Position numbers and translations under genes: made by a program. This document shows, in pieces, positions 1-49,697 of a stretch of 49,697 nt of DNA. Source of the stretch: a phage. How positions within the stretch are numbered: the stretch's first letter is position 1; the number at the start of each line of letters is the position of its first letter. The notes beneath the pieces were generated by a model that saw only the letters and a list, made by a program, of their open reading frames with translations, did not search any database and had not been told where the DNA came from. The stretch lies in the NCBI GenBank assembly GCA_026165385.1, contig GCA_026165385.1_4524.2, one strand, 5' to 3'.

Positions 1-2
1 GA

Positions 3-161
<159 letters not shown>

Positions 162-177
162 TAATTTTCACAAAACA

Positions 178-213
178 GTTTACATAAGGATGATGGTGTG
201 TTACTATCATCCT
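178..213 (+). promoter_or_regulatory. Early promoter-like element (-35 GTTTAC) with inverted repeat flanking -10
   Basis: GTTTAC at 178-183; inverted repeat AGGATGAT (187-194) / ATCATCCT (206-213) around a TACTAT-like -10; upstream of the CDS at 242. Confidence 0.45.
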
Positions 214-241
214 ATCAAATAAACAGCCTCAAGGAAATAAA

Positions 242-529
242 ATGAAAACCTATAAAGAATTTATATCACCTGTTGCTAACGTTTCTACTCTGACCGAAGC
301 ATCCCTTACTTCTGAAGTTATTAAAACAAATAAAGGACGTGAGGGTAAACCAATGATTAGTCTGGTTGACGGTGAAGAAGTAAAAGGTACTGTTTACTTA
401 GGGGATGGATGGTCTGCTAAGAAAGATGGCGCTACTATTGTTATCTCTCCAGCTGAAGAGACTGCACTGTTTAAAGCTAAGCATATTTCTGTAGCTCAGC
501 TTAAAATTATTGCAAAAACTCTTCTGTAA
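242..529 (+). CDS. Internal protein-like (capsid-targeted, injected) protein, 95 aa
   Basis: N-terminus MKTYKEFI resembles the T4 internal-protein capsid targeting sequence MKTYQEFIAE; L-T-E protease-type site at residues 17-19; SD AAGGAAA upstream. Confidence 0.7.
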   Translation: MKTYKEFISPVANVSTLTEASLTSEVIKTNKGREGKPMISLVDGEEVKGTVYLGDGWSAKKDGATIVISPAEETALFKAKHISVAQLKIIAKTLL

Positions 530-532
530 GTA

Positions 533-569
533 GTTTACAACACGATAGGACTATGTTATAGTAGTCCTA
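533..569 (+). promoter_or_regulatory. Early promoter with stem-loop (PeSL-type cassette)
   Basis: GTTTAC 533-538; inverted repeat TAGGACTA (546-553) / TAGTCCTA (562-569) flanking a TGTTATAGT -10; near-identical copies at 8209, 9504 and 19744. Confidence 0.5.
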
Positions 570-599
570 TCAAAACAAATGAGTAAATGGAGAAATAAA

Positions 600-785
600 A
601 TGAAACGCGCTGAACTGATTCGTAATGTTGCTGTAGTAATTGCTTCAATGGCTTTTAGTTTTTCGATGTTTGTAGGATTCATTTGTGGACTACTGACAAC
701 AACTGAAAACTCTATCTCATTGGTAGTAGCATTTCTAATCGGTTTAATCGCTATTGTTATGGATAAAATTGCAAAAGGTGAGTAA
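600..785 (+). CDS. Small membrane protein, 61 aa (alternative start 579)
   Basis: ATG at 600 preceded by GGAG; two hydrophobic helices (VAVVIASMAFSFSMFVGFICGLL, LVVAFLIGLIAIV). Confidence 0.5.
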   Translation: MKRAELIRNVAVVIASMAFSFSMFVGFICGLLTTTENSISLVVAFLIGLIAIVMDKIAKGE

Positions 786-1148
786 ATGAAATATCATGTA
801 TATGCAGATTTTGAAGCAAATCCTTCTAAAGACCCTGATTGTCGTTTGATACGCAGACCATTTGATTCAGCGGCTCAAGCATGGGCTTGGATTAAAACTT
901 GTACTCCTTCTTACACTTTCTTTGAAGTGGTAGACGATAACGGAGTTCTGCATCCAGAACCTACAGAAACTATTAATTTCCTTCTGTTTGCTGGTTATGA
1001 CTGTTATCCTCTTGGTGGTATTGATGATCTTGTTGCTACAGGAAAAACTGTTGAAGCTCTTCGCGAAATTTATAAAAACGCGGAAGAAAATTTTGACTGG
1101 TATCATATTGTTGATGCTCATACCTTTGAAGTGGTGGAACACTCATGA
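786..1148 (+). CDS. Hypothetical protein, 120 aa
   Basis: Intact ORF immediately following the previous stop; stop overlaps the next start (ATGA). Confidence 0.6.
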   Translation: MKYHVYADFEANPSKDPDCRLIRRPFDSAAQAWAWIKTCTPSYTFFEVVDDNGVLHPEPTETINFLLFAGYDCYPLGGIDDLVATGKTVEALREIYKNAEENFDWYHIVDAHTFEVVEHS

Positions 1149-1435
1149 TTCTTTATGCTAAAGTAAAATCTGTCGAGAATGGATATGAAAGCGATCAACG
1201 TGCAGCTAAAGCACTAGTTAATGACTACGGTATTCTAACTAATTTTGAAGTTGAAAAGGTTTACATCGACCGTTCATCTTCGCAAGTTAAATTACTCTGT
1301 GAAGACGATAAATTTAACACAGTTAACTTTGATTTCTTTATTGAAACAGAAAAAGGCCCTCTTGAATATGATATTTTCAAGAATCCTTTGAAATTACGTT
1401 GCATTGAATATAATTACATTAATATGGTACGGTGA
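1145..1435 (+). CDS. Hypothetical protein, 96 aa
   Basis: ORF with ATGA overlap to the upstream gene; compact operon context. Confidence 0.6.
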   Translation: MILYAKVKSVENGYESDQRAAKALVNDYGILTNFEVEKVYIDRSSSQVKLLCEDDKFNTVNFDFFIETEKGPLEYDIFKNPLKLRCIEYNYINMVR

Positions 1436-1439
1436 GTAA

Positions 1440-1955
1440 ATGAATATTTGTTTAGGCAGTACAATTCCTAAGGGCTACGTAATTGATGTCACTACCTATG
1501 AAAATGATGGTGACAACTATAAAACCAAAACATTGTTTGAAGTGGAAGAGCATGAGCTCCAACAGTTTAAATATCTCTTGAAGAAATTTAAGAGCCGTCA
1601 TTCTAGCACTAAAGCTGAACGTTACTGTGGTAATACACCATTCAGTGATTGCTCGCTTTTAATTTATGAATACTTGGTTGAAGGACTGTTCTCAGACCAG
1701 CTTTATCCAGAATTCATTAAAAAGGTCTTTGATATTGAAGTCGACCTTGGTAATAAATCTGAAGAAGACGAATCGCGTGTATTCGACCTGTTCCGTGAGA
1801 ATGGATATTTAGTATCAGAAGGTCTCGTTGGTATTCTTGGCCATGCTTCTGAATATTATGATTATGATTTCTTGCGTGTAGTTGAATGTGTTGAATTTGC
1901 TTATATTGAAGAAGAAATCGTTTTGCCAACTGTTAAAATGATTGATTTGCTTTAA
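1440..1955 (+). CDS. Hypothetical protein, 171 aa
   Basis: ORF with GGTGAG SD-like sequence upstream; no recognisable domain. Confidence 0.6.
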   Translation: MNICLGSTIPKGYVIDVTTYENDGDNYKTKTLFEVEEHELQQFKYLLKKFKSRHSSTKAERYCGNTPFSDCSLLIYEYLVEGLFSDQLYPEFIKKVFDIEVDLGNKSEEDESRVFDLFRENGYLVSEGLVGILGHASEYYDYDFLRVVECVEFAYIEEEIVLPTVKMIDLL

Positions 1956-2034
1956 GAATTATGTGTTATTATTAATTCATACCCTCTATTACCAAAGGTA
2001 CTCTAAAGTGCCTTTCATAATAGAAAGTTATTTA

Positions 2035-2106
2035 GGCCCTGTAGCTCAATGGGAGAGCTGTCAGCTCATAACTGATAGGTAGCTGGATCGAAACCAGCCA
2101 GGGTCA
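2035..2106 (+). tRNA. tRNA, anticodon CAT (Met, or Ile if C34 is lysidine-modified)
   Basis: Cloverleaf by eye: acceptor GGCCCTG/CAGGGTC, D-stem GCTC/GAGC, anticodon loop CTCATAA, T-stem GCTGG/CCAGC; CCA encoded at 2107-2109. Confidence 0.75.
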
Positions 2107-2112
2107 CCAATC

Positions 2113-2186
<74 letters not shown>

Positions 2187-2207
2187 CCAACTTCAAGTGA
2201 GGAAAAT

Positions 2208-2552
2208 ATGAAAGGTAATGTTTACTTAGTAGTTCATGATTTAACGTTTTATTTTAACGAACATGATACAGTTATTTCAGACCGATTGATTAATTTGTTA
2301 TACCAACATGCAGATTACATCTATGTTCAAAATGAATTCGGCCATTGGAAGTTCATTAAAAACCGTTCCGGGTTAACTAGTTTTGAATACTTTGATCGTA
2401 AAGACCTTTTAAACGAAATCCCATTGCAACATCGGTTCCAGAAACGCGAATCATTATATTATTGCCGTCATATACCAAACGCCGAATGTGTTAATGAAGC
2501 GATTAATCTATGGGGACGGCGTCGAGAGCAAATTGATGATATGCCAAAATAA
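2208..2552 (+). CDS. Hypothetical protein, 114 aa
   Basis: ATG at 2208 after SD GAGGAAAA; the track ORF start at 2160 would overlap tRNA-Arg, so the downstream ATG is preferred. Confidence 0.55.
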   Translation: MKGNVYLVVHDLTFYFNEHDTVISDRLINLLYQHADYIYVQNEFGHWKFIKNRSGLTSFEYFDRKDLLNEIPLQHRFQKRESLYYCRHIPNAECVNEAINLWGRRREQIDDMPK

Positions 2553-2863
2553 GAAGCCGGGTCGCTACCGGCAAGTCGTCGGACTGATGTTCCCTGAGTA
2601 AGGACTGGTCTTAATAAATCTTTATGATTTGTTAATATCCCCTTACATCACAGCAGAAACGGCGCACAGAATTATCGATTCGAGGAAATATCTTTGCCGT
2701 AAGCCGAGTAGCGTTTTTGACGGAACGTTCGGATATGGACGAGATATGGCCTTTTAAAAATATTGAGTAGCGTCAACTGCTTGATAACCGGGTTCAAATC
2801 CCGGCGTTTCGTACAAACACTTGCCTTAGCAGGTGGAACCCCGACAAGGTTGCCGCAAGGCTT
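2553..2863 (+). ncRNA. Structured non-coding region, possible stable RNA(s) or degenerate tRNA
   Basis: About 310 nt with no credible + strand ORF in a dense genome; hairpin GCCGG/CCGGC at 2558-2574; canonical tRNA T-arm CCGGG-TTCAAAT-CCCGG at 2788-2804; no full cloverleaf found. Confidence 0.3.
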
Positions 2864-2891
2864 AGCCCCTTCCTTACGGTTGGGGCTTTTT
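2864..2891 (+). terminator. Rho-independent terminator
   Basis: Stem AGCCCC (2864-2869) / GGGGCT (2882-2887) followed by a T-run. Confidence 0.6.
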
Positions 2892-2936
2892 GGCATAATA
2901 ATAAATAGATAAGTTAATTAACTTAGGAAAAGCAAC

Positions 2937-3401
2937 ATGAAATCATACGCTGAATTTTTGACTGAACAATCTAGTTCAGATGTAAAAGCCGCTGCGATTG
3001 CAGCAATTCAAGCAGGTAAATATTCTTACAAAGACGCCTCCGATGAAGAACGTTTCCGTTTTATTAGAGATTTTAAAGCCGAAGGTTTTACTAATGCTAA
3101 TACTGTTAGCCGAGTTTTTAAAAGCCTAGCTGCATCAGGTGAATTGTTCCAGAAAGCTACAGGTAAAGCACCTGTGCCAAAAGCGGACCATAAAACAGCT
3201 CAAGAAAAAAATATCGCCAAAGGAATTATTTCTAAGTATGAAGCAATTCTTAAAGAGCTTTTAGTAATCAAAACAGAAGGCCAGAAACTGGCACGAGCAC
3301 ATAGTTTCAAAGATAATCCTCACGCTCATAGCCTTGAGTATGTTGAAGATATCCAAAAACTTATTAAAGACCGCATTTGGTCTGCTAAACAAATCAAATA
3401 A
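2937..3401 (+). CDS. Internal protein-like (capsid-targeted) protein, 154 aa
   Basis: N-terminus MKSYAEFLTE matches the capsid targeting sequence pattern with an L-x-E cleavage-type site; SD AGGAAAAG upstream. Confidence 0.7.
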   Translation: MKSYAEFLTEQSSSDVKAAAIAAIQAGKYSYKDASDEERFRFIRDFKAEGFTNANTVSRVFKSLAASGELFQKATGKAPVPKADHKTAQEKNIAKGIISKYEAILKELLVIKTEGQKLARAHSFKDNPHAHSLEYVEDIQKLIKDRIWSAKQIK

Positions 3402-3408
3402 CATTCTT

Positions 3409-3436
3409 AGCCCCAACCTTTCTGTTGGGGCTTTTT
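3409..3436 (+). terminator. Rho-independent terminator
   Basis: Stem AGCCCCAAC / GTTGGGGCT followed by TTTTT. Confidence 0.6.
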
Positions 3437-3523
3437 AGTTTGAATCGCTCGGAGAATGCTGTTACATATAACAATGTGATAAATAATTAATAACCAACCG
3501 ATAAATTATTTCAAGGATTTTAA

Positions 3524-4087
3524 ATGAAAACCTACGCCGAATTTTTAACCGAAGCAGCAAAATTACCATCTGAAGCAGATCTTACTAAAGTATTCTTCCA
3601 CTTAGACCCAAAAGATCGTGGCGATTTTCTTAAATGGAAAGCTAAAGCTATTGAAATGTATAACATCGATACTAGTTCTTTTACGATGAGTCAAGAAAAT
3701 AGTTTCAATAAAGCGTTTTTCAAAATTTCTAAGAAACTGGCATCTAGCACGCAGGTTCCTAAATCCGCCTTAGCTACTCCTGAACGTGCACCTGTTAAAA
3801 TTTCTAAGAATATGTTTGACACTAAAAAATATGTCAATGCTTTGAATAAAGCTCTTGACGCATTGGATGATGCAAAGAAGGCAGCCCGTGATCTTCAAGA
3901 CGTGTACACTGATTTTGATCGTAAAACTAAAGGTTCTATTTCAAATAGCGAACGCAATAGTGTAAGTGTTTATTCTGATAGCCTTGATGTTCTTGGCGAT
4001 GCGTATACTGAAATTAAAAATCGTATTAACACTGCATCTAAGCTAAAAGCTGCTGCCGAAGCTATAATAACTAAACTAGGTAAATAA
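3524..4087 (+). CDS. Internal protein-like (capsid-targeted) protein, 187 aa
   Basis: N-terminus MKTYAEFLTE matches the capsid targeting sequence pattern; SD AAGGA upstream. Confidence 0.7.
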   Translation: MKTYAEFLTEAAKLPSEADLTKVFFHLDPKDRGDFLKWKAKAIEMYNIDTSSFTMSQENSFNKAFFKISKKLASSTQVPKSALATPERAPVKISKNMFDTKKYVNALNKALDALDDAKKAARDLQDVYTDFDRKTKGSISNSERNSVSVYSDSLDVLGDAYTEIKNRINTASKLKAAAEAIITKLGK

Positions 4088-4093
4088 TTTTAA

Positions 4094-4120
4094 AGCCCTA
4101 TCTAAATGATAGGGCTTTTT
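4094..4120 (+). terminator. Rho-independent terminator
   Basis: Stem AGCCCTAT / ATAGGGCT followed by TTTTT. Confidence 0.6.
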
Positions 4121-4189
4121 GGTATCTAGGCCTTTCCTCTCCCTGCCCTAGAATTCCCCAGAACTTTTTAAAAATTTTTTCACAAAACT

Positions 4190-4220
4190 GTTTACATCCC
4201 TGTTCTTCCGTGGTACTATA
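4190..4220 (+). promoter_or_regulatory. Early (sigma70-type) promoter
   Basis: GTTTAC at 4190-4195 and extended -10 TGGTACTAT at 4211-4219. Confidence 0.45.
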
Positions 4221-4261
4221 CAACTATCAACTACTGATACAGAAAAAACTTGGAGAATGAA

Positions 4262-4525
4262 ATGGATAATTACGGTGAACTGTTCAACTTCTTTATGAAA
4301 TGTGTTCCAGAAGATTTCGGACGTACGGTGAATGATATTAAAGTTATTGGACCTGAACACCCAGTGTATGAAACCTATGCAGTAATGGGTAATGAAGACG
4401 GACAGTGGTATACAATTAAAGTTGTGATTAATATGTTCTCAGCTGAAGGTTACGCTAAATCGTCTACCAAAGTTTACCATGATAATGATTTTGATGCAGA
4501 AAATTATTTCAATAATATGAAATAA
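4262..4525 (+). CDS. Hypothetical protein, 87 aa
   Basis: ATG at 4262 after SD GGAG; the track ORF begins at a TTG at 4250. Confidence 0.55.
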   Translation: MDNYGELFNFFMKCVPEDFGRTVNDIKVIGPEHPVYETYAVMGNEDGQWYTIKVVINMFSAEGYAKSSTKVYHDNDFDAENYFNNMK

Positions 4526-4556
4526 AACGTTTACATGGGCTTATGATTGAGATATT

Positions 4557-4889
4557 ATGAGCCCTATTAATGAGAAGAATGTTATGAGTCTTTATACTGA
4601 ACTGAATAAAAAATCTGAAGAATCTGCTGAAACTATTTTTAAAAACGTGCAAAAGCGTATTTTAGAAAAGATGTATAACACTGCAGCTAAAGGTGAAAAA
4701 TCTTGCCGGTTTCCGATGAGGTGTTCTTCAGATTTATGCGCAAATACTATTGAATGGCTGGAAAGTGAAGGTCTTACGGTAGAGAAAAACCCGGCGACTT
4801 CTATTGACAGTGAATCATATATTAGTATTTCTTGGGATAAACCACGTATGAATGAAGGACACTACAAGTTGTTAAGTTGGAAAAATTAA
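4557..4889 (+). CDS. Hypothetical protein, 110 aa
   Basis: Intact ORF, weak SD; contains several Cys (CRFPMRCSSDLC). Confidence 0.5.
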   Translation: MSPINEKNVMSLYTELNKKSEESAETIFKNVQKRILEKMYNTAAKGEKSCRFPMRCSSDLCANTIEWLESEGLTVEKNPATSIDSESYISISWDKPRMNEGHYKLLSWKN

Positions 4890-4897
4890 AAATAATG

Positions 4898-4928
4898 ATG
4901 TACAAGCACCAAGGATGGTGATACTATA
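4898..4928 (+). promoter_or_regulatory. Early promoter-like element with spacer hairpin
   Basis: TGTACA -35 variant, hairpin CACCAAGGATGGTG in the spacer, TACTAT -10; same CAACCAAGGATGGTTGG spacer hairpin recurs at 25537 and 26557. Confidence 0.4.
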
Positions 4929-4956
4929 GACTTATCAACTACAGAGGAGTAAACAA

Positions 4957-5121
4957 ATGACTACTTTAATTATTTGGTTCGATGAAAATGAAGAAACATA
5001 CTGTGTGAATATCGGTGAAAGTCCAATGCCTGAATTTGAATCCTCAGATAAAAACTCTGTTGTATCTTGGGCTGAAGGTTATAAAGCCGCTAAAGGTGAC
5101 GTTGAAATAATTTACATCTAA
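4957..5121 (+). CDS. Small hypothetical protein, 54 aa (not in ORF track)
   Basis: ATG at 4957 after strong SD AGGAG and a promoter-like element; in-frame stop TAA at 5119-5121. Confidence 0.45.
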   Translation: MTTLIIWFDENEETYCVNIGESPMPEFESSDKNSVVSWAEGYKAAKGDVEIIYI

Positions 5122-5167
5122 GTAAGTTTATGTTATAGTAATCACATCAAATCAAGAGGAAAACAAA

Positions 5168-5395
5168 ATGGCTAAAGTTAGTATTGATGTCGTTGATTAT
5201 GAATATACCGAAGAAGTTATTCGCAACCGTCACCCTGAAGTTCGTATCGATTCAGCCCAAGATTCCAAGTTCTGGACAACTGAGCTTAATCTGAGTGGTC
5301 CTTATGAAGCTGTTAAGAAGTTCATGGTTGAAGAATACTGTGAAGGCATGCACCCGGAAGACGCCAAGTTTTATGTCAATTTGATTAAAAAATAA
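5168..5395 (+). CDS. Hypothetical protein, 75 aa
   Basis: ATG after SD AGAGGAAAA; no recognisable domain. Confidence 0.55.
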   Translation: MAKVSIDVVDYEYTEEVIRNRHPEVRIDSAQDSKFWTTELNLSGPYEAVKKFMVEEYCEGMHPEDAKFYVNLIKK

Positions 5396-5430
5396 TTTAC
5401 AAACTCTTGAGAGCAGAGTATAATGCTCTC
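5395..5430 (+). promoter_or_regulatory. Early promoter with stem-loop around -10
   Basis: ATTTAC -35 variant; inverted repeat GAGAGCA (5409-5415) / TGCTCTC (5424-5430) enclosing GTATAAT; followed by a TTGGATAATAAA motif. Confidence 0.45.
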
Positions 5431-5465
5431 ATTGGATAATAAACCACCAATTGAAAGGTAATAAT

Positions 5466-6059
5466 ATGAACACACTGAAGAAACTTGTTGAATTCATCCG
5501 CACTAAACTGGGTACTGCTATGGCTAAAAATCTGACTGTCGAAGAACAGTATAACGCAGCTGCAGATAAGTTGATTACCCAAATCAAAGAACTAAAAACG
5601 GCTTCTGTTAAATCTATTAATGAAGAAAAACGTATTCGCGAACTTGTTATTGAAAAGAATAAGCAAGCCGCTTCTAAGGAACGTGAAATTCGTAAGCTCT
5701 TGGCTGAAGGACAAGATGTTACCGTGCATGCTAAGCTTGGTCTTCTGTATCGTCGAACTGCAGAACAACTTAATACAAAAGCTGACGGGTATGCCGCTAT
5801 GCGAATTGAAATTGCTCGTAAGGTGGTTGAACTTGATGATGCTCGTCAGAATCTGGCAATCAAACTCGAATACATTCGTGAAACTCGAGCAGCCAATGCC
5901 CTTGGTATCTCTACGGCTGATGATGTAATTGAAATCGCTGCACTGACTAAGGTTGATATCGAAGACACTCTGACTCGTGTTGAAACGTTCAATGGCACTC
6001 CAGCCGGTGTCGAAACCACTTCTGCTGATGTACAAGAATATATTAACTCTTTGAAATAA
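5466..6059 (+). CDS. Coiled-coil protein, 197 aa
   Basis: ATG at 5466 after SD GAAAGG; long predicted alpha-helical/coiled-coil sequence; any resemblance to PspA/IM30 is too weak to assert. Confidence 0.6.
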
Positions 6060-6067
6060 AATAATAC

Positions 6068-6089
6068 GGAGGACTCCGGTCCTCCTTTT
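6068..6089 (+). terminator. Rho-independent terminator
   Basis: Stem GGAGGAC / GTCCTCC with TCCG loop, followed by TTTT. Confidence 0.6.
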
Positions 6090-6108
6090 GGATAATAAAG
6101 GAGTTAAC

Positions 6109-6711
6109 ATGCGAAACCAAAATAATGATATTGACTCAATGTTCGAAGAGTTCCGAGATAAGGTAAATCCACCTACGTCTTTAGTTGATTCATTACGATA
6201 TGTTGCAACTGGGCGTAAATGGTGCTGGTCAGCTTCTTATGAGACCACTGAGAAAACGGCTAGCCATAGCAGAAAATCTTTATTAGCCCCAGGTATTATG
6301 ATTCATGATATCGGAGCTATTGCTAAACTAGTTGCAGACCATGATATTAGATTCACTGATTTCGTTGCTCCTACGTGGTCTGTTTGTTGTTTAAACACTG
6401 AATGGGAATATATCAGCGAACGTTCAGAAGATTATTATGGTTTTAGAGATAAGCTTCTGAGGTCTAATATGTTTTATATCGACACAGAAGTTCTAGTCGA
6501 TAATAAAAAATATTACTTTACGTTAATCGTCGATTCTGAAACTATGTATGAAGGCAAGCCTTTGCTTAAAAGAGTTGATGCTTTAAGTGCTATTGATGCG
6601 CTTTATGAAACTATGGTTGTTAGTCCTAATTTCACTAACAATTTAATCCTTGAGCAATTTATTATGGAATGTAGAGAATATGTCAAAGCCAACCCTGTAC
6701 ATGCCAATTAA
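6109..6711 (+). CDS. Hypothetical protein, 200 aa; C-terminal region contains an FIMECR motif
   Basis: ATG at 6109 after SD AAAGGAG (track ORF starts at a TTG at 6088); FIMECREY near the C-terminus resembles the tail motif of the downstream membrane proteins. Confidence 0.6.
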   Translation: MRNQNNDIDSMFEEFRDKVNPPTSLVDSLRYVATGRKWCWSASYETTEKTASHSRKSLLAPGIMIHDIGAIAKLVADHDIRFTDFVAPTWSVCCLNTEWEYISERSEDYYGFRDKLLRSNMFYIDTEVLVDNKKYYFTLIVDSETMYEGKPLLKRVDALSAIDALYETMVVSPNFTNNLILEQFIMECREYVKANPVHAN

Positions 6712-7075
6712 GCCCTGGGCATACGAATACAAACGTAAATTAATCCCAAACGAAGTACTATTTGGCCCTATTTTAGCTTTAGCATTTTTAATCTTTATGA
6801 TTATAGGAGCTATTTTAGATTCCAATAAAGTTATATCGTCTGATGCAGCGTTTTCATTAATGTTCGTCGCACCACTTATTGTACCGTTTTTATTAATGCC
6901 TATTAATTGGGTAGGATATTGGCACCAAGGCCGTCATCACAGAGCCCGATTAAGAGAATGGAAAGTTCAGTGCGCAAAAGCCCAAGCTCAGTATGATGAA
7001 GCTGTTAAAAAGTATGAATATGAAGAAGCTATGGAATTCGTTAAGGAAATAAGATGCAAAAGCCTCAACTCTTAA
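6680..7075 (+). CDS. Small membrane protein, 131 aa (start uncertain, alternative 6701)
   Basis: ATG at 6680 lies directly after the conserved GAATGTAGAGAAT junction motif; two hydrophobic helices; overlaps the upstream gene. Confidence 0.5.
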   Translation: MSKPTLYMPIKPWAYEYKRKLIPNEVLFGPILALAFLIFMIIGAILDSNKVISSDAAFSLMFVAPLIVPFLLMPINWVGYWHQGRHHRARLREWKVQCAKAQAQYDEAVKKYEYEEAMEFVKEIRCKSLNS

Positions 7076-7413
7076 CCGTATGGCCGTCTCTTGGTGAGAA
7101 TATTCTAATTTTTATTATGAGTATTGGCATGGGATTTGCCTTTGGATTAGTTGGATTTCTTATTGACGGAGTTGTGTTAGGATTTATAGGGAATACCGGT
7201 GGATTCACAGACCAATGGCAGGACTTACGGTATACCCAAGCCTTTGCATCCATCGCATCATTTTGTACTGTAGTCTATTTTTACTACGATTTTATAAACC
7301 ATAACAAGAAAAATAAAAAGGTTTACGCTTCTCAAATGATTAGTTATAATGAACTCCTAGCTAAACGTGAAAATGAAACAATCGAAAACTTTATTAAGGA
7401 ATGTAGAAAATGA
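7054..7413 (+). CDS. Small membrane protein, 119 aa, C-terminal NFIKECRK tail
   Basis: SD AAGGAAATAAG before ATG 7054; hydrophobic helices; the C-terminal motif is shared with the ORFs at 9562 and 10637. Confidence 0.6.
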   Translation: MQKPQLLTVWPSLGENILIFIMSIGMGFAFGLVGFLIDGVVLGFIGNTGGFTDQWQDLRYTQAFASIASFCTVVYFYYDFINHNKKNKKVYASQMISYNELLAKRENETIENFIKECRK

Positions 7414-7715
7414 GTAAGATTATTGAAATTAAAGTACCAGAGTTTAATGATGCCAAATCTGCTTCAGATGCAATTTATAAACTTCTGAATCAAGCTGAAC
7501 GTATCGAAGAAGAAGCAACAAAGATCGCAGACCAATATGCAGTATCGTTTTCTGTAGGTGATTATGGTAGCGGTCGTACTTATTATCCTAAGGGTGAAAT
7601 CGTATCCCAGTGGATGAAAGATGAAATTGAAAATAATGGTGGCGATGTTAAGCGTGAAGGTAATGGTTACGTTATTACTGAAGGTGCTTGGGTTTCGTCT
7701 TCTGCGTTGTGCTAA
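7410..7715 (+). CDS. Small protein, 101 aa, C-terminus GAWVSSSALC (tandem paralog 1 of 3)
   Basis: ATGA overlap with the upstream gene; the C-terminal WVSSS..C motif is shared with the next two ORFs. Confidence 0.6.
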   Translation: MSKIIEIKVPEFNDAKSASDAIYKLLNQAERIEEEATKIADQYAVSFSVGDYGSGRTYYPKGEIVSQWMKDEIENNGGDVKREGNGYVITEGAWVSSSALC

Positions 7716-7724
7716 GGAATCATT

Positions 7725-7997
7725 ATGTCTAAAGAACAAACCGAACTGGCTGAAGCTGTAGCAAAAATCTATGCAGCTATTGAGGCTGCCAAAGAAATTG
7801 CTGATAAACAAAACACAACATTCGACTTGTATCCAGCTTATGGTATGGGTGGAACCTATCATTCACCCGGACATCTTAAAGCCGATCTTGAACGTTGTAC
7901 AAAAAACGGCTATGCTGAATGGGCTGACGTTTACCAATACGACTACAACTTGAGCCTTGAAGACGGCGGTTGGGTTGCATCTTCTCACACTTGTTAA
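7725..7997 (+). CDS. Small protein, 90 aa, C-terminus GGWVASSHTC (tandem paralog 2 of 3)
   Basis: SD TAAGGAATCATT before the ATG; alanine-rich N-terminal helix and shared C-terminal motif. Confidence 0.6.
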   Translation: MSKEQTELAEAVAKIYAAIEAAKEIADKQNTTFDLYPAYGMGGTYHSPGHLKADLERCTKNGYAEWADVYQYDYNLSLEDGGWVASSHTC

Positions 7998-8006
7998 GGA
8001 AATCAT

Positions 8007-8204
8007 ATGTCTCGTGAATTAGACTGCGCTGTACGTACGGCAGTAGCTGCTCTGGAAAACCTGTTCCAGATTGCAACAGAAGAACGCGAAGAAGTTACAT
8101 TATGGATTGAAGATAACGCAGGTCTGAATCTCCAGGACGCGATCTCATTATCCCACAATAGTATCACTGTTCAAGGCTGGGTATCATCTAGTTATTCTTG
8201 CTAA
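8007..8204 (+). CDS. Small protein, 65 aa, C-terminus QGWVSSSYSC (tandem paralog 3 of 3)
   Basis: SD TAAGGAAATCAT before the ATG, near-identical to the previous intergenic junction; shared C-terminal motif. Confidence 0.6.
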   Translation: MSRELDCAVRTAVAALENLFQIATEEREEVTLWIEDNAGLNLQDAISLSHNSITVQGWVSSSYSC

Positions 8205-8208
8205 AACA

Positions 8209-8246
8209 GTTTACAACAAGATAGGGCTATGTTATAGTAGTCCTAT
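8209..8246 (+). promoter_or_regulatory. Early promoter with stem-loop (PeSL-type cassette)
   Basis: GTTTAC 8209-8214; inverted repeat TAGGGCTA / TAGTCCTA around TGTTATAGT; near copy of the element at 533. Confidence 0.5.
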
Positions 8247-8266
8247 CAAAACAAATGGAGTCCACA

Positions 8267-8506
8267 ATGATTTATTACGAAAGTATCGGAACCAAAGTGG
8301 TTGGTAAAACCATTACTCGTGAAAAGTTTGCAAAGATATTCGATATGCGTTATAAAAAATCTGAACACAAAGGCATCCGATTCGAAGATGCGCACTGTAC
8401 AATTTGTCCTTATAATGAAGACATAAACGGTACAATCGTTCCATTGGTAGAGGCTTCACATGATGACCTCTGGGATGAATATAATATCGCATGTCGTGAA
8501 ATTTAA
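8267..8506 (+). CDS. Hypothetical protein, 79 aa (alternative start 8255)
   Basis: ATG at 8267 follows GGAG; the upstream ATG at 8255 lies inside the ATGGAG SD-like sequence and has no SD of its own. Confidence 0.5.
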   Translation: MIYYESIGTKVVGKTITREKFAKIFDMRYKKSEHKGIRFEDAHCTICPYNEDINGTIVPLVEASHDDLWDEYNIACREI

Positions 8507-8534
8507 GTTAATGAATTAATCCGAGGAAAATATT

Positions 8535-9491
8535 ATGATGTTAGTTATTGGTTCTCGTGCACTTCACTATCATGGTCTTATTGATTCTAACGCTATCAAA
8601 AATAGTGATTGGGACTTTATTGCGGACCAATGTTCTTGGAATGCATTCAAAAATCAAATGATGGGTGTATATGTCCACCAAGATAACCCTGATGTCCAAG
8701 TTTTCAAATGCTTCCATAATGGACGCGAAACTCATTTTGAAGCATATATTGTTCCGGCAATCACTAATGTCCGTGAATTAGTTGGTGAACTCACTCCTGA
8801 AGATTTCACGTCTTCTTATGACCTTTTAAAATACGCCAAGAAAAATTTGACTAAAGATCGTTTGAACGGGTTTTACTGGGCAACTCCTGAGATATGTCTT
8901 GCAATTAAGATGTCTCATCGTTTCAAGAAAAATAATCCATTCTTTTTAAAGACTATGAACCATATTCAGTATCTTCGTGGTAAAGGTGTTACACTGAACG
9001 ATGAACTTACTGAAATTATGCTGAAACGTCAGAAAGAAACCTTGAATTATGCTCACCCGGTTCTTGACACTTCTAAAAGTGCGTTCTTTAAAGATGACAT
9101 CTATACATATGACCATGATACCATTCATGAAGCCATTGCACTAACAGACCGTCCAGCGTATACATTTTATATGAAAGATGGTTCTGAAGTCATGACCTCA
9201 CGCGAGAAGTTCGAATCATTACCAGAAATGGTCAAATTGGCCGGCGTATACGAAGAATCATGTGTACTAGCGTTAGAACGTTCTCAGATTCCTAATAACT
9301 TTGAAATCCATCCACGTGATAGTTTTATGATGGCCCTTGAAAAGGTCTGTACATCAATCACATCAGGATGGTTCCGTGAGTTCGCTTGGGAAAACTACAG
9401 CAAAGTAGTAAGTATGTACCAAAGCTTGGGACATGACGATTACGTCAAACGTTTCAAACAAAATTTCCATATGGTAAAACCTTTCAAATAA
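8535..9491 (+). CDS. Hypothetical protein, 318 aa, possible nucleotidyltransferase fold
   Basis: SD GAGGAAAA; N-terminus MMLVIGSRALHYHGL...SDWDF loosely fits the Pol-beta-type nucleotidyltransferase G[GS]...D.D signature; N-terminus resembles the ORF at 21099. Confidence 0.6.
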   Translation: MMLVIGSRALHYHGLIDSNAIKNSDWDFIADQCSWNAFKNQMMGVYVHQDNPDVQVFKCFHNGRETHFEAYIVPAITNVRELVGELTPEDFTSSYDLLKYAKKNLTKDRLNGFYWATPEICLAIKMSHRFKKNNPFFLKTMNHIQYLRGKGVTLNDELTEIMLKRQKETLNYAHPVLDTSKSAFFKDDIYTYDHDTIHEAIALTDRPAYTFYMKDGSEVMTSREKFESLPEMVKLAGVYEESCVLALERSQIPNNFEIHPRDSFMMALEKVCTSITSGWFREFAWENYSKVVSMYQSLGHDDYVKRFKQNFHMVKPFK

Positions 9492-9503
9492 CTTCACAAA
9501 ACT

Positions 9504-9541
9504 GTTTACACAATTATAGGACTATGTTATAGTAGTCCTAT
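9504..9541 (+). promoter_or_regulatory. Early promoter with stem-loop (PeSL-type cassette)
   Basis: GTTTAC 9504-9509; inverted repeat TAGGACTA / TAGTCCTA around -10; copy of the element at 533. Confidence 0.5.
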
Positions 9542-9561
9542 TAAAACATGAGGAGAATATT

Positions 9562-9867
9562 ATGAAATTAACAGAAACCAATCGAATTGGTCTTTTAACA
9601 ATACTTGCATCACCTTTTTACGCAACTCTTTCTGTTGCAGTATTACAAAAGGCTTACAGTATGGATGGTGTTCCTGGTTGTATATTTTTATCACCATTTT
9701 TGCTATTCGTTGGAGCTTTGTTATTATATGCCACGTCTGGTTTCGACCATAATGTCTGGGTCAATTATAAACGTAAATTGTCCGAAGAAGAACACGCAGA
9801 AGCTCGTAAAAAAGCTATTGAATCTACCAATCTAGAAAATTTCATTAAAGAATGTCGAGGAAAATAA
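9562..9867 (+). CDS. Small membrane protein, 101 aa, C-terminal NFIKECRGK tail
   Basis: SD GAGGAG; two hydrophobic helices; shared C-terminal motif. Confidence 0.6.
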   Translation: MKLTETNRIGLLTILASPFYATLSVAVLQKAYSMDGVPGCIFLSPFLLFVGALLLYATSGFDHNVWVNYKRKLSEEEHAEARKKAIESTNLENFIKECRGK

Positions 9868-9868
9868 T

Positions 9869-10555
9869 ATGAATAGTTCTAAAGTGTTTAATAGTCAAGC
9901 TCGTGCAGTAGGTGGTTTTGCTCATGCTATTAAAAACGACCAGATTAAAAACGAGCCTATGTTCTTCAACTGTAGTTTAGAATTTGCTTATAATAACGGC
10001 GGTCCTATTACTCGCAGCTTCATCATGAACTTGCCGGATGATTGGAACACCGACCAGGTTGTATTTGATTCACGAGTCCACATGCTGATGCCTGGCTGGT
10101 ACCCTGCTATTCCTGGATATCACCATGACGATGTTCCACGCCCTGATATTCCAGTTGGTCAACACTTTATTACTGCAGGACAACCTGACTATGACAACCC
10201 TCGTTACCATTCTGAACATATTCTTGGTCTTGTTAACGCTGATGTGTGTCCTACTCATTTTGCAACAGGAACTGCAGAGTTCAGTCAGATTCCTGATGGC
10301 GAACTTATCTATCGCCAGTGGCACAAAGAAGTCCTCGAAAAAATCGAAAAAGGTGAACTAGAGAAATGGGAAGCTCCAGACCGTACTCTTCTTCAGTTTG
10401 ATTGGCAAACATGGCACACTGGTTCTCGTGCAATTAGTAACGGATGGCGTTGGTTCGGACGTGTATCTCGTAATACAGACCGAGTTAAAAAGATTACCAA
10501 TGAAATTCGTGTCAATGCCCAAGTTTATCTGGAATTCCCTATGGAAGGCTGGTAA
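9869..10555 (+). CDS. Hypothetical protein, 228 aa
   Basis: ATG directly after the conserved junction motif GAATGTCGAGGAAAATAAT; Trp/His-rich, no recognised domain. Confidence 0.65.
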   Translation: MNSSKVFNSQARAVGGFAHAIKNDQIKNEPMFFNCSLEFAYNNGGPITRSFIMNLPDDWNTDQVVFDSRVHMLMPGWYPAIPGYHHDDVPRPDIPVGQHFITAGQPDYDNPRYHSEHILGLVNADVCPTHFATGTAEFSQIPDGELIYRQWHKEVLEKIEKGELEKWEAPDRTLLQFDWQTWHTGSRAISNGWRWFGRVSRNTDRVKKITNEIRVNAQVYLEFPMEGW

Positions 10556-10636
10556 TGATTAACAAAACATATTGGTCTAATCAACGAAGGTATTTCATAC
10601 TATTCAGTAGATTGGACAGGATGTCCATCCTACTTA

Positions 10637-11035
10637 GTGAAACATATTTGCCAAGAATTTAAAATCAACCAGCCAGCAGGTATTATCGTGAACAGATACA
10701 TTAATGGATATCAACCTATCGATGAAGTAATACGAACAACTCAAGCTGAGCTTGAAAAGTTTTTCAATAAGTGCCAATGGATAACAGGATGGATTATATT
10801 TGTACCGTCAGTGTGGTTTTTTAGTACTAAAGTAAGTGCCTTTGCCATACTAGATATTATCGCTATCTTATTAGCATCTACTATCGTAAGTATAATTGGC
10901 GGTATAATTGGTGGAGGTACTGTAGGCATCATTATTAATCTTGTTAAAAGTAGTTTACAAGAACATAAAGACAAGATAAAAGCCAAGAATAATGAAGTTG
11001 AACGTTTTATTACCGAATGCAGGAATTTGAGATGA
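10637..11035 (+). CDS. Small membrane protein, 132 aa, C-terminal RFITECRNLR tail; apparent GTG start
   Basis: The ORF has no in-frame ATG; GTG at 10637 without a clear SD; hydrophobic helices and Gly-rich GGIIGGGTVG segment. Confidence 0.4.
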   Translation: MKHICQEFKINQPAGIIVNRYINGYQPIDEVIRTTQAELEKFFNKCQWITGWIIFVPSVWFFSTKVSAFAILDIIAILLASTIVSIIGGIIGGGTVGIIINLVKSSLQEHKDKIKAKNNEVERFITECRNLR

Positions 11036-11256
11036 GTATAGCAATTTACATTAAATCAGAATCATGTGATAGTTATCTGTACACATACGATAAAGATGTG
11101 TCAGAAGAAAAAATCAAAGACGATCTTAATATGGACCTTGATATGTTCTGTCCTATTGCAGATTACAAACTTGCGGTCTCTAATAGTGAAAGTCCATCTA
11201 AAGAAACGCGCATTGAAGAATTTATGTCCGAATTAATGGCCAAATCATGGGACTGA
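11032..11256 (+). CDS. Hypothetical acidic protein, 74 aa
   Basis: ATG overlapping the upstream stop (ATGA) right after the junction motif GAATGCAGGAATTTGAG. Confidence 0.5.
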   Translation: MSIAIYIKSESCDSYLYTYDKDVSEEKIKDDLNMDLDMFCPIADYKLAVSNSESPSKETRIEEFMSELMAKSWD

Positions 11257-11257
11257 G

Positions 11258-11716
11258 ATGATGAGTAAGAAAAATAAAGTGAAAGAACTATCAGCCGGTA
11301 TTATTTTCCTTACCGAAGATAAAGAATTATTCATGGGGCGTGTAACTGGTTCTCGTCCTAAAGGTTCTTTAGCTCATCGGTGGGATATTCCTAAAGGACG
11401 TGTCGAGCCCGGTGAATCTCCTATCGAAGCCGCTATTCGTGAATGCGAAGAAGAAACTGGGTTTACACAATATGACCCTGCCTTCCTGAAAGACCTAGGT
11501 GAACATCATTACTCAGATAATAAGAATATTCATCTGTTCCTATATACCATCCCTGTAGAGCACGAGCAATTCAGAAACAGTGTTTGTAATTCCTATCATA
11601 CATTCCCAGACGGACGACAGATTCCTGAATTTGATGCATTCGCTTTAATTAAACCTTCTCAATGGGAATATGTAATGGGTAAATCATTATATAAGGTGCT
11701 CACTACCCTCCTATAA
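11258..11716 (+). CDS. nudE: Nudix hydrolase (T4 NudE / e.1-like)
   Basis: Nudix box GRVEPGESPIEAAIRECEEETGF; lies immediately upstream of lysozyme as in T4. Confidence 0.85.
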   Translation: MMSKKNKVKELSAGIIFLTEDKELFMGRVTGSRPKGSLAHRWDIPKGRVEPGESPIEAAIRECEEETGFTQYDPAFLKDLGEHHYSDNKNIHLFLYTIPVEHEQFRNSVCNSYHTFPDGRQIPEFDAFALIKPSQWEYVMGKSLYKVLTTLL

Positions 11717-11750
11717 GTAATAAATACCTCCTATAAACGTGGGAGGTATT

Positions 11751-12239
11751 ATGAATATATTTGAAATGCTTCGTAATGACGAAGGTCTTAGACTGACTTT
11801 ATACAAAGACACCGAAGGCTTTTGGACGATTGGCATAGGCCATTTAGTAACAAAGAACCCGTCTTTAGCCGTAGCTAAAGCTGAACTTGACAGAATGATC
11901 GGACGTAAATGCAACGGTACAATTACCCTTGATGAGGCTGAAAAGCTATTTAATGAAGACGTTGATAAAGCCGTTCGCGGAATCTTGGGTAATGCTAAAC
12001 TTAAACCGGTATATGATTCTTTAGATGCAGTTCGTCGATGTGCATTGGTCAATATGGTCTTCCAAATGGGTGTAGCAGGCGTCGCCGGTTTTACTAATTC
12101 TCTTCGTATGCTTCAACAGAAACGTTGGGATGAAGCGGCAGTAAATCTAGCCCAATCTAAATGGTATCGTCAGACACCTAATCGCGCGAAACGCGTAATC
12201 TCAACATTTAAAACAGGAACTTGGAAAGCGTATATATGA
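11751..12239 (+). CDS. e: Endolysin (T4 lysozyme e, muramidase)
   Basis: 162 aa starting [32 protein letters not shown], near-identical to T4 lysozyme including catalytic Glu11/Asp20 context; SD GGGAGG. Confidence 0.95.
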
Positions 12240-12517
12240 AAACATATAGTGAATTTTTATCAGAATCTATTCTTAACGAAGCTACTGACACATTTGCAAC
12301 TAAGCTAGGTGCAGCTTTGGTTGAAGCCGAAAGTCTATTAGCACGTATTTCTGAACTTGCTAGTAAGATAGATACTCGCAAATTTGAACGTACCAGCGAT
12401 ATCGCTAAGCTTGAAGCCTTGTTGCGTATGTGCGATAAACCGGAAGAAATCGCTAAGAACGGCTCGCTAATGAAACAACGTCTTGAAAAATATATTTCAG
12501 GCGCTTCAGAAAAATAG
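12236..12517 (+). CDS. Internal protein-like (capsid-targeted) protein, 93 aa
   Basis: N-terminus [10 protein letters not shown]; ATGA overlap with the lysozyme stop; position matches T4 ipII/ipIII between e and denV. Confidence 0.7.
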
Positions 12518-12518
12518 T

Positions 12519-12574
12519 GTTTACTTCCTCCAAGGTCTTTGATACTATATACATTCATCAACTACTTGGAGGAA
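12519..12574 (+). promoter_or_regulatory. Early promoter with 10-bp inverted repeat whose 3' arm contains the SD
   Basis: GTTTAC 12519-12524; TTCCTCCAAG (12525-12534) / CTTGGAGGAA (12565-12574); -10-like GATACTATAT between the arms. Confidence 0.5.
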
Positions 12575-12577
12575 ATT

Positions 12578-12991
12578 ATGACCCGTATCAATTTAACACT
12601 TGTTTCTGAACTGACCGACCAACATCTTATGGCTGAGTATCGTGAATTACCACGCGTATTTGGTGCAGTCCGTAAACATGTTCAAAACGGTAAACGTGTA
12701 AAGGATTTTAAAATCTCTCCAACATTTATCTTAGGCACAGGTCACGTAACATTCTTTTACGACAAACTCGAATTTTTACGTTTACGTCAAATCGAGCTAA
12801 TCGCTGAATGTTTGAAACGTGGTTTCAAAATCAAGGACACGACAGTCCAGGATATTTCCGACATCCCTGCCGAATTTCGTAATAATTATGTCCCGTCCGA
12901 AGCGTCCATTGCGATAAGTCAAGCACGCTTAGATGAAAAAATTGCTCAACGTCCGACTTGGTACAAATACTATGGTAAATCAATTTACTAA
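12578..12991 (+). CDS. denV: Endonuclease V (pyrimidine-dimer DNA glycosylase)
   Basis: 137 aa starting [29 protein letters not shown], near-identical to T4 DenV. Confidence 0.95.
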
Positions 12992-12997
12992 GGAAAA

Positions 12998-13258
12998 ATG
13001 AAAATGTATCAAGAATTTATCGCTGAAGCAGTTGCCAAAGGTCCTAAATTTAAAGTTAAAGCTTTCGTTGGTGATGCCGAAGACTTTGGCTCATTAAAAC
13101 GTAACGGGTATTCTTTCTTAGGTGGCGATGGTAAAGAAATCAACACCTATGCAAAACGTAGTGAAATTGCTTATGTTGTAGCAAGTCCTAAAGTAGATGT
13201 TGACGATATTGGATACGATTTTAACAACGTCGGAATTATTTCTGGCGGTAAAGCTTAA
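12998..13258 (+). CDS. Internal protein-like (capsid-targeted) protein, 86 aa
   Basis: N-terminus MKMYQEFIAEA, almost the canonical capsid targeting sequence; SD AAGGAAAAA. Confidence 0.7.
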   Translation: MKMYQEFIAEAVAKGPKFKVKAFVGDAEDFGSLKRNGYSFLGGDGKEINTYAKRSEIAYVVASPKVDVDDIGYDFNNVGIISGGKA

Positions 13259-13261
13259 ATT

Positions 13262-13291
13262 GTTTACGCTTAAGTATTAATATGGTATAAT
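13262..13291 (+). promoter_or_regulatory. Early promoter (strong consensus)
   Basis: GTTTAC 13262-13267 and extended -10 TGGTATAAT 13283-13291. Confidence 0.55.
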
Positions 13292-13321
13292 TACTCTATC
13301 AAAACAAACAAGGAAACAAAA

Positions 13322-13636
13322 ATGAAAACGTATAAAGAATTTATTGCAGAATCCGCCAACCAACGCGTTGAAGGTGGTTATATTTGGATTGAACAAGTTG
13401 AGCCACCGAGCCGCACTTCTACAGGTAAATGGAAAATTACTGTTGATGGTCCTGGCGGTAAACGTAGGACTCTTAAAGAAATTAATGGGTACTACGAAGA
13501 AGCTCTTTCGGATGCAGGAACTTACATGATGCAAATCATGATTAAAAACCCTGAAAACCGTTTTGCAGCTAAAGTCTTCCGCCGTATTGGTAATAAACTT
13601 TATGATGCATACTCTAAAAACTTCCCTAAAGAATAA
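13322..13636 (+). CDS. Internal protein-like (capsid-targeted) protein, 104 aa
   Basis: N-terminus MKTYKEFIAES; SD AAGGAAA. Confidence 0.7.
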   Translation: MKTYKEFIAESANQRVEGGYIWIEQVEPPSRTSTGKWKITVDGPGGKRRTLKEINGYYEEALSDAGTYMMQIMIKNPENRFAAKVFRRIGNKLYDAYSKNFPKE

Positions 13637-13661
13637 CATAAATTAAAACAATAGGAACAAA

Positions 13662-13991
13662 ATGAAAACATATCAAGAGTTTATCACTGAAGTTACATTA
13701 TCTGCGGAACAGAAAGCTGCTATCGAAGAAGGTAAAAATCCCAAAGTAACATATAAAGTAAATAGTAAAGGCGTTTTTGATGGCTTGGTTCAAGACCCTG
13801 AATTGAAAAAAGCTCTTTCTAAAACTAATGCGTACTTTGCTCCTAAATTTAACACAGCCGGTGTACTTATTGGATTGGATGTATTCAACTCTAAAGGTGT
13901 TCTATCTAATGCCTTTGGTTATGCCGCTAACAAAATTACCAAAGCCGCATGGGAATCCAATACCAAACAAGCTCAAAAGCCTAGAGTATAA
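13662..13991 (+). CDS. Internal protein-like (capsid-targeted) protein, 109 aa
   Basis: N-terminus MKTYQEFITEV; SD-like TAGGAACAAA. Confidence 0.7.
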   Translation: MKTYQEFITEVTLSAEQKAAIEEGKNPKVTYKVNSKGVFDGLVQDPELKKALSKTNAYFAPKFNTAGVLIGLDVFNSKGVLSNAFGYAANKITKAAWESNTKQAQKPRV

Positions 13992-14163
13992 TTCTTGTCT
14001 AATAAAGGGAAACGCAACCTCTCCTTATGAACGTCGAGTCCTCTGAGTGATGTACCTTTTCCAACCTGTAATAAGGTCGAGCGCAATGCGGTAATGGGTT
14101 TACATAGCGAGTCTAAGGACCTAACATGTGCCATGGAATGGCCCAAACCTTAAGAGAAATAAT

Positions 14164-14703
14164 ATGAGAACATTTTTAACTGGTCCTTATCTATCCCTGA
14201 TGAATGCTTTTACACACCATTCTGATGCTAGAGTAGAAGAAATTTGTAAGAACGGTTATGTCCCACCATTTGAAGACGTACTCAAGCAGTACTGTACACT
14301 TCGTTTAGACGGTGGCAGACAATCAGGTAAATCAATTGCTGTGACTAACTTTGCTGCTAATTGGCTGTATGATGGTGGAACAGTTATTGTTCTTTCTAAT
14401 ACTTCAGCTTATTCTAAAATTTCTGCTGGCAACATTAAAAAAGAATTTTCTCGTTATTCTAGCGACGATATTCGATTCCGTTTATTTACTGATTCTGTTC
14501 GTAGTTTTATTGGCAATGAAGGTTCTAAATTCCGTGGATTAACGCTTTCTCGTATTCTGTATATAATTGACGAGCCTATTAAAGCTCCTGATATGGATAA
14601 GATTTACGACATCCATATTAAAACAGTCCAACACTGTTGCAAAAGCAAATATTGCATCGGCGGTAATGCTCGTCCTCAATTTTTTGTGATTGGAATGCAA
14701 TGA
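14164..14703 (+). CDS. P-loop NTPase-like protein, 179 aa
   Basis: ATG at 14164 after SD AAGAGAAA; Walker A-like DGGRQSGKS and Walker B-like ILYIIDEP. Confidence 0.55.
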   Translation: MRTFLTGPYLSLMNAFTHHSDARVEEICKNGYVPPFEDVLKQYCTLRLDGGRQSGKSIAVTNFAANWLYDGGTVIVLSNTSAYSKISAGNIKKEFSRYSSDDIRFRLFTDSVRSFIGNEGSKFRGLTLSRILYIIDEPIKAPDMDKIYDIHIKTVQHCCKSKYCIGGNARPQFFVIGMQ

Positions 14704-15008
14704 TGACCATTATTGAAGTTTTTGAATATTGTTATAACAGCCCAGTATGCAATAAAAGGGCCCTTGTAGAAAATTACGAGATTTACCATTTTAAACCTAA
14801 ACGATACCGTTTGACTAAAGGTCCTTTCGCAGGGCAGCAGGTTCTTTGTACTGCTCCTAATGCACGGTTGATGACTAGTATTCCGCATTTCAAAATGGAA
14901 TTTATTGATGGGCCATTTAAGGGATTAATCACTCAAAGTTTAATGGCGTTTAATTCCGACCCATTTTTGATTAAAGAAAAAACTTGGATAAATTTATTTT
15001 CTAATTGA
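14700..15008 (+). CDS. Hypothetical protein, 102 aa
   Basis: ATGA overlap with the upstream gene. Confidence 0.55.
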   Translation: MMTIIEVFEYCYNSPVCNKRALVENYEIYHFKPKRYRLTKGPFAGQQVLCTAPNARLMTSIPHFKMEFIDGPFKGLITQSLMAFNSDPFLIKEKTWINLFSN

Positions 15009-15014
15009 GGTTAT

Positions 15015-15377
15015 ATGAAAGCATATCAAATTCTTGAAGGTGCACATAAAGGCACTATTTATTTTGAAGACGGTACTCAAGCCCGGATTATTGTCTCTAA
15101 GACTTTTAAAGAAGACGCTATTGTAGACCCGGAAATTTTCTACGGTTTGAATGCCCGTGAAATTGAAATTGAACATCAACCTAAAGTTAAAATTGAAGGT
15201 GGTCAACATCTGAACGTTAACGTTCTGCGTCGTGAAACTCTAGAAGATGCAGTTAAGCATCCGGAAAAATATCCGCAGCTGACCATCCGTGTATCCGGTT
15301 ATGCAGTTCGCTTTAACTCTCTGACTCCGGAACAGCAGCGCGACGTTATCGCTCGTACCTTTACTGAGAGTCTATAA
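15015..15377 (+). CDS. Autonomous glycyl radical cofactor (GrcA/YfiD-like)
   Basis: C-terminus [60 protein letters not shown] matches the glycyl-radical domain of E. coli GrcA as I recall it; 3' part uses GC-rich host-like codons. Confidence 0.8.
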
Positions 15378-15601
15378 TGGCTAAATTAATTATAGAAGGG
15401 TCTGAAGATGTTTTAAAATGTTTTGCCGCCTGGTTTAGTTGCTCTGGAGAGCAATCATTCACTGAAGCATTTAGAATGGGTGATATTACTGGAAACTATC
15501 CGACAACTGATATCACTGTACGTGGATATGGTATTAATGAGCCTATCCAATTGGTCGAATATGACCTTGCCACCGATGAGGAAATTCCTTATGTCGATTG
15601 A
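15377..15601 (+). CDS. Hypothetical acidic protein, 74 aa
   Basis: ATG overlaps the upstream stop (TAATG). Confidence 0.5.
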   Translation: MAKLIIEGSEDVLKCFAAWFSCSGEQSFTEAFRMGDITGNYPTTDITVRGYGINEPIQLVEYDLATDEEIPYVD

Positions 15602-15836
15602 AGACATCAAAGGCTACAAGCCGCATACCGATGATAAAATCGGTAAAGTGAACGCTATTAAAGATGCAGAAGTTCGTTTAGGACTTATTCTGGACGCCCT
15701 GGCAGAAGAAGCGTTATCAGCAAATACTCCTGAAGCTCTGACGGCTTTGTCCCAACTTAACTGTGCTAAAGAGCGTCTAAAGGAAGCTAGTATGTGGGCT
15801 TGTCGCGCTGTATTTCAGCCTGAGGAAAAATACTAA
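15591..15836 (+). CDS. Hypothetical protein, 81 aa
   Basis: ATG at 15591 after SD GAGGAAA; the track ORF 15423-15836 is an upstream extension overlapping the previous gene. Confidence 0.5.
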   Translation: MSIEDIKGYKPHTDDKIGKVNAIKDAEVRLGLILDALAEEALSANTPEALTALSQLNCAKERLKEASMWACRAVFQPEEKY

Positions 15837-16051
15837 TGGCTTCTACTATTACTGGGTTATTGGACTTCCAAGAAAAGGTCAACAAAATTTGTAGTGAATA
15901 CTTAAAGTATCTTGAAGAAGACCTTGAAGATTGTAAGGAAGAAGGCGAAGAAGACTATGCTGACCAGCGCCGTCGCCAAATCGAAGAGATGAGGCATTTC
16001 GCCAATATGGTATCTAAAGAATCTTGGGCTTTAACTCCATTTTATCAATAA
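15836..16051 (+). CDS. Hypothetical acidic protein, 71 aa
   Basis: TAATG overlap with the upstream gene. Confidence 0.5.
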   Translation: MASTITGLLDFQEKVNKICSEYLKYLEEDLEDCKEEGEEDYADQRRRQIEEMRHFANMVSKESWALTPFYQ

Positions 16052-16055
16052 AGTA

Positions 16056-16104
16056 GTTTACTTCTCCTCTAGTTGTGTTACTATAGACCTGTCAACTAGA
16101 GGAG
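16056..16104 (+). promoter_or_regulatory. Early promoter with inverted repeat whose 3' arm contains the SD
   Basis: GTTTAC 16056-16061; CTCCTCTAGTTG / CAACTAGAGGAG arms flanking TGTTACTATAGA. Confidence 0.5.
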
Positions 16105-16112
16105 AAATCAAA

Positions 16113-16571
16113 ATGACTATCAATTCGGAAGTTTTTATCCGCCGTAATAAACTCCGTCGAATCTTTGAAACGGAGTTCCGCAAAATAAATGCCGGTATAA
16201 AAGATGCTGCAAAGTCTCTTGGACTACCAGGCTTTCATATCAAGTATTCTCAACATCTCTTAGATCGTGCCATCCAGAGAGAAATAGATGAGAATTACGT
16301 TTTTGAATTATTTCGTAAAGTAAAAAATCATGTTAAAGAAGTTACAGAATTTTTATCAATGCCGGCACGTCCAGATGTTGATGAAGATTTTGTCGAAGGT
16401 GTCGAATACCGTCCAGGCCGTTTAGAAATAACTGATGGAAATCTTTGGTTAGGACTTACAGTTTGTCGCGAAAATCCAGCATTCAAAATGAAGACTCTTC
16501 AATGCAGAATGGCTATTATTAACAGTAAACGACTACCAGGAAAAGCTTCTAAAGCAGTGATTAAAATCTAG
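16113..16571 (+). CDS. regB: RegB-like sequence-specific endoribonuclease
   Basis: 152 aa starting MTINSEVFIRRNKLRR, matching my recollection of T4 RegB; location between denV and tk as in T4. Confidence 0.65.
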   Translation: MTINSEVFIRRNKLRRIFETEFRKINAGIKDAAKSLGLPGFHIKYSQHLLDRAIQREIDENYVFELFRKVKNHVKEVTEFLSMPARPDVDEDFVEGVEYRPGRLEITDGNLWLGLTVCRENPAFKMKTLQCRMAIINSKRLPGKASKAVIKI

Positions 16572-16579
16572 AGGTAAAC

Positions 16580-17122
16580 ATGAGAAAAGCACTACTCGCT
16601 GGTCTATTTGCTCTTTCATTATCAGCACATAGCTCCGAGCATACTTTTAGTAATGTCCAACTCGATAACTTGAATTATGCTTATCAGTTTGGGGAACAGT
16701 TTTCTAAGGATGGAAAATTTAAAACGCATGAAAATATGCATAAGAAAGGACTTGGATACATAATGGCTGCAATACTATGGCAAGAATCATCTGCCGGTAT
16801 TAATCTTAAAGATAAGAAAGGTCACCATGCGTATGGAATGTTCCAAAACTATCTACCGACAATGAGGGCAAGAATTAACCAGCTTGGTTATAATATGACT
16901 GATGCCCAAATTAAGAAAATGCTATCTAAGCGGTCTAATTCAGCCAGATGGGCTTATATCGAATTTTCTTATTGGTTAAATATACATAACGGGGATATAA
17001 GAAAAGCTATATCCTCATATAATGCGGGATGGAAGACAAGTGCTGGAAGTAAATATGCTTCTGAAGTCCTAGAAAAGGCTAATTACCTTAAATCAAATAA
17101 ACTACTGGAAATAAAAGAATGA
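16580..17122 (+). CDS. Secreted lytic transglycosylase (SLT domain) with signal peptide
   Basis: N-terminal signal peptide MRKALLAGLFALSLSAHS; SLT-like motifs WQESSAG, YGMFQ and SYNAGW. Confidence 0.7.
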   Translation: MRKALLAGLFALSLSAHSSEHTFSNVQLDNLNYAYQFGEQFSKDGKFKTHENMHKKGLGYIMAAILWQESSAGINLKDKKGHHAYGMFQNYLPTMRARINQLGYNMTDAQIKKMLSKRSNSARWAYIEFSYWLNIHNGDIRKAISSYNAGWKTSAGSKYASEVLEKANYLKSNKLLEIKE

Positions 17123-17466
17123 CCAAAATGTTGGCTTTAATAGTTGGCTTGGTTTCATTTAACACTCTTGCTAATACTACATATACTGATGTAACGGAGT
17201 ATACAAACAGAACGGCGTCTGATTATTGTGGTAAAAGTCAAGAGTGTAAAGTAGATTTTTCACAAAAATTGTTATATGCGTATAAAGACGGAGAAAAAGA
17301 TGGGGCGTCTAGTAGGTTCAAGGCGTCTACCTTAATTAAAAGATACTATAAAAAATGGCAAATATTAGAATGCTCGGTGGCGGAACCTAAAGATAAGGCA
17401 GCATGCAATTCTATGGTGGACCGTCTAGTTGACTCTTATACTAGAGGACTTGCAGCAAGTGATTAA
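17119..17466 (+). CDS. Secreted/periplasmic Cys-containing protein, 115 aa
   Basis: N-terminal signal peptide MTKMLALIVGLVSFNTLA; four Cys; ATGA overlap with the SLT gene. Confidence 0.55.
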   Translation: MTKMLALIVGLVSFNTLANTTYTDVTEYTNRTASDYCGKSQECKVDFSQKLLYAYKDGEKDGASSRFKASTLIKRYYKKWQILECSVAEPKDKAACNSMVDRLVDSYTRGLAASD

Positions 17467-17923
17467 AAACTATATCAAGGGCGATATTGTCGCCCTGTTT
17501 TCTAAAGGTAATAATATTGCTCATGGGTGTAATTGTTTTCATACAATGGGCGCTGGTGTGGCGGGTCAATTAGCAAAGGCGTATCCAAAAATTCTGGAAG
17601 CCGATAAACTTCAAACCGAATTCGGAGACGAGTCTAAACTCGGGACTTATTCGGTTTATGAAAAATATTTTAAGGCCCATAAAGCTTATTGCTTTAATCT
17701 TTATACACAGTTTAAGCCGGGACCTAATTTTGAGTACTCTGCTTTAATGAATTGTATAATAGAATTAAATGAATTCGGAAAGAATAAGATAACAAAGCCT
17801 GTAATTTATATGCCAAGAATTGGTGCAGGTATTGGTGGTGGAAACTGGGATGTCATCGAAGAGATTTTAGATACGTATTCCACTAAACTAGAAATTGTGA
17901 TTGTTGATTGGGAACCTAAATGA
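17459..17923 (+). CDS. Macro domain protein (putative ADP-ribose binding/hydrolase), GTG start
   Basis: Motifs GDIV..., NIAHGCNCFHTMGAGVAGQLAK (compare NAAN...GGGV.GAI) and PRIGAGIGGG (compare P.ISTG.YG); no in-frame ATG near the 5' end, GTG at 17459 after SD GAGGA. Confidence 0.55.
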   Translation: MIKNYIKGDIVALFSKGNNIAHGCNCFHTMGAGVAGQLAKAYPKILEADKLQTEFGDESKLGTYSVYEKYFKAHKAYCFNLYTQFKPGPNFEYSALMNCIIELNEFGKNKITKPVIYMPRIGAGIGGGNWDVIEEILDTYSTKLEIVIVDWEPK

Positions 17924-18102
17924 AATTGACTAAAGAAGAGAAAACTAAACTGTTCGAACTTATCCATGACCTATTGGATGAGCAAGCAGCCACCAATGCG
18001 TACGATGAATATGCTCCTTTAACAGATGAAGAATATCAAGCATTGATGGAATCATTTGACAGGAAAGAACAAGAACTCATTGACTACGTGAATTCACTAT
18101 AA
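17920..18102 (+). CDS. Hypothetical acidic protein, 60 aa
   Basis: ATGA overlap with the upstream gene. Confidence 0.5.
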   Translation: MKLTKEEKTKLFELIHDLLDEQAATNAYDEYAPLTDEEYQALMESFDRKEQELIDYVNSL

Positions 18103-18111
18103 GGGACTCTT

Positions 18112-18693
18112 ATGGCTAGTTTAATTTTTACATATGCCGCTATGAACGCTGGTAAGTCTGCTTCATTACTTACTGCCGCACATAACTATAAAGAACGTGG
18201 CATGGGTGTATTAGTTCTTAAACCGGCTATTGATACTCGTGATTCAAAAGGTGAAATAGTCTCTCGTATTGGTATTCGTCAGGATGCCAATATAATTACA
18301 AAAGACATGGATATCTTTGAATTCTATAAATGGGCTGCAGCACAAAAGGATATTCACTGTGTATTTGTTGACGAAGCTCAGTTCTTAACTACTGAAAAGG
18401 TGTATCAACTTAGTCGTATTGTTGACGTATACAATGTGCCGGTAATGGCATACGGACTACGAACAGATTTTAAAGGTAATCTATTTGAAGGTTCTCAAGC
18501 ATTAATGGCTATTGCCGATAAGCTTGTTGAACTTAAAGGTGTCTGTCATTGTGGTAAAAAGGCCACAATGGTAGCTAGAGTCACGGAAGACGGACTTCCA
18601 ATTACAGATGGCAGTCAAATTGAAATTGGTGATACCGATAGATATGTGTCATTATGCCGGAAGCATTGGAACGATTTGACAGGGTTGTTATAA
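18112..18693 (+). CDS. tk: Thymidine kinase
   Basis: 193 aa; P-loop AMNAGKSASLL, VFVDEAQFL, C-terminal zinc-type Cys pairs; close match to T4 Tk as I recall it. Confidence 0.95.
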   Translation: MASLIFTYAAMNAGKSASLLTAAHNYKERGMGVLVLKPAIDTRDSKGEIVSRIGIRQDANIITKDMDIFEFYKWAAAQKDIHCVFVDEAQFLTTEKVYQLSRIVDVYNVPVMAYGLRTDFKGNLFEGSQALMAIADKLVELKGVCHCGKKATMVARVTEDGLPITDGSQIEIGDTDRYVSLCRKHWNDLTGLL

Positions 18694-18696
18694 ATA
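18689..18696 (+). promoter_or_regulatory. Late promoter-like TATAAATA box
   Basis: Exact TATAAATA at 18689-18696 overlapping the tk stop, about 25 nt upstream of the next start. Confidence 0.4.
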
Positions 18697-18720
18697 CTAA
18701 TATCTAACCAAGAGGTATAT

Positions 18721-18933
18721 ATGCAGCAATTAAACGAAAGACAACTTCGTAATCTTACTGTAACCCAATTGGATGAAATCCGAAGAGAATTAGGACATTC
18801 TATTTCTCATTTAAACGAGGATATCCGTCAAACTGGTTCTAAAGCTGATTATACACGCAAGCGCAAGCTGGAAAAATACCTCGCAGATGTTAAGGCCGTC
18901 CAAAGGCGAAAAATAAATACTGGCCAAAATTAA
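18721..18933 (+). CDS. Hypothetical basic protein, 70 aa
   Basis: SD AAGAGG before the ATG. Confidence 0.55.
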
Positions 18934-18945
18934 CAGGAGGCCTAT

Positions 18946-19248
18946 ATGGCCTTAAGAGCGATAGCCATTGTGGCGATGCTGGGGTTTTTTGCAGCAACGA
19001 CTCCTATTGTTGGCACTGCATATGTTGACCCATACTTTGATAACTTTATGGAATCAGGGATTAAAAACGTATATACTTTGTTTGAAATTCAAAATGTCGA
19101 GAATTCTGAAAAATTCTATAAGTATATGGCAAAGCATTACAAAAATAGCCCCTGTGATGATGCATTTGAATGTCATGAACAAGGCATAAAAACTGCCAGA
19201 CAATTTGCCGAGTTCATGAAAATAAAATTAGAGCCTACATCTATCTAA
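18946..19248 (+). CDS. Hypothetical protein with N-terminal signal/anchor, 100 aa
   Basis: SD AGGAGG; hydrophobic N-terminus ALRAIAIVAMLGFFAATT. Confidence 0.55.
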   Translation: MALRAIAIVAMLGFFAATTPIVGTAYVDPYFDNFMESGIKNVYTLFEIQNVENSEKFYKYMAKHYKNSPCDDAFECHEQGIKTARQFAEFMKIKLEPTSI

Positions 19249-19254
19249 TTTACT

Positions 19255-19282
19255 AGCCCCTTCCGAAAGGTTGGGGCTTTTT
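19255..19282 (+). terminator. Rho-independent terminator
   Basis: Stem AGCCCC / GGGGCT then TTTTT; flanks nearly identical to the terminator at 2864. Confidence 0.6.
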
Positions 19283-19293
19283 GGCATCTATCA

Positions 19294-19345
19294 GTTTACT
19301 TCTCCTCAGGTTGTGTTATAGTAAACCTTACTTACTAGAGGAGAA
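19294..19345 (+). promoter_or_regulatory. Early promoter with inverted repeat including the SD
   Basis: GTTTAC 19294-19299; TCTCCTC / GAGGAGA arms; -10-like TGTTATAGT. Confidence 0.45.
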
Positions 19346-19349
19346 CGTT

Positions 19350-19529
19350 ATGTCACGTAAAGAAAAAATTTCTAAGTTAATGTTTTTGATTGAAGAGTAC
19401 GCTAATGCGGTATCTGATTGGGAAAATGCTCATGGTTGCGAAGATGGAGACATCGACATTAACAGAGCTATGAAAAAGATGGCTGACGCCCACACCGAAT
19501 TGCAAATGTATGTTAACGAGATTATGTGA
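19350..19529 (+). CDS. Hypothetical protein, 59 aa
   Basis: ATG at 19350 after SD GAGGAGAA. Confidence 0.5.
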   Translation: MSRKEKISKLMFLIEEYANAVSDWENAHGCEDGDIDINRAMKKMADAHTELQMYVNEIM

Positions 19530-19536
19530 GGATATT

Positions 19537-19743
19537 ATGCTTTACGATTATACTGGAAAATCTGAAGACGGCGTACTTGAACTTTTACCTGAAAGCGCTG
19601 AAGATGATGATATGGTGGTGATGTTTTGTAAAAATGGTCCTGGGGATAAGGGATGGATTTATCTTCGCCAAGAAAATGACCTAATTGTTTTGGACCCTAA
19701 ACAAGTTGAAGAACTTTATCAACATTTAAAACACAATCGGTAG
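19537..19743 (+). CDS. Hypothetical acidic protein, 68 aa
   Basis: ATG at 19537 after SD GAGGA, just downstream of the previous stop. Confidence 0.5.
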   Translation: MLYDYTGKSEDGVLELLPESAEDDDMVVMFCKNGPGDKGWIYLRQENDLIVLDPKQVEELYQHLKHNR

Positions 19744-19780
19744 TTTACATCTTGGTAGGACTATGTTATAGTAGTCCTAC
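19744..19780 (+). promoter_or_regulatory. Early promoter with stem-loop (PeSL-type cassette)
   Basis: GTTTAC 19744-19749; inverted repeat GTAGGACTA / TAGTCCTAC around TGTTATAGT; copy of the element at 533. Confidence 0.5.
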
Positions 19781-19800
19781 CAAAACAAATGGAGAACAAA

Positions 19801-19911
19801 ATGAAACTTTTGCTTATCGTATACGTTGTGATACAATACAATTATCCGATGTTTACCTATAACATGGTAAACGGCATAGTGAATCTTATTGAAACGAGTA
19901 TGGTAAAATGA
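19801..19911 (+). CDS. Small hydrophobic peptide, 36 aa (not in ORF track)
   Basis: ATG after GGAG following a promoter cassette; ATGA overlap with the next small ORF. Confidence 0.3.
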   Translation: MKLLLIVYVVIQYNYPMFTYNMVNGIVNLIETSMVK

Positions 19912-20087
19912 CCCGTGAACAAGCTAATAAATTGATGGACCTTATCCGTGACCTACGTGAAGCCGATTCAGATTTGAATGATGTAGCTTATCACGCGGTA
20001 AATGATAACGGAGACTTTTATGAAAATCAGGTTGATGCTTGCCAGGATGCTTTGGTGAATTTTGTTGAAACTTTAATTGGTGAATAA
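19908..20087 (+). CDS. Small acidic protein, 59 aa (not in ORF track)
   Basis: ATG at 19908 overlapping the upstream stop; stop TAA at 20085-20087, 1 nt before the next start. Confidence 0.4.
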   Translation: MTREQANKLMDLIRDLREADSDLNDVAYHAVNDNGDFYENQVDACQDALVNFVETLIGE

Positions 20088-20088
20088 T

Positions 20089-20619
20089 ATGAAAACTGTA
20101 ATTGAAACAACCGAGTTGTTTGGCGATTTATGTATCGAAAAACGTGGTTATGCTTACGTTCTGACACAAGAAGATGATGCTGTTACTATTCTTCCTATGG
20201 AACTGGACAAGATTTTGAAACTCAATCCGCCCGGCCATGCATCTGTAATTAACATTGATGAAGACCTTCAAGTTCGTTTTTATCACGGTCTTTATAGTGG
20301 GGTTAATATCGAAACAGAAGATGAATGCCTTTCTATCAATAATTGGAAAACATTCGTCACTAAGGTGAAAGAATTCATAGAATCTGAAACTGCCAAAAAG
20401 GCCAAACTTCAATGGGCTAAATGCCGTAATGCTTTTATTACAAATCAGGACCGCCCTGACTATACAACAGTCCTAGGCGTTAATCCTTCTTATGAAGACG
20501 GTGATGTCGTAGTTATTCGCCAAATTGATGACCTTCGTCAGCATATCGTTACATTAGACAAAGATGAAGCAGTTGCTCTTAAAGCTTATCTCGATTCTAT
20601 TATCCCAACTTTGAAATAA
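20089..20619 (+). CDS. Hypothetical protein, 176 aa
   Basis: ATG at 20089 (track ORF extends 12 nt upstream); no recognised domain. Confidence 0.6.
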   Translation: MKTVIETTELFGDLCIEKRGYAYVLTQEDDAVTILPMELDKILKLNPPGHASVINIDEDLQVRFYHGLYSGVNIETEDECLSINNWKTFVTKVKEFIESETAKKAKLQWAKCRNAFITNQDRPDYTTVLGVNPSYEDGDVVVIRQIDDLRQHIVTLDKDEAVALKAYLDSIIPTLK

Positions 20620-20628
20620 GGAATTATT

Positions 20629-21102
20629 ATGATTATCAATGAAAACTCTTGGCACTTTAAAATTTATGCCGCGTTTAATAGTACATGGAATCGTCCGAAA
20701 ACGTTGTGTGCTTATTTTTGGAAAACGTTTCTCCCGGTATTGTTTGTTTCGATTATTGGATTTGCGATTTTAGCAGCGGCCACAATCGTTGGCCAGGAAA
20801 TTTTAACTAAATTCTTTGTCTTTAGTAGTTTATGGACATTAGTTCCGGCCTCAATTGGTGTAGGTGTTTTATTCATTGCATTATGTGTTGGTATTTCTAT
20901 AGTTTTAGTATTAGGCATACCGTGGCTAATCGACTTATACAGAGAGCGGAAGTATTATAAAGAAGTTGAGCTCATTGCACAAAACCAAGAACGAATTAAA
21001 AATGGACTTGAGCCTATTGAACGTAAGAAATCATTAATAGGTGAATACCTTAAAGCTCGTAAAGAAAAAGTCTGTCCTACTCTTGAATATAAGGCTAAAT
21101 GA
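20629..21102 (+). CDS. Membrane protein, 157 aa
   Basis: SD AAGGAA; several hydrophobic helices then a charged C-terminal tail. Confidence 0.6.
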   Translation: MIINENSWHFKIYAAFNSTWNRPKTLCAYFWKTFLPVLFVSIIGFAILAAATIVGQEILTKFFVFSSLWTLVPASIGVGVLFIALCVGISIVLVLGIPWLIDLYRERKYYKEVELIAQNQERIKNGLEPIERKKSLIGEYLKARKEKVCPTLEYKAK

Positions 21103-22088
21103 TGAAAACAATTGTGAAAACTTACTTTGGTAGCCACCTTTATGGAACGTCTACTCCTGAATCTGACGTCGATTTTAAAGAAATTTATGTCCCTCATGCT
21201 CGTGATATCTTGACCGGTAACGTTAAAGAACACATGAGCAAGAACACGAATAACACATCTTCTAAGAACACAAAAGACGACGTAGACCATGAGTTGTATA
21301 GTCTCAAATATTTCTTTAAACTAGCTGCGGATGGTGAAACCGTCGCATTAGATATGCTTCACACTCCACAAAGTCTAGTAGTTAAATCTGATTTGCCTGA
21401 CGTGTGGAAGTATATTCAAGATAACAGGTCTCGTTTCTATACCACTAACATGAAATCTTATTTAGGGTATGTCCGTAAGCAAGCTTCTAAATACGGTGTC
21501 AAGGGTTCTCGACTGGCTGTTCTTCGTCAAGCCCTTAAACGTTCTAATGAATGGGGACAATACTTTGATAATGGCGCAGTAATTCGTTTATCACATATGA
21601 AGAATGTTCTGCCTGTAGGTGAATTTGCTTCGTGGGTTGAAACCGAAAACGAGAAAACAGGTAAGCAAACATTCTATAATCTGTTAGATCGTAAATTCCA
21701 AGATACGTTAACCAATAAAGAGTTCAATGCCATCCTGGTTAAACTTGAAGAGAACTATGGTGAACGTGCTCGTAAGGCAGAAGCTAACGAAGGTATTGAC
21801 TGGAAAGCATTGAGTCATGCATGTCGTGGTGGACTTCAATTATTGGAAATTTACAAAACCGGTGACTTGGTTTACCCGCTTCAGGATGCTCCATTTATTC
21901 TCGATGTTAAGCTTGGTAAACATACGTTTAAAACCGTACAGGAATTCCTAGAAGATATCGTTGACCAAGTTGAACATGCAGCAGAACAAGCTGCTAAGAA
22001 CGGTATGCAACAAAAAGTAGATATGAGTTTCTGGGATGACTTCCTTGAACAAGTCTACTTAGAAAACCACAATTCGTACTATAAATGA
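21099..22088 (+). CDS. Nucleotidyltransferase-fold protein, 329 aa
   Basis: N-terminus MMKTIVKTYFGSHLYGTSTPESDVDFKEIYVP fits the Pol-beta-type NTase signature (GS...D.D); ATGA overlap with the upstream gene. Confidence 0.65.
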   Translation: MMKTIVKTYFGSHLYGTSTPESDVDFKEIYVPHARDILTGNVKEHMSKNTNNTSSKNTKDDVDHELYSLKYFFKLAADGETVALDMLHTPQSLVVKSDLPDVWKYIQDNRSRFYTTNMKSYLGYVRKQASKYGVKGSRLAVLRQALKRSNEWGQYFDNGAVIRLSHMKNVLPVGEFASWVETENEKTGKQTFYNLLDRKFQDTLTNKEFNAILVKLEENYGERARKAEANEGIDWKALSHACRGGLQLLEIYKTGDLVYPLQDAPFILDVKLGKHTFKTVQEFLEDIVDQVEHAAEQAAKNGMQQKVDMSFWDDFLEQVYLENHNSYYK

Positions 22089-22090
22089 TA

Positions 22091-22108
22091 AGGGCCTTCG
22101 GGCCCTTT
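22091..22108 (+). terminator. Terminator-like hairpin
   Basis: AGGGCC-TTCG-GGCCCT hairpin followed by a short T-run. Confidence 0.35.
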
Positions 22109-22135
22109 AGGGGGTCAAAATATTTTTAAAAAGTA

Positions 22136-22164
22136 GTGTACATGCTTTTAGGATATGTTATTAT
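22136..22164 (+). promoter_or_regulatory. Early promoter-like element
   Basis: GTGTAC -35 variant, 17-nt spacer, TATTAT -10 at 22159-22164. Confidence 0.35.
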
Positions 22165-22192
22165 AGACCTATCAAAACAAGAGGAGAACAAA

Positions 22193-22411
22193 ATGAAAAC
22201 CAAAATGTTAGAAATGATTCGTGAAGCTGGTGATAAAGGTCTTATGGTTAACACTCGTGATGCAGACCAACGTCAAGCATTCGGTGAACTGAAATCTAAA
22301 GGTCTTGTTAAAGCATCCTTGGGAATCGGTAATGCATTACGAGTCACTTTGACTCCTGCTGGTAAAGCAGTGTTCTTTCAACCTCTTACCAAAAAATCTC
22401 GTCGCAAATAA
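22193..22411 (+). CDS. Small basic protein, 72 aa
   Basis: ATG at 22193 after SD GAGGAGAA. Confidence 0.55.
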   Translation: MKTKMLEMIREAGDKGLMVNTRDADQRQAFGELKSKGLVKASLGIGNALRVTLTPAGKAVFFQPLTKKSRRK

Positions 22412-22413
22412 TT

Positions 22414-22442
22414 GTTTACTTTTGCTTTAAACATGTTATTAT
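22414..22442 (+). promoter_or_regulatory. Early promoter-like element
   Basis: GTTTAC 22414-22419 and TATTAT -10 at 22437-22442. Confidence 0.4.
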
Positions 22443-22481
22443 AGACCTATCGAAACGAAATGAGTAAATTTGGAGAATAAA

Positions 22482-23462
22482 ATGTTCAACGTTCAAATCA
22501 AAAAAGGTATCTATCGTAATAACGAAATCTCTGGTTCTTATGTTGCCACAAAGACATGGTTCCCGGCAAAGCTTAATCCTGAATGTTCCCACTTAGGTGA
22601 CGGTAAAATTTTCGTTATGATTGATGGTTCTGAACGTGGAGTATGGGTCTTCAAATCAGACATCGTAATGGAAGGAGTTGAGACACCACCAGTTGCAGTT
22701 GTTGAAAGCACTGAAGATATGAAAACTCGTATCAACAAACGCTTTAAAGTAATGAACATGATGACGAATGGCATTATCGACGGCAAAATTCGTTCACTCA
22801 TTATTTCAGGTGCAGCCGGTATTGGTAAGACGTATTCTCTGGATAAAGCACTTAATAATGCTAATGATAATGGTTTCATCAAATACAAAAGTATTAATGG
22901 TAAAATCTCTGGTATTGGCCTTTACGAACAACTTTGGCTCAACCGTGATGCAGACAGCGTTCTCTTAATCGACGACGTTGACGTATTCTCGGATATGGAC
23001 ATCTTGAACCTTCTTAAAGCAGCATTAGATACCGGTGATAAACGCAAAGTTTGTTGGAGCACTGCGTCATCTTATCTCGAGGATAAGGGTATTGATAAAG
23101 AATTTGAGTTTGAAGGTACTATCGTTTTCATTACAAACGTTGATATCGATAAAGAGTTAGAACGCGGTTCTAAACTTGCTCCACACCTTCAAGCTTTAGT
23201 ATCTCGTTCAGTGTATCTTGACCTTGGAGTACACTCTAATGAAGAGATTATGGTTCGAGTTGAAGATGTAATATTATCTACTGACATGATGCAGAAACGT
23301 GGTCTGACTGATGCAGAAACGTATAAAGCATTATCTTGGATGAAGGCTAACGTATCTCGTCTTCGCAATGTATCATTACGTACGGCTCTTTATGTAGCAG
23401 ATTTTATTTCAACTGATAAAGATGGTTGGGAGGAAATCTCTGAAGTAACTTTACTGAAATAA
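22482..23462 (+). CDS. AAA+ family ATPase, 326 aa
   Basis: Walker A ISGAAGIGKT, Walker B VLLIDDVD; ATG at 22482 after SD GGAGAA. Confidence 0.7.
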   Translation: MFNVQIKKGIYRNNEISGSYVATKTWFPAKLNPECSHLGDGKIFVMIDGSERGVWVFKSDIVMEGVETPPVAVVESTEDMKTRINKRFKVMNMMTNGIIDGKIRSLIISGAAGIGKTYSLDKALNNANDNGFIKYKSINGKISGIGLYEQLWLNRDADSVLLIDDVDVFSDMDILNLLKAALDTGDKRKVCWSTASSYLEDKGIDKEFEFEGTIVFITNVDIDKELERGSKLAPHLQALVSRSVYLDLGVHSNEEIMVRVEDVILSTDMMQKRGLTDAETYKALSWMKANVSRLRNVSLRTALYVADFISTDKDGWEEISEVTLLK

Positions 23463-23599
23463 GCTTATAGGAAGTTCTGAGGTAACAAAAGCCATAAAGA
23501 TGAATAATCATATGGCTTACCTCAAAGAAGGACACCAGGAACCTACTGAGGGCATAGAAAATTTAAAAATAATGATGTACAAATCAAAGAGGATATGTT

Positions 23600-23887
23600 A
23601 TGGATTTTATGCAAAAAATTAAAGCCGCAGTAGAACTGTATGCTCATCGTATGGTTAGTTCTACAATGCAATATAGCGAGGAGGTTCGCCAGGACTCTTC
23701 CTTGAAAGGAAAAACTAAAGCCTTAATTACCTTAGATCGTTTGCAAAAGAATGCCATAGAGATGCTCCAGTACGACAAGGGTGTATATAAGAAAGAACAG
23801 GAAGAGAAACTTAAATCTGAAAAATTACAAAAAATCCCGAAGTCGGTTTGGTTCAGTGGAAAAAATACCGAAAAAAGTTTCTTTTAG
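23600..23887 (+). CDS. Hypothetical protein, 95 aa
   Basis: SD AAGAGGA 6 nt before the ATG. Confidence 0.55.
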   Translation: MDFMQKIKAAVELYAHRMVSSTMQYSEEVRQDSSLKGKTKALITLDRLQKNAIEMLQYDKGVYKKEQEEKLKSEKLQKIPKSVWFSGKNTEKSFF

Positions 23888-23889
23888 TT

Positions 23890-23924
23890 GTTTACAAGGT
23901 CTATGGTTATGTTATTATAGACCT
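23890..23924 (+). promoter_or_regulatory. Early promoter with stem-loop
   Basis: GTTTAC 23890-23895; inverted repeat AGGTCTAT (23897-23904) / ATAGACCT (23917-23924) flanking -10. Confidence 0.5.
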
Positions 23925-23945
23925 ATCAACTACTGGAGGTAAAAC

Positions 23946-24473
23946 ATGAACGCTAAAGATATTTTCAACCTGGTAAATTATAACGACGGTAAATTTAAAT
24001 CTGAAGCACAAAGCAAGTTCTTTAATGATGTTGCTTATGGTAACGAGATTACCGTGGACGGAGGTCAGATTTTCAAATCTCGCTGGAATTGGATTGTTAT
24101 CATCGATTCAGTTGGAATTGTGGAAGTCTACAAAAACACCAACAAAAAACGTACATTATTCTGGTCTCGTGAAACTAACGAGCAATACAAAAAGGATAAA
24201 GCATCTCGTTTATCCAAAGTAACCCAGGAAGATATCGACTTCATCAAGAAAGATATCGAGATGTACGAAAATTTAATTGCTGAAGATCAGGCAGTACTCG
24301 ATAAGTTTGATGAAATTAAAGCTTCTCGTGAAATCCCTGACTTCATGAAAGAAACAGTAAACGAACGATACGCTCTCACTTCAGAACGTATTGCAAACTA
24401 TACAAAACAGAAAGCAGAACGTATTAGTACTCTTCGGAAATTTGAAGAACGTTTAAAGACGGTTCACGCATAA
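23946..24473 (+). CDS. Hypothetical protein, 175 aa
   Basis: SD GGAGG before the ATG. Confidence 0.6.
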   Translation: MNAKDIFNLVNYNDGKFKSEAQSKFFNDVAYGNEITVDGGQIFKSRWNWIVIIDSVGIVEVYKNTNKKRTLFWSRETNEQYKKDKASRLSKVTQEDIDFIKKDIEMYENLIAEDQAVLDKFDEIKASREIPDFMKETVNERYALTSERIANYTKQKAERISTLRKFEERLKTVHA

Positions 24474-24535
24474 ACGCTTTACCCAAGGACGGGTTATAAT
24501 GGTTTTGAGTTCCAATTCAATCTGAGGAAATAGTT

Positions 24536-25531
24536 ATGAGCATTACATCTGATGCGGTAAAACATGAAATTAACGGTTTATGTGCTTCACAGATTAAAGT
24601 GTGGTTTAAAGACCATAACGATCGCAGAGCACTTAATTATGAACAAATTGCTATCCAAGTTCATCAATTACTGGTTAGTAAATTTGATTTTCATATGCCG
24701 TCTGAAATCTATACTAATCTACCGCGAGCGCTTATTAAAGCGTGTAAAGGTTACGGAAAATCAATGGCTGATGGAATCTTCAGCGCGCTGAATAAACTTA
24801 ACGTTCTGTCGATGATTAACTCTAACAATATCCTTCGTAATCTTGGATATGTTGATTTGTTCTGTCGTGACCAATGTAAAATGCCTTTGAAATGGATTGT
24901 TGCTCATCTTAACGAGAACCAAACACGTTTTCTGGCCGTAACAGCGCGTTTACAAATGGGCCTAGATCGTCAGATGAACTTTAAAACTCATCCACGTTAT
25001 TCAGGTTCAACTGACTTTTATAAATGTGAGCTTCAAAAGGTCGGTGGCAAAACCGTCTTAGTAGTTCGTGTAATGTTTGAAGGACGACGTCAAGGATATT
25101 TTAACCTAATCGGCTCTGGTCTTAAACATTGTGGATTTATCGACGAAGTTGATATCAAGCGAGACGGCACTGGATATCGTATTGGATATGTTTGTACTCT
25201 TAAAGAAGAGATTTTAGGCCCGATCCCAGGACTAAAAGACGTTAGATATAAAGACGAGCTCATTGAAGAAATAAAAGAAGTTGAATATGATATCAACCAA
25301 GAAGATGCTCTTAAAGACCTTATTGATGAACTGAACCAAGACGTTATTCCGGTTCAGAAATTTGAATCAAAACATGCTGAGCAAATCAAATACTTTGAAG
25401 CTTTGATTAACGAACTTAATGTAACTATTCAACAGACTGACGATGAAATCTCACGATTAGCAGGCTTAAACGGTAAAAATAAAACAGAACGAGCTAATCT
25501 TATTCAAGTAGTAAAACTTCTTAAGGAATGA
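24536..25531 (+). CDS. Hypothetical protein with C-terminal coiled coil, 331 aa
   Basis: SD GAGGAAA; globular N-terminal region then a helical heptad-like C-terminal tail. Confidence 0.65.
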   Translation: MSITSDAVKHEINGLCASQIKVWFKDHNDRRALNYEQIAIQVHQLLVSKFDFHMPSEIYTNLPRALIKACKGYGKSMADGIFSALNKLNVLSMINSNNILRNLGYVDLFCRDQCKMPLKWIVAHLNENQTRFLAVTARLQMGLDRQMNFKTHPRYSGSTDFYKCELQKVGGKTVLVVRVMFEGRRQGYFNLIGSGLKHCGFIDEVDIKRDGTGYRIGYVCTLKEEILGPIPGLKDVRYKDELIEEIKEVEYDINQEDALKDLIDELNQDVIPVQKFESKHAEQIKYFEALINELNVTIQQTDDEISRLAGLNGKNKTERANLIQVVKLLKE

Positions 25532-25560
25532 TGTACAACCAAGGATGGTTGGAGTATAAT
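25532..25560 (+). promoter_or_regulatory. Early promoter-like element with spacer hairpin
   Basis: TGTACA -35 variant, hairpin CAACCAAGGATGGTTG in the spacer, TATAAT at 25555-25560. Confidence 0.45.
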
Positions 25561-25586
25561 AAATTTTTCAACATGAGGAATATAAA

Positions 25587-26546
25587 ATGGCTTTTATTAC
25601 ACGTAAAGAACTTATCAAAGAATTTACCTCGAACGCATATACTCCAGGACCTAATCCTATCCGTATGCCTGTAAAGACTCCTGAAGAGATTGAGGAAGTC
25701 TGTTCATATTATGGGATTACTTCTCGTAAGTTTACTCAATTTGAATGCGTTACTAACACACCCGTTAAAGAGTTCATTAAAAATGGTGAGTTCAGCCGTT
25801 TATTAGCCAAACAGAAACTTCGTAATTTTTGTATTGGTGGTGAAGGACAATATTTCGCTAAGCAGTTCCGGAATAACCTTAACAATCTGATGGCCATTGC
25901 TTCTCGTATTCGTCCTCAAGCAATTAACATGAAACATTTGAAATATACTTATGATAAGTTGGAAATCATGGTTATCAGTGAGAATGAGTTCACTCTTACG
26001 TATAAACCTAAGAATGATAACGTTGCTCGTGTATTCCACCAAGCGTTGGAAGTTTTAGGTGATAATATCCACCAGATTAAAGCAATTTATTCTCGTGAGC
26101 TTAATATTATCGACCCTATCAAGAATAAGGGCCATATCGCTATCCAAGCTCGTGTATCTATTGGTAAAAAGGTTCCTGCGCCATGGTGGCACAAAGACTC
26201 TGAATACTATCAAAATCTTAAAAAGGAAAATGCATTGTTTGAAGGCAATATTACAGCAACACCAGTCGGTAATGCAGAGGTTCTAGGCGCATATTCTCCA
26301 GCACAATCTGGTATGTTTAAAGGTTTGCCAAATGTGTGCAAACTGTCGGCAGTAAAACTAAATGTTTCTAATGACCTTCTTCCGGCCGAAGATTATCATT
26401 ACAACCAAATCAAGGCTACTGTAGACCAACTGTCCGTTGAACTTGACAAAGCACAAGCTAAGCTTCGTGATGCTCAACAGGTGGTGACCAATCTCCAGTT
26501 GCAGTACTCTAAACTTTTTAACGCAATGAATGCATTAAAATCATAA
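25587..26546 (+). CDS. Hypothetical protein with C-terminal coiled coil, 319 aa
   Basis: SD GAGGAA; C-terminal segment DQLSVELDKAQAKLRDAQQVVTNLQLQYSKL is coiled-coil-like. Confidence 0.65.
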   Translation: MAFITRKELIKEFTSNAYTPGPNPIRMPVKTPEEIEEVCSYYGITSRKFTQFECVTNTPVKEFIKNGEFSRLLAKQKLRNFCIGGEGQYFAKQFRNNLNNLMAIASRIRPQAINMKHLKYTYDKLEIMVISENEFTLTYKPKNDNVARVFHQALEVLGDNIHQIKAIYSRELNIIDPIKNKGHIAIQARVSIGKKVPAPWWHKDSEYYQNLKKENALFEGNITATPVGNAEVLGAYSPAQSGMFKGLPNVCKLSAVKLNVSNDLLPAEDYHYNQIKATVDQLSVELDKAQAKLRDAQQVVTNLQLQYSKLFNAMNALKS

Positions 26547-26550
26547 AATA

Positions 26551-26580
26551 GTTTACAACCAAGGATGGTTGGAGTATAAT
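26551..26580 (+). promoter_or_regulatory. Early promoter with spacer hairpin
   Basis: GTTTAC 26551-26556, hairpin CAACCAAGGATGGTTG, TATAAT 26575-26580; duplicate of the element at 25532. Confidence 0.5.
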
Positions 26581-26608
26581 GAATCTATCTTAACGAGAGG
26601 AAAATATT

Positions 26609-27556
26609 ATGACACGTTCACATTACATTGAATACTTTGCAGGTCTTATCGCTAACGCTCACGCTCAACGTGCTACTGGTGCTTGGACTGATGTTCCACA
26701 TAAAGGTGTGGTTTATAGTATTCTTCGTGATTTTCTTACATACACAGGCCAAGAAAATCATATCTGTAAAGATACCCAAAATGCATATTCTCATTCATTA
26801 GGGACGCTGCTTCAATGGTTCAAACGTTCTCGTTTATTATCTTCTACTGTAGCTCGCGATAACATTAAAAACTTTATGAAGCCGAGCTTTATTAAATCTG
26901 TGACATCTAAAACCGATTTGGTTGAATTCACTATTGTTAATGATGTTAAAAAGACTCATTTGGCTGATTGGTTATCTACCATTCCTGAAACTAAATTTGC
27001 TGATAAATTTGCTTGTGAATTCAATAACCAAGTGAATATGCTTTTTAAACATTCACGTAAATTATTCACAGGCGGCGATGATCGTACAAATAAAGTTCAT
27101 GTTAAAGATTGGGTTACTGCAGTATTCAAACCAACTGGTAATGGTAACGCATCATTATCAATTGATATCCAGGTTCCTTATTACTACTCACGTAATCTCG
27201 GCACCATGAAAGCCGAAGAAATTAAGAAGCACAATAAAACCGTTCGTTCGCTGTCTTATAAACTTCGCATGATGTTAAGAATCATGGATGTGGTAGAAAT
27301 GCACAGTGAAACCGAAGATAACGGTTCGATGTTATTCAGTTCTCGCATTCAAATTAAGTTGAAGAACCCTAATACATATAAACCTAAGTCTATTAAAGAG
27401 CCTAAAGCAGAAAAAGTTGATAACTTAAGAGAAGAACGCGAATATCTCAAATCTCGTCTGAAAGAAGTCGAAGCCCAGATTGCAGAACAAACTAAATCGT
27501 TAAAAGCTCTGAATGCGAAAGCGGATGGTTTACGAAATGCCATTGAGGTGTTATAA
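26609..27556 (+). CDS. Hypothetical protein with C-terminal coiled coil, 315 aa
   Basis: SD GAGAGGAAAA; C-terminal segment EEREYLKSRLKEVEAQIAEQTKSLKALNAK is coiled-coil-like. Confidence 0.65.
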   Translation: MTRSHYIEYFAGLIANAHAQRATGAWTDVPHKGVVYSILRDFLTYTGQENHICKDTQNAYSHSLGTLLQWFKRSRLLSSTVARDNIKNFMKPSFIKSVTSKTDLVEFTIVNDVKKTHLADWLSTIPETKFADKFACEFNNQVNMLFKHSRKLFTGGDDRTNKVHVKDWVTAVFKPTGNGNASLSIDIQVPYYYSRNLGTMKAEEIKKHNKTVRSLSYKLRMMLRIMDVVEMHSETEDNGSMLFSSRIQIKLKNPNTYKPKSIKEPKAEKVDNLREEREYLKSRLKEVEAQIAEQTKSLKALNAKADGLRNAIEVL

Positions 27557-27861
27557 TGAAACTACGTCTTTTAGAAGATATTGATATGAACACTAATCAC
27601 TGCTTGGTTAAGTTTATTGACGATAGTTCAAAGATTGAATTTGTTCAACGAGATAAAATTCATAGTGAAGAAGAGTTCGTTCCTCCGGCATGGAACGAAA
27701 TCATGAAAATGGTTGAACGACGTGAAAATGCTGCCAAATCGGCAGCAAAACATCCATGTCCGGAATGTGGAACTATCCAAGTCCAACTGGTTAACTGGAC
27801 CACTGATAACTTGAAATTGAAATGCCGTAAATGCTTCCACAAATTTGAGAGAACATTATAA
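27556..27861 (+). CDS. Zinc-ribbon protein, 101 aa
   Basis: Cys pairs CPECG...CRKC; start overlaps the upstream stop. Confidence 0.55.
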   Translation: MKLRLLEDIDMNTNHCLVKFIDDSSKIEFVQRDKIHSEEEFVPPAWNEIMKMVERRENAAKSAAKHPCPECGTIQVQLVNWTTDNLKLKCRKCFHKFERTL

Positions 27862-28274
27862 TGAGATATAGCCTTCGTTGTTTTATTGCAGCTTTAGTTT
27901 TTGCCATCATTCCATTCATTTGGAACAGTCAGAATACTTACATGGAAACTAAAGTAATTCCTGTGGAAGTAGTGGAATTAATCTCAGGCCAATCTACAGG
28001 AAAATATTCTAAATTAGAATTTATTGCAGTCTATAAAGATGAGCAAGGACGAGTTTTTGACAGGCGTGTATCACCGTCATTTTATACGCTTCTGAATAAA
28101 GGTGATACGATAGCTATAGAAATTCGTGAGATGGATATCAAACAAACTACTAAAGATAACTTGATTTGGTTCTTTGGTACAGTGTTGTTGGTTTCTATCT
28201 GTATCACAGGTTTTATTACATGTATTGTATTTGGCGTTGCATATTTAATCGACGAAAGGAAAAATAATGTTTAA
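27861..28274 (+). CDS. Membrane protein, 137 aa
   Basis: Hydrophobic helices at both termini; start overlaps the upstream stop. Confidence 0.55.
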   Translation: MRYSLRCFIAALVFAIIPFIWNSQNTYMETKVIPVEVVELISGQSTGKYSKLEFIAVYKDEQGRVFDRRVSPSFYTLLNKGDTIAIEIREMDIKQTTKDNLIWFFGTVLLVSICITGFITCIVFGVAYLIDERKNNV

Positions 28275-28530
28275 AGTGTACGGGTATGACTCTACTATTC
28301 ATAAATGCATTTATTGTGATAATGCGAAACGATTGCTGACTGTTAAGAAACAGCCATTCGAATTCATTAATGTTATGCCAGAAAAAGGTGTGTTCGACGA
28401 TGAGAAAATTACTGAGCTTCTTGTTAAGCTTGGACGTGAATCACAAGTTGGATTGACTATGCCTCAAGTGTTTGCTCCTGATGGAAGTCACATTGGTGGA
28501 TTTGATCAACTGCGAGAATATTTTAAATGA
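28267..28530 (+). CDS. nrdC: Glutaredoxin/thioredoxin NrdC
   Basis: 87 aa starting MFKVYGYDSTIHKCIYCDNAKRLL with CxxC active site; matches T4 NrdC as I recall it. Confidence 0.9.
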   Translation: MFKVYGYDSTIHKCIYCDNAKRLLTVKKQPFEFINVMPEKGVFDDEKITELLVKLGRESQVGLTMPQVFAPDGSHIGGFDQLREYFK

Positions 28531-28883
28531 CATATTCATTAAATCTTAAAGATTTCCAAGATGTATACGAAGTTTGTGCCAATGAACTTGGTCCTGATGC
28601 TCCAACTATTATTGAAGTTTTAAATGTGCTCCCTTCATCATTAGCTTACGAAGCCAAATCATGGGGTTGGAATGACACTGTCGTTCGTGATGACCTTTAC
28701 GTCCTGATGAATGATATGATGGTTAAAAAGGCAGAACCGGTTGCACCAATGGTTACCATTACCGTTGAAGAATATAATCGCCTGCAAGCCATTGAAGAGC
28801 TTCTGTGGAACATTGAATGTGACCTGCCGTCAGGGCTAGAATCCTGGATTGATTATGAAGAGCTCAATAAACTCCGGGGTTAA
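28527..28883 (+). CDS. Hypothetical protein, 118 aa
   Basis: ATGA overlap with nrdC. Confidence 0.6.
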   Translation: MTYSLNLKDFQDVYEVCANELGPDAPTIIEVLNVLPSSLAYEAKSWGWNDTVVRDDLYVLMNDMMVKKAEPVAPMVTITVEEYNRLQAIEELLWNIECDLPSGLESWIDYEELNKLRG

Positions 28884-29011
28884 ACCGTGGTATTCTGCTC
28901 GATGGGAGACTGTCGAGCCAGACGTCGAAACGGTTTACAACGACGAAGAACCATGTTATGATGAACCTTCAATAAATGAATTAATTGATATGGAAATGGG
29001 AAGAGATTATT

Positions 29012-29182
29012 ATGCAAGTTAAATTATTGTACCGTTTATTAAAAAATGGCAAACATGATTGGTATTTGCTTATTAAAACCGATCCGAATTTTTTCTCTGG
29101 ACAGCCATTTACAGTTCGTCCTACTAAACGTCAGCTTCGCAAAGCTAAACGTTCTCATCGTAACTTTTATAGAGAATATTGA
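29012..29182 (+). CDS. Small basic protein, 56 aa
   Basis: ATG at 29012 after GGGAAGAGA; the track ORF starts at a TTG at 28985. Confidence 0.4.
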   Translation: MQVKLLYRLLKNGKHDWYLLIKTDPNFFSGQPFTVRPTKRQLRKAKRSHRNFYREY

Positions 29183-29183
29183 T

Positions 29184-29609
29184 ATGAATATTTCTGAAAC
29201 TCGCGGTAAATGGTTCAAGATTGTTAAAGAAGATGAAGAACTACAAGTCAAGTTTCCTGAATTAAAGAAAGATACAATCATCAAGGTAATTGGTACTACG
29301 ACCGAAGATGGTTATGGCGACCATGGCATTATTGAAGTGATGTTGAACACTGGTGAGAAACTTTGCATCTATGACCGTGATACTTCTCTTTGGTGCTTCT
29401 GGGAATCACATTCAATAGATGAACTCGAAGAAATTGATTCGGCCGATATTGCGGATGTGCTAGGTAGTAAACTTGGCGAATTCGAAGGTGAACGAATTTC
29501 TTATGCATTAGCTAAATTAGCCGGACAAGAAAATAACGACGGCTATGAAGGTAACCTGATGCAAGCAGCCGCAGAATACATTGAATATTTAGAAAGACGT
29601 TTAAGTTAA
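29184..29609 (+). CDS. Hypothetical acidic protein, 141 aa
   Basis: ATG at 29184 right after the previous stop; the track ORF 29046-29609 is a 5' extension. Confidence 0.55.
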   Translation: MNISETRGKWFKIVKEDEELQVKFPELKKDTIIKVIGTTTEDGYGDHGIIEVMLNTGEKLCIYDRDTSLWCFWESHSIDELEEIDSADIADVLGSKLGEFEGERISYALAKLAGQENNDGYEGNLMQAAAEYIEYLERRLS

Positions 29610-29614
29610 TAAAT

Positions 29615-29642
29615 ACCCTTATCTATTTAAGGTAAGGGTTTA
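29615..29642 (+). terminator. Hairpin upstream of gene 49 (terminator or RBS-masking structure)
   Basis: ACCCTTA / TAAGGGT stem with 11-nt loop followed by TTTA, ending 3 nt before the gene 49 start. Confidence 0.35.
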
Positions 29643-29644
29643 TC

Positions 29645-30118
29645 ATGTTATTATCAGGCGCAAAATATAAAGAAGAAAAACAAAAATTTTATGATGCACA
29701 GAACGGTAAGTGTCCTATTTGCCACCGTGAATTAGACCCTGATGTTCAAGGTAACCATCTTGACCACGACCATGAATTAAACGGGCCAAAAGCTGGTAAG
29801 GTTCGTGGGTTACTCTGTTCTCTGTGCAACGCAGCAGAAGGTCAAATGAAGCATAAGTTCAACCGTTCTGGTCTTAAAGGTCGTGATGTCGACTACCTCG
29901 AATGGCTTGAAGCTCTTCTTGCTTATTTGAAACAAGATTATTCTGCTAATAATATCCATCCTAATTTTGTTCCAGACAAAACTAAAGAGTTCTCAAGACT
30001 AGGTAAAGAGGAAATGATGGTCGAGATGCTTCAAAGAGGATTTGAATATAATGAATCTGATACTAAAACACAATTAATAGCTTCATTCAAAAAGCAGCTT
30101 AGAAAGAGTTTAAAATGA
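29645..30118 (+). CDS. 49: Endonuclease VII (Holliday junction resolvase, gp49)
   Basis: 157 aa starting MLLSGAKYKEEKQKFYDAQNGKCPICHREL with HLDHDHELNGPKAGKVRGLLC motif; close match to T4 endo VII as I recall it. Confidence 0.95.
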   Translation: MLLSGAKYKEEKQKFYDAQNGKCPICHRELDPDVQGNHLDHDHELNGPKAGKVRGLLCSLCNAAEGQMKHKFNRSGLKGRDVDYLEWLEALLAYLKQDYSANNIHPNFVPDKTKEFSRLGKEEMMVEMLQRGFEYNESDTKTQLIASFKKQLRKSLK

Positions 30119-31932
30119 AAATTGAAAAAGAAATTGAAGGATTAATTCATAAAACTAATAAAGATCTTTTGAACGAGAATGCTAATAAAGATTCTCGTGT
30201 TTTTCCAACTCAACGGGACCTTATGGCTGGTATTGTGTCTAAGCACATTGCCAAAAATATGGTCCCGTCTTTTATTATGAATGCGCATGAAAGCGGAATC
30301 ATTCACATGCATGATATTGATTATTCTCCTGCTCTTCCATTTACTAATTGCTGTTTAGTAGATTTAAAAGGAATGCTTGAGAACGGATTTAAGCTTGGTA
30401 ATGCACAGATTGAAACTCCTAAATCAATTGGCGTTGCTACTGCAATTATGGCACAAATTACCGCGCAAGTTGCTTCACACCAGTATGGCGGAACTACATT
30501 TGCGAATGTCGATAAAGTTCTTTCTCCTTATGTTAAACGCACATACGCTAAACATGTTGAAGATGCAGAAAAATGGCAAATACCAGACATTCTGAATTAT
30601 GCTCAATCTAAAACAGAAAAAGATGTCTATGACGCATTCCAAGCTTATGAATATGAAGTAAATACTCTCTTTAGTTCAAACGGACAAACTCCTTTTGTAA
30701 CAATTACATTTGGTACGGGAACCGATTGGACTGAACGAATGATTCAGAAGGCAATTCTTAAAAACCGCATTAAAGGTCTTGGTCGTGATGGAATAACTCC
30801 TATTTTTCCTAAACTTGTTATGTTTGTTGAAGAAGGTGTTAATCTTTATAAAGATGATCCGAACTATGATATTAAGCAGCTTGCTCTAGAGTGCGCAAGC
30901 AAAAGAATGTATCCTGATATTATTTCGGTTAAGAATAATAAAGCTATTACCGGTTCTTCAGTTCCTGTTTCTCCGATGGGTTGCCGTAGTTTCTTGAGCG
31001 TATGGAAAGATTCGACTGGTAATGAAATTCTTGATGGACGTAATAATCTTGGTGTTGTAACACTGAATCTTCCTCGTATTGCGTTAGATTCTTATATTGG
31101 AACACAGTTCAATGAACAGAAATTTGTTGAGCTATTTAACGAACGAATGGACCTGTGTTTTGAAGCTTTGATGTGTAGAATTAGTTCCTTAAAAGGAGTT
31201 AAAGCTACTGTTGCTCCTATTCTTTACCAAGAAGGTGCATTCGGGGTTCGTCTTAAACCTGATGATGACATAATTGAGTTATTTAAAAATGGTAGAAGTT
31301 CAGTGTCCCTAGGATACATTGGTATTCACGAATTGAATATTCTTGTCGGTCGTGATATTGGACAAGAAATTTTAACTAAAATGAATGCTCATCTTAAACA
31401 GTGGACTGAAAGAACCGGATTTGCTTTTAGTTTATATTCTACTCCTGCTGAAAACCTTTGTTATCGCTTCTGTAAACTCGATACAGAAAAATACGGAAAT
31501 GTAAAGGATGTTACCGATAAAGGCTGGTACACTAACAGTTTCCATGTTTCAGTAGAAGAAAATATTACTCCGTTTGAAAAGATTTCTCGTGAAGCGCCAT
31601 ATCATTTCATTGCGACAGGTGGTCACATTTCTTATGTTGAACTTCCTGATATGAAAAATAACTTAAAGGGCCTTGAGGCTGTATGGGATTATGCTGCACA
31701 ACATTTAGATTATTTTGGTGTTAATATGCCAGTAGATAAATGTTTTACATGCGGAAGTACTCATGAAATGACTCCTACTGAAAATGGATTTGTTTGTTCA
31801 GTTTGCGGAGAAACTGATCCTAAAAAGATGAACACAATAAGAAGAACATGCGGTTATTTGGGAAATCCAAACGAACGCGGATTTAATCTAGGCAAAAATA
31901 AAGAAATCATGCATAGGGTTAAACACCAATGA
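30115..31932 (+). CDS. nrdD: Anaerobic ribonucleoside-triphosphate reductase NrdD
   Basis: 605 aa; C-terminal glycyl radical motif RRTCGYLG and zinc ribbon CFTCGS...CSVCGE; uninterrupted ORF (no intron). Confidence 0.95.
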   Translation: MKIEKEIEGLIHKTNKDLLNENANKDSRVFPTQRDLMAGIVSKHIAKNMVPSFIMNAHESGIIHMHDIDYSPALPFTNCCLVDLKGMLENGFKLGNAQIETPKSIGVATAIMAQITAQVASHQYGGTTFANVDKVLSPYVKRTYAKHVEDAEKWQIPDILNYAQSKTEKDVYDAFQAYEYEVNTLFSSNGQTPFVTITFGTGTDWTERMIQKAILKNRIKGLGRDGITPIFPKLVMFVEEGVNLYKDDPNYDIKQLALECASKRMYPDIISVKNNKAITGSSVPVSPMGCRSFLSVWKDSTGNEILDGRNNLGVVTLNLPRIALDSYIGTQFNEQKFVELFNERMDLCFEALMCRISSLKGVKATVAPILYQEGAFGVRLKPDDDIIELFKNGRSSVSLGYIGIHELNILVGRDIGQEILTKMNAHLKQWTERTGFAFSLYSTPAENLCYRFCKLDTEKYGNVKDVTDKGWYTNSFHVSVEENITPFEKISREAPYHFIATGGHISYVELPDMKNNLKGLEAVWDYAAQHLDYFGVNMPVDKCFTCGSTHEMTPTENGFVCSVCGETDPKKMNTIRRTCGYLGNPNERGFNLGKNKEIMHRVKHQ

Positions 31933-32399
31933 ATTATGATAGATTTTATCCTTGCGATTTTGTGAATGGCCCTGGTTGCAGGGTCGTTCTTTTCGTTACA
32001 GGTTGTTTGCATAAATGTGAAGGGTGTTATAATAAATCAACATGGAATGCTAGAAATGGTGTTCCATTCACCGGTGAAACACTAGAACAATTAATTGAAT
32101 GTTTGAATAATGATTATATAGAAGGATTAACTATAACCGGAGGTGACCCTCTCTATCCTGATAACCGAGATGTTATTCATCGCATTGCTCAAACAGTAAA
32201 AAATCTTTATCCCAATAAAAGCATTTGGTTGTGGACAGGATATAAGTTTGAAGATATTAAACAACTAGAAATGCTTAAATATGTTGATGTTATTATTGAT
32301 GGGAAGTATGAGAAAAATCTTCCGACTAAAAAGCTGTGGCGAGGATCAGATAATCAGCGACTTTGGTCAAATACCGATGGGGTGTGGAAACATGATTAA
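31929..32399 (+). CDS. nrdG: Anaerobic RNR activating protein NrdG (radical SAM)
   Basis: Radical SAM cysteine motif GCLHKCEGCYN; ATGA overlap with nrdD. Confidence 0.9.
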   Translation: MNYDRFYPCDFVNGPGCRVVLFVTGCLHKCEGCYNKSTWNARNGVPFTGETLEQLIECLNNDYIEGLTITGGDPLYPDNRDVIHRIAQTVKNLYPNKSIWLWTGYKFEDIKQLEMLKYVDVIIDGKYEKNLPTKKLWRGSDNQRLWSNTDGVWKHD

Positions 32400-32509
32400 A
32401 TTGAATTACATTATGGATACTATAAATGATATGATTTTTCGTTTTGGTCCAGAATTTTATTCGCAATATAGTTTAATGATTATCAATGCTTAGTTAATTA
32501 AGGGTAAAT

Positions 32510-32725
32510 ATGTACAAATTTCGTAAAGGTTTAGCTGATTTTCTTACAACTGTAACGTTCTTTTTGTTTATGGCAGTTGGAGCTATTTTTCTTATTCCTT
32601 TTACTGGTGTATTTTTCGTGATTAGTTTAATTTCTCCAGAAAAGGGTTTATCCTCCAGCGAATTCAATGAACGTTTGGACAAAATTACTAATAAACTGAA
32701 TTCTGTTCTTGATAAAAAGGCTTAA
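32510..32725 (+). CDS. Small membrane protein, 71 aa
   Basis: SD AGGG; hydrophobic helices FLTTVTFFLFMAVGAIFLIPFTGVFFVISLI. Confidence 0.5.
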   Translation: MYKFRKGLADFLTTVTFFLFMAVGAIFLIPFTGVFFVISLISPEKGLSSSEFNERLDKITNKLNSVLDKKA

Positions 32726-32727
32726 TT

Positions 32728-33039
32728 ATGATTAGTTTTGAGCGGTACGTGGTAGAGAGTTGGAAGGGTTTTGATATGTTCGGTAATGACTATTATTTTT
32801 ACGAATGTAGTTTAAATCCTAGTTTTTGGGCTGGACGTGAGCAAGACCTCGAAGAAATTAACGCTCGTTCCGAATTGCTTGGTGAACTGCCTACAGTGTA
32901 TTTTACCTTTGACGAATCCGGATTCGTTATTCAGGTTTATTTCCCTGAAGAAAATTCTGGTGATGATTCTGTTAACCCGCCGTACTGGGCTTATCAAGGA
33001 ATTATTTCTCGTGGAACAAAACTCGAACCCAAAGAATAA
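32728..33039 (+). CDS. Hypothetical protein, 103 aa
   Basis: ATG 2 nt after the previous stop. Confidence 0.55.
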   Translation: MISFERYVVESWKGFDMFGNDYYFYECSLNPSFWAGREQDLEEINARSELLGELPTVYFTFDESGFVIQVYFPEENSGDDSVNPPYWAYQGIISRGTKLEPKE

Positions 33040-33334
33040 AATTGAAGTTTATGGCATCCCTGAAGAAGTTGGACGTTGTCCAGGATGTTATACTGTTACA
33101 AAACTTTTAAAGGAGCTCAATGCTCCTTATACATTTTATAAAGTCCTCACTAATAATGGTAAGATTGAATATGACCGTCCTTTAATCGTATCTCTTGCTA
33201 AACGTGCAGGATTCACTTCACTTAATATTCGTTATCCTGTCATATTTTTAAATGATAAGAAACAAAAGAATATTGCAGAGTTTAAAAAGTCCTTGATTTC
33301 ATTAGGATATGACTCTGATATCATAGAAGATTGA
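33011..33334 (+). CDS. nrdH: NrdH-like glutaredoxin (start uncertain, GTG 33011 or ATT 33041)
   Basis: Conserved part KIEVYGIPEEVGRCPGCYTV with CxxC has no in-frame ATG; the track ORF from 32837 overlaps the upstream gene in another frame. Confidence 0.55.
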   Translation: MEQNSNPKNKIEVYGIPEEVGRCPGCYTVTKLLKELNAPYTFYKVLTNNGKIEYDRPLIVSLAKRAGFTSLNIRYPVIFLNDKKQKNIAEFKKSLISLGYDSDIIED

Positions 33335-33357
33335 CCAGGTGCCGCCTGGTCTTCTTT
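33333..33357 (+). terminator. Rho-independent terminator
   Basis: GACCAGG-TGCCG-CCTGGTC hairpin followed by TTCTTT. Confidence 0.5.
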
Positions 33358-33442
33358 ATCTCGTTTCTAATATAATCCATTGGAATCTTCACTTCACTAT
33401 TTCCTTGTGCCCCTCTCAAATTGAAAATATTTTCATAAAACA

Positions 33443-33490
33443 GTTTACATCCTCAATAGATGTGTTAAGATTAAACCATCTACTATAGAG
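33443..33490 (+). promoter_or_regulatory. Early promoter with inverted repeat
   Basis: GTTTAC 33443-33448; TAGATG / CATCTA arms; TACTATAGA -10-like; SD GAGGAAAA follows. Confidence 0.45.
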
Positions 33491-33499
33491 GAAAATAAA

Positions 33500-33682
33500 A
33501 TGACAATTGAAGATAAAGAAATTAAGGTTGACCAGTACTATTCTGTCAACGGTAATGCAGTACAGATAACCAGAGTTTCAAGCCTAGATGTTTGGTACCG
33601 TTCAATCAAATATCCAGAAATTGGTGAAATGCTTTGTGACCGTGGTATCTTCTGTTCAATTGCGAAGGAAATTAAGCTATGA
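33500..33682 (+). CDS. Hypothetical protein, 60 aa
   Basis: SD GAGGAAAA before the ATG. Confidence 0.5.
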   Translation: MTIEDKEIKVDQYYSVNGNAVQITRVSSLDVWYRSIKYPEIGEMLCDRGIFCSIAKEIKL

Positions 33683-33927
33683 TTAGTTTAGATTCAAAGA
33701 AGGTTGTTCTAACCCTTAAAGTTAATGACGAGCGACCGGTATTCGTTACCATTTCCGATTTGTATGTTGAAATTGCTAATGGCGTTCGTACTTATCAAGC
33801 AAATAAAACTCATTGGGATTATATCCCGATGTTGACGCTTACTCAGCGTTTAGAATCAATCGGTCTTAAAGACCTTTCAGTAAGTGAAGTGAATTTTATC
33901 AAACGCATTGTATCAATCAACCTCTGA
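33679..33927 (+). CDS. Hypothetical protein, 82 aa
   Basis: ATGA overlap with the upstream gene. Confidence 0.5.
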   Translation: MISLDSKKVVLTLKVNDERPVFVTISDLYVEIANGVRTYQANKTHWDYIPMLTLTQRLESIGLKDLSVSEVNFIKRIVSINL

Positions 33928-33934
33928 GGTACTT

Positions 33935-34228
33935 ATGGGTAAAACATATCGTCGTAAAGATTTGAAAGTTCGCGATTACGACTATTTTGGTAAGCGTAAA
34001 GCTCCTGACGGTGTTAGCCACAAAGACATGGTTGAAAACATTTTCCGCTCAGATAAATGGAAACGTATGAAAGGCGTTGATTCTGAAGTCAAGAATGAAA
34101 TGAATCGACAACTCCGCAAAGAAGTTCGTAAGTTGAAAAAAGATGTTTACAGTAAAGAAGATTATGATTATAATACTTCTCATACTGAAGCCAAACGTAA
34201 AGCTAACGAATGTTATCGTTACAGTTGA
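33935..34228 (+). CDS. Hypothetical basic protein, 97 aa
   Basis: ATG at 33935 after SD TGAGGTA; Lys/Arg-rich. Confidence 0.5.
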   Translation: MGKTYRRKDLKVRDYDYFGKRKAPDGVSHKDMVENIFRSDKWKRMKGVDSEVKNEMNRQLRKEVRKLKKDVYSKEDYDYNTSHTEAKRKANECYRYS

Positions 34229-34235
34229 GGAAATT

Positions 34236-34367
34236 ATGAATATCAAACGCTGGCTTTTTAAGCAAGGGTTCTACACTTTAAATGCTACTCCAAAAGGCGA
34301 TACAACTAAGTGGTCAGTAACTGACTGGATTAAATTTATTGATGAAAATGGCAATTGGGAAATTTAA
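34236..34367 (+). CDS. Small protein, 43 aa
   Basis: ATG at 34236 after SD GAGGAAA; the track ORF is an upstream extension overlapping the previous gene. Confidence 0.35.
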   Translation: MNIKRWLFKQGFYTLNATPKGDTTKWSVTDWIKFIDENGNWEI

Positions 34368-34568
34368 ATGAATCCTGAAACTATGTTATCGCAAAAGCTT
34401 CGTGAAGAACGTGCCGAATTCTTTGCCAATATGAAACTCAACGGTGTTGAGGATGAAGACTTCTTACGCTGGTTCTGGATTTACAAATACAAAGAATGCC
34501 AACATGCCGTGCTATTGACTTGTGCAGTTATGTACGAAGGCTGGAAAGGCGCTAAAAAGTTCGGTTAA
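34368..34568 (+). CDS. Hypothetical protein, 66 aa
   Basis: ATG immediately after the previous stop. Confidence 0.5.
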   Translation: MNPETMLSQKLREERAEFFANMKLNGVEDEDFLRWFWIYKYKECQHAVLLTCAVMYEGWKGAKKFG

Positions 34569-34571
34569 TAA

Positions 34572-34609
34572 TGTACAACGATAGGAAGACATGTTATTAT
34601 CTTCCTATC
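34572..34609 (+). promoter_or_regulatory. Early promoter-like element with perfect 10-bp inverted repeat
   Basis: TGTACA 34572-34577; GATAGGAAGA (34580-34589) / TCTTCCTATC (34600-34609) flanking TGTTATTAT. Confidence 0.5.
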
Positions 34610-34631
34610 GTCTTAAAATGAGGAAAATATC

Positions 34632-34871
34632 GTGGCCCAAGAATTAGATTTTATCAAATTCAAAAAACACCTCGACGTTAAAATTGGGGATTCAATTGTT
34701 AGGATTGAGTATGACATTTTAACAGATGCTATTACTGTTAGTTGTGATGGAAATAGTTTCAGCTTCGATACAACCGAAAACAAATACCCAATCTATAAAG
34801 GCATCTTTGATATGGGTGTTGATATTACTCCACGTGATACAAATTACTTACTTTTCATGCTTAAAAAATAG
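34632..34871 (+). CDS. Hypothetical protein, 79 aa, GTG start
   Basis: GTG at 34632 preceded by SD GAGGAAAATAT; no nearby in-frame ATG. Confidence 0.45.
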   Translation: MAQELDFIKFKKHLDVKIGDSIVRIEYDILTDAITVSCDGNSFSFDTTENKYPIYKGIFDMGVDITPRDTNYLLFMLKK

Positions 34872-34906
34872 TATACAAACTCTTGAGAGATGAATATAAT
34901 TCTCTC
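34871..34906 (+). promoter_or_regulatory. Early promoter-like element with inverted repeat around TATAAT
   Basis: GTATACAA -35-like; GAGAGA (34885-34890) / TCTCTC (34901-34906) flanking TATAAT (34895-34900); TTGGATAATAAA follows. Confidence 0.45.
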
Positions 34907-34937
34907 GTTGGATAATAAAATAACCGAGGAAAATAAT

Positions 34938-35270
34938 ATGTCTACTAAAATCAAAAACGTAGTTAATTCTTTCGCTTTCGATAAAGTTGTTGCTCTTCTG
35001 GAATCCGGCAATATTGTTACTCCTCAAGTTCTTGACGCGTGGGAATTCCGTCTTTATGAAATCATGCAAAAACACGACCAGAAAATTGGACGTAATTCTA
35101 TTCGCGAAATTCTAGTACAATATATTCTTTCTGAATTTGACGTTGCTGCATTTGGTGTTGAATCTAAAGCTTATCAGAAACATGAAATCTCTGAAAAGAC
35201 TATCCGTCGTATGAAAAATCAACGTAAGAAAAAATTCGTTGACCTGAAAATTGTTAAGGCGGTAAAATGA
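34938..35270 (+). CDS. Hypothetical protein, 110 aa
   Basis: ATG at 34938 after SD GAGGAAAATAAT. Confidence 0.55.
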   Translation: MSTKIKNVVNSFAFDKVVALLESGNIVTPQVLDAWEFRLYEIMQKHDQKIGRNSIREILVQYILSEFDVAAFGVESKAYQKHEISEKTIRRMKNQRKKKFVDLKIVKAVK

Positions 35271-35494
35271 GCGTATTAACAGAAACTTTGATTAATGACC
35301 TGCGTCTAGCTGGTTACGAAGTTGGTACAAATAGCCTAGGTCTTCCTCAGATTGAAGGGCCTGGATTTATCCTAGAATATGAATTCAAACAATGGTGGTT
35401 ATATGCTACGGTTGACGATGCGTTGAATATTGATTTCGTTGACCAATTTGATTCGCTGGATGCTGCTCTTGAAGCAGCAAAGGAACTAGAATGA
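35267..35494 (+). CDS. Hypothetical acidic protein, 75 aa
   Basis: ATGA overlap with the upstream gene. Confidence 0.5.
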   Translation: MSVLTETLINDLRLAGYEVGTNSLGLPQIEGPGFILEYEFKQWWLYATVDDALNIDFVDQFDSLDAALEAAKELE

Positions 35495-35760
35495 AATTAA
35501 CTAGAATCAGTATAACTGAAGAAAAGCTGGGCGAATTTTATGTTGACGAATACATGAAAGTCACGTATTTTCCATTCGTTAAAGGTGTTGGTTTTTGGGA
35601 AACTCATGTATCTCAATTAAACGAAGGCGACTATAACGAAACACATGAGAACTTTTTAGATTTTCTTTATAATGCCGGTCTTACTGAGCTTTATATCGAT
35701 ATCCATGAGTTCAAACGTTTAATGGAAAAAGTGTTTCAGGCTTATTGTTTGCTCCGATAG
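35491..35760 (+). CDS. Hypothetical protein, 89 aa
   Basis: ATGA overlap with the upstream gene. Confidence 0.5.
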   Translation: MKLTRISITEEKLGEFYVDEYMKVTYFPFVKGVGFWETHVSQLNEGDYNETHENFLDFLYNAGLTELYIDIHEFKRLMEKVFQAYCLLR

Positions 35761-35767
35761 TATCTCG

Positions 35768-35811
35768 TGCTTTAAGATAGGTCTCTAAATATTATGATAT
35801 AATAGACCTAT
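35768..35811 (+). promoter_or_regulatory. Promoter-like element with inverted repeat upstream of gene 55
   Basis: TGCTTTA (35768-35774); ATAGGTCT (35777-35784) / AGACCTAT (35804-35811) flanking TATAAT (35798-35803). Confidence 0.35.
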
Positions 35812-35832
35812 GAATTGAGCTAAGAGGTACTT

Positions 35833-36390
35833 ATGACTGAACAAAAACCTAAAAATAACTATGTGAATAATAAAGAGCTTCTCGCCGCTATAATCGAGTG
35901 GAAAAAGGAGCTCTTAAATAATAAAGACCCAAACAAAATTATTCGTCAGAATGATACCATCGGTTTAGCAATTATGCTTATCGCCGAAGGCCTGTCCAAA
36001 CGTTTCAACTTTTCAGGATATACCCAGTCTTGGAAGCAGGAGATGATTGCAGATGGGATTGAAGCCTCTATTAAGGGACTTCATAATTTCGACGAAACTA
36101 AGTACAATAACCCACATGCATACATAACTCGAGCTTGTTTTAATGCTTTTGTCCAACGTATCAAAAAAGAACGTAAGGAAGTTGCAAAGAAATATAGTTA
36201 CTTCGTTCATAATGTCTACGACAGTCATGACGATGATATGGTAGCGTTGGTAGATGAAACGTTTATTCAAGACATCTACGATAAAATGACGCATTATGAA
36301 GAATCCGCTTATAAAGCTCCTGGGGCTGAAAAGAAGGAAGTTGTTAGCGATTCGCCTAGTTTGGATTTTTTATATGAGGATGACAATTGA
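35833..36390 (+). CDS. 55: Late transcription sigma factor gp55
   Basis: 185 aa starting [28 protein letters not shown], matching T4 gp55 as I recall it. Confidence 0.9.
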
Positions 36391-36589
36391 CATCTCTAAC
36401 TACTTAGAAGAACCTTTTGACGAAGCAATCCCTTATTTGGTAAAACTGTTGGGTCGAGAATTTAAAATTAATTTTGACATCGACCCTTTGAACCCACATG
36501 ACGTGTCATTTTCGATAAATGGAACTCCAGTTGAGTACGAGTTCTGTATTGAAGAGGATGGACGTTTTTATTTTAATTTAATGAGATAA
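36380..36589 (+). CDS. Hypothetical protein, 69 aa (start uncertain)
   Basis: ATG at 36380 overlapping the gene 55 stop; the track ORF extends further upstream inside gene 55. Confidence 0.4.
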
Positions 36590-36590
36590 T

Positions 36591-36914
36591 ATGACTACCG
36601 AGATTATTGAAAATAAAGAAGCAGAAGATGCAGTAGCTAAAATGCTACAAGAAATCCAAAAGAAAAATGAAGCTGAAGCACGTAAAAAATCCGAAAAGAT
36701 TCTTAAAAAGAATCGTTTTGAACTAAACCGTCTTTATGCTCATGCTCAAGAAGCAGCAATTCAAAACAACTTCGAAGCTTACGAATATGCTATTAAGAAA
36801 TCTCGGGATATTCTACGACAACCATATAATGACAAGTTAATTAAAATCCAGTGGGTTACTACTCGTCAGGCTATTGAGGACATCATTAATGGCGCTAGTT
36901 CAAATAAAGTTTAA
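36591..36914 (+). CDS. Hypothetical protein, 107 aa
   Basis: ATG 2 nt after the previous stop; helical, Lys/Glu-rich. Confidence 0.55.
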   Translation: MTTEIIENKEAEDAVAKMLQEIQKKNEAEARKKSEKILKKNRFELNRLYAHAQEAAIQNNFEAYEYAIKKSRDILRQPYNDKLIKIQWVTTRQAIEDIINGASSNKV

Positions 36915-37095
36915 ACGTCTGAAGCTGAACGCAGGGTTCACCCTTAAATTGGGAGGTCCTCTTTGTGTTAAAATTTCTGAAAAGGAATATCACGACGGTT
37001 CTATTACAGAAATTTGTCCGCCTATTGTAAAGGCAGACCCAAAACAACTCGTGTGGGTCGATTCATTTCAAGTTAAGAAATGGTGGAAACGATGA
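36889..37095 (+). CDS. Hypothetical protein, 68 aa (start uncertain)
   Basis: ATG at 36889 after SD GAGGA; overlaps the upstream gene 3' end. Confidence 0.4.
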   Translation: MALVQIKFKRLKLNAGFTLKLGGPLCVKISEKEYHDGSITEICPPIVKADPKQLVWVDSFQVKKWWKR

Positions 37096-37134
37096 GAGAA
37101 ATTGATTTAGGCATTTTCTGAGAGGTGCTTATGC

Positions 37135-37308
37135 ATGACGAACATCCCGACTTCTGAAAATTTCGATAAAATCCGTAAAGGCAAAGCAGAAAGAATGAGA
37201 CGTTTTAAAGAGTCTTATGATAAAGCTAAAGCCGAAGGAACTATTACATACAAGCCCATTCGATTTAAAAGTTCAAATGAGCCTCTGTACGGTGTACTAT
37301 GTGGATAG
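37135..37308 (+). CDS. Small basic protein, 57 aa (not in ORF track)
   Basis: ATG at 37135 after SD AGAGG; stop TAG abuts the terminator at 37308. Confidence 0.4.
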   Translation: MTNIPTSENFDKIRKGKAERMRRFKESYDKAKAEGTITYKPIRFKSSNEPLYGVLCG

Positions 37309-37332
37309 GAACTCTTCGGAGTTCCTTTTTTT
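37308..37332 (+). terminator. Rho-independent terminator
   Basis: GGAACTC-TTCG-GAGTTCC hairpin followed by TTTTTTT. Confidence 0.65.
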
Positions 37333-37355
37333 GCTTTATAAACGGATGATAGAAT
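37332..37355 (+). promoter_or_regulatory. Middle (MotA-type) promoter candidate upstream of gene 47
   Basis: MotA-box-like TGCTTTA at 37332-37338 and TAGAAT -10 at 37350-37355, 11 nt apart. Confidence 0.4.
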
Positions 37356-37378
37356 GAATTAACTAATGAGGAAATAAT

Positions 37379-38398
37379 ATGAAAATTTTGCACTTAGGCG
37401 ACTTCCATATCGGAGTCAAACAAGACGACCCATGGGTTCAAGATATTCAACGTGATGGTATTCGTCAAGCAATTGAATACTCTAAGAAACACGGGATTAA
37501 AACTTGGATTCAGTACGGTGATTGGTTTGACGTCCGTAAAGCAATAACACATCGTACAATGGAATTCAATCGTGAAATCGTTGATATGATTTCTAAAGCA
37601 GGCATTCACGTTCATGTCACGATAGGAAATCATGACATGGCGTTTAAGAATACCATAACACCTAACACTGTTTCTGAATTGTTAACTCAATTTGAAAACT
37701 TTACTATTTACGAGCATCCAACTACTGTAGATTTTGACGGATGTCTGATTGATATCGTTCCATGGATGTGTGAAGAAAATACAGGTGAAATCTTAGAGCA
37801 CATCAAGACTTCTTCTGCAGCGTATTGTGTTGGGCACTGGGAACTGAATGGTTTTTATTTCTATAAAGGAATGAAGTCTCATGGGCTTGAACCTGATTTC
37901 TTAAAGACCTATAAACAAGTCTGGTCTGGCCACTTCCACACAATCTCTGAAGCTGCTAACGTCAAATATATTGGGACACCATGGACCCTTACTGCAGGCG
38001 ATGAGAATGATCCTCGTGGATTCTGGGTATTTGACACTGATGTTGAACGTATGGAATTTATTCCTAATGAAACAACATGGCATCGACGAATCACTTATCC
38101 GTTTAAAGGCAAAATCAATTATTCTGATTATACCAATCTAGCCGTACGTGTTATAGTATCAGAAATTGATTCAGAGTTGACTAAGTTTGAATCTGAACTT
38201 GAAAAAGTAGTTCACTCTCTTCGTATGGTTTCTAAAGTTGATAACAGTGTTGAATCTGATGACGACCAGGAAATCGAGATTAAATCACTTCAAGATATCA
38301 TTAAAGAATATATTGACGCGATTCCAGATATCTCAGACGAAGACAGAGAAGCGCTGGTCAAATATTCCAACGAACTTTATATTGAGGCAACACAATGA
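37379..38398 (+). CDS. 47: Recombination endonuclease subunit gp47 (Mre11-like)
   Basis: 339 aa starting MKILHLGDFHIGV with calcineurin-type phosphoesterase motifs (GDxH, GNHD); located next to gene 46. Confidence 0.9.
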   Translation: MKILHLGDFHIGVKQDDPWVQDIQRDGIRQAIEYSKKHGIKTWIQYGDWFDVRKAITHRTMEFNREIVDMISKAGIHVHVTIGNHDMAFKNTITPNTVSELLTQFENFTIYEHPTTVDFDGCLIDIVPWMCEENTGEILEHIKTSSAAYCVGHWELNGFYFYKGMKSHGLEPDFLKTYKQVWSGHFHTISEAANVKYIGTPWTLTAGDENDPRGFWVFDTDVERMEFIPNETTWHRRITYPFKGKINYSDYTNLAVRVIVSEIDSELTKFESELEKVVHSLRMVSKVDNSVESDDDQEIEIKSLQDIIKEYIDAIPDISDEDREALVKYSNELYIEATQ

Positions 38399-38652
38399 CT
38401 TTAGATGAATTTAACAATGCTGGGCTCGGGCTTGAAGTTGAAATAGACGTTAAAGATGACGATGGATTCGAGAACACTATCAAGTATTGGATTGAGCCAT
38501 TACGCGTTGAAGGCAATGAAGTTAAAGCAGTTCATGTCTGCACCGACTGGGCTATTGAATTTAGCTTTAATATAATGGACAATGATACTCCTGGCTCTAT
38601 TCTTAAAATGGCTGAAGCGTGTATTGAGGATGCGTATAATGACGAAGACTGA
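38395..38652 (+). CDS. Hypothetical acidic protein, 85 aa
   Basis: ATGA overlap with gene 47. Confidence 0.55.
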   Translation: MTLDEFNNAGLGLEVEIDVKDDDGFENTIKYWIEPLRVEGNEVKAVHVCTDWAIEFSFNIMDNDTPGSILKMAEACIEDAYNDED

Positions 38653-38878
38653 TTATGAAATCCATCGTCATGAATTTAGTATTGGTGACGGTTATATTGG
38701 TATCGTTGAATGGACTGAGAATTACGAGGAATCAACTCCTCGTTTCTTTGGAACAATGTATGTCACCTGTGAGTACGCACCAGGTGTTGTTATGTATGCA
38801 GAACTAGATGAATATTTTGCTGATAGAGATGACATGTTAAAATATGTAGAGGACTTCATTCGAAGAGAATACATATGA
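38639..38878 (+). CDS. Hypothetical protein, 79 aa
   Basis: ATG at 38639 overlapping the previous 3' end; the track ORF from 38582 is a 5' extension. Confidence 0.5.
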   Translation: MTKTDYEIHRHEFSIGDGYIGIVEWTENYEESTPRFFGTMYVTCEYAPGVVMYAELDEYFADRDDMLKYVEDFIRREYI

Positions 38879-40563
38879 AATCATTTAAATTAAATCGTGT
38901 TCGTTATCAAAACATCATGTCGGTAGGTGGGAATCCTATCGATATCCAATTAGATAAAGTCCAAAAGACCTTAATCACTGGTAAAAATGGCGGTGGTAAA
39001 TCTACGATGTTAGAAGCCATTACTTTCGGACTTTTCGGTAAACCATTTCGTGATGTTAAGAAAGGACAAATCATTAATAGCACGAACAAGAAAGAGCTCT
39101 TAGTTGAGCTTTGGATGGAATTCGATGATAAAAAATACTTCATTAGACGTGGCCAAAAGCCCAATATTTTCGAAATCTCCGTTGACGGTGTTCGTCTCGA
39201 TGAATCTGCCAGCAGTCGTGACTTCCAAGAAGAATTTGAACGTAGCATCGGAATGTCATACGCGTCTTTTAAACAAATCGTTGTGCTTGGGACGGCAGGG
39301 TATACCCCTTTCATGGCTCTTAGCACCCCTGCTCGTAGAAAACTTGTCGAAGACCTTTTAGAAGTTGGCACACTCGCTGAAATGGATAAAATCAATAAGT
39401 CTCAAGTTCGAGAACTTAATTCCCAAGGGCAAGTTCTCGATGCCAAGAAAGATGGTGTTATCCAACAAATTAAGATTTATAACGAGAATATCGAACGTCA
39501 AAAGAAATTATCTGGTGATAATGTAGCGCGTCTACAGAATATGTATGACGACCTAGCCAAAGAAGCTCGTTCATTAAAAGCAGAAATCGAAGAAGCTAAT
39601 GAGCGACTACTTAATATCGTTCTTGATGAAGACCCTACTGAGGCATTCAACAAGATAGGACAAGAAGCATTCTTGATTAAATCTAAAATTGACTCATATA
39701 ACAAAGTTATTAAGATGTATCATGACGGTGGCACATGTCCTACTTGTGCATCACAGTTGCACCAGGGTGATCCTATTGTCTCTAAGATTACCGATAAGCT
39801 TCATGAATGTAATCACTCATTCGAGCAACTTACATGTCACAGAGATAATCTGAGTGTCCTAGTGGACGAATATAGAGCTAATGTTAAGACTAAACAGGAC
39901 CTTGCATCTGATATTCATACCAAGAAACAAGCAATGATTGCCACTATTGATAAAGCTAAGAAAGTTAAAGCTGCAATAGAACAAGCCTCGGCGGAATTTA
40001 TCGACCATGCCGATGAGATAGCTTTGCTTCAAAAAGAACTTGATAAAATAATTAAAACAAAATCAGACATCGTTCTTGAAAAATATCATCGTGGTATTAT
40101 CACAGATATGTTAAAAGATTCTGGTATTAAAGGTGCTATCATTAAAAAATACGTGCCTCTGTTCAACAAGCAGATTAACCATTATCTTAAAATTATGGAA
40201 GCTGATTACGTGTTTTCTATTGATGAAGAATTCAATGAATCTATAAAATCACGTGGTCGTGAAGATTTTAGTTATGCTTCATTTAGTCAAGGTGAAAAGG
40301 CACGTATCGATATCGCATTGTTGTTTACATGGCGAGATATTGCTGAAAAGGTCTCTGGTGTTAAAATCAACACTCTAATTCTTGACGAGGTTTTTGATGG
40401 GGCTGTTGATTCTGAGGCCGTTAAGGCTATAGATACCATTCTTGGAAGTTTACAAAATACTAATGTGTTCATTATCTCTCATAGAGACCATGACCCTCAA
40501 CGTTATGGACAACATCTTCAGATGAGCAAAGTTGGACGATTTACTGTGATGACTGTTTCATAA
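38875..40563 (+). CDS. 46: Recombination endonuclease subunit gp46 (Rad50/SbcC-like ATPase)
   Basis: 562 aa; Walker A GKNGGGKST, central coiled coil with CxxC zinc hook (CPTC), C-terminal signature and D-loop (LILDEVFDG). Confidence 0.95.
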   Translation: MKSFKLNRVRYQNIMSVGGNPIDIQLDKVQKTLITGKNGGGKSTMLEAITFGLFGKPFRDVKKGQIINSTNKKELLVELWMEFDDKKYFIRRGQKPNIFEISVDGVRLDESASSRDFQEEFERSIGMSYASFKQIVVLGTAGYTPFMALSTPARRKLVEDLLEVGTLAEMDKINKSQVRELNSQGQVLDAKKDGVIQQIKIYNENIERQKKLSGDNVARLQNMYDDLAKEARSLKAEIEEANERLLNIVLDEDPTEAFNKIGQEAFLIKSKIDSYNKVIKMYHDGGTCPTCASQLHQGDPIVSKITDKLHECNHSFEQLTCHRDNLSVLVDEYRANVKTKQDLASDIHTKKQAMIATIDKAKKVKAAIEQASAEFIDHADEIALLQKELDKIIKTKSDIVLEKYHRGIITDMLKDSGIKGAIIKKYVPLFNKQINHYLKIMEADYVFSIDEEFNESIKSRGREDFSYASFSQGEKARIDIALLFTWRDIAEKVSGVKINTLILDEVFDGAVDSEAVKAIDTILGSLQNTNVFIISHRDHDPQRYGQHLQMSKVGRFTVMTVS

Positions 40564-40576
40564 ACGCTTTAACATG

Positions 40577-40597
40577 ATGTGGTTATAATGACCACAT
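40577..40597 (+). promoter_or_regulatory. Promoter-like element with TATAAT in hairpin loop
   Basis: ATGTGGT (40577-40583) / ACCACAT (40591-40597) flanking TATAATG. Confidence 0.35.
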
Positions 40598-40617
40598 CAA
40601 ATTAAATGGAGAACAAC

Positions 40618-40806
40618 ATGGAGTATTCAACCGGACAACATCTTCTCGTTGTCCCTGAAATTAAAAAATATGTTCTGACCAATACGTTTTCAGGTGAAGA
40701 ACATATTGTCACTGAACAAATGCTCAAATCTGCTTTTAAAGATGAGTATAATAAAATAATGTCTAATCGCAATTCCGCATGGACAGTTACCGACTTCTAC
40801 GAATAA
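40618..40806 (+). CDS. Hypothetical protein, 62 aa
   Basis: ATG at 40618 after SD TGGAGAA. Confidence 0.5.
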   Translation: MEYSTGQHLLVVPEIKKYVLTNTFSGEEHIVTEQMLKSAFKDEYNKIMSNRNSAWTVTDFYE

Positions 40807-40818
40807 GAGAGAAATAAT

Positions 40819-41235
40819 ATGTTTACTACTGCTAAAGGTTTCACTGCTGCTGATCTGAAAGTTACTTCTATCCGTACTGACGCTAACCCACATAACCATA
40901 ATCGTATTCGTAAAGCATGGGTCCTGCATTGTGATGACGCAAGTGCTAAAAAACTCCAATCTTTGCCACAAGAAACTCGTTTTATGATTTATGGTTTTAT
41001 TGATAACGATGTATCTGATATGTGGATTCATCTGATGCGTAAGCACTATAAAGATTCTATCGAAGCAGGTGCTAAAATCGTTCTTGATAAAGACGGTTCT
41101 GAACGCCTTGAAGATTTTTACTGTGTTGATGCCGACGAACAACTAATTGCAGCTGGCGAAATTGTTGCTTCTAAAATTCCAGAATATATTGAATCACTGC
41201 CTGAAGCTATTAAAAAGCAGATGGTTGCTGCATAA
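40819..41235 (+). CDS. Hypothetical protein, 138 aa (occupies the T4 rpbA position)
   Basis: SD AGAGAGAAA; assignment to RpbA is by position only (immediately upstream of gene 45). Confidence 0.55.
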   Translation: MFTTAKGFTAADLKVTSIRTDANPHNHNRIRKAWVLHCDDASAKKLQSLPQETRFMIYGFIDNDVSDMWIHLMRKHYKDSIEAGAKIVLDKDGSERLEDFYCVDADEQLIAAGEIVASKIPEYIESLPEAIKKQMVAA

Positions 41236-41277
41236 TAAATTTGTTATAAACTTTGAATTGTCTTGAAAGGAAATAAA

Positions 41278-41964
41278 ATGAAACTGTCTAAAGATACTAT
41301 CGCTATTCTGAAAAACTTTGCCTCTATTAACTCTGGCATTCTGCTGAGTCAAGGTAAATTTATTATGACTCGTGCAGTTAATGGCACCACTTATGCGGAA
41401 GCAAATATCTCTGATGAAATTGATTTTGACGTAGCACTTTATGATTTGAATAGCTTCTTAAGCATTTTGAGTCTAGTGTCTGATGATGCTGAAATTTCAA
41501 TGCACACTGATGGCAATATTAAAATTGCAGATACACGTTCCACAGTTTATTGGCCTGCCGCTGACAAGAGCACTATTGTTTTTCCTAATAAGCCAATTCA
41601 ATTCCCAGTGGCTTCTGTGATTACTGAAATTAAAGCCGAAGACCTTCAACAATTGCTTCGAGTTTCACGTGGTCTTCAGATTGATACAATTGCTATTACA
41701 AATAAAGATGGTAAAATTGTTATCAATGGCTATAATAAAGTTGAAGATTCTGGACTAACTCGTCCTAAGTATTCTTTGACTCTTACCGATTATGATGGTT
41801 CTAACAACTTTAACTTCGTAATCAATATGGCTAATATGAAAATCCAGCCAGGTAACTATAAAGTAATGTTGTGGGGAGCTGGTGATAAAGTTGCAGCCAA
41901 GTTTGAAAGCTCTCAAGTAAGTTATGTTATTGCGATGGAAGCCGATTCTACTCACGACTTCTAA
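41278..41964 (+). CDS. 45: Sliding clamp gp45
   Basis: 228 aa starting MKLSKDTIAILKNFASINSGILL, near-identical to T4 gp45 as I recall it; SD AAAGGAAA; the track ORF begins at a TTG at 41263. Confidence 0.95.
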   Translation: MKLSKDTIAILKNFASINSGILLSQGKFIMTRAVNGTTYAEANISDEIDFDVALYDLNSFLSILSLVSDDAEISMHTDGNIKIADTRSTVYWPAADKSTIVFPNKPIQFPVASVITEIKAEDLQQLLRVSRGLQIDTIAITNKDGKIVINGYNKVEDSGLTRPKYSLTLTDYDGSNNFNFVINMANMKIQPGNYKVMLWGAGDKVAAKFESSQVSYVIAMEADSTHDF

Positions 41965-41996
41965 GTCAAAGCTTTACGTTTAATGTAGTACGATTA

Positions 41997-42018
41997 TGGA
42001 GGAGAAATCCTCCAGTTT
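41997..42018 (+). terminator. Hairpin with GAAA tetraloop between genes 45 and 44
   Basis: TGGAGGA-GAAA-TCCTCCA followed by GTTT; may be an attenuator or RNA-stability element. Confidence 0.35.
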
Positions 42019-42039
42019 AATGATAATGAGGAAAATTAC

Positions 42040-43002
42040 ATGATTACTATCAATTCCAAAGAACACATTCTAGAACAGAAATATCGTCCTTCTTCCATTG
42101 ACGAATGTATTCTGCCTGCGTACGACCATGAAACATTCAAGTCTTTAGTATCTAAAGGAAAACTTCCTCATATTATTTTACACTCTCCATCTCCTGGTAC
42201 CGGTAAAACAACCGTAGCAAAAGCATTATGTAATGATATCAATGCCGAAATGATGTTTGTCAACGGTTCTGATTGTAAGATTGATTTTGTACGCGGCCCG
42301 TTAACTGCATTTGCTCGTTCAGTCTCAATGGAAGGCAAGCCGAAAGTTATCGTTATCGATGAATTTGACCGTAGTGGCCTCGCCGAATCACAACGACACC
42401 TTCGTACATTCATGGAAGAATTCTCTAGTAACTGTTCTATTATTATTACTGCTAACAACATCGATGGAATTATTGAACCATTGCGTAGTCGTTGTCGAGT
42501 TATCGAATTCGGACGTCCAACCGAAGAAGATAAAATCTCGATGATGAAGAAAATGATTCATCGTATGGTTGAAATCTGTAAGAACGAAAATATTGAAATC
42601 GCTGATATGAAAGTTGTTGCAGCTCTTGTTAAAAAGAACTTCCCAGACTTTCGTCGTACAATTGGTCAATTAGACCAGTACTCGTCTAAAGGTGTTCTTG
42701 ATGCAGGTATTTTATCGATTGTAACCAATGATCGTGGCACGGTAGATGATGTCATAGAAGCAATGAAAAATAAAGATATCAAACAGCTTCGTGCATTAGC
42801 TCCAAAATACGCCGCTGATTATTCATGGTTCATCGATAAATTAGTTTCTGAGTGTTATGACAAAGTTGCACCTGGTAAAAGTATTATTTCGCTTTACGAA
42901 ATTGCAGGCGAAAATAATAAGTTTCATGGACTAGCTAGTAATATTGAATTACATGTTATGTATATGCTTCTTCAATTGACTTGTGAATTGACTTGGAAAT
43001 AA
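42040..43002 (+). CDS. 44: Clamp loader large subunit gp44 (AAA+ ATPase)
   Basis: 320 aa; Walker [11 protein letters not shown], Walker [12 protein letters not shown] motif ([10 protein letters not shown]). Confidence 0.95.
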
Positions 43003-43003
43003 T

Positions 43004-43567
43004 ATGAACTTATTTGATGATGACGTCCAACTTAACGAGCACCAAATCGCATGGAAGTCTAACGACGCTGATGCGATTCAAAAATGTGCTGACATGTTTA
43101 AAGAAAAACCTGAGAACGAATTCTTTAAAATCATTAATGCAATTAATGAAAAGAAATCAATATCAATTGCTCAGGTTGACTACTCAAAATTTATGGTTGA
43201 GAACTCATTGTCCCAGTTTCCAGAATGTATGCCCGCAGTTTACATGATGAACTTGGTAGGTTCTGAATTAAGTGATGAAGCACACTTCAACTATATGATG
43301 GCGGCAATTCCACGTGGCCGACGATTCTCTAAATGGGCTAAACTAGTCGAAGACACTTCAGAGTTACTAGTTATCAAACTGTTGATGAAACATTACACAA
43401 TCAACATGAACGATGCTACCGAGTATAAGCGGCTCCTTGAAAAAAATAACAAGCTGCCAATAGTCCTTAAAGAACTGAAGGCCATGGTCACTGATGAGTT
43501 TCTCAAAGAAGTTACAAAAAATGTGAAAGAACAAAAACAATTTAAAAAATTAGCATTGGAATGGTAA
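43004..43567 (+). CDS. 62: Clamp loader small subunit gp62
   Basis: 187 aa; sequence [12 protein letters not shown]...[16 protein letters not shown] matches T4 gp62 as I recall it; start 1 nt after the gene 44 stop. Confidence 0.9.
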
Positions 43568-43569
43568 AA

Positions 43570-43938
43570 ATGATCGAAATTAAATTGAAGAACCCCGAAG
43601 ATTTTCTGAAAGTCAAAGAGACTCTAACCCGTATGGGTATCGCTAATAACAAGGATAAAGTCCTTTATCAGTCCTGTCATATCCTCCAAAAGCAAGGTAA
43701 ATATTACATCGTCCACTTTAAAGAAATGCTGCGTATGGACGGACGACAAGTTGATATCGATGGTGAAGACTACCAACGACGTGATTCGATTGCTCAGTTG
43801 CTTGAAGACTGGGGCTTGATTGTTATTGAAGACTCTGCTCGTGAAGATCTGTTTGGCCTGACTAATAACTTCCGTGTTATCTCTTTTAAACAGAAAAATG
43901 ACTGGACTTTGAAAGCAAAATATACAATTGGTAATTAA
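43570..43938 (+). CDS. regA: Translational repressor RegA
   Basis: 122 aa starting MIEIKLKNPEDFLKVKETLTRMGIANNKDKVLYQSCHILQK, near-identical to T4 RegA as I recall it. Confidence 0.9.
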   Translation: MIEIKLKNPEDFLKVKETLTRMGIANNKDKVLYQSCHILQKQGKYYIVHFKEMLRMDGRQVDIDGEDYQRRDSIAQLLEDWGLIVIEDSAREDLFGLTNNFRVISFKQKNDWTLKAKYTIGN

Positions 43939-43942
43939 AGCA

Positions 43943-43960
43943 ATGGGACTTCGGTCCCAT
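43943..43960 (+). terminator. Hairpin with UUCG-type loop after regA
   Basis: ATGGGAC-TTCG-GTCCCAT followed by TTGG and a TATAAT-containing sequence upstream of gene 43. Confidence 0.4.
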
Positions 43961-44019
43961 TTGGAGTATAATAAGTTCATCAACAAACAAAAGACAATAA
44001 CTCGTCTAAAGGAAATTAA

Positions 44020-46731
44020 ATGAAAGAATTTTACTTAACGGTTGAACAGATTGGTGATTCAATTTTTGAACGTTACATCGATTCTAATGGCCGTGAACGT
44101 ACTCGTGAAGTAGAATATAAACCATCACTGTTTGCTCATTGTCCAGAAAGTCAGGCTACGAAATATTTTGATATCTACGGTAAGCCGTGTACTCGTAAGC
44201 TGTTCGCTAATATGCGTGATGCCTCACAATGGATTAAACGCATGGAAGATATCGGACTTGAAGCACTTGGCATGGACGATTTCAAATTGGCGTATTTGTC
44301 TGACACTTATAACTATGAAATCAAATACGACCATACAAAAATTCGTGTGGCTAACTTCGACATCGAAGTAACATCCACGGATGGGTTCCCTGAGCCGTCA
44401 CAAGCAAAACATCCGATTGATGCTATCACCCATTATGACTCAATTGACGACAGGTTCTACGTATTTGATCTATTGAATTCTCCATATGGTAATGTAGAAG
44501 AATGGTCTATTGAAATCGCTGCTAAGCTTCAAGAACAAGGCGGTGATGAAGTTCCATCTGAAATTATCGATAAAATCATTTATATGCCGTTCGATAACGA
44601 AAAAGAATTGTTGATGGAATATCTCAACTTCTGGCAACAGAAAACTCCTGTCATTTTGACTGGATGGAACGTTGAGTCATTTGATATTCCATATGTGTAT
44701 AACAGAATCAAGAATATTTTTGGCGAATCTACTGCGAAACGTTTATCACCACATCGTAAAACTCGTGTTAAAGTTATCGAAAACATGTATGGTTCTCGTG
44801 AAATCATTACATTGTTCGGTATCTCTGTTCTTGATTACATTGACCTTTACAAAAAATTCTCTTTTACCAATCAACCGTCGTATTCTCTGGATTACATTTC
44901 AGAATTTGAATTGAACGTCGGTAAACTGAAATATGACGGCCCTATTTCTAAGCTTCGTGAAAGCAATCACCAACGATATATTTCTTATAACATTATCGAC
45001 GTGTATCGTGTATTGCAAATTGATGCTAAGCGTCAGTTCATCAACTTGAGTTTGGACATGGGTTATTATGCTAAGATACAGATTCAATCTGTGTTTAGCC
45101 CAATTAAAACATGGGATGCTATTATTTTTAATAGCCTTAAAGAGCAGAACAAGGTGATTCCACAAGGTCGTTCGCATCCAGTTCAACCTTATCCTGGCGC
45201 TTTTGTTAAGGAACCTATTCCAAATCGATACAAATATGTAATGAGTTTCGACCTTACATCTCTGTATCCAAGTATTATTCGCCAAGTGAATATTAGCCCA
45301 GAAACAATAGCAGGAACGTTTAAAGTAGCTCCACTGCATGATTATATTAACGCAATCGCTGAACGTCCTTCAGATGTGTACAGTTGCTCTCCTAACGGCA
45401 TGATGTATTATAAAGACCGTGACGGTGTAGTTCCAACTGAAATCACTAAGGTCTTTAATCAACGTAAAGAACATAAAGGTTACATGCTTGCAGCTCAACG
45501 TAACGGTGAAATAATTAAAGAGGCGTTGCATAATCCTAATCTTTCTGTTGACGAACCATTAGATGTTGATTATCGTTTCGACTTCAGTGATGAGATTAAA
45601 GAAAAGATTAAAAAGTTGTCTGCTAAATCTCTTAATGAAATGTTGTTCAGAGCTCAACGTGCTGAAGTTGCAGGTATGACTGCACAAATTAACCGTAAAT
45701 TGCTTATCAACTCACTTTATGGTGCACTTGGCAACGTTTGGTTCCGTTATTATGATTTGCGTAATGCTACTGCAATCACAACATTCGGGCAAATGGCTTT
45801 ACAGTGGATTGAACGTAAAGTTAATGAATATCTGAATGAAGTTTGTGGTACAGAAGGTGAAGCTTTCGTTCTTTATGGTGATACAGACTCCATTTACGTA
45901 TCTGCTGATAAAATTATCGATAAAGTTGGTGAATCTAAATTCCGTGATACCAACCATTGGGTAGACTTCTTAGATAAGTTTGCACGTGAACGTATGGAAC
46001 CAGCTATTGATAAAGGTTTCCGTGAAATGTGTGAATACATGAACAATAAACAACACTTAATGTTCATGGACCGAGAAGCTATCGCTGGTCCTCCGCTCGG
46101 TTCTAAAGGTATTGGTGGATTCTGGACTGGTAAGAAACGTTATGCATTAAACGTGTGGGATATGGAAGGTACTCGTTACGCTGAGCCTAAACTCAAAATC
46201 ATGGGTCTAGAGACTCAGAAATCTTCGACCCCTAAAGCAGTACAGAAAGCTCTTAAAGAATGTATTCGTCGTATGCTTCAAGAAGGTGAAGAATCATTAC
46301 AAGAATATTTTAAAGAGTTTGAAAAAGAATTCCGTCAATTGAATTATATTAGCATCGCGTCGGTATCTTCTGCGAATAACATTGCTAAATATGATGTAGG
46401 TGGATATCCAGGACCTAAATGCCCATTCCATATTCGTGGAATTCTGACATATAACCGAGCTATCAAAGGTAATATTGATGCTCCACAAGTTGTAGAAGGC
46501 GAAAAGGTATACGTTCTGCCTTTACGTGATGGAAACCCGTTCGGTGATAAATGTATCGCATGGCCTTCTGGTACTGAAATCACAGATTTAATTAAAGACG
46601 ACGTACTTCATTGGATGGACTACACGGTTCTCCTTGAGAAGACATTTATTAAACCACTTGAAGGATTCACATCAGCAGCTAAACTCGATTACGAGAAGAA
46701 AGCATCTCTGTTCGATATGTTTGATTTTTGA
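44020..46731 (+). CDS. 43: DNA polymerase gp43 (family B, with 3'-5' exonuclease)
   Basis: 903 aa; exo motif FDIEV, polymerase motifs SLYPSII, KLLINSLYG and YGDTDS; sequence and length match my recollection of RB69 gp43. Confidence 0.97.
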   Translation: MKEFYLTVEQIGDSIFERYIDSNGRERTREVEYKPSLFAHCPESQATKYFDIYGKPCTRKLFANMRDASQWIKRMEDIGLEALGMDDFKLAYLSDTYNYEIKYDHTKIRVANFDIEVTSTDGFPEPSQAKHPIDAITHYDSIDDRFYVFDLLNSPYGNVEEWSIEIAAKLQEQGGDEVPSEIIDKIIYMPFDNEKELLMEYLNFWQQKTPVILTGWNVESFDIPYVYNRIKNIFGESTAKRLSPHRKTRVKVIENMYGSREIITLFGISVLDYIDLYKKFSFTNQPSYSLDYISEFELNVGKLKYDGPISKLRESNHQRYISYNIIDVYRVLQIDAKRQFINLSLDMGYYAKIQIQSVFSPIKTWDAIIFNSLKEQNKVIPQGRSHPVQPYPGAFVKEPIPNRYKYVMSFDLTSLYPSIIRQVNISPETIAGTFKVAPLHDYINAIAERPSDVYSCSPNGMMYYKDRDGVVPTEITKVFNQRKEHKGYMLAAQRNGEIIKEALHNPNLSVDEPLDVDYRFDFSDEIKEKIKKLSAKSLNEMLFRAQRAEVAGMTAQINRKLLINSLYGALGNVWFRYYDLRNATAITTFGQMALQWIERKVNEYLNEVCGTEGEAFVLYGDTDSIYVSADKIIDKVGESKFRDTNHWVDFLDKFARERMEPAIDKGFREMCEYMNNKQHLMFMDREAIAGPPLGSKGIGGFWTGKKRYALNVWDMEGTRYAEPKLKIMGLETQKSSTPKAVQKALKECIRRMLQEGEESLQEYFKEFEKEFRQLNYISIASVSSANNIAKYDVGGYPGPKCPFHIRGILTYNRAIKGNIDAPQVVEGEKVYVLPLRDGNPFGDKCIAWPSGTEITDLIKDDVLHWMDYTVLLEKTFIKPLEGFTSAAKLDYEKKASLFDMFDF

Positions 46732-46771
46732 TATAATGCCAAGGACGGCCAACTAATTAAATGAGAGAAAT

Positions 46772-47407
46772 ATGAAAACTACTCCTATTACTATCGCTAT
46801 TGACGCAATCGTAAAACAAGCTTCATCTCTTGCCACTATGGCTAAAGTAATTAGTCAAAACCCTGCCCGATATAATGCTATTCTTGAAACTCTTCGACGG
46901 CCTGGACTGAGTAATTATGAAAGTCGTGTAATTATTACAGGTGTTGGTAAGAACGCTAATATCGCAACTAAAGCTTCTGAGACATTTGCTTCACTAGGTA
47001 TTCCTAGCATGTATTTGAACACTGGGCATTATTCTCATGGTGACGCAGGATTTATTGCACCTAATGATGTATTAGTTCACATCAGTCGTTCTGGTAAGAC
47101 TGAAGAAATGATAGGTGTTGCTAAACATCTTCGTATGATTCGTCCTCAGGTTAAACAGATTCTGTTACATTGTAACCCTGACATTCCACAAGAATACGAA
47201 ACTCTTTTTGATTATACGTTCTGTACCGGTATCGCGGTAGAAGTTGACGAGAACTCTTTAGCTCCGACAATGTCTACTACATTGTTGTTAGCGCTTATCG
47301 ATACGTTCGCTATCAACCTTTCGTCTGAACGTGGATTTACCTCTAATGATTTCCTTAAGTTCCATCCAGGCGGTGCACTAGGTGCCATGTTACGAGGCGA
47401 ACAATGA
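46772..47407 (+). CDS. SIS-domain sugar phosphate isomerase (KdsD/GutQ arabinose-5-phosphate isomerase-like)
   Basis: Motifs VIITGVGKNANIATK, VLVHISRSGKTEEM, LAPTMSTT and FHPGGALGAML parallel the KdsD SIS domain; no CBS domains. Confidence 0.8.
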   Translation: MKTTPITIAIDAIVKQASSLATMAKVISQNPARYNAILETLRRPGLSNYESRVIITGVGKNANIATKASETFASLGIPSMYLNTGHYSHGDAGFIAPNDVLVHISRSGKTEEMIGVAKHLRMIRPQVKQILLHCNPDIPQEYETLFDYTFCTGIAVEVDENSLAPTMSTTLLLALIDTFAINLSSERGFTSNDFLKFHPGGALGAMLRGEQ

Positions 47408-47547
47408 AAGCAATAACAATAGGACTTTTACTATTGATGCTTGTCATGACTATCTACTGGAGCTTAACGGCTCCAGTAATGATTCCAACACTTGTAATTG
47501 GATGGATTATGATTGGACTACAAGCAAAGTATGAATGCTTTAACTAG
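47404..47547 (+). CDS. Small membrane peptide, 47 aa (not in ORF track)
   Basis: ATGA overlap with the SIS gene stop; hydrophobic sequence MKAITIGLLLLMLVMTIYWSLTAPVMIPTLVIGWIMIGL. Confidence 0.35.
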   Translation: MKAITIGLLLLMLVMTIYWSLTAPVMIPTLVIGWIMIGLQAKYECFN

Positions 47548-47560
47548 AATAGTGTACAAT
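47534..47560 (+). promoter_or_regulatory. Middle (MotA-type) promoter candidate
   Basis: MotA-box-like AATGCTTTA at 47534-47542 and TACAAT -10 at 47555-47560, 12 nt apart; SD GAGGA follows. Confidence 0.4.
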
Positions 47561-47588
47561 ACTCCTACTTACCAATGAGGACTTCAAC

Positions 47589-49274
47589 ATGAAAAAAGCT
47601 GTTATTCTTGGTGCTGGACTGGCAACTCGTTTGTATCCAATAACGCATCATATTCCTAAGGTGCTTGTTAACTATAAACAAGACACTATTCTGAGCAATT
47701 TGTATACAATTTATTCTGACCTTGGCGCAGATGAAATTATTGTAGTAGTTCATTCAAAATTTGCTGAAACTGTTCGAGCTTATTGTGAGCAAGAAGGGTT
47801 CAATGTGACTATTCGTACAGTTGATGAAGCGTATGGTTCTGCTTATGCTCTTGCTAAATTACACAAAGATTTAGACGGCCATAACGTAATTGTTAACTGG
47901 TGTGATATTATTCCTGATTTTGGTTCATGGTCTTGGAATGTTAACGCAATCTATGTTAAGGGTGACGAATGTCGATATAATTTCGACGGTGAAAATATCA
48001 CTAATGTAGGTGCAACAGGCGGTAATGTTGTAGGAATTTATCAGTTCAAAGACTGGGAATTCTACATGGGTTCTACTGATGAGGAAATTCATGAATACTG
48101 CAAAGGACGTGATTTCGTAGAATTCCTTTACAGCGGCGCATTCAATAAATCAGAGCTTATGAATCTAATTGATTTAGGTGATATGCCTAAACTTGAAAAA
48201 GCTCATGAAGTTCGTGAACTTAATCGTAGTTTTAATGCAGTTGAAATTGGTGAAGAAACTGTAACTAAATTCGCATTAACCGAACAGGGTCGAGCTCTTC
48301 AGAAAGATGAGATTTCGTGGTACTTGAAAGTGAAATCAGATTCAGTTCCTCAGTTAGTTTCTGTTAATGAAAATAACTTTGAAATGGAACGCATTAAAGG
48401 TAAGCCGGCATTTGAATATATTAAATCCAAATCAAGTCTTGCTCGTCCACAAATTGTTGATGCAATTTTAGATGCACTGAAATTCAGCACAGACACTTAT
48501 TTTGTAAGTCCTGAAACTGTCCGTCGTGATTTCACTAAAGAATTCTATACGAAAGTTATTGATCGTTGTGAAAGCATTCAACCATTGATTGATTCATTTG
48601 GTAAAATCACACATGTGAACTACACTAAGATTGGACGTCTGAAGCCAATGTTGAAACAAGCTTTAGAACACCTTATTCGTTATCATAACCGTTCTCAGGG
48701 ACAGTACTCTGTTATTCATGGCGACCCGAACTTCAGTAATACTATGATTACTGATAACGGCGAAGTCAAGTTTATCGACCCTCGTGGATATTTTGGCGAA
48801 ACCAAGATTTATGGGCCAAAATTGTATGATGAAGCTAAAGTGCTTTATGCTGTTTCAGGTTATGATGAATTCAACGCTAATCCGACCTGGGGACAGTTTA
48901 CTATTGATGAAACAACTTGTAATGTGACTATTAACATCAATCCATTAATTTACAAATATGGAAAGATGAGTTCGTTTAACGAGTATCATCATTTGGCAGT
49001 GGCAATTATCTGGATTGCATTAGGTGGTTATTTCAAGAATAATCCACTTAAAGCGGTAGCCGCATATTATAAAGGTATGGAACTTCTGACTAAGCAATTA
49101 CGTAACATGGGCCGTGTACTTCAGGACGGCTCTATTAGTTATGACATAGCAGAACCTGTAACGGCTACTCTTATTACAAAAAATCCTGGTAAATGGGTAC
49201 TAACTGATAAAGAAACTGGTGTTTCCTATCGTCCAATCGGTGGCGATATCACTCATCAATGGGAACGAATCTAA
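47589..49274 (+). CDS. Bifunctional sugar-1-phosphate nucleotidyltransferase / anomeric sugar kinase (APH-like), 561 aa
   Basis: N-terminus MKKAVILGAGLATRLYPITHHIPKVLV (G-x-G-T-R-L NTP-transferase motif); C-terminal kinase motifs IHGDPNFSN and FIDPRGYFG (aminoglycoside/choline kinase-like fold). Confidence 0.8.
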   Translation: MKKAVILGAGLATRLYPITHHIPKVLVNYKQDTILSNLYTIYSDLGADEIIVVVHSKFAETVRAYCEQEGFNVTIRTVDEAYGSAYALAKLHKDLDGHNVIVNWCDIIPDFGSWSWNVNAIYVKGDECRYNFDGENITNVGATGGNVVGIYQFKDWEFYMGSTDEEIHEYCKGRDFVEFLYSGAFNKSELMNLIDLGDMPKLEKAHEVRELNRSFNAVEIGEETVTKFALTEQGRALQKDEISWYLKVKSDSVPQLVSVNENNFEMERIKGKPAFEYIKSKSSLARPQIVDAILDALKFSTDTYFVSPETVRRDFTKEFYTKVIDRCESIQPLIDSFGKITHVNYTKIGRLKPMLKQALEHLIRYHNRSQGQYSVIHGDPNFSNTMITDNGEVKFIDPRGYFGETKIYGPKLYDEAKVLYAVSGYDEFNANPTWGQFTIDETTCNVTININPLIYKYGKMSSFNEYHHLAVAIIWIALGGYFKNNPLKAVAAYYKGMELLTKQLRNMGRVLQDGSISYDIAEPVTATLITKNPGKWVLTDKETGVSYRPIGGDITHQWERI

Positions 49275-49660
49275 TGCACCGTGTAGAAAACATGCTTAAT
49301 CTTTGTTTTGATGTCGATGATTGCATCACGGAATGGAATAACAATCGTGATTACGTGAACTTCAAACCAGACGTCGAAATGGTGTCTGCCATTAATGCCC
49401 TGTATGATGCAGGGCATACCATAACGCTTTACACTGCTCGTGGTATGAAGTCAGTAGGTCCTGGTCGTATAGCAATCGACATTCTCCCAAGTCTGATTCA
49501 GAACTTAGCAAACATTGGATTGAAGTACCATAATTTGCTAACACATAAACCAGTATATGATTGGATTATCGACGACAAAGCTATGCGTCCTGACGAATTC
49601 AAAGCTCTTATGAATAAAGGCGAATTCGAAACATTTAAATCGTATAAACCGAATCTATAA
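49274..49660 (+). CDS. HAD-superfamily phosphatase, 128 aa (alternative start 49259)
   Basis: HAD motif I CFDVDDC, motif II TLYTARG, motif IV DWIIDD; TAATG overlap with the upstream gene. Confidence 0.7.
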   Translation: MHRVENMLNLCFDVDDCITEWNNNRDYVNFKPDVEMVSAINALYDAGHTITLYTARGMKSVGPGRIAIDILPSLIQNLANIGLKYHNLLTHKPVYDWIIDDKAMRPDEFKALMNKGEFETFKSYKPNL

Positions 49661-49697
49661 TAATTTAAGTAAGACCTGCAAAAAACCATCGCATCAA

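Follow-up and report, generated by a model that had tools for sequence, protein, structure and literature searches.

The window, i.e. the whole stretch of DNA analysed (49,697 nucleotides), derives from an RB69-like T4-type phage, a Mosigvirus; it does not include the genes for the prohead protease and the scaffold. Three ORFs, referred to by their start positions as ORFs 242, 2937 and 3524, encode products with the common N-terminus MK[ST]Y.EF[IL] (Table 1). Their lengths, coordinates and N-termini were checked and agreed with a first-pass annotation of this DNA, which had described three proteins with a common targeting N-terminus. Six-frame translation of the window gave seven matches to the pattern MK.Y.EF[IL], at positions 242, 2937, 3524, 12236, 12998, 13322 and 13662, compared to a mean of 0.007 per window in 300 first-order Markov random sequences; its occurrence is non-random. 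When residues 1-10 were removed, the three ORFs showed no BLASTP match among themselves or to the other motif-bearing ORFs of the window.

Table 1. Positions of the genes, RNAs and regulatory elements in the analysed window
Feature	Position (nt)	Strand	Details
ipI early promoter, sigma70-type	179-213	+	TTTACA 179-184, 17 nt, TACTAT 202-207; promoter scan
ipI promoter stem-loop	187-213	+	-15.4 kcal/mol, z = -3.9
ORF 242, ipI, internal protein I precursor, 95 aa	242-529	+	N-terminus MKTYKEFISP; Pfam, PDB and PHROG matches
trna.4 early promoter, sigma70-type	534-571	+	TTTACA 534-539, 17-nt spacer, TATAGT 557-562; embedded stem-loop 544-571, -16.6 kcal/mol
tRNA-Met	2035-2109	+	ARAGORN
tRNA-Arg	2113-2189	+	ARAGORN
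T4 stable RNA homologs	2549-2813	+	rnaD ~2549-2668, rnaC ~2675-2813
Terminator T1	2861-2892	+	stem 2864-2887 + TTTTT; fold -17.0 kcal/mol; reference copy of repeat family D1
Late-promoter-like octamer AATAAATA	2900-2907	+	29 nt 5' of ORF 2937 ATG
ORF 2937, predicted internal head protein, 154 aa	2937-3401	+	N-terminus MKSYAEFLTE; PHROG 2280, targeting sequence
Terminator T2	3406-3436	+	stem 3409-3432 + TTTTT; -16.1 kcal/mol, z = -4.1
Late-promoter-like octamer GATAAATA	3478-3485	+	38 nt 5' of ORF 3524 ATG
ORF 3524, predicted internal head protein, 187 aa	3524-4087	+	N-terminus MKTYAEFLTE; PHROG 2280, targeting sequence
Terminator T3	4090-4120	+	stem 4092-4118 + TTTTT; -17.7 kcal/mol
e.8 early promoter	4169-4219	+	TTTACA 4191-4196, TACTAT 4214-4219; 94% identical to T4

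The product of ORF 242 matched Pfam PF11634 (IPI_T4) over aa 20-95 (2.6e-49), the PDB chain 2JUB, residues 1-76 of which aligned to the same aa 20-95 (7.4e-41), and PHROG 4363, internal virion protein (1.9e-47). The gene lies at the canonical ipI position between 57B and trna.4, in synteny with T4, RB69 and PhAPEC2, and beyond residue 10 its product is 91% identical to T4 IPI. Based on these sequence matches, ORF 242 is the ortholog of T4 IPI, a known injected anti-restriction protein, rather than the 'further' internal protein previously proposed. Both precursors are 95 aa long, and in both the propeptide has 19 residues, with x-T-E at its end and Ala as the next residue; the ORF 242 propeptide (aa 1-19, nt 242-298) is MKTYKEFISPVANVSTLTE, and the N-terminus of T4 IPI is MKTFKEFTSTTTPVSTITE, with A following the cut. 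The mature IPI* (76 aa, nt 299-526) is identical to T4 IPI* at 70 of 76 residues and differs at six, while two mature residues differ from RB69 IPI. Also shared with T4 ipI is the early promoter with an embedded hairpin, a layout that is the same in T4 ipI, ipII and ipIII with different stem sequences; the upstream element at 157-185 is 86% identical to its counterpart before e.8. The product would be expressed from this early promoter and its propeptide would direct it into the prohead; gp21, the prohead protease, would then cleave after Leu17-Thr18-Glu19. The 76-residue IPI* would then leave the capsid with the DNA and inhibit a GmrSD-type modification-dependent nuclease; T4 IPI (IPI/Ip1) inhibits CT596 GmrSD, a type IV restriction enzyme. 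The DNA of this phage's genus carries arabinosyl-hmC rather than glucosyl-hmC (PMC6024577).

The hairpin at 544-571 was rejected as a terminator of ORF 242, as it has no T-run and is located within the trna.4 promoter. Its sequence is unrelated to the terminator repeats described below and falls outside their family (D1). The proposal of one repeated terminator type after each ORF therefore holds for ORFs 2937 and 3524 but not for ORF 242, which is followed by a promoter-embedded stem-loop.

ORFs 2937 and 3524 are found approximately 2.4 kb downstream of ipI, between rnaC and e.8. Only two tRNA genes, Met and Arg, are present between ORF 242 and ORF 2937, with Rfam tRNA scores of 59.4 and 71.1 bits, respectively. 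The rnaD/rnaC homologs matched no Rfam family; by blastn, window 2547-2893, including the terminator at 2861-2892, was 91% identical to T4 rnaD/rnaC and their terminator. T1 is homologous to the T4 rnaC terminator and both closes the tRNA/rnaC transcription unit and serves as the left border repeat of the ORF 2937 cassette. T2 is the right border of that cassette and the left border of the ORF 3524 cassette, which ends at T3. The 31-nt repeats at these borders (2861-2891; 3406-3436, 87% identical; 4090-4120, 65% identical) have G+C-rich stems with a T-run after, and the order within a cassette is terminator, late octamer, Shine-Dalgarno site, ORF and terminator. After T3, GGGCTTTTTGGTATCTAGGCC continues as in T4 right behind the rnaC terminator (junction alignment, window 4112-4137), and the e.8 promoter marks the end of the inserted segment.

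In T4, the rnaC-e.8 interval is empty (285 bp) and both cassettes are absent. RB69 and RB14 are without exactly 2892-3405, the first cassette, and their lone terminator aligns to T1 and T2, while in fD1, L011, L012 and L013 the second cassette is absent. The presence of one cassette was independent of the other in related phages, with breakpoints within the terminator repeats. Across two genera, ORF 3524 shows 95-99% aa identity, compared to ~76% for the flanking DNA. ORFs 2937 and 3524 each form an autonomous cassette, the two being inserted in tandem at the rnaC terminator. The suggestion of a single second locus comprising all three genes was not upheld, with ipI being at 57B-trna.4 and ORFs 2937 and 3524 being separate and regulated differently.

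The conserved late-promoter octamer of the two cassettes is NATAAATA. The ATAAATA heptamer is depleted in the window (7 copies against 23.3 +/- 4.3 expected), yet copies occur 29 and 38 nt upstream of ORFs 2937 and 3524, respectively; the octamer was kept in 21 of 22 distinct regions upstream of family members, ten of which had the canonical TATAAATA. The variant found before ORF 2937 is also present at the position of the T4 gene e late promoter, and A at -13 is a documented late-promoter variant (PMC2988020, PMC1524935). The octamer of ORF 3524 is a rarer departure from the late consensus; in PhAPEC2, RB69, phiE142, L014 and L016 the same position reads AATAAATA. Late promoters are no hallmark of the ip family, because the T4 ip genes have early-type promoters.

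ORF 2937 was present in 512 phage records and ORF 3524 in 165 (164 at a minimum of 95% aa identity), the latter from Mosigvirus and Tequatrovirus, and in every record listed the product is 'hypothetical'. For ORF 3524, only five matches were found among 1.84 billion representatives, and the RB69 copy is split (ORF149c/148c). Both ORFs are real genes under purifying selection; in the ORF 2937 family, dN/dS was 0.04-0.26 wherever dS was estimable. The predicted mature forms have 144 aa (16.0 kDa, pI 9.6) for ORF 2937 and 177 aa (19.6 kDa, pI 9.5) for ORF 3524. The AlphaFold model of ORF 2937 (pLDDT 74.6) exhibited an N-terminal helical domain, a flexible linker and a C-terminal helical hairpin, and the same architecture was predicted for ORF 3524 in a low-confidence model (pLDDT 58). 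The bodies had been described as different, and BLASTP likeness between the two was indeed confined to residues 1-10; however, both matched PHROG 2280 (E = 3.5e-52 and 2.9e-53, respectively), and this, with the predicted architecture, indicates that the two proteins are not entirely unrelated to each other.

In T4, the 10-residue capsid-targeting sequence is enough to package foreign proteins, and in IPIII positions 4 and 7 are needed for targeting and 8 and 10 for processing (PMC9026906). All these residues are present in ORF 2937 (nt 2937-2966) and ORF 3524 (nt 3524-3553), although in ORF 2937 the predicted cut is followed by Gln instead of the usual Ala. The targeting sequence was kept in distant homologs: in Tequatrovirus it reads MKSYAQFLNE, and a Klebsiella phage has MKFKEFLAE. 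Since ORFs 2937 and 3524 carry the T4 capsid-targeting sequence, their products are likely to be packaged and injected. This part of the first-pass annotation is supported by the sequence evidence, while ORF 242 is not new and the loci are separate. For the ORF 2937 family, packaging is further suggested by the Yersinia phage fD1, where LC-MS/MS placed the homolog g140 (157 aa) and IPI among the particle-associated proteins, but not the neighbours e.8 and trna.4 (PMC8309999). The fD1 proteome was permissive: particle association was assigned to 113 of 277 gene products, and 672 proteins of the host were recovered along with the particles (PMC8309999). For the ORF 3524 family, no proteomic detection was found.

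The proteins could instead be unpackaged and act in the cell late in infection, their N-terminus having hitch-hiked by recombination at the ip RBS/start region. The DNA likeness is not confined to the coding sequence but takes in the Shine-Dalgarno region ahead of the ATG (229-265 vs 3511-3547, 78%) and includes the repeat 2937-2966 vs 3524-3553 (83%), which would fit this explanation, as would the absence of an internal-protein or virion label for the rnaC-e.8 genes from all database records inspected and the fact that the proteomic support comes solely from the permissive fD1 data set. It is nevertheless considered very unlikely: the 10 residues suffice for unrelated foreign proteins in T4, the critical positions are kept in the Klebsiella phage homologs despite a different nucleotide context, late promoters would time synthesis to prohead assembly and, in fD1, g140 was distinguished from its neighbours.

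With packaging as the preferred reading, a late promoter together with a targeting/cleavage sequence suggests the following course. A gp55-type late promoter would drive late synthesis, Tyr4 and Phe7 would mediate binding to the scaffolding core, and gp21 would cleave at Leu8-x-Glu10 so that residues 1-10 are lost. The basic proteins of 16 and 19.6 kDa would remain in the head and then enter the cell with the DNA; both cleavage in this phage and injection are postulated on this basis. Once inside, they may neutralise first-response host defences, by analogy with Ip1, Ip2 and Ip3, each of which inhibits a distinct GmrSD (PMC12373910, PMC9391042). The likeliest targets would be nucleases attacking sugar-modified hmC DNA, with the N-terminal helical domain, whose rate of evolution is 6-8 times that of the C-domain, as the putative specificity module. 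Searches including BLASTP and Pfam detected no similarity between the two bodies and Ip1-3 or any other protein whose function is known, so an anti-defence role is proposed by analogy.

That lack of homology to known inhibitors would also be consistent with packaged proteins that are generic basic DNA-associated filler, acting in charge neutralisation or DNA condensation/ejection. The mature bodies are strongly basic (pI 9.5-9.6, net charge +8) and mainly helical, with a Pro/Ala/Lys-rich flexible linker. Within the ORF 2937 family, the C-terminal hairpin hardly varies (dN 0.03-0.05), as would be expected of a part with a conserved structural role. The rapid evolution of the N-domain, however, argues against filler. 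Close relatives differ in whether they have these dispensable genes (both are missing from T4, and RB69 has a split copy), a pattern more in keeping with accessory host-range genes than with a structural need, and the three T4 internal proteins, long thought to be filler, now all have specific GmrSD targets (PMC12373910). A filler role was therefore regarded as unlikely. The best explanation, held to be probable as a whole and including the tandem cassettes, is that the region contains one known (ipI) and two unannotated genes for internal, injected head proteins, the latter two in late cassettes and with a putative anti-defence role. As ORFs 2937 and 3524 have the full internal-protein signature but are 'hypothetical' in databases, they are ordinary in kind, yet useful new anti-defence candidates.

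Compared with T4 IPII and IPIII, ORFs 2937 and 3524 have the same 10-residue targeting/cleavage module (MKTYQEFIAE in T4) and are likewise basic when mature (net charge +8, compared to +5 for IPII and +10 for IPIII), non-essential and variably present; mature IPIII (183 aa) is also near ORF 3524 in size. The T4 genes differ in locus (e-denV), in having early promoters with hairpins where ORFs 2937 and 3524 have late octamers and flanking intrinsic terminators, and in their bodies, which are without sequence similarity. The polymorphic T-even ip genes (Ip4 and above; Repoila et al. 1994, as cited in PMC12373910 and PMC3012670), for which the GenBank labels Ip5 and ip7 are in use, share the principle of unrelated small ORFs that have only the targeting sequence in common and are swapped in a hyperplastic region. 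Unlike ORFs 2937 and 3524, those annotated in the records inspected are located between 57B and trna.4 or beside gene e.

PHROG 2280, which has neither a function nor a virion label, matches ORFs 2937 and 3524 end to end, and its Klebsiella phage members occupy the same position, after tRNA genes and a terminator. The family is mosaic: in the Klebsiella proteins, similarity to ORF 2937 is limited to the N-domain (hhalign 99.8%), while their C-halves exhibit a weak likeness to the ORF 3524 family (20.7%). In the PeSL (promoter-early stem-loop) cassettes of RB49 and phi1, short conserved regulatory repeats flank accessory ORFs and act as insertion/deletion recombination sites (Arbiol et al. 2010, PMC2839356). 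The same promoter-plus-hairpin form is seen at the ipI flanks, 179-213 and 534-571. The ORF 2937 and 3524 cassettes resemble PeSL cassettes in that repeats serving as recombination sites flank accessory ORFs; however, PeSL cassettes have early promoters, whereas these two have late promoters and true intrinsic terminators as borders.

Six-frame translation of the window yielded seven occurrences of the motif MK.Y.EF[IL], all on the + strand and all at ORF starts; 300 random sequences of the same first-order composition averaged 0.007. The first-pass annotation had proposed that ORFs 242, 2937 and 3524 share a capsid-targeting N-terminus; the three ORFs were present with the lengths claimed, and the N-terminus that they share is genuine, far beyond what chance would give. 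The other four motif ORFs (93, 86, 104 and 109 aa) were found at 12236-13991, adjoining the lysozyme gene e and around denV, and are the counterpart of the T4 ipII/ipIII locus. The first of these is Ip5-like (RB69ORF127c; PHROG 3499); PHROG 3966, a family labelled as of unknown function, is matched by each of the last two. The IPIII homolog of PhAPEC2 is absent from the window phage. When the motif proteins and T4 IPI, IPII and IPIII were compared pairwise without their first ten residues, significant similarity was seen only between ORF 242 and T4 IPI. A further gene, RB69ORF156c (2132-2458 of the RB69 locus L002), is absent from the window; it is annotated as hypothetical, starts with MKTYQEFIAE and is another unlabelled candidate for an internal protein, at the ipI locus.

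Features of the rnaC-e.8 region and its surroundings, in window coordinates
Feature	Position	Strand	Remark
57B end
ORF 242 (ipI)	242-529	+	95 aa
trna.4, trna.3, trna.2, RB69ORF151c homolog, tRNA-Met			in this order
tRNA-Arg	2113-2189
RB69ORF150c homolog, then non-coding stretch
rnaD (species 2) and rnaC (species 1) homologs of T4 stable RNAs	2549-2813		alignment containing both 91% identical to T4
First terminator	2861-2891
ATAAATA-core octamer AATAAATA	2900	+	29 nt upstream of ORF 2937
ORF 2937	2937-3401	+	154 aa
Second terminator	3406-3436		87% identical
ATAAATA-core octamer GATAAATA	3478	+	38 nt upstream of ORF 3524
ORF 3524	3524-4087	+	187 aa
Third terminator	4090-4120		65% identical
e.8
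ATAAATA-core octamer AATAAATACC	11719		aligns with T4 late promoter of gene e

ORF 242 is IPI. It matched Pfam PF11634 (IPI_T4) at 2.6e-49 (165.5 bits against a gathering cut-off of 25), with residues 20-95 spanning the whole profile (positions 1-76). Its match to 2JUB, an NMR structure of the mature IPI* protein, had an E of 7.4e-41, with residue 20 aligned to residue 1 of the 76-residue chain. The precursor sequences line up around the cut (MKTFKEFTSTTTPVSTITE followed by ATLTSE in T4, MKTYKEFISPVANVSTLTE followed by ASLTSE in the window), and T4 and window IPI therefore have the same propeptide length (19), L/I-x-E site and mature length (76). The predicted protease site is L17-T-E19 then Ala20 in ORF 242 and I17-T-E19 then Ala in T4. 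Two mature positions differ from RB69 IPI, and the position of the gene between 57B and trna.4 is syntenic with T4, RB69 and PhAPEC2. The GmrSD enzyme of CT596 has IPI as its classical injected inhibitor, and published work also discusses RB69 IPI in the same role (PMC12373910, PMC6024577); the body of ORF 242 is homologous to this GmrSD inhibitor. As regards ipI, the finding is not new.

ORFs 2937 and 3524 begin with MKSYAEFLTE and MKTYAEFLTE, respectively. Both have the aromatic residue 4 and Phe 7 of the approximately ten-residue targeting sequence, and the gp21 cleavage motif L/I-x-E is present at residues 8-10 as L8-T9-E10. Homologs have LNE at this position, sometimes doubled as LNEAVLNE. 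In the suppressor analysis of T4 IPIII, residues 4 and 7 mattered for targeting and residues 8 and 10 for processing, and the ten-residue segment by itself was enough to bring foreign proteins into T4 heads (PMC9026906). From residue 11 onward, ORF 2937 reads QSSSDVK... and ORF 3524 AAKLPSEADLTK....

Beyond the targeting sequence, neither protein had a structural or sequence link to a characterised protein in the searches run. BLASTP against T4 IPI, IPII and IPIII without the first 10 residues gave a best E of 0.042 over 45 residues, and Pfam, PDB and BFVD provided no link from the mature bodies to GmrSD inhibitors. Only sub-threshold noise (MerR, ZntR, cytochrome b562, minor tail) was returned by Pfam, NCBIfam and PADLOC, the BFVD search gave uncharacterised T4-like phage proteins only, and the five phmmer matches of ORF 3524 among 1.84 billion representatives were all close relatives or fragments. 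The AlphaFold models of both ORFs rest on shallow alignments. In the ORF 2937 model (pLDDT 74.6), the targeting peptide is unstructured and is followed by an N-domain of three helices (13-67); a flexible linker rich in Pro, Ala and Lys (72-86) then leads to a long helical hairpin (85-151). Foldseek against PDB found nothing with E <1 for this model, the best being ferritin-like helical bundles at TM 0.3. The ORF 3524 model repeats this arrangement with low confidence (pLDDT 58), and its quality did not justify a fold search.

Both ORFs match PHROG 2280. The two bodies are not taken as proven relatives, since BLASTP found no homology between them, hhalign gave a probability of 41.5% over the C-terminal hairpin, and bridging through the C-terminal half of Klebsiella phage members to the ORF 3524 family reached 20.7%. 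These Klebsiella members have the targeting sequence in common with ORF 2937 and match its N-domain at 99.8% probability but differ in the C-terminal half, which makes the family a mosaic. Purifying selection acts on the ORF 2937 family (dN/dS 0.04-0.26 wherever dS was estimable), with amino-acid changes accruing 6-8 times faster in the N-domain than in the C-terminal hairpin.

Over its first 4.5 kb, the window shares 97% identity with Escherichia phages ST2 and PhAPEC2 and 95% with RB69 (genus Mosigvirus), its orientation being the reverse of that in the GenBank records. Genes were named from the PhAPEC2, RB69 and T4 annotation. The tRNA block itself is variable between close relatives: two tRNAs (Met and Arg) are present in the window, PhAPEC2 and ST2 have an additional Asn/Asx between them (PhAPEC2 region compared, 3536-3769) and RB14 has ten. 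An Rfam search of 1-6000 identified two tRNAs only, with the rnaC/rnaD region and the hairpins free of family matches. The rnaC copy in the window ends in a tRNA-like T-arm (GGTTCAAATCC).

The three terminators form a 31-nt family, each with a G+C-rich stem followed by TTTTT. A terminator of one repeated type had been proposed after each of the three ORFs; this held for ORFs 2937 and 3524 but not for ORF 242, whose 3' hairpin (544-571) is unrelated to that family (D1), lacks a T-run and sits inside the early promoter of the following gene, between its -35 and -10. Over window 2547-2893, identity to T4 rnaD, rnaC and the terminator after them is 91%. In T4, the rnaC terminator passes straight into GGTATCTAAGCC... 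and the e.8 promoter, with a rnaC-e.8 gap of 285 bp. This continuation was found in the window solely after the third terminator, at 4112-4137, and the window therefore contains a 1.2-kb insertion relative to T4. The insertion consists of two units, each with a terminal terminator. RB69 and RB14 align to window 2551-2891 and 3406-4137, and their single terminator matches both copies, so that the ORF 2937 unit is exactly missing there; in fD1, a Yersinia phage, the ORF 2937 unit is kept and the ORF 3524 unit is missing. By these alignments, the breakpoints between phages fall in the terminators.

The content of the rnaC-e.8 interval was surveyed in 10 IMG/VR loci and several GenBank phages. Five types were observed: no gene, a 154/157-aa gene, a 187-aa gene, both genes, and a membrane-protein ORF with a 205-aa protein. 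T4 has neither cassette gene, RB69 and RB14 have the 187-aa gene alone, and fD1 and three further loci (L011, L012, L013) have the 154/157-aa gene alone; ORFs 2937 and 3524 thus have the variable presence of non-essential T-even internal protein genes. The 205-aa protein bears the targeting sequence and is 33% identical to ORF 3524. In two IMG/VR T4-like loci (L008 and L010, 4636-5877), it follows a 184-aa predicted membrane protein (MKLLKYLSW...) and has a canonical TATAAATA upstream. This pair is a third content type for the rnaC-e.8 hot spot.

ORF 3524 was present at 95-99% amino-acid identity in 164 of 165 phage records spanning Mosigvirus and Tequatrovirus. At the DNA level, its cassette is 94% identical to RB14, compared with approximately 76% for the neighbouring ipI and e.6 regions, which points to recent exchange between genera. 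In RB69 (L002 5251-5813), ORF149c and ORF148c are the two pieces of the 187-aa gene, separated by a frameshift or a sequencing error. Three proteins from public assemblies look like deletion recombinants in the hyperplastic region: in P0008 a trna.3-like N-part is fused to the final 30 residues of ORF 2937, P0018 joins an N-part resembling the ORF downstream of e.8 in locus L009 to the ORF 3524 C-part, and P0019 joins ORF 3524 residues 97-122 to what looks like a NudE C-part.

Only one exact TATAAATA site was found in the window, which initially spoke against late promoters; that reading was overturned by one-off variants, depletion and conservation in relatives. The ATAAATA heptamer occurs at 7 sites (6 on the + strand) against 23.3 +/- 4.3 expected, and this approximately threefold depletion suggests selection against spurious late promoters in an early-gene region. 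Upstream regions of the family were then compared across Mosigvirus, Tequatrovirus, IMG/VR contigs and one Klebsiella phage. Of the 22 distinct regions, 21 have the octamer NATAAATA about 26-40 nt before the ATG, and in 10 of them it is the canonical TATAAATA, just after the terminator; the adjacent spacer varies. A replaces T at -13 in 9 of 50 T4 late promoters, and in RB69 and other relatives there is little conservation at this position (PMC2988020, PMC1524935). Given the octamer conservation and the variability at -13, each unit was read as terminator, late promoter, Shine-Dalgarno site, ORF and terminator. ORFs 2937 and 3524 would be synthesised at or before prohead assembly.

In the database records inspected, neither cassette gene was labelled as a virion or internal protein, all being 'hypothetical protein'. 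The ORF 2937 homolog of fD1, g140, lies at the same position and encodes MKSYTQFLNEAVLNE... (157 aa). LC-MS/MS of purified fD1 listed g140 and IPI (g146) as particle-associated, but not the neighbours e.8 (g139) and trna.4 (g145) (PMC8309999). As 113 of 277 gene products were called particle-associated and 672 host proteins were found in the same study (PMC8309999), this detection is supportive rather than specific. Nothing comparable was found for the ORF 3524 family in the virion-proteome literature, locus-tag searches were likewise empty, and the fPS-65/fPS-90 paper contains no proteome. As far as the sequence supports it, the pathway would begin with late transcription and translation of a precursor that has both the targeting sequence and, at residue 10, a gp21 site; by analogy with T4, the precursor would bind the scaffolding core, be cleaved, be retained with the DNA and be ejected into the host. 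The genes for the prohead protease gp21 and the scaffold protein gp22 are located beyond the 49.7-kb window.

The GmrSD enzymes inhibited by T4 Ip1, Ip2 and Ip3 are highly diverged and differ from one inhibitor to the next; IPIII without its targeting sequence works in the cytoplasm (PMC12373910, PMC9391042). Phages of this kind have sugar-modified hmC DNA, which attracts type IV enzymes (PMC6024577). Based on the GmrSD inhibition and the type IV enzymes drawn by hmC DNA, a first-response anti-defence role was judged the most likely for the mature ORF 2937 and 3524 proteins, with the chances about evenly balanced if packaging is granted. The predicted cut after Glu10 would leave proteins of 16.0 kDa (pI 9.6) and 19.6 kDa (pI 9.5), respectively. 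Both would have a net charge of +8, compared with +5 for T4 IPII and +10 for IPIII. The main alternative is that the mature proteins have a generic DNA-associated role.

A more elaborate anti-defence proposal, which we consider rather unlikely, is that PHROG 2280 comprises modular late injected effectors with a conserved C-hairpin, a diverging defence-binding N-domain and a third internal-protein exchange site at rnaC-e.8. The C-terminal helical hairpin would then act in packaging, DNA association or ejection, and the fast-diverging three-helix N-domain would bind a host defence protein outside the Ip1-3 targets, for example a nuclease or sensor recognising arabinosyl-hmC or glucosyl-hmC DNA. 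The previously unlabelled rnaC-e.8 site would pass such effectors between Mosigvirus, Tequatrovirus and Klebsiella T4-like phages.

ORFs 2937 and 3524 are putative new T-even internal proteins, from a locus absent in T4 and not so annotated in databases, with an earlier description in Repoila et al. 1994 possible. T-even internal proteins, once curiosities, have recently become an established class of injected anti-restriction factors. The ORF 2937 gene is present in 512 and the ORF 3524 gene in 165 sequenced phages, and both have the full packaging signature. Being widespread, annotated as hypothetical and so marked, they offer cheap and well-defined candidates in the search for new counter-defence activities, and likewise for host-range prediction in therapeutic T4-like phages. 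How such genes pass between phage genera is illustrated by the terminator-bounded late-promoter cassette. The concept is unchanged, but the catalogue is extended and the annotation corrected.

With regard to known cassettes, the flanks of ORF 242 have the promoter-early stem-loop (PeSL) form of RB49 and phi1 (PMC2839356), with an early-type promoter and embedded stem-loop as in T4 ipI, ipII and ipIII. Stem-loops lie between or over the -35 and -10 at 179-213 and 534-571 in the window and upstream of all three ip genes in the T4 locus (L003). T4 and the window phage share the position of the stem-loops but not the sequence of the stems, a pattern that would be compatible with selection for structure. 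ORFs 2937 and 3524 depart from the PeSL form: a promoter scan found no flanking early promoter with at least 10 of 12 matches, and terminators and late octamers are present instead. They also differ from the T4 ip genes, which have no late octamer within 160 nt upstream.

Follow-up and report, generated by a model that had tools for sequence, protein, structure and literature searches.

Early promoters overlapped by inverted repeats in the early region of an RB69-like phage: likeness to PeSL cassettes and a probable role on read-through RNA

Small cassettes combining an early promoter with a stem-loop (PeSLs, with T-even 'analogues') were described in publications of 1994, 2010 and 2014. In RB49 and phi1 they comprise an A/T-rich tract, a sigma-70-type promoter (-35/N17/-10), a stem-loop that sits either between these two boxes or on the -10 itself, and a 3' SD with ATG; they populate hyperplastic regions, where crossovers between -10 and SD of flanking copies delete or insert small genes, and mini-circles have been shown (Arbiol 2010, PMC2839356). 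The elements described here share this anatomy, these stem-loop positions, this genomic setting and this type of crossover, which bears out their initial annotation as PeSL-type cassettes; in Arbiol 2010 (PMC2839356), T-even elements of such kind are called PeSL analogues, not homologues. The PeSLs of T4 and PST (Comeau 2014, PMC4122927), and with them the repeats of the T-even internal-protein locus (Repoila 1994), have the same TTTACW-N17-TAYWAT consensus, belong to the same phage subgroup, occupy the same ipI neighbourhood and are likewise associated with swaps of internal-protein genes, here Ip7 and ORF156c. RB69-type phages are mentioned in neither PeSL paper (PMC2839356, PMC4122927). Early promoters of RB69 have been predicted, with a noted preference for C at positions -3 to -1 (Nolan 2006, PMC1524935) that recurs here as the CCTATC forming the 3' arm; that paper makes no mention of palindromes, stems, hairpins or a relation between promoters and indels. 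In T4, finally, leader helices with an internal late promoter mask the RBS of e, soc, 49 and I-TevI (PMC3014915): a strand further upstream pairs with the SD and/or AUG, the internal promoter's own transcript lacks that 5' strand and is translated, and longer transcripts are silent. The T4 literature describes both RBS masking with an internal promoter and the blocking of RegB by RNA structure; our literature search found no description of early-promoter RBS masking at regB or denV.

The window (the whole stretch analysed, 49,697 nucleotides) is the early region of an RB69-like Mosigvirus, a T4-type phage. Our preferred account, which we consider probable as a whole, takes its repeats to be the strong early promoters, read by sigma-70 polymerase, of a T-even phage of RB69 type, whose hairpins would act on RNA arriving from upstream. 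A PWM trained on 22 curated sites called 22-23 early promoters, every one of them on the + strand, and its counts for + versus - strand were 21-23 versus 0 in six relatives and 119 versus 1 in IMG/VR loci; in RB69, all calls (23/23) coincide with the list of Nolan 2006 in exact register. The sites carry the features of T4-type early promoters (an A-rich UP-like tract, GTTTAC, a spacer of 16-18 nt, TGn and TAnnnT), and the 22 nt upstream of the -35 have a mean A+T content of ~0.71 versus 0.63 window-wide. Specificity comes from this extended consensus together with strand bias and intergenic placement; we discarded the generic sigma-70 consensus as evidence, since a plain TTGACA/TATAAT scan returned chance-level counts (74 versus 66 expected, 70 versus 68 expected). 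Each promoter, predicted from sequence, is oriented toward a downstream gene, and the start site was placed throughout at the end of the -10 plus 7. The T4 GenBank record contains no promoter features, our literature search found no genome-wide start-site mapping paper for T4 or RB69, and Rfam 15 at gathering score matched two tRNAs and no other family.

The first 35 kb contain all 23 sites, whereas the 47-46-45-44-62-regA-43 replication block has none (p=3e-4), a location preference for hyperplastic regions. A cassette fills the whole intergenic gap, ~55-70 bp: at most sites the upstream gene stops 1-15 nt ahead of the -35, and there follow, after the A-rich UP tract, GTTTAC, a spacer of 16-17 nt, TGn with the -10, a short A-rich leader and, last of all at the 3' end, the SD with its start codon, the ATG 20-35 nt after the predicted start site. 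The A-rich UP tract lies partly within the 3' end of the upstream gene.

The initial annotation had counted more than 15 elements combining promoter and inverted repeat. This count holds: an inverted repeat overlaps ~17 of the 22 promoters, far above chance and as in PeSLs in the broad sense, all 13 positions named are as described, and five promoters are without a hairpin (Table 1). Folded from -35 to ATG, the sites have a mean z of -2.5, with z < -2 at 13 of 22, against 300 shuffles per site in which the promoter motifs were held fixed; z is strongly negative in 23 divergent loci as well. Three classes can be distinguished. Class A has 10 sites, the four TAGGACTA copies among them; its helix spans the -10 and ends at ~+1, and these hairpins sit directly after the upstream stop codon and leave the SD free. 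At the four class B sites, which precede denV, regB and two small ORFs, the 5' arm lies beside the -35 and the 3' arm on the SD. The three class C sites have hairpins within the spacer (4899, 25532, 26552), present as initially reported at 4898, 25532 and 26551 but weak, with 5-6 bp and z of -0.8 to -2.0. The geometry is fixed, the helix axis being centred on the first -10 bases and the 3' end lying between -3 and +5 relative to the predicted start. The inverted repeat uses only the unconstrained segments, namely spacer plus discriminator/+1 region or spacer plus SD, so that its 5' arm is always upstream of the promoter's own start; and since the predicted start lies after or inside the helix at every hairpin site, the full hairpin would be present only in read-through RNA.

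Table 1. Early-promoter cassettes and neighbouring elements in the window
Position	Strand	Type	Promoter and predicted start	Hairpin	Start codon	Remarks
179..244	+	class A	-35 179-184, -10 202-207, predicted start ~214	helix 187-198/202-213, z -4.2	ATG 242	upstream of ipI
533..602	+	class A	-35 534-539, TG, -10 557-562, predicted start ~569	helix 544-554/561-571, z -5.0	ATG 600	TAGGACTA palindrome copy 1; upstream of trna.4-like gene
4191..4264	+	early promoter		no overlapping hairpin	ATG 4262	e.8-like gene; terminator-like palindrome 4092-4118 upstream
4530..4586	+	class A		helix 4537-4547/4554-4564, two G.U pairs	probably 4584	longest-ORF ATG 4557 lies inside -10, hence the later start
4899..4959	+	class C	TGTACA -35	spacer hairpin 4907-4911/4916-4920, z -0.8, weak	ATG 4957	
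5111..5170	+	early promoter		no hairpin	ATG 5168	frd.3-like gene
5396..5468	+	class A		helix 5408-5415/5424-5431 (GAGAGC/GCTCTC)	ATG 5466	upstream of e.6; leader TTGGATAATAAA 5432-5443; paralog of cassette at 34872
6068..6099	+	intrinsic terminator	no promoter	GGAGGAC..GTCCTCC + TTTT		then TTGGATAATAAA 6088-6099
8209..8269	+	class A		helix 8220-8230/8237-8247, A>G giving G.U pair	ATG 8267	palindrome copy 2
9504..9564	+	class A		helix 9516-9525/9532-9541	ATG 9562	palindrome copy 3
12519..12580	+	class B	-10 12543-12548, predicted start ~12555 in loop	5' arm 12525-12534 (TTCCTCCAAG) abutting -35; 3' arm 12565-12574 (CTTGGAGGAA) = SD	ATG 12578	upstream of denV
13263..13324	+	early promoter		no significant hairpin	ATG 13322	
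16056..16115	+	class B	-10 16079-16084, predicted start ~16091	5' arm 16062-16075; 3' arm 16093-16106 incl. SD GAGGAG	ATG 16113	upstream of regB
19294..19352	+	class B		5' arm 19300-19307; 3' arm 19338-19345 (GAGGAGAA)	ATG 19350	terminator directly upstream
19743..19803	+	class A		helix 19752-19764/19771-19783	ATG 19801	palindrome copy 4; outer pair compensatory, GATAGG/CCTATC to GGTAGG/CCTACC
22137..22195	+	early promoter		weak/absent		terminator-like hairpin 22101-22116 upstream; left partner, ChristianSchoenbein deletion
22415..22484	+	early promoter		no hairpin	ATG 22482	nrdC.10-like gene; right partner, ChristianSchoenbein deletion
23891..23948	+	class A		helix 23897-23907/23914-23924	ATG 23946	
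25532..25589	+	class C		spacer hairpin 25536-25541/25546-25551 (AACCAAGGATGGTT)	ATG 25587	
26551..26611	+	class C		spacer hairpin 26556-26561/26566-26571	ATG 26609	paralog of 25532
28934..28969	+	extra PWM-called promoter				inside coding sequence; RB69 Pe:48639 of Nolan 2006
33444..33502	+	class B		5' arm 33450-33462; 3' arm 33474-33492 incl. SD AGAGG	ATG 33500	terminator 33333-33351 upstream
34572..34634	+	class A		helix 34578-34589/34600-34611 (GATAGGAAGA/TCTTCCTATC)	GTG 34632	left partner, PhAPEC2 deletion
34872..34940	+	class A		helix 34885-34890/34901-34906 (GAGAGA/TCTCTC)	ATG 34938	upstream of 55.2; TTGGATAATAAA 34908-34919; right partner, PhAPEC2 deletion

The stems differ from those of the described PeSLs. 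RB49 and phi1 combine TTGACA with G/C-rich, terminator-like GGGG...CCCC stems (PMC2839356), whereas the window has GTTTAC/TGTACA and stems that are A/T-richer, variable in sequence and without a U tract; by sequence criteria only, the terminator-type GGGG...CCCC stem of PeSLs sensu stricto is thus lacking. In PST the stem-loops are drawn just upstream of the promoter (PMC4122927, figure legend), while in the window and in our T4 scan they mostly span the -10 or reach the SD. The four near-identical copies that had been pointed out (533, 8209, 9504, 19744) were recovered as a 24-nt palindrome, TAGGACTATGTTATAGTAGTCCTA, at 546, 8222 (1 mismatch), 9517 and 19756, each time on the + strand, where chance alone predicts 0; their homology, ~55 bp, runs only from GTTTAC to GGAG, and the flanks are unrelated. 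The leader motif TTGGATAATAAA, said to follow several elements, is real, with three exact copies and five at <=1 mismatch versus 1.0 expected, and two copies do follow promoters, but the one at 6088 follows the intrinsic terminator 6068-6085. It matches neither the T4 late (TATAAATA) nor the MotA-box (TGCTT) consensus, and both identities were rejected.

Pairing is kept while sequence changes. We found at least 46 distinct stems of one geometry, with 9 of 11 pairs changing on both sides, and a covariation score of 0.574 versus 0.27 in shuffles (0/500); the rows behind this formal count had been chosen beforehand for their ability to form the hairpin. Covariation of the stems is seen among paralogs, among orthologs and in T4. 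In ortholog comparisons, changes are ~3-fold rarer inside the helix than outside it (p=1.6e-8), and ~11 of the helix changes preserve pairing and 7 break it. These data bear on the possibility that the hairpins are functionless, a by-product of promoter constraints (TG, the -10 and a C-rich -3 to -1) and of the copying of a few cassettes. Such an origin would fit the four best copies, clearly copies of one sequence, and the concentration of most G.U pairs at promoter-constrained positions; yet unrelated stems keep pairing in many lineages including T4, shuffles that preserve the motifs fold much more weakly, evolution is slower within the helix and favours changes that keep its pairing, and the hairpins are missing downstream of a terminator (see below). 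We regard it as highly improbable, and as already disfavoured. A sequence-specific protein recognizing the palindrome was likewise ruled out, as the stems are wholly different between sites with pairing kept. The ratio of G.U to A.C pairs, 60 to 8 overall, was considered as a means to decide between RNA and DNA and discarded, its significance being owed to positions fixed by TG and -10: outside these it is 12 to 5 (p=0.14, not significant), and among ortholog transitions 8 to 4 (not significant), so that a role at the RNA level is not proven by this measure.

Of 17 promoters (6 ortholog clusters) preceded by a terminator within 110 nt, none is overlapped by a strong hairpin, versus 96 of 203 (27 of 54 clusters) that have no such terminator (Fisher p=4e-5 on sequences, p=0.03 on clusters; Mann-Whitney p=0.006), an exclusivity that rests on 6 independent clusters only. 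This mutual exclusivity points to a role on read-through RNA: the promoter's own transcript would be without hairpin, and only RNA from upstream promoters would carry it whole. One way to read this pattern is that the hairpins are true terminators and the cassette a composite terminator-promoter, as proposed for RB49 PeSLs, where the stem-loop cut lacZ expression as much as rrnB T1. Their position directly after upstream stop codons and their mutual exclusivity with canonical terminators agree with this. We nevertheless think it unlikely, because the class A stems are A/T-rich and followed by (T)CAAAACAAA with no U tract, and none was scored as terminator-like, either in the window scan or by TransTerm in RB69, although T-tailed terminators occur nearby. 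Attenuation by class A hairpins, if real, would thus be non-canonical. On our preferred account, the class A hairpin on read-through RNA would most likely be an insulator that attenuates transcription or stabilises the 3' end of the upstream message, and in this capacity would substitute for a terminator.

Alternatively, the dyad centred on the -10 may act on DNA, by cruciform or hairpin extrusion or through a structure-specific protein, and modulate promoter activity. Its geometry is constant relative to the -10 and not to neighbouring genes, the G.U enrichment is not significant outside promoter-constrained positions, and both T4 reviews call the mechanism of T-even early-promoter shut-off unknown, AsiA and ModA not accounting for it. 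However, the fixed geometry is also explained by compaction, spacer and discriminator being the only free segments; 5 of 22 promoters have no dyad; dyads are missing precisely at promoters preceded by a terminator, a pattern that would not be expected of a DNA function intrinsic to the promoter; class B follows an RNA logic, its 3' arm being the SD; and stems wholly different between sites exclude a sequence-specific protein. A DNA-level action is in our view very unlikely, and its more specific form, in which -10-spanning dyads would be extruded or factor-bound once phage proteins alter DNA topology and so aid the abrupt shut-off of early promoters minutes after infection, has a slimmer chance still.

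The class B sites suggest what a hairpin on read-through RNA may do. The initial annotation had placed 3' arms on the SD at 12519, 16056 and 19294 and proposed that read-through transcripts have the downstream RBS masked. All three arms were found, with a fourth, previously unlisted, at 33444; masking is predicted at these four sites and, with compensatory changes, conserved at regB and denV, but does not extend to class A. The class B stems (12520, 16057, 19295, 33444) have 8-14 bp, with the predicted start in the loop. Sixteen regions upstream of regB and 18 upstream of denV, selected by protein homology, keep SD masking with stems that differ, and the arrangement is present at T4 regB and denV too. 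As in T4 e, soc, 49 and I-TevI (PMC3014915), the upstream strand that pairs with the SD would be missing from the transcript of the promoter itself, and class B would follow the same logic with an early promoter. The internal promoter is of the early sigma-70 class (GTTTAC-N16/17-TAnnnT) and shows no late TATAAATA element, in contrast to the late promoters of the T4 genes, and the distinction would lie between promoter-proximal and read-through early RNA, where the T4 genes distinguish early from late RNA. At denV and regB, and likewise at the ORFs starting at 19350 and 33500, read-through RNA would have its SD paired in the hairpin and be translationally silent and protected from RegB, whereas promoter-proximal RNA would be translatable.

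Comparing flanking gene content across relatives, as the initial annotation had advised, did reveal cassette-bounded indels. In the six relatives compared, five indels of a single gene have a cassette at either end and their crossover within shared cassette sequence. We found hybrid cassettes 22137/22415 in ChristianSchoenbein, 4899/5111 in CCU7 and PhAPEC2, and 34572/34872 in PhAPEC2, and cassettes bracket the insertions of Ip7 in Shf125875 and of ORF156c in RB69. The idea that cassettes mark module boundaries survives in part: both-sided events are modestly in excess (5 of 24 versus ~7% expected under a gene-boundary null, p=0.02), but 14 of 24 indel events touch no cassette, and those that have a cassette on one side or both show no enrichment (10 of 24 versus 42% expected under the same null, n.s.). 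Breakpoints lie near cassettes more often than under a uniform null (15 of 43 versus 9%, p=3e-6), a general enrichment that vanishes under the gene-boundary null except for the both-sided events. At these junctions the cassettes act as crossover patches for the gain and loss of single genes, accounting for a minority of the region's indels. They would serve as such because 20-55 bp of sequence is common to them, and short-homology recombination would occasionally lead to gain or loss of the gene between two.

The stem-loops might instead be signals for dedicated recombination by a site- or structure-specific nuclease such as endonuclease VII, with mobile, gene-shuffling cassettes. The five cassette-to-cassette indels, the four near-identical copies with unrelated flanks and the mini-circles demonstrated in RB49/phi1 would accord with this, as would the PhAPEC2 cassette upstream of 55.2, which carries the stem of the window's 5396 cassette, ~29 kb away, and suggests an exchange between cassette copies. 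The crossover points, however, are scattered (-10/+1 core, SD-ATG segment, -35 edge, coding sequence of an internal-protein N-terminus), which fits short-homology recombination and not a defined site; the hairpin-less promoters 22137, 22415 and 5111 recombine as well; and neither the 14 cassette-free indels nor the one-sided association, which does not exceed the gene-boundary expectation, speaks for such signals. We therefore hold a dedicated recombination signal to be decidedly improbable, and prefer short-homology patches.

Three points go beyond the PeSL papers: a geometry that excludes the predicted start site, the finding that hairpins and upstream terminators exclude each other, and a masking of the regB and denV SD by a hairpin arm within an early promoter, which is conserved between RB69-type phages and T4. 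Around 200 public Mosigvirus and Tequatrovirus records contain a palindromic cassette with promoters and hairpins unannotated, and the cassettes correct some start codons (e.g., 4557, 8255, 19789). At regB and denV, such masking would make translation and RegB sensitivity depend on the promoter from which the RNA originates.

The window matches RB69-type T-even phages (Mosigvirus): over its first 12 kb it shares 97% identity with Escherichia phage ChristianSchoenbein, and about 96% with RB69. Relative to the GenBank records it is reverse-complemented, which places its early genes on the + strand, in the order ipI, the tRNA/e/denV/vs/regB/tk/rI/nrdC/49/nrdD/55 hyperplastic region and the 47-46-45-44-62-regA-43 replication block. 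The tRNA content varies among close relatives, as a 77-bp insertion at window position ~2110 in PhAPEC2 and ST2 is accompanied by a third annotated tRNA between the other two. The right end (46772-49660) encodes a phosphosugar isomerase and a nucleotidyl-transferase fusion; its genes are annotated as UDP-arabinose biosynthesis in the ChristianSchoenbein record, and its 561-aa gene is split into two ORFs (052c and 053c) in the RB69 annotation. The UDP-arabinose annotation agrees with the arabinosyl-hmC DNA modification of RB69-type phages.

A loose TTGACA/TATAAT scan of the window remained at chance level (74 sites vs. 66 expected, and 70 vs. 68 expected), so the two hexamers prove nothing alone. 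A PWM trained on 22 curated sites, spanning an A-rich tract, GTTTAC, TGn, the -10 and a conserved CCTATCAA downstream of it, matched 22-23 times on the + strand and never on the - strand. It detected 21-23 sites in six 50-kb relatives (0 on the opposite strand) and 119 in 30 IMG/VR loci (1 on the opposite strand). In RB69, 23/23 calls match an early promoter on the list of Nolan et al. (2006, PMC1524935), with no shift in register, and that promoter model has as its end point the putative start site adopted here. All 23 sites of the window fall within its first 35 kb (p=3e-4). At most of them the stop codon of the upstream gene lies 1-15 nt before the -35, and the cassette therefore fills the whole intergenic space. 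The near-identical palindromic copies that the initial annotation had claimed at 533, 8209, 9504 and 19744 were recovered as a 24-nt palindrome, TAGGACTATGTTATAGTAGTCCTA, at 546, 8222 (one mismatch), 9517 and 19756, all on the + strand (chance expectation 0), and each remaining coordinate it had named checked out as claimed.

Several further observations concern the cassettes' surroundings. The longest-ORF starts at 4557, 8255 and 19789 lie within the -10, or 5' of the SD, of the gene's own promoter, and the true start codons are likely 4584, 8267 and 19801; the first of these ORFs is annotated in RB69 in a 110-aa form. A 12-mer, TTGGATAATAAA, present in three exact copies, fits neither the consensus of late promoters (TATAAATA) nor that of the MotA box. 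Upstream of promoter 4191, a hairpin (AAAGCCCTATC...GATAGGGCTTT) carries the CCCTATC/GATAGGG words of the cassette stems in reversed order, and may be a cassette remnant or relative.

Features mapped in the window (cassettes named by the position of their -35) and rearrangements in related phages
Feature	Position	Strand	Remarks
tRNA genes, two	2035-2106, 2113-2186
Class A cassettes	179, 534, 4530, 5396, 8210, 9505, 19744, 23891, 34572, 34872	+
Class B cassettes	12520, 16057, 19295, 33444	+	12520 upstream of denV, 16057 upstream of regB
Class C cassettes	4899, 25532, 26552	+	weak 5-6 bp hairpin entirely inside spacer
True terminators	3409, 6068, 31964, 33333, 37307		terminator scan
12-mer TTGGATAATAAA	5432-5443, 34908-34919	+	spans roughly +1 to +12 at each of two paralogous promoters, 5396 and 34872
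12-mer TTGGATAATAAA	6088-6099	+	immediately 3' of intrinsic terminator, upstream of e.5
Reversed-word hairpin	4092-4118
Deletion, ChristianSchoenbein	22178-22433		hybrid of cassettes 22137 and 22415, junction in common ATGTTATTATAGACCTATC
Deletion, CCU7 and PhAPEC2	4963-5146		junction in SD-ATG segment of cassettes 4899 and 5111
Deletion, PhAPEC2	34578-34874		junction at -35 edge of cassettes 34572 and 34872
Extra Ip7 gene, Shf125875	after cassette 534		then second cassette with different compensated stem GATAGGGT/ACCCTATC
ORF156c, RB69	upstream of ipI		with extra TAGGACTA cassette copy

When each cassette was folded from -35 to ATG against 300 shuffles with the -35, -10 and SD held fixed, the mean z was -2.5, with z < -2 at 13 of the 22 window promoters; five of the 22 (4191, 5111, 13263, 22137 and 22415) carry no convincing hairpin. 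In class A, the 5' arm lies within the spacer, the loop on TGnTA, and the 3' arm extends from the last -10 bases to about +1 to +5. In class B, which includes a site missing from the initial list (33444), the 5' arm adjoins the -35, with the SD itself serving as 3' arm. In all classes the predicted start site is either at the helix's 3' edge or within the loop, so that the complete hairpin can form only in RNA reading through from upstream. Upstream of regB in three T4-like loci (L018, L019, L024), a class A hairpin (AGGGCTAT..ATAGCCCT) is nested in a class B SD-masking helix (TCTCC..GGAGA) at the same promoter.

Among the IMG/VR loci, 46 distinct promoter-spanning hairpins share one geometry, with the helix axis at the first bases of the -10, and have wholly different stem sequences (for example GTGTAGGAGTA, GATGGGACTAT, GGTAGGAAGG, GATGAGGTAGT and TGTGCAGATGTG), which excludes a sequence-specific protein site on the stems. 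Across 24 sequences with a common axis, preselected as hairpin formers, both sides vary in 9 of 11 pairs, and the covariation score is 0.574, versus 0.27 when shuffled (0/500) and <=0.21 in slid registers. Three unbiased samples agree with this result. Where regB and denV homologs were selected on protein similarity only, the DNA upstream of them retains the SD-masking helix in nearly all cases, its 5' arm upstream of the predicted start, with differing stems (TTCTCCTCTAGTTG, ATCTCCTTTTAGT, ATCTCCTGTAG, GCCTCCTTTT for regB; TTCCTCCAAG, TCTCCTGTAG, TCTCCGTTTG for denV). Some lineages (loci L017 and L021 for regB; L009-L012, L015, L017, L020 and L024 for denV) mask by an alternative geometry, in which the 5' arm, still upstream of the predicted start, is the -10 plus discriminator (e.g., TATGATGTCCTCC) and pairs with the SD plus AUG (GGAGGACATCATG). 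T4 itself has class A hairpins upstream of ipI, trna.4, e.7 and mobD.2, and class B hairpins upstream of denV and regB. Finally, the ortholog cassettes of six close relatives show about three-fold fewer changes in helix (28/1599) than in non-helix positions (126/2476; p=1.6e-8), and about 11 of the unique helix changes preserve pairing while 7 break it, with about one third expected to preserve it (p=0.013).

The + strand RNA fold is more stable than the - strand fold at 9/10 class A sites. G.U outnumber A.C oppositions 60 to 8 overall, 12 to 5 (p=0.14) outside the positions fixed by TG and -10, and 8 to 4 among ortholog transitions. The distribution of upstream terminators is more informative. 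Among 220 distinct PWM-called promoters, a strong overlapping hairpin occurs at 0/17 of those that have an intrinsic terminator in the preceding 110 nt versus 96/203 of those without (Fisher p=4e-5), and, by ortholog cluster, at 0/6 versus 27/54 (Fisher p=0.03, Mann-Whitney p=0.006). Such exclusivity would be predicted by a function on read-through RNA, but is not expected if the hairpin had a promoter-intrinsic role at the DNA level. Nor does the fixed geometry necessitate a DNA-level explanation, because in an intergenic region of 55-70 bp no sequence 5' of the start is unconstrained other than the spacer and the discriminator/+1 segment. Class A hairpins were rejected as canonical terminators: CAAAACAAA instead of a U tract follows the stem, our terminator scan of the window called none of them, and TransTerm made no call inside any early-promoter window of RB69. 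The hairpin-promoter arrangement differs systematically among T4-like subgroups, since in RB43 about ten TransTerm terminators lie within predicted early-promoter windows and in RB49 many adjoin the 5' end of the promoter (Nolan 2006 supplements, PMC1524935).

The T4 genes e, soc, 49 and I-TevI each have a promoter within the segment that encodes the 5' strand; RNA started there is short and can be translated, and longer transcripts are masked (PMC3014915). Class B follows the same logic, the internal promoter being here an early one, and masking of the RBS in upstream read-through RNA, as initially proposed, seems borne out for these sites by the position of SD and predicted start in the helix and by its retention at regB and denV and in T4. 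RegB cleaves GGAG in unstructured SD sequences, including that of regB itself, a gene with an early promoter of its own (T4 review). Read-through RNA across regB and denV would thus be untranslated and RegB-resistant, and the promoter-proximal RNA translated and RegB-sensitive. The reading with most support for class A is that of a putative insulator on read-through RNA, which might act through non-canonical attenuation or as a 3' stabiliser once RegB or RNase E has cut within the A-rich leader or a short way downstream at the GGAG.

Compared with RB69, ChristianSchoenbein, ST2, PhAPEC2, CCU7 and Shf125875, the window shows 24 distinct indel or replacement events. Crossover points are spread over the sequence common to both cassettes, which favours short-homology recombination over a defined recombination site. 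The PhAPEC2 cassette upstream of 55.2 (~34490-34560 of its locus) shares loop and stem (GAGAGCAGAGTATAATGCTCTC) with the window e.6 cassette (5396-5445), about 29 kb away; its stem is GAGAGC/GCTCTC, versus GAGAGA/TCTCTC in the window (34872-34921), which points to exchange or conversion between cassette copies that lie far apart, although a compensatory change would also produce it. Breakpoints are near cassettes in 15/43 cases, versus 9% under a uniform null (p=3e-6). Against a gene-boundary null, events with at least one cassette side are not enriched (10/24 vs. 42% expected); only both-sided events are (5/24 vs. about 7%, p=0.02). Many segments inserted in relatives arrive without a promoter. 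The proposal that cassettes mark module boundaries thus holds, in the flanking gene content of the six relatives, for the five tabulated indels, which have a cassette on each side, and fails for the 14 of 24 events without any cassette contact.

PeSLs, the promoter-early stem-loop cassettes of T4-type phages, were defined in RB49/phi1 (Arbiol 2010, PMC2839356) and extended to T4/PST and KVP40/nt-1 (Comeau 2014, PMC4122927). Arbiol (PMC2839356) treats the T-even elements at internal-protein loci, first seen by Repoila (1994), as analogues and not homologues of PeSLs: they are built on T4 early promoters, and their stem-loops are weaker, A/T-rich and without polyG/polyC. This description fits the window cassettes, which are T-even-type early-promoter/stem-loop cassettes, i.e., PeSL analogues; the PeSL-type reading of the initial annotation was essentially right. 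RB69 and the word 'translation' appear in neither PeSL paper (PMC2839356, PMC4122927), and Nolan 2006 (PMC1524935) lists RB69 promoters with no mention of hairpins. The specific 53-nt palindromic cassette is found by megablast in 204 public phage records, with 1-4 detectable copies per genome, essentially unannotated. To the published picture of PeSL-type elements our analysis adds, incrementally, a start-site-excluding geometry and the exclusivity with upstream terminators, and further a predicted early-promoter RBS masking conserved at regB and denV.

Follow-up and report, generated by a model that had tools for sequence, protein, structure and literature searches.

Orthologues of the T4 stable RNAs rnaD and rnaC in an RB69-like phage, and a comparative fold that models rnaC as a partial tRNA mimic

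Bacteriophage T4 produces two small stable RNAs, species 2 (rnaD) and species 1 (rnaC), which have been known since the 1970s. Species 1 RNA needs RNase P; processing of the pair has been attributed to RNase P or RNase III, and to self-cleavage of their joint precursor, species 2 plus species 1. On the T4 reference genome (NC_000866), rnaD ('small, stable RNA; species 2 RNA', 71053–71171) and rnaC ('species 1 RNA', 70908–71046) are annotated on the strand of tRNA-Arg and downstream of it. An older T4 record (X03016) carries the same two RNAs, followed by a hairpin labelled as a potential terminator, and gives rnaC a length of 137 nt compared with 139 nt in NC_000866. In a T4 transcriptome study RNAC was seen on Northern blots, and both RNAC and RNAD were assigned to the late RNAs (PMC9697503). 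Their function has been stated to be unknown in 2010 (PMC3014915), 2022 (PMC9697503) and 2025 (PMC12685909), and none is assigned in the literature that we searched. The T4 element is a textbook feature, and an orthologue in an RB69-like phage is both expected and already known; here we describe such an element together with a comparative model of its fold.

The window analysed, a stretch of 49,697 nt of phage DNA, belongs to an RB69-like T-even phage of the genus Mosigvirus. Positions 2400–3000 matched 725 phage records by megablast, the top matches (98%) being the RB69-like Mosigvirus phages BEU50, a20, O157 typing phage 3, ATK47 and SA79RD, and a comparison with 5,426 complete E. coli genomes showed no similarity to host DNA. 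Homologues of trna.4, trna.3 and trna.2 are followed by tRNA-Met (2035–2109, + strand) and tRNA-Arg (2113–2189, + strand), both called by ARAGORN and by Rfam RF00005 (59 and 71 bits), then by a 114-aa open reading frame of the RB69ORF150c family (phrog_3355; 345 nt, 2208–2552, + strand, ending at the TAA of 2550–2552), the 310-nt stretch studied here (2553–2863), a terminator and further small ORFs. T4 lacks a counterpart of this 114-aa ORF, and its rnaD begins 1 nt past tRNA-Arg, whereas in the window, as in its Mosigvirus relatives, the ORF intervenes between tRNA-Arg and rnaD, which starts at the stop codon of the ORF. This is a difference in context and leaves the homology of rnaD unaffected.

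We conclude that the stretch very probably comprises the RB69-group orthologues of T4 rnaD and rnaC, followed by a conserved 3′ trailer and the operon terminator. Orthology and synteny with T4 are both evident, as positions 2553–2900 align colinearly with the rnaD–rnaC–trailer segment of T4. The rnaD orthologue (species 2 RNA, ~2549–2668, + strand) is 85.1% identical to T4 71053–71171 (103 of 121 aligned positions), and that of rnaC (species 1 RNA, 139 nt, 2675–2813, + strand), assigned by homology, covariance-model match and covariation, is 96.4% identical to T4 70908–71046 (134 of 139 positions), the transcript ends of both RNAs being transferred from the T4 annotations. The trailer and terminator together are 88.6% identical to those of T4, and rnaD and rnaC are separated by 6 nt in both phages. 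As in T4, rnaC lies at the 3′ end of the tRNA cluster, in the orientation of the tRNAs, with the conserved trailer and terminator behind it; its five substitutions relative to T4 all fall in helices or in the T-loop, and the 114-aa ORF upstream sets the two loci apart. A covariance model of rnaC (R1) gave 160.5 bits at 2675–2813, its sole significant match in the window, compared with 162.9 bits for T4 itself. A 58-nt oligonucleotide from the probe template of the published RNAC Northern blot is identical to 2675–2732 of the window (PMC9697503). At least 80% of the rnaD–rnaC unit is present in 680 phage records; rnaC is annotated at the equivalent site in the record of Mosigvirus ATK47, and both RNAs in that of RB27. 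An earlier sequence-only reading had favoured stable small RNAs of the T4 type, and the orthology to T4 rnaD, rnaC and trailer supports it in this; the identity of the RNAs and their fold are close to certain.

That reading had also taken the stretch to be structured, and so it proved: MFE z-scores against dinucleotide shuffles lie between −3.8 and −4.4 (−4.4 for 2549–2895, −4.0 for rnaD at 2553–2668 and −3.8 for rnaC at 2675–2813), and the helices carry compensatory changes. The 5′ end of rnaD forms a 5-bp hairpin, P1 (GCCGG-GUCGCUA-CCGGC, 2556–2560/2568–2572, + strand), whose pair 2556–2572 is A-U in 11 homologues, G-C in 2 and G-U in 2. This is the hairpin that had been noticed after the upstream stop codon, rightly so although it was placed at 2558–2574 and not at 2556–2572; all coordinates given in the earlier reading agree with the sequence to within 2 nt. 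The remainder of rnaD is modelled as an irregular rod on the + strand, with an invariant closing helix of GUCGUCG (2575–2581) with CGGCG (2660–2664) and AC (2666–2667), compensatory pairs at 2588–2655 (U-A in 8 homologues, A-U in 6) and 2598–2646 (G-C in 6, A-U in 6), and a lineage-variable terminal hairpin (~2603–2640). Three sequence forms, unrelated to one another and all drawable as hairpins, are found at the tip of the rod among T-even phages. It is here that the window departs from T4 rnaD, with which it shares a conserved 5′ domain, closing helix and 3′ segment.

The 3′ trailer (2814–2863, + strand) folds locally into a run of small hairpins, T1 (2818–2824/2829–2835), T2 (2837–2840/2848–2851) and T3 (GCC-GCAA-GGC, 2852–2861), and is nearly invariant from T4 to Dhakavirus, T3 being ACC-CUA-GGU in JS10-type phages. 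It leads into the intrinsic terminator of the tRNA/stable-RNA transcription unit (2864–2891, + strand), which was read directly and folded, and which bears out the expectation that the region ends in one: a hairpin at 2864–2887 (2864–2869/2882–2887, with inner CC/GG pairs at 2872–2873/2878–2879) precedes a U-tract running to 2891. One pair of the terminator stem is C-G in 10 homologues and G-C in 5, and a simple terminator scanner missed the hairpin because of its internal U.U mismatches. Its homologue in T4 is the hairpin labelled a potential terminator in X03016.

The fold of rnaC was derived from 29 distinct homologues drawn from GenBank phages, IMG/VR and metagenomes and spanning the genera Tequatro-, Mosig-, Karam-, Winkler-, Kanagawa- and Marfavirus. 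All are 138–141 nt long, even though the sequence of the central part is unrelated in three lineages. In the 29-sequence alignment, which was fitted to the model, 96.2% of cells hold standard pairs and 25 of the 46 pairs change on both sides; none of 500 shuffles reached these values, and sliding the partners by 1–3 columns reduced pairing to 36–46%. A MAFFT alignment of 18 rnaC sequences gave the same picture, with 97.7% paired and two-sided changes at 19 pairs.

In the resulting model rnaC is a tRNA mimic of four arms around a four-way junction. Its ends are predicted to form a 7-bp acceptor stem including two U.U pairs, with CGAUUCG (2676–2682, + strand) as 5′ strand and CGUUUCG (2805–2811) as 3′ strand. 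Pair 2678–2809 is A-U in 12 homologues and G-C in 17, the other four standard pairs are invariant, and so is the tandem U.U (2679–2680 opposite 2807–2808); the 5′ strand falls at the mature 5′ end that is annotated for T4 species 1 RNA. In place of the D-arm there is an arm 1 of ~70 nt (2683–2752, + strand) built from five short helices, P2 (2683–2685/2750–2752), P3 (2689–2693/2742–2746), P4 (2698–2701/2734–2737), P5 (2704–2707/2729–2732) and P6 (2712–2715/2724–2727), and capped by the terminal loop UUUGACGG (2716–2723, + strand). All four P6 pairs and seven of the eight P4/P5 pairs show two-sided changes across the 29 homologues, and the Kanagawavirus, Karamvirus (VPA32) and Marfavirus versions of arm 1 are unrelated in sequence and equal in length. 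An A-rich single-stranded linker, UUUAAAAA (2753–2760, + strand), with an AAAA core invariant in alignment A3, joins arm 1 to arm 2 (2761–2786, + strand), which occupies the position of the anticodon arm and consists of a 10-bp stem (2761–2770/2777–2786), 8 of whose 10 pairs change on both sides, and the 6-nt loop CGUCAA (2771–2776). The T-arm (CCGGG-UUCAAAU-CCCGG, + strand; stem 2788–2792/2800–2804, loop 2793–2799) is the one already recognised at 2788–2804 from the sequence, as we could confirm. Its middle pair, 2790–2802, is U-A in 14 homologues, G-C in 13 and A-U in 1, and its loop is tRNA-like in most lineages and UGCAUGC or UGCAUC in two. The molecule is flanked by a 6-nt spacer that serves as its 5′ leader (GAAUUA, 2669–2674, + strand, from the alignment to T4), A-rich and with U or A immediately before the acceptor stem in all lineages, and by a conserved 3′ tail after the acceptor stem (2812–2816, + strand), which is UACAA in most lineages and the NCCA-like UCCAA in Marfavirus-type homologues. 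Since two lineages have lost the T-loop consensus and rnaC lacks a D-loop, mimicry of tRNA is limited to the acceptor/T-arm helix.

The loops of arms 1 and 2 are complementary to one another. The hexamer UUGACG of loop 1 (2717–2722, + strand) is the exact complement of CGUCAA in loop 2 (2771–2776); loop 1 is invariant apart from A2720 and loop 2 varies at 2773 only, so that five of the six possible loop–loop pairs are invariant and the sixth, 2720–2773, is A-U in 23 homologues and G-C in 6. Both loops stay constant in KLB31, VPA32 and L214 while the stems below them are fully replaced, as in the IMG/VR locus L214, where the entire arm 2 stem has been exchanged and the loop kept. This pattern suggests a 6-bp kissing contact between arms 1 and 2, the two hexaloops touching so as to lock the extra arms of rnaC together. 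The six G-C cases (UUGGCG/CGCCAA), from Klebsiella phage EI and five metagenomic relatives, are all of Marfavirus type, and the switch from A-U to G-C therefore counts as a single event in evolution. An identical pattern would arise from an inverted repeat at the DNA level or from contact between two molecules, and in phage VPA32, where the complementarity of the loops extends to 15 nt, an extended duplex is also possible. IMG/VR pattern scans, a metagenome scan and distant BLAST searches returned no further divergent rnaC lineages beyond about six enterobacterial T4-like ones; with a loose IMG/VR pattern, 4 of 100 screened loci were real rnaC.

Two separable modules make up the locus. In Dhakavirus JS10 and five IMG/VR relatives rnaC is absent and rnaD is fused straight to the trailer, the junction lying exactly at the site of rnaC and its flanks (~2672–2817); conversely, no rnaD was detected near rnaC in the tRNA arrays of four genera. 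Because of these two arrangements, rnaC is an independent cassette, and rnaD with the trailer is a second unit. In Karam-, Winkler-, Kanagawa- and Marfavirus, rnaC follows one tRNA by 5–7 nt and precedes the next, if there is one, by 5–9 nt, a spacing that matches that between the neighbouring tRNAs of these arrays. Karamvirus myPSH1140 has rnaC between tRNA-Trp, 6 nt upstream, and tRNA-Gly, 5 nt downstream; Winklervirus Virsaitis27 leaves 8 nt between the end of rnaC and tRNA-Trp, and in both Marfavirus EI and Kanagawavirus Q7622 a gap of 6 nt separates the start of rnaC from a preceding tRNA-Met. A tRNA-like sequence of 131 nt that lies beyond the 3′ end of rnaC in Kanagawavirus was set aside, its fold having z = −0.3 against shuffles and no Rfam match.

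Given this tRNA-like spacing, the leader and tail and the acceptor/T-arm minihelix, release by the enzymes of tRNA maturation is plausible and the most economical explanation of how rnaC would be made. rnaD and rnaC would be transcribed as the tail of the tRNA transcript, from which the tRNA-processing machinery of the host would excise rnaC, with RNase P cutting at the 5′ end by reading the acceptor/T-arm minihelix and endo- or exonucleases trimming the 3′ end; cleavage around rnaC would also free rnaD and the trailer. Against recognition by tRNA enzymes stand the loss of the T-loop consensus in two lineages, the lack of a D-loop partner and a tail that is mostly UACAA and not NCCA.

The first alternative to weigh is that the stretch acts only in cis, as a 3′ untranslated region of stabilising and terminator hairpins that yields no trans-acting RNA. 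Its position directly past a stop codon and before a terminator would suit such a role, as would the small hairpins of which the trailer is a series, and in the RNAalifold consensus the 5′ region of rnaD (2555–2581, roughly its first 29 nt) can pair with the trailer. All pairs of that duplex, however, are invariant or show one-sided changes, and compensatory change favours the competing local P1. The T4 counterparts follow a tRNA and not an ORF and accumulate as discrete stable RNAs, in other genera rnaC sits in the middle of a tRNA array far from any terminator, and the interior loops are conserved beyond what mere stability elements need. We therefore regard a purely cis-acting region as very unlikely.

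The sequence-only reading had left room for a decayed tRNA, in which the T-arm would be a functionless remnant drifting neutrally. A tRNA-like T-arm and acceptor stem within a tRNA cluster could be seen that way, and neither ARAGORN nor Rfam calls a tRNA here: searches with ARAGORN and with Rfam 15, the latter both at the gathering threshold and with E-values of up to 10, found nothing beyond the two tRNAs, and the Rfam matches within the stretch are at chance level (isrK, E = 0.41; the T-arm of mascRNA, E = 4.3). The silence of both programs arises because no family has been built for rnaC or rnaD. The proposed check with covariance models thus did come back empty in the stretch with Rfam 15, but this refutes nothing where no Rfam family exists. 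Decay is contradicted by a length held at 138–141 nt across at least six genera, by the compensatory changes at 25 of 46 pairs and by the conserved loops; the broken helices, length drift and missing compensation of a tRNA pseudogene are not seen in rnaC, which is moreover kept while the adjoining tRNAs and ORFs differ and from which T4 makes a stable RNA (PMC9697503). A tRNA pseudogene is accordingly a highly improbable description of rnaC.

Hardly more credible is the specific fold that had been drawn for the T-arm, a 92-nt tRNA-like unit (2721–2811) in which CGGAACG at 2721–2727 would supply the 5′ strand of the acceptor stem for CGUUUCG at 2805–2811. The two strands are where they had been placed and are complementary in the window, allowing seven consecutive pairs, and the record of Enterobacter phage KKP_3262 contains a similar 96-nt 'tRNA-Phe(gaa)' call from a tRNA finder. 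The helix nevertheless fails the test of covariation. Its pair 2723–2809 turns from G.U into A.C in 9 of 18 homologues, it shows no compensatory change, and in Kanagawavirus KLB31 the 5′ strand has been replaced by unrelated sequence while the 3′ strand is unchanged. The rival pairing with 2676–2682, by contrast, co-varies and fits the mature 5′ end of T4 species 1 RNA, so that the conserved partner of the 3′ strand is 2676–2682. The 'tRNA-Phe(gaa)' of KKP_3262, which covers the 3′ part of rnaC, is probably a product of this mis-fold.

That the region encodes small proteins can be dismissed, although ORFs of 42, 49 and 74 codons are present (candidate frames 2629–2757, 2763–2912 and, on the minus strand, 2896–2672) and many related GenBank records annotate two to four 'hypothetical protein' CDSs, since no frame is kept among close relatives, where stop-free stretches of 40–90 codons come and go, in keeping with the earlier judgement that there is no credible + strand ORF, substitutions compensate RNA helices, phages without rnaC lose the middle of all frames, and curated records of the T4 family annotate RNAs instead.

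Returning to rnaC as a structured RNA, its modelled form can be set beside several known molecules. It shares with canonical tRNA (RF00005) a 7-bp acceptor stem adjoining a 5-bp T-arm with a UUCRAAU loop, a four-arm junction and tRNA-like spacing in tRNA arrays; unlike tRNA it has no D-arm, D-loop or variable region, its 'anticodon' arm is a 10-bp stem with a 6-nt loop in place of a 5-bp stem with a 7-nt loop, its acceptor stem carries two U.U mismatches and its tail is UACAA and not NCCA. As in the tRNA-like domain of tmRNA, the 5′ and 3′ ends pair into an acceptor stem that adjoins a T-arm, with a long helix in place of the D/anticodon part, but rnaC has no tag reading frame, pseudoknots or CCA end and is only 139 nt long, and an ARAGORN search for tmRNA was negative for it. 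Bacterial YrlA-type RNAs, mascRNA and the tRNA-like RNAs of gammaherpesviruses are handled by tRNA-processing enzymes. By analogy, rnaC resembles these and the Y-RNA-like YrlA group in being a small, stable and partial imitation of tRNA, and such non-decoding tRNA mimics are most plausibly the class that it works like. It differs from them in having no sequence or covariance-model similarity to them, only the 17-nt T-arm having matched mascRNA (E = 4.3), and no Ro/Rsr-binding stem was found in rnaC.

T4 remains viable on laboratory hosts when its entire tRNA region is deleted, and whatever rnaC and rnaD do would therefore be conditional. The one hint at a function comes from the T4-like phage BW1, in which a single convergent SNP in rnaD, the one mutation common to three independently evolved lines, raised growth on E. 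coli ECOR34 (PMC12685909). We offer two proposals: (i) both are structured protein-binding RNAs, rnaC a non-decoding tRNA decoy for a host or phage factor that recognises tRNA, and rnaD a host-specific determinant of fitness. This reading is put forward on the strength of the BW1 SNP, the tRNA-like design of rnaC, its conserved loops and the lack of a conserved frame, and we hold it tentatively, as possible and somewhat unlikely; under it, rnaC and rnaD would be neither messengers nor decoding tRNAs nor classical base-pairing sRNAs; (ii) rnaC is a mobile tRNA-mimic cassette whose kissing loops resemble a codon and an anticodon, and intercepts or senses a host factor that targets tRNA, an antiphage nuclease for example, with rnaD a separate determinant of host range, at which the BW1 SNP hints, and the trailer and terminator (2814–2891) giving rise to a third, so far overlooked, tRNA-size small RNA derived from the 3′ end. 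The triplets concerned are GAC in UUGACG and GUC in CGUCAA, which change together to GGC and GCC in Marfavirus. This more elaborate proposal seems to us doubtful.

What is new here is the corrected fold, the separability of the modules, the candidate loop–loop contact, and the combination of a gap in Rfam with frequent mis-annotation. Rfam 15 holds no family for rnaC or rnaD, and in most of ~950 related phage records the region is blank or filled with spurious CDSs or a false tRNA-Phe; a covariance model for rnaC and rnaD would mend such blank or wrong annotations. The comparative fold offers a concrete and testable model, with its U.U-containing acceptor stem, its complementary loops and separate modules of rnaC and of rnaD plus trailer. 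Taken with the convergent rnaD SNP reported for growth on ECOR34, it points to a possible role for these RNAs in the interaction of T4-like phages with their hosts.

Homologues of rnaD and rnaC (the orthologues of T4 species 2 and species 1 RNA) are annotated as RNAs in only a few GenBank records, namely T4, RB27, RB7, ATK47/48 and Aplg8. Across homologues of window 2553-2900, many related records cover the two RNAs with CDSs for a 'hypothetical protein', between two and four per record, and others leave the region unannotated. The record of Enterobacter phage KKP_3262 carries a 96-nt 'tRNA-Phe(gaa)' at positions 576-671 of the homologous locus L091 (OK210076.1 56865-56960), an identification that we reject, as this feature is actually the 3' two-thirds of an rnaC homologue (L091 531-670). 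The call relies on a non-conserved acceptor pairing, identical to the one proposed for the window in the sequence-only reading. The tail downstream of the rnaC acceptor stem reads U-A-C-A-A in every lineage other than the Marfavirus-type phages, where the stem is followed by U-C-C-A-A, i.e. a discriminator base and an encoded CCA (L088 716-723; also L103, L138, L147, L220 and L226).

Further tRNA-like sequences lie close to rnaC in other phages. About 10 nt downstream of rnaC, Kanagawavirus-type phages share a conserved 131-nt sequence (L090 about 666-796; the same in L006, L008, L014 and L017), whose ends, GAUUUGU and ACAAAUC, pair in the manner of an acceptor stem, and which carries a T-arm-like GUAGG-UUCGAGC-CCUAU. 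Neither ARAGORN nor Rfam called this sequence, and its MFE was no better than that of shuffles (z = -0.3). In Erwinia phage Virsaitis27, the 84-nt gap separating tRNA-Ile from rnaC (L004 1422-1505) terminates in ...CAGCTCCCACCA. It resembles a further tRNA-like unit, uncalled by ARAGORN and unannotated in the record.

Elsewhere in the window, a match to the rnaC covariance model on the minus strand at 33840-33960 was weak (13.6 bits, E = 0.59) and was treated as chance. Read on the minus strand, the 5' hairpin of rnaD (2556-2572) is followed by TTCTTATTTT and was flagged as terminator-like; as there is no gene upstream of the hairpin on that strand, this signal is probably incidental. A near-identical pair of motifs, TTTTCACAAAAC[A/T]GTTTACAT, occurs at 160-190 and 4170-4200; in T4 the motif is found beyond the trailer region, on the minus strand at about 1690-1715 of L003. 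Those in the window may be T-even promoter sequences.

In the Dhakavirus-type phage JS10 (L007 1496-1700), rnaD is joined straight to the trailer, the conserved segment 3' of rnaC, at the junction ...GGCGCACAGAA|CACTTGCC..., and the same fusion is found in L025, L069, L070, L077 and L086. A further rearrangement at this junction is present in L022, an IMG/VR contig of 170,336 nt, where the sequence downstream of rnaD is unrelated and contains two GC-rich hairpins ahead of an ORF, and where the covariance model found no rnaC. Judged from the Dhakavirus-type fusions, with their clean absence of rnaC, this RNA looks like a cassette that has been precisely gained or lost.

Follow-up and report, generated by a model that had tools for sequence, protein, structure and literature searches.

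The DNA analysed here (the window) is a phage sequence of 49,697 nucleotides (GCA_026165385.1, contig GCA_026165385.1_4524.2) that is 96-97% identical to Mosigvirus phages, and by sequence the phage is T4-like and of the RB69 type. Five neighbouring genes encode proteins with a common C-terminal tail. They are the Mosigvirus orthologues of T4 e.5, e.4, e.3 and e.2, plus an additional gene for a 101-aa protein (m101). The cluster order is that of T4 (e.6-e.5-e.4-e.3-e.2-nudE-e), based on PHROG matches and synteny. All five open reading frames (ORFs) and their FI[KT]ECR-type tails lie where the first-pass annotation had placed them:

5466..6059, + strand: T4 e.6 orthologue, 197 aa, predicted coiled-coil hairpin
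6109..6711, + strand: T4 e.5 orthologue, 200 aa (phrog_2607, E 2e-93; T4-like position)
6658..6682, + strand: junction 1, e.5 tail codons and e.4 start (ATG 6680)
6680..7075, + strand: T4 e.4 orthologue, 131 aa, two transmembrane helices predicted by hydropathy (phrog_2604, E 2.5e-63; BLAST cluster with T4 e.4)
7037..7056, + strand: junction 2, e.4 tail codons and e.3 start (ATG 7054); the K-E codons AAGGAA double as a Shine-Dalgarno sequence
7054..7413, + strand: T4 e.3 orthologue, 119-aa membrane protein (phrog_2330, E 4e-50; BLAST cluster with T4 e.3)
7390..7412, + strand: junction 3, e.3 tail codons and ATGA with the following gene (ATG 7410); AAGGAA Shine-Dalgarno
9562..9867, + strand: m101, 101-aa two-helix membrane protein (phrog_9798)
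9841..9871, + strand: junction 4, m101 tail, stop codon (9865-9867) and following ATG (9869); CGAGGAAAA gives the Shine-Dalgarno
10555..11035, + strand: T4 e.2 orthologue, disrupted (phrog_2203, E 1.5e-36; clusters with T4 e.2 and intact 162/163-aa forms)
11006..11034, + strand: junction 5, e.2 tail and ATGA overlap with a 79-aa gene; AGGAA Shine-Dalgarno

The e.5 protein ends in EQFIMECREYVKANPVHAN. Its motif, FIMECR (6658-6675), is followed by EYVKA.. and overlaps the start of e.4, and the two genes overlap by 32 nt, exactly as in T4. The e.4 protein ends in EFVKEIRCKSLNS with the variant tail FVKEIR (7037-7054), the R-C codons of which contain the ATG of e.3. This ORF had been given a TTG start at 6650, which we correct to ATG 6680 (MSKPTLY.., as in T4 e.4). 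The e.3 protein ends in ENFIKECRK (FIKECR at 7390-7407), its stop codon overlapping the following start. The m101 protein ends in ENFIKECRGK (FIKECR at 9841-9858), and its gene is the first one 3′ of a PeSL-like promoter and stem-loop. Relative to the 163-aa orthologue, which is intact in phage 55 and in locus L003, the window's e.2 lacks 11 nt after codon 9. The gene now consists of an out-of-frame N-terminal ORF of 35 aa (10555-10662) and a remnant of 132 aa (10637-11035), which retains the transmembrane region and ends in ERFITECRNLR (FITECR at 11006-11023). The ORF ending at 11035, one of those first listed with the motif, is this truncated remnant. The 79-aa gene that follows likely starts at ATG 11032 (MSIAIYIK, as in relatives).

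A comparison of the T4 annotation with gene maps of the window and 30 other loci places the e.2-e.5 orthologues between e.6 and nudE/e, with T4 strand and order kept, and BLAST clustering groups the window proteins with their T4 counterparts. The T4 tails (FVKECREY, FVKESRC, FVIDCRKIK and FITECRKLK) match the window set, and the genes are direct orthologues, whereas Mosigvirus has ~3.2 kb of additional genes between e.3 and e.2, m101 among them. In T4, a frameshift has reduced e.2 from 162 aa to the annotated 102 aa; the tail of the longer form persists, unannotated, right before nudE. A search of related phages, as the first-pass annotation had proposed, found the tail peptide across many phage genera. 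It is present in T4-type loci, in putative Gaprivervirus, Dhakavirus and KPV15 loci, and in loci that belong to, or closely resemble those of, Klebsiella phage Marfa, Enterobacter phage CIP9 and Pectobacterium phage PM2. In Aeromonas phage phiAS4 the gene after e.6 has FVDYCRR at its end, and in Citrobacter phage Margaery, a Pseudotevenvirus, it contains FIHSCKK; in these two phages we did not find a tail-bearing gene downstream of it. m101 is confined to Mosigvirus-type phages: 5.8 billion sequences yielded no more than seven protein clusters, each with an identity of 75% or higher. It is assigned to a separate PHROG (9798), and its resemblance to the T4 groups is limited to a weak phrog_2203 match (E 1.3e-3). 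The libraries searched record no function for e.2, e.3, e.4 or e.5, and their T4 products are hypothetical proteins (PHROGs 2203, 2330, 2604, 2607). The tail strings were not found in the searchable literature, and the motif appears to be undescribed so far.

Codon usage and alignments indicate that the tail is a protein-level motif under purifying selection. Among 54 distinct 27-mers from 13 protein clusters, codon positions 1+2 of the F, I/V, C and R codons hold 1.0-2.0 bits of information, versus 0.14-1.03 bits at position 3. The tail Arg is encoded by all six codons (CGT 17, AGA 15, AGG 10, CGC 5, CGA 4, CGG 1) and the Cys codons are about evenly used (TGT 24, TGC 21). The identical ENFIKECR of e.3 and m101 is encoded with four nucleotide differences, all of them synonymous; by count, ~14% of all possible single substitutions in these codons would be silent. 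Of the four invariant columns in the e.5 alignment (23 sequences), F, C and R account for three; the e.2/C75/C107 alignment has invariant C and R only, and the short two-helix families invariant F only. Among 27 e.2 homologues from a search of 5.8 billion proteins only F154, C158 and R159 are invariant, and every full-length e.2 match has kept the tail. e.5 and its putative Dhakavirus/Gaprivervirus counterpart fall into separate BLAST clusters, both with FIxECREY. The initial proposal of selection on the peptide is borne out by the constrained first two positions, the free third position and the six Arg codons, and conservation at the nucleotide level only does not describe this element, which is not conserved as DNA. 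The e.4 proteins have I, S or V instead of the Cys, and some distant variants are degenerate (FAKDLR, IIHQARTR); therefore the requirement for the motif is not absolute.

Hydropathy analysis finds two hydrophobic segments in e.4 and in m101, one strong segment in e.3 (a weaker second was read from the sequence), two overlapping windows in e.2 that together form one long hydrophobic stretch, and no hydrophobic segment in e.5, which is classed as soluble. The description of four two-helix membrane proteins thus holds for e.4 and m101, and less clearly for e.3 and e.2. The membrane proteins are built alike: an N-terminal part, which some of them lack, is followed by two transmembrane helices, a basic helix of 25-45 aa and then the tail; their C-terminal regions are K/R-rich, and an N-terminal M-x-KPS..P motif is common to e.4, e.3 and two other clusters. 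Profile-profile probabilities between families are 85-96% at full length and fall to 24-80% for some pairs without the tail; by hhalign, m101 matches e.3 at 87% at full length and any family at <15% without the tail. Distant paralogy of the families is therefore plausible, though weak without the tail.

Given this weak homology, the tails could have spread by junction duplication and not through a shared functional need. They would then be the historical trace of a tandem gene or junction duplication, with the helix end kept in each protein for folding or membrane insertion and no partner in common. The tandem arrangement in one cluster, the shared membrane architecture, the partly shared N-terminal motif and the full-length probabilities all suit this explanation. 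However, the tail is also found on e.5 and on a 99-aa protein of CIP9-like loci (judged non-membrane only by reading its sequence), and so descent from a single duplicated membrane gene does not by itself explain it. It is also the most conserved feature of every family while the rest has diverged beyond BLAST detection, and a generic helix end does not need an invariant F...CR. We consider this explanation unlikely, if the most serious of the alternatives. The earlier idea of a duplicated membrane-protein family survives in the shared architecture and partial N-terminal motif; it does not account for e.5, and homology beyond the tail is weak.

A second alternative is that the selected object is the nucleic acid, either as a translation-initiation or coupling element, as a recombination cassette like the promoter-early stem-loop cassettes (PeSLs) of T4-type phages (Arbiol et al., 2010, PMC2839356; Comeau et al., 2014, PMC4122927), or as both, with the peptide incidental. 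Every tail lies within ~30 nt of the following start. The genes at junctions 1-5 overlap by 32, 22 and 4 nt, are separated by 1 nt, and overlap by 4 nt, respectively. Shine-Dalgarno-like purine runs (AAGGAA, GAGGAA or AGGAA) fall within the coding sequence of the tails, and stop and start codons often overlap as ATGA, which suggests translational coupling. The tail always overlaps a start region, so its K/E/R/G codons may be under some Shine-Dalgarno constraint. The distance from the end of the Arg codon to the following start varies from -1 to +10 nt in the window and, among relatives, from -7 to +31 nt, and the 0-6 nt first reported is approximate only. This varying distance, and the location of the Shine-Dalgarno in different motif codons from gene to gene, speak against a selected initiation element, as do the free third positions beside constant amino acids, with Arg switches from AGA to CGT altering 2 nt. 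Junction RNAs are not more structured than shuffled sequences (z = 0.27, 1.43, 1.98, 1.08 and -1.57) and have no shared fold or hairpin. Tight junctions are frequent in the window (47 of 94 same-strand junctions overlap or lie within 10 nt), and the tail sequence is absent from the others and, outside this cluster, from those in 99 kb of T4. Moreover, the gene after e.6 retains a similar motif in phages without a tail-bearing gene behind it.

The case for a cassette comes from natural variation. In loci L011 and L015 e.2 has been lost, leaving a hybrid junction; in L011 a T4-like e.3 ending in GATTGCAGGAAA is fused to TTAAAATGAAAACATT of the e.2 tail and the nudE start. In L007 and L022 e.4 has been lost, and an e.5-like AAAGAGGTTCAAAATG is fused to GAACGGCCTAG of the e.4 tail and the e.3 start; gene maps lack e.4 in five further loci. 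The crossover point of both clean deletions (e.2 in some T4-type phages, e.4 in putative Dhakavirus) is the junction DNA, i.e., tail codons, Shine-Dalgarno and ATG. Decayed genes also retain their tails, as in the e.2 remnant of T4 and the e.3 remnant of L004. PeSLs and tails are alike in being short repeats at gene boundaries in a hyperplastic region, in ending with the downstream gene's Shine-Dalgarno sequence and start codon, and in that recombination between copies removes or moves whole genes, leaving the neighbours undamaged. PeSLs, however, lie between genes, are conserved at the DNA level and include a sigma-70-type promoter and a stem-loop; the tails lie within coding sequence, are conserved as peptides whose third codon positions are free to vary, and have neither. 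We found no sigma-70-type promoter-like site over the tails at 6658, 7037, 7390, 9841 or 11006; two true PeSL-like elements are present in the region (8210-8238 and 9505-9533). The two deletions with hybrid tails support the recombination part of the cassette first proposed, but with no nucleotide-level conservation or common RNA fold the cassette is best seen as a side effect and not a selected function. Selection on the nucleic acid itself therefore seems improbable to us.

That the repeat merely reflects chance or base composition in an AT-rich genome is scarcely credible: FI.ECR has four matches in the 99,390 six-frame residues of the window, against expectations of 0.026 based on residue frequencies and 0.023 based on 300 dinucleotide-preserving shuffles, none of which had more than one match. 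All four are on the + strand, in frame and 1-11 residues before a stop codon (6.6-11.0 kb; FVKEIR is a fifth, variant copy), and the motif is kept in orthologues of eight or more phage lineages, even though the earlier DNA pattern, TTYATTANNGAATGYNG (four matches vs. 0.20 expected), was defined post hoc. For the looser F[IV].E[CI]R, the six frames of the window contain five matches, against 0.19 expected. A loosened motif near the stop codon of a real gene has no further occurrence in the window, and e.2-e.5 are its only carriers in the first 99 kb of T4.

We favor, with a probability of about 0.55, the explanation that the tail is a common interaction or assembly motif acting at the protein level. 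Each protein ends in what are predicted to be the last turns of an alpha-helix, with the motif hydrophobic-x-x-[F/W]-[I/V]-x-x-C-R-[K/R], followed in e.5 by another 11 residues. A helical tail is predicted by the AlphaFold model of the e.2 family, in which residues 103-161 form an unbroken helix (pLDDT ~80 over the tail). The hydrophobic residue at -3, the F/W and the C share one helical face, where they make up a narrow strip among residues that are otherwise charged. In the membrane proteins the tail helix would be a cytoplasmic extension of the second transmembrane helix, and the tails of e.5, e.4, e.3, e.2 and m101, the last a putative lineage-specific paralogue, may pack together or all dock onto one partner.

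The C-terminal clamp-binding tails of T4 gp43, gp33 and gp55, which dock onto gp45, are a precedent: otherwise unrelated proteins of one phage have a short conserved C-terminal peptide and a common partner. They differ in sequence motif and in having a known partner, gp45; the carriers here are mostly side-by-side membrane-protein genes, and a partner is only inferred. A second comparison involves e.6, the most conserved gene of the cluster, which always directly precedes e.5 and is served by a promoter-like site and a terminator of its own. PspA with PspB and PspC makes up the phage-shock system, and the Vipp1/ESCRT-III proteins are a related comparison. Here too a coiled-coil hairpin protein (e.6) is encoded beside small inner-membrane proteins with putative cytoplasmic helices. 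The nine best Foldseek matches of the e.6 model in the PDB are Vipp1 chains aligned at full length, but e.6 is without sequence support for kinship: it has no match to Pfam PspA_IM30, and hhalign against E. coli PspA (the query sequence may be inexact) gives 0.2% probability.

Gene losses and breaks are frequent in the cluster (e.2 in T4, the window and L011; e.3 in L004; e.4 in putative Dhakavirus loci), and the function of the tail would thus be dispensable under some conditions. If the tail is an interaction or assembly motif, its roles in translation initiation and recombination would be by-products. The genes are packed end to start, so the 20-30 nt of the tail also hold the Shine-Dalgarno and start of the following gene, and the repetition of the tail along the cluster provides 9-17 nt of homology through which recombination has cleanly removed whole genes.

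The five C-terminal F-I/V-x-x-C-R peptides (tails) that the first-pass annotation had described in this region are all present where it placed them, at the ends of the e.5, e.4, e.3, e.2 and m101 products. The window is 96-97% identical over its full length to Mosigvirus (RB69-type, T4-like) coliphages, among them ChristianSchoenbein, JK45 and APCEc01, and the + strand holds nearly all predicted genes of the region. Open reading frames (ORFs) were assigned to T4 genes from PHROG matches, BLAST clustering with T4 proteins and gene order, which together support each of the first seven entries below.

Genes of the e.6 to lysozyme region in the window
5466-6059, + strand, e.6 orthologue
6109-6711, + strand, e.5 orthologue
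6680-7075, + strand, e.4 orthologue
7054-7413, + strand, e.3 orthologue
10555-11035, + strand, e.2 orthologue
11258-11716, + strand, nudE
11751-12239, + strand, lysozyme e
7410-7715, 7725-7997 and 8007-8204, three tandem paralogues of 101, 90 and 65 aa, the first matching phrog_899

In T4 the genes e.5, e.4, e.3 and e.2 are contiguous, whereas in the window about 3.2 kb separates e.3 from e.2. The insert contains the three tandem WV(S/A)SSxxC paralogues, an 83-aa gene, a DUF7277/DUF7275 gene, m101 (9562-9867, the gene of a 101-aa two-helix membrane protein of Mosigvirus-type phages) and a 228-aa gene. The paralogues are a second family in the cluster with a conserved Cys-bearing C-terminus: W-V-S/A-S-S-x-x-C directly precedes the stop codon in 3/3, and related phages carry up to five copies, with variants such as WFNSSMSC and WYPSSC. 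A strong promoter-like site (TTTACG-N17-TATAAT, 10/12 matches) lies at 7322-7350, inside e.3 and 40 nt 5' of its tail. It could drive the downstream WVSS genes. ORFs at 242-529, 2937-3401, 3524-4087 and 12236-12517 begin MK(T/S)Y.EF..., which we take to resemble the capsid-targeting sequence of T4 internal proteins; the first of them clusters with T4 ipI.

The tail is far too frequent to be a chance product of the base composition. The six-frame translation (99,390 residues) contains FI.ECR four times, against 0.023 expected from 300 dinucleotide-preserving shuffles, and all four copies are on the + strand, 1-11 residues ahead of a stop. The looser F[IV].E[CI]R was observed five times (0.19 expected), and the degenerate DNA pattern proposed for the motif has four matches (0.20 expected). 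Elsewhere in the window, no real gene has the loosened motif near its stop codon, and within the first 99 kb of T4 the genes that do are limited to e.2-e.5. Gene junctions of T4-type phages therefore do not carry the tail as a rule. The next start codon, said to follow the motif by 0-6 nt, is indeed close but ranges from -1 to +10 nt from the Arg codon. The e.4 start is corrected from TTG 6650 to ATG 6680. A next start this close is ordinary here, as 47/94 same-strand junctions in the window overlap or lie within 10 nt.

The T4 proteins end similarly: ..KFVKECREYVKAITIPSK in e.5, ..KFVKESRCKSQS in e.4 and ..EFVIDCRKIK in e.3, and an unannotated frame directly 5' of nudE ends in ..NNFITECRKLK, the e.2 C-terminus. 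The comparison covered 31 IMG/VR loci, found with nudE and e.6 as probes, and three more distant GenBank phages; e.6 itself occurs in roughly 1,100 phage genomes. Megablast identified L024 as Klebsiella phage Marfa and L031 as Pectobacterium phage PM2, and placed L029 next to Enterobacter phage CIP9 (92% identity). Loci were called T4-type because of their gene complement and the similarity of their proteins to those of T4; labels of the Gaprivervirus-, Dhakavirus-, CIP9- (L030) and KPV15-type are provisional. Every lineage has tail-bearing proteins, namely one e.5-type protein and 2-6 others that are mostly small with membrane-like segments. They end in F/W-I/V-x-x-C-R-K/R or a near variant (e.g., FIKQCRRN, FIDDCRRN, WVKGCRK, WIKGCRK, FIKNCRR, FVKGCRNGRN, FIKHCRE, FIKYCRK), and FIKNVRRK and FLKEMRK are without the Cys. 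The gene following e.6 ends ..MFVDYCRRTAPKRD in Aeromonas phage phiAS4, and in Citrobacter phage Margaery it carries ..KFIHSCKKNV.. 25 residues from its end. We found no tail-bearing gene downstream of either in the region examined. The genes in the e.5 position of phiAS4, Margaery and WSPA are linked to e.5 by position and motif only, with hhalign probabilities of 0.2-3% that establish no homology. In the Mosigvirus-type contig L004 / L014 (~6060-6141) e.3 has decayed, and just a 27-codon open frame with the FIKECRK tail is left before the next gene.

The first-pass annotation proposed selection on the peptide as well as on the ribosome binding site, and named conservation at the nucleotide level only as the reading that would overturn it. 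The codons decide for the peptide. Among 54 distinct 27-nt sequences from 13 clusters, the information content in the codons for F, I/V, C and R is 1.0-2.0 bits at positions 1 and 2, and 0.14-1.03 bits at position 3. All six Arg codons are used (CGT 17, AGA 15, AGG 10, CGC 5, CGA 4, CGG 1), as are both TGT (24) and TGC (21) for Cys. In the window, the e.3 tail (GAA AAC TTT ATT AAG GAA TGT AGA) and the m101 tail (GAA AAT TTC ATT AAA GAA TGT CGA) encode eight identical residues, and 4/4 nucleotide differences are synonymous. This is unlikely by drift (~4e-4), because a single change here leaves the residue unaltered in only ~14% of cases. Alignments of each family show conservation peaking at the tail. 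In e.5 four columns are invariant, and F, C and R are among them. C and R are the only such columns in e.2 and its relatives, and F is the sole one in the short two-helix families. Among 27 e.2 homologues from a 5.8-billion-protein collection, only F154, C158 and R159 are invariant.

The proposal that these are duplicated membrane proteins survives in part. Hydropathy supports membrane segments in e.4, e.3, m101 and e.2, but not in e.5. Duplication is plausible for e.4/e.3 and relatives, and separately for e.2 and relatives, but the tail extends beyond any one family. The membrane proteins have a common plan: two hydrophobic helices, preceded in some by an N-terminal part, are followed by a basic helix of 25-45 residues and then by the tail; an N-terminal M-x-KPS..P motif is common to e.4, e.3 and two PM2 clusters. 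Full-length profile-profile probabilities are 85-96% (e.3-e.2 95%, e.3-m101 87%, e.4-e.3 87%). Without the tail, the probability stays at 50-80% for some pairs, in alignments that are collinear and full-length, and is at most 24% for others; m101 matches no family. For e.5 and a 99-aa protein of the CIP9-like loci that looks soluble by eye, the tail is the sole feature common with the rest. Single-sequence searches reach close relatives only (seven clusters for m101; three clusters and five representatives for e.3), and matches to a mixed-family profile are dominated by e.2. Searches of Pfam, NCBIfam and PDB sequences with the tail proteins and e.6 gave nothing usable; a precomputed table assigns PF26896 to e.2 homologues.

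The e.2 family, modelled with AlphaFold from a 27-sequence alignment (mean pLDDT 77), shows a small domain at the N-terminus, then a helix at 75-95 and an unbroken helix at 103-161 that connects the second membrane segment with the tail. No structure in the PDB matches the fold of this model. On a helical wheel, a hydrophobic residue (-3), F/W (0) and C (+4) all lie no more than 60 degrees from the hydrophobic moment, and the segment is otherwise charged. The C-terminal regions carry 8-11 Lys and Arg residues, which by the positive-inside rule would place them in the cytoplasm. We conclude that the tail is primarily a protein motif: it forms the end of a probably cytoplasmic helix and combines a narrow hydrophobic ridge with an invariant Cys-Arg. 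The likeliest role is a shared contact, either among the cluster products or with one common partner. A CaaX-like Cys box was rejected, because the distance from the Cys to the end is 2 to 13 or more residues. The prohead protease gp21 cleaves at L/I-x-E; a cleavage site was likewise rejected, since relatives have G, Q, N, S, H, Y or D in place of the E. It is a long shot that the tail serves soluble e.5 as a docking peptide, along with a varying complement of small inner-membrane proteins (e.4, e.3, e.2, m101 and lineage-specific relatives), and that through it they recruit or regulate the conserved coiled-coil e.6. The reading of e.6 as a PspA homologue was set aside: sequence support is absent and its fold matches are non-specific. 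If e.6 were a PspA/Vipp1-like membrane remodeller, e.6 and the tail proteins would be a phage-encoded Psp-like module, which might protect or reshape the host inner membrane in infection and whose adaptors would turn over fast via tail recombination.

The purine-rich part of each tail is also the next gene's Shine-Dalgarno: AAGGAA (the K-E codons) in e.3 and e.4, CGAGGAAAA in m101 and AGGAA in e.2. Stop and next start codons overlap or abut, in a register that varies between genes. The start-region and recombination roles of the tail DNA follow from gene packing and repetition. An RNA hairpin hiding the Shine-Dalgarno was looked for and not found, and the junction RNAs (tail codons to next ATG) have no more structure than shuffles and no common fold. 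The suggestion that the conserved 3' end is a cassette holds insofar as two natural variants show recombination between the repeats. Loci L011 and L015, without e.2, have a hybrid e.3 tail, FVIDCRK-LK, with T4-like e.3 DNA to GATTGCAGGAAA and then TTAAAATGAAAACATT of the e.2 tail and the nudE start. Loci L007 and L022, without e.4, have a hybrid e.5-type tail, ..EYAKEVQN-GTA, that reads ..AAAGAGGTTCAAAATG and then GAACGGCCTAG of the e.4 tail and the e.3 start. The e.2 and e.4 deletions each remove exactly one gene and leave the neighbour's start region intact; the gene map shows e.4 absent in five further Dhakavirus-type loci. This resembles the effect of promoter-early stem-loop (PeSL) cassettes (PMC2839356), but the tails have neither the promoter nor the stem-loop. 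Two genuine PeSL-like elements do lie in the region, at 8210-8238 and 9505-9533. They are 83% identical to each other (8205-8250 and 9495-9555). In both, a stem-loop, TAGGRCTA..TAGTCCTA, covers the -10 box of GTTTACA-N17-TATAGT, and a Shine-Dalgarno and ATG come next. The two elements lie on either side of a two-gene unit (the 83-aa ORF at 8255-8506 and the DUF7277/DUF7275 gene at 8535-9491), and at the second element phage 55 has an additional gene of 66 aa.

The ORF ending at 11035 is an e.2 remnant. Compared with the intact 163-aa orthologues of phage 55 and L003, the window e.2 has an 11-nt deletion (ATTGACGACGG) between 10581 and 10582, a frameshift after codon 9. The conserved N(I/L)DDGxEG segment is lost, and a 35-aa ORF and a 132-aa remnant remain. 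T4-type loci L009, L010 and L012 have an intact 162-aa e.2 with the tail, from which the 102-aa e.2 of T4 (NC_000866 locus, 3485-3961, minus strand) is frameshifted. The last 36 codons of the gene survive unannotated in T4. The annotated T4 nudE start (MQEIKMKTLSAG) falls inside the e.2 tail and is probably too far upstream; the true start is likely the ATG of the ATGA overlap (MKTLSAG), as in L011.

The genes e.2-e.5 are already known as hypothetical T4 genes with PHROG families. Neither the tail common to them nor its conservation as a peptide, the recombinant junctions or the T4 e.2 frameshift turned up in the searchable literature, gene names included, and FIKECR, FITECR, FVKECR and FIEECR are in no paper there. 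For annotation, the consequences are a frameshifted T4 e.2 and a nudE start probably misplaced upstream. T4 is the best-studied large phage, yet for its e.2-e.6 the libraries searched record no function. Being strictly conserved in the products of four or five neighbouring genes, the tail offers a concrete handle on them: three residues to mutate, a peptide for pull-downs and the prediction that the products act together. One short DNA stretch has three uses, as a selected peptide, as the next gene's start region and as a homology patch that allows whole-gene loss without harm to the neighbours. The tail junctions thus carry over to coding sequence the concept, drawn from PeSLs, that hyperplastic regions are shuffled in an ordered way.

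Follow-up and report, generated by a model that had tools for sequence, protein, structure and literature searches.

The triplet and its genomic setting

The window, by which we mean the whole 49.7-kb stretch of DNA that was analysed, comes from a Mosigvirus (RB69 group), a T4-type coliphage. The roughly 3-kb stretch round the genes described here shares 98% identity with phages APCEc01 and JK45. Three co-directional genes for small proteins that end in cysteine lie in tandem at this locus.

7410–7715, + strand: ORF1, type-1 Cys-tailed protein (RB69ORF139c type), 101 aa; PHROG 899, E = 1.3e-22
7725–7997, + strand: ORF2, type-2 Cys-tailed protein, 90 aa; PHROG 899, E = 4.8e-19
8007–8204, + strand: ORF3, short type-3 Cys-tailed protein (RB69ORF136c type), 65 aa; PHROG 4882, E = 7.7e-37

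The coordinates and the C-terminal sequences (GAWVSSSALC, GGWVASSHTC and QGWVSSSYSC) are exactly those of the initial annotation of this DNA, as are the starts MSK, MSK and MSR. The helical acidic segment proposed to follow these starts is broadly correct: AlphaFold2 (AF2) models a long helix at residues 15–43 of ORF1, and the pI values of the three proteins are 4.2–4.7. In ORF1 the long helix is accompanied by a GDYGSGRTYYP core and the tail AWVSSSALC, while ORF2 has a YGMGGTY core and ends in GWVASSHTC. ORF3, which matches the family HMM with E = 2.4e-5, ends in GWVSSSYSC. The likeness of the three proteins had been described from their tails and holds there, but the homology exceeds the tail: a YG.G.TY core is also common to ORF1 and ORF2 and is absent only from the shortened ORF3.

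A six-frame scan of the window for W[VILM][SA]SS..C followed by a stop codon returns three occurrences, every one in ORF1–3. The corresponding background is a mean of 0 in 300 mononucleotide shuffles and of 0.007 in 300 3-mer block shuffles of the window. A terminal cysteine is itself rare, being found in only 4 of the 227 stop-to-stop segments in the window that reach 60 aa or more.

Both PHROG clusters are annotated as "unknown function", and the counterparts of ORF1–3 in annotated relatives are called "hypothetical proteins" (RB69ORF139c to 136c type). Pfam, NCBIfam and PADLOC contain no family matching ORF1–3, and comparison of the ORFs with the defence and anti-defence models of PADLOC-DB gave chance-level matches only (E about 0.01). 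The label "sulfurtransferase" in JK45 belongs to the e.4 homolog and not to any of the three. In the relatives, the triplet is flanked by the homologs of e.3 and e.2 and belongs to the variable region that extends from the tRNA genes to lysozyme. Two tRNA genes are located about 5 kb upstream of the triplet, and the same hyperplastic region also carries the 57B gene and a gene labelled as a nuclease inhibitor in some records.

Age of the paralogs and design of the gene junctions

Alignment of the three proteins reveals only weak similarity. Pairwise BLASTP comparisons give E = 7e-5 for ORF1 versus ORF2 and 1e-3 for each of the two other pairs, the local identity between the paralogs is about 30–39%, and one profile matches all three ORFs. 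The initial annotation had proposed a recent tandem gene expansion; the tandem paralogy is borne out by these comparisons, but the expansion is not recent. Three paralog types can be distinguished by their ends (..xMC in type 1, GGWV[SA]SSxEC/TC in type 2) or, for type 3, by the short length of the protein. The same types occur in arrays of two to four genes in Dhakavirus, in Edwardsiella phage PEi20, in Klebsiella-type phages, in a Yersinia phage and in a 371-kb jumbo-phage contig, which indicates that the duplications are older than these genera. The Dhakavirus array has four copies, including a 65-aa member that the HMM misses, and Karamvirus and Aeromonas phages have a single copy.

The two intergenic junctions are nearly identical, as had been noted, and read TGC-TAA-GGAATCATT-ATG-TCT and TGT-TAA-GGAAATCAT-ATG-TCT. 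In this design (TG[CT]TAAGGA...ATG), the TAA stop overlaps the Shine-Dalgarno sequence of the next gene, with a spacer of 9–10 nt, and the same arrangement recurs in distant phages. The overlap of stop and Shine-Dalgarno sequence, together with the codon constraints of a Cys-stop end and a Met-Ser start, accounts for the likeness of the junctions, and recent duplication is not needed to explain it. With a local identity of about 30% and with paralog types and junction design conserved across genera, a recent duplication is ruled out. The arrangement itself is a predicted translational-coupling design.

A phage-specific family with a near-invariant C-terminal tail

A first survey with a word-indexed profile search yielded 57 relatives. 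An exhaustive HMMER search of 1.84 billion representatives extended the family to 684 clusters (50% identity) at E ≤ 1e-3, or 120 at E ≤ 1e-10. Its members are acidic (median pI 4.5), nearly all 65–140 aa long and confined to phage or phage-like contigs, and the profile match extends to the last residue. ORF1–3 are thus ancient paralogs within a phage-specific family of small, acidic, cytoplasmic proteins.

The search in other phages shows that the tail motif is conserved in the homologs of the family, with the near-invariant consensus W-x-[S/A/P]-S-S-x-x-Cys. Among 137 new representatives, 112 have the strict end W-x-[S/A]-S-S-x-x-C and 17 more end in Cys. In the 183 Cys-ending representatives, tryptophan occupies position −7 in 180, serine position −4 in 182 and position −3 in 180, and position −5 is Ser, Ala or Pro. 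The bodies of the proteins diverge to about 25% identity while the tail stays near-invariant, which makes the tail the best-conserved part of the family, above the hydrophobic core. As a control that is blind to the tail, the last ten profile columns were removed and the search was repeated on the fetched loci; 101 of the 104 unique matches still have a terminal Cys, and 93 show the strict tail. The terminal cysteine is the sole cysteine in 106 of 194 members, and 39 of the 194 carry extra W-x-S-S copies within an acidic linker. One small subfamily has a single residue beyond the Cys.

The AF2 model of ORF1 (pLDDT 91) has a fold with no match in the PDB. In this monomer model the tail lies within the fold, forming a strand (residues 93–96) and a helical turn (residues 97–100), with a pLDDT of about 91 for residues 91–100. 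Some tailed proteins are larger (139–173 aa). These have the same helix-strand-tail module, to which N-terminal domains without a Pfam match are added, and a tag grafted on unrelated folds is ruled out by this common module. The Cys-tailed proteins are one domain superfamily.

The position of the tail in the model raises the question of whether the conserved residues serve any purpose beyond the fold. In a purely structural motif, the tryptophan would be buried, the serines would cap the N-terminus of the last helical turn, and W, S-S and C would do no more than close a small fold. AF2 confidently places W94 in a strand and S97–S98 at the onset of the terminal helical turn, and the shared module of the larger proteins points in the same direction. 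However, conservation is higher in the tail than in the hydrophobic core, internal W-x-S-S copies occur in linkers, and an invariant terminal Cys, usually the only one in a cytoplasmic protein, has no obvious structural role. We therefore consider a purely structural motif very unlikely.

Linkage to a DUF7277+DUF7275 gene

Downstream of the triplet, the window contains two further genes on the same strand.

8255–8506, + strand: 83-aa ORF (PHROG 3723) between the triplet and the enzyme gene; a variable insertion outside the conserved module
8535–9491, + strand: 318-aa DUF7277+DUF7275 protein (RB69ORF134c type, PHROG 2141), the conserved genomic partner of the Cys-tailed proteins

A search from the small protein yielded 36 loci, and in 34 of them the gene of the 318-aa protein, which is described as an enzyme below, follows downstream in the same orientation. 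In the remaining two, the contig stops at the array. A homolog of the 83-aa ORF occurs within the fetched flanks of only eight of the 36 loci. T4-like genera have one to several variable small ORFs between array and enzyme gene, the content differing by genus, and in the most divergent loci the small-protein and enzyme genes are directly adjacent or overlapping, the spacing being −37 to +59 bp.

The reverse comparison started from 80 loci found via the enzyme. An upstream, same-strand family member was detected by HMM in 70 of these, and inspection added five loci with variant tails (W-x-S-S-x-C and similar), giving about 75 of 80. The partner was undetected in four loci of one lineage, in one of which the enzyme gene is frameshifted, and probably also in a further locus (L059). 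The association is present in all 21 enzyme lineages, grouped at 62% identity or less. Across these lineages no further gene family accompanies the pair: the best candidate, a metallophosphoesterase-like gene, occurs in 4 of 21, and no kinase, lyase, flavoprotein or RNA ligase was found as a third conserved component.

The enzyme was found in 734 phage records, which include T4-likes of many hosts as well as phAPEC8-like and phiPsa374-like phages, and its family comprises more than 2,200 clusters at 90% identity. The module of small proteins and enzyme is essentially phage-only: 185,579 bacterial and archaeal species contain five matches, all on metagenome-assembled contigs. T4 has neither gene, and e.2 and e.3 adjoin there. 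T4 nrdC.10 and nrdC.11 show no similarity and are ruled out as homologs.

Transcription units

Three promoter-like sites flank or separate these genes.

7322–7350, + strand: promoter-like site upstream of the triplet, within the 3′ end of e.3; 10/12 matches in a sigma-70-type scan
8210–8246, + strand: early-promoter-like site (TTTACA-17-TATAGT with TG) overlapping a strong stem-loop
9505–9541, + strand: second promoter-plus-stem-loop copy, downstream of the enzyme gene; 82% identity to the copy at 8196–8262

The first site contains both TTTACG-17-TATAAT and GCTT-N14-TATAAT, the latter of the T4 middle-promoter type, and its homolog in phage SA79RD is annotated as a T4-type middle promoter. The stem-loop at 8210–8246 has a fold energy of −16 kcal/mol (z = −5.0) and is annotated as a terminator in SA79RD. 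The promoter-plus-stem-loop element occurs in four copies in the window; judged by its sequence, the copy at 8210–8246 marks the probable end of the triplet unit and the probable start of the next. The promoters, which are consensus matches only, suggest that the triplet is expressed before the late period, i.e., early or middle, and that triplet and enzyme may have separate transcription starts in this phage. Early or middle promoter-like sites, acidity and the lack of a Pfam match would fit a non-structural early protein. Since promoter, stem-loop and a variable ORF separate triplet and enzyme gene in Mosigvirus, the module is not one strict operon.

This arrangement bears on the possibility that the small proteins function independently of the enzyme. 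In that case, the tail would bind a host factor or a metal, for example in a Cys-thiolate site of a paralog oligomer, the proteins would be stand-alone decoys or inhibitors, and adjacency to the enzyme would reflect a shared pathway or co-regulation and not direct contact. The promoter and stem-loop between triplet and enzyme gene are in line with such a function. The same is true of the tail modelled within the fold, of the terminal Cys as sole Cys in more than half of the members, and of the setting, in which small acidic early proteins share a hyperplastic region with 57B and a putative nuclease inhibitor gene. Nevertheless, a linkage that holds in 21 of 21 enzyme lineages with no other common neighbour would be difficult to account for if the two were not directly coupled in function, and in divergent loci the genes abut or overlap. 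We regard an independent function as rather unlikely. Tail conservation and enzyme linkage lend more weight, albeit short of proof, to the suggestion in the initial annotation that the tail could serve modification or interaction.

The partner is a polymerase-beta-type nucleotidyltransferase

A Pfam scan (E ≤ 0.1) of the 318-aa protein and its window neighbours gave DUF7277 and DUF7275 only, so that an identity of the partner as RlaP or a CCA-adding enzyme finds no support. The protein has a nucleotidyltransferase head of the polymerase-beta type, together with a helical domain that is conserved. The head is a mixed beta-sheet and contains an hG[GS] motif followed by DxD and a third acidic residue. 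In an alignment of 36 diverse homologs, G6-S7, D25-x-D27 and E69 are invariant and represent the signature of polymerase-beta nucleotidyltransferases.

A second, strongly conserved set of residues among the 36 homologs lies in DUF7275 and consists of K125, H128, K139, R165, Y172, H174, P175, H194, D195 and H198 and, further along, E240, E241, E248, R249, K270, C272, S274, T276, S277, G278 and R281. This set is kept in 81 of 81 enzyme sequences examined; of the cysteines in the second domain, C272 is invariant and C243 mostly conserved.

A shorter enzyme clade of 248–263 aa, found in Streptomyces, Gordonia and Vibrio phages, keeps both the GS...DxD head and DUF7275. No Cys-tailed neighbour was found for this clade in the actinophages and Vibrio phages. 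As to whether the tail tracks DUF7275 alone, the comparison does not discriminate, as the short clade has the GS...DxD head yet no Cys-tailed neighbour. Intact enzymes without a partner in the longer-enzyme loci likewise keep every invariant residue, and residue loss in partner-less enzymes is therefore ruled out. Because partner-less and short-clade enzymes are intact, the enzyme has an activity that is independent of the Cys-tailed proteins.

These enzymes also bear on a role of the small proteins as antitoxin-like regulators. The enzyme would be a toxin of the MenT kind, which stops host translation by adding nucleotides to tRNA 3′ ends, and the acidic proteins would bind it and plug or time its active site, as the 68-aa MenA1 reportedly does with MenT1. 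The acidic body would mimic RNA, with the tail inside the catalytic pocket. The gene order of the phage module, with the small gene upstream of the enzyme, is compatible with that of MenAT (MenT1-MenA1; AbiEii/DUF1814). However, the enzyme has no sequence match to DUF1814/AbiEii (the Pfam scan at E ≤ 0.1 gives no DUF1814), PDB sequence searches with the enzyme and with its profile returned no MenT, and the C-terminal domain is assigned to DUF7275 rather than to the four-helix bundle of MenT. Furthermore, the phage module has one to five partner paralogs with a Cys-terminal tail, and we know of no MenA antitoxin with an invariant tail of this type. One inhibitor would suffice, yet two to five diverged paralogs have long been retained. 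The module is absent from bacterial genomes, an antitoxin role is hard to see in a lytic phage, and short-clade and partner-less enzymes keep all catalytic residues without this partner. Overall, an antitoxin-like regulator appears rather doubtful.

A model for the Cys-tailed proteins and their enzyme

Our preferred reading is that the tail engages the enzyme, most likely as an acceptor of a nucleotidyl group on serine, and that the paralog bodies direct the product to different targets. It is tentative, and we would put its probability at roughly 0.45. The family, its near-invariant tail, the gene linkage and the fold and catalytic signature of the enzyme are observations; physical contact, the chemistry of modification and the biological role are predictions. 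The small proteins would act jointly with the DUF7277-DUF7275 nucleotidyltransferase encoded downstream. Their tail would dock in the enzyme, whereupon one invariant serine hydroxyl would accept a nucleotidyl group, and the divergent bodies of the one to five paralogs would give each modified protein its own target in the infected cell. The module would be expressed in the early or middle period and may contribute to host takeover or counter-defence. For enzymes of the nucleotidyltransferase fold, hydroxyl groups are the usual acceptors.

Three paralog types with intact tails have been kept across genera, and several substrates or adaptors with one handle fit this better than a single inhibitor. 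Three points speak against the small proteins being simply substrates. In the AF2 model the tail is folded, so it may be structural and not a free docking peptide; the enzyme evidently works partner-free in some phages; and serine nucleotidylylation alone leaves the strictly terminal position of the Cys unexplained. Docking of the tail in the enzyme, either as a substrate for Ser-O-nucleotidylylation or as a regulator, is nevertheless the most likely explanation.

A more specific proposal is that the module is a tail-modification system, in which the enzyme covalently modifies the S-S-S-x-x-Cys tails of several small folded proteins by Ser O-nucleotidylylation and thereby makes each paralog an active effector with its own host target. 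In this proposal, elimination and subsequent closure of a thioether ring with the terminal Cys could possibly follow. We consider the tail-modification system distinctly unlikely in this full form.

Taken to its end, this chemistry would resemble that of ribosomally synthesized and post-translationally modified peptides (RiPPs). Ser(−3) or Ser(−4) would be nucleotidylylated and converted to dehydroalanine, and addition of the terminal Cys would produce a lanthionine or, after decarboxylation, an aminovinyl-cysteine (AviCys) ring. In epidermin-type peptides, the C-terminal lanthionine and AviCys rings have the geometry S-x-x-C-COOH, and by analogy the invariant spacing of the phage tails, with S(−3) in 180 of 183 and an almost absolute terminal placement of the Cys, could serve the same purpose. 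The second domain of the enzyme has invariant His, Asp and Glu residues, C272 and mostly C243, all of which could assist elimination or cyclisation. On the other hand, among the scanned window neighbours there is no Pfam match to a LanB/LanM/LanKC-type dehydratase or a LanD-type flavoprotein, and no third family is shared between lineages. The pattern of conservation is also reversed with respect to RiPPs, with an invariant "core" and a variable "leader", and the presumed precursors are folded proteins of 65–170 aa, with the tail embedded in the fold in the AF2 model. We know of no dehydratase based on a nucleotidyltransferase. A RiPP-like cross-link is therefore extremely unlikely.

Comparison with known nucleotidyltransferase systems

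The preferred reading, in which the tail serine accepts a nucleotidyl group, has a parallel in the type VII toxin-antitoxin system HepT-MntA. There, a minimal nucleotidyltransferase adenylylates its partner, and the acceptor is a hydroxyl side chain of the partner (Tyr). A small partner encoded next to a nucleotidyltransferase suggests that the phage module may follow the same logic. In contrast to HepT, ORF1–3 contain neither HEPN nor Rx4-6H, have no Pfam match above threshold and adopt a modelled fold without PDB match, and the proposed acceptor would be a serine of the C-terminal tail instead of a tyrosine.

The holo-ACP synthases CitX and MdcG belong to the nucleotidyltransferase superfamily and attach a nucleotide-derived group via a phosphodiester to a serine of the acidic carriers CitD and MdcC, which are about 100 aa in size. 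We saw no sequence or fold match to this system, whose acceptor Ser is near the N-terminus and whose carriers have no Cys tail. The aminoglycoside and lincosamide nucleotidyltransferases ANT(2′′), LnuA and LinB act on small-molecule antibiotics without a dedicated protein partner, and they too show no sequence-level match to the phage enzyme. What distinguishes the module from all of these is a nucleotidyltransferase with a small partner that has a new fold and a strictly conserved Cys-terminal tail.

Our literature search found nothing on the Cys-tailed family or on the DUF7277-DUF7275 enzyme, and a comparative paper on jumbo phages does not describe the module. The database entries examined are unnamed or "hypothetical", with the exception of two that predict a nucleotidyltransferase and one evident mislabel. 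The module has probably escaped study so far because it is absent from T4.

Implications for phage biology

The module is common. Among its carriers are T4-like and other large lytic phages that infect Escherichia, Klebsiella, Enterobacter, Acinetobacter, Aeromonas or Pseudomonas, and many of these phages are isolated as candidate therapeutics. A conserved tail on a new fold, linked to an enzyme whose relatives nucleotidylylate hydroxyl groups, yields a specific biochemical hypothesis, which could be tested at little cost. Should the tail indeed be modified, the module would represent a new class of enzyme and substrate and a new post-translational chemistry in viruses. More generally, the outcome could be the discovery of a new protein modification, or else of a new means by which phages control a MenT-like enzyme during host takeover. 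Whichever role the Cys-tailed proteins have, be it substrate, regulator or adaptor, its elucidation would provide a function for two large families of viral "dark matter".

Promoter-like and stem-loop elements in the window

The window contains a repeated element of about 50 nt, in which an early-promoter-like sequence (GTTTACA-17-TATAGT with TG) is joined to a strong stem-loop, TAGGRCTATGTTATAGTAGTCCTAT. Its copies lie at the following positions:

546-570, + strand, early-promoter-like site and strong stem-loop
8222-8246, + strand, same element
9517-9541, + strand, same element
19756-19780, + strand, same element

No copy is expected by chance in the window, where four are observed, and two of these flank the unit formed by the 83-aa ORF and the nucleotidyltransferase gene, one on either side. 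Promoter-early stem-loop cassettes have been described in T4-type phages as places where gene modules shuffle, and the four-copy element resembles them.

Genes downstream of the nucleotidyltransferase

Two types of gene downstream of the enzyme are considered here:

9869-10555, + strand, 228-aa ORF (PHROG 1843) in the window
5198-5977 of L072, 259-aa metallophosphoesterase-like protein, encoded in jumbo-phage contigs directly downstream of the enzyme

The 228-aa ORF gave no match in Pfam or NCBIfam. It is kept in 21 of the 36 loci found through the small protein, including those of Aeromonas CC2-type phages, and is not conserved in the most divergent loci of this set. The 259-aa protein carries GDIHGN...GDLVDRG...GNHE, the signature of metallophosphoesterases and Ser/Thr phosphatases, and could remove a phospho- or nucleotidyl group; its homologs occur in 14 loci of four enzyme lineages.

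Shortened small proteins, a split enzyme gene and a marginal match

Two Mosigvirus copies of the small proteins are truncated and have lost the Cys tail: RB69ORF139c, the RB69 reference copy of ORF1 (7410-7715), has 71 aa and ends in SQWYEK, and a copy of ORF2 (7725-7997) from mar005P1 has 75 aa and ends in FTNTTTT. Both look like the outcome of a frameshift or sequencing error, or of a natural loss of function. A frameshift also splits the nucleotidyltransferase gene of one phAPEC8-like contig (L084, 3788-4714) into 55 and 209 aa; in this enzyme lineage, the Cys-tailed partner is not detectable in four of eight loci. T4 Tk.1 (62 aa; L122, 10346-10534) has no Cys tail; in a small search it matched the profile of the family marginally, with E = 0.0025, which is probably due to chance.

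Shigella phage JK45 (MK962757) is filed as a Tequatrovirus, yet the stretch compared here matches Mosigvirus phages at 98% identity. The record's labels 'sulfurtransferase' (e.4 homolog) and 'pyruvate formate-lyase' (vs.6-like gene) look like over-annotation.

Neighbours of the short enzyme clade

The short nucleotidyltransferases of Streptomyces, Gordonia and Vibrio phages are directly abutted by an acidic ORF (96-99 aa, pI 4.1-4.7) outside the Cys-tailed family:

4094-4393 of L126 (Streptomyces phage Muntaha)
4100-4390 of L127 (Gordonia phage Aphelion)
2860-3153 of L128

These ORFs are only weakly similar to one another (best E = 5e-4) and may represent a second family of small partners. A tRNA gene cluster lies about 1.2 kb from the enzyme gene in Aphelion, a polynucleotide kinase gene about 2.7 kb from it in Muntaha, and two tRNA genes about 5 kb from the Cys-tail/nucleotidyltransferase module in the window. 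These distances weakly hint at an RNA-related role.
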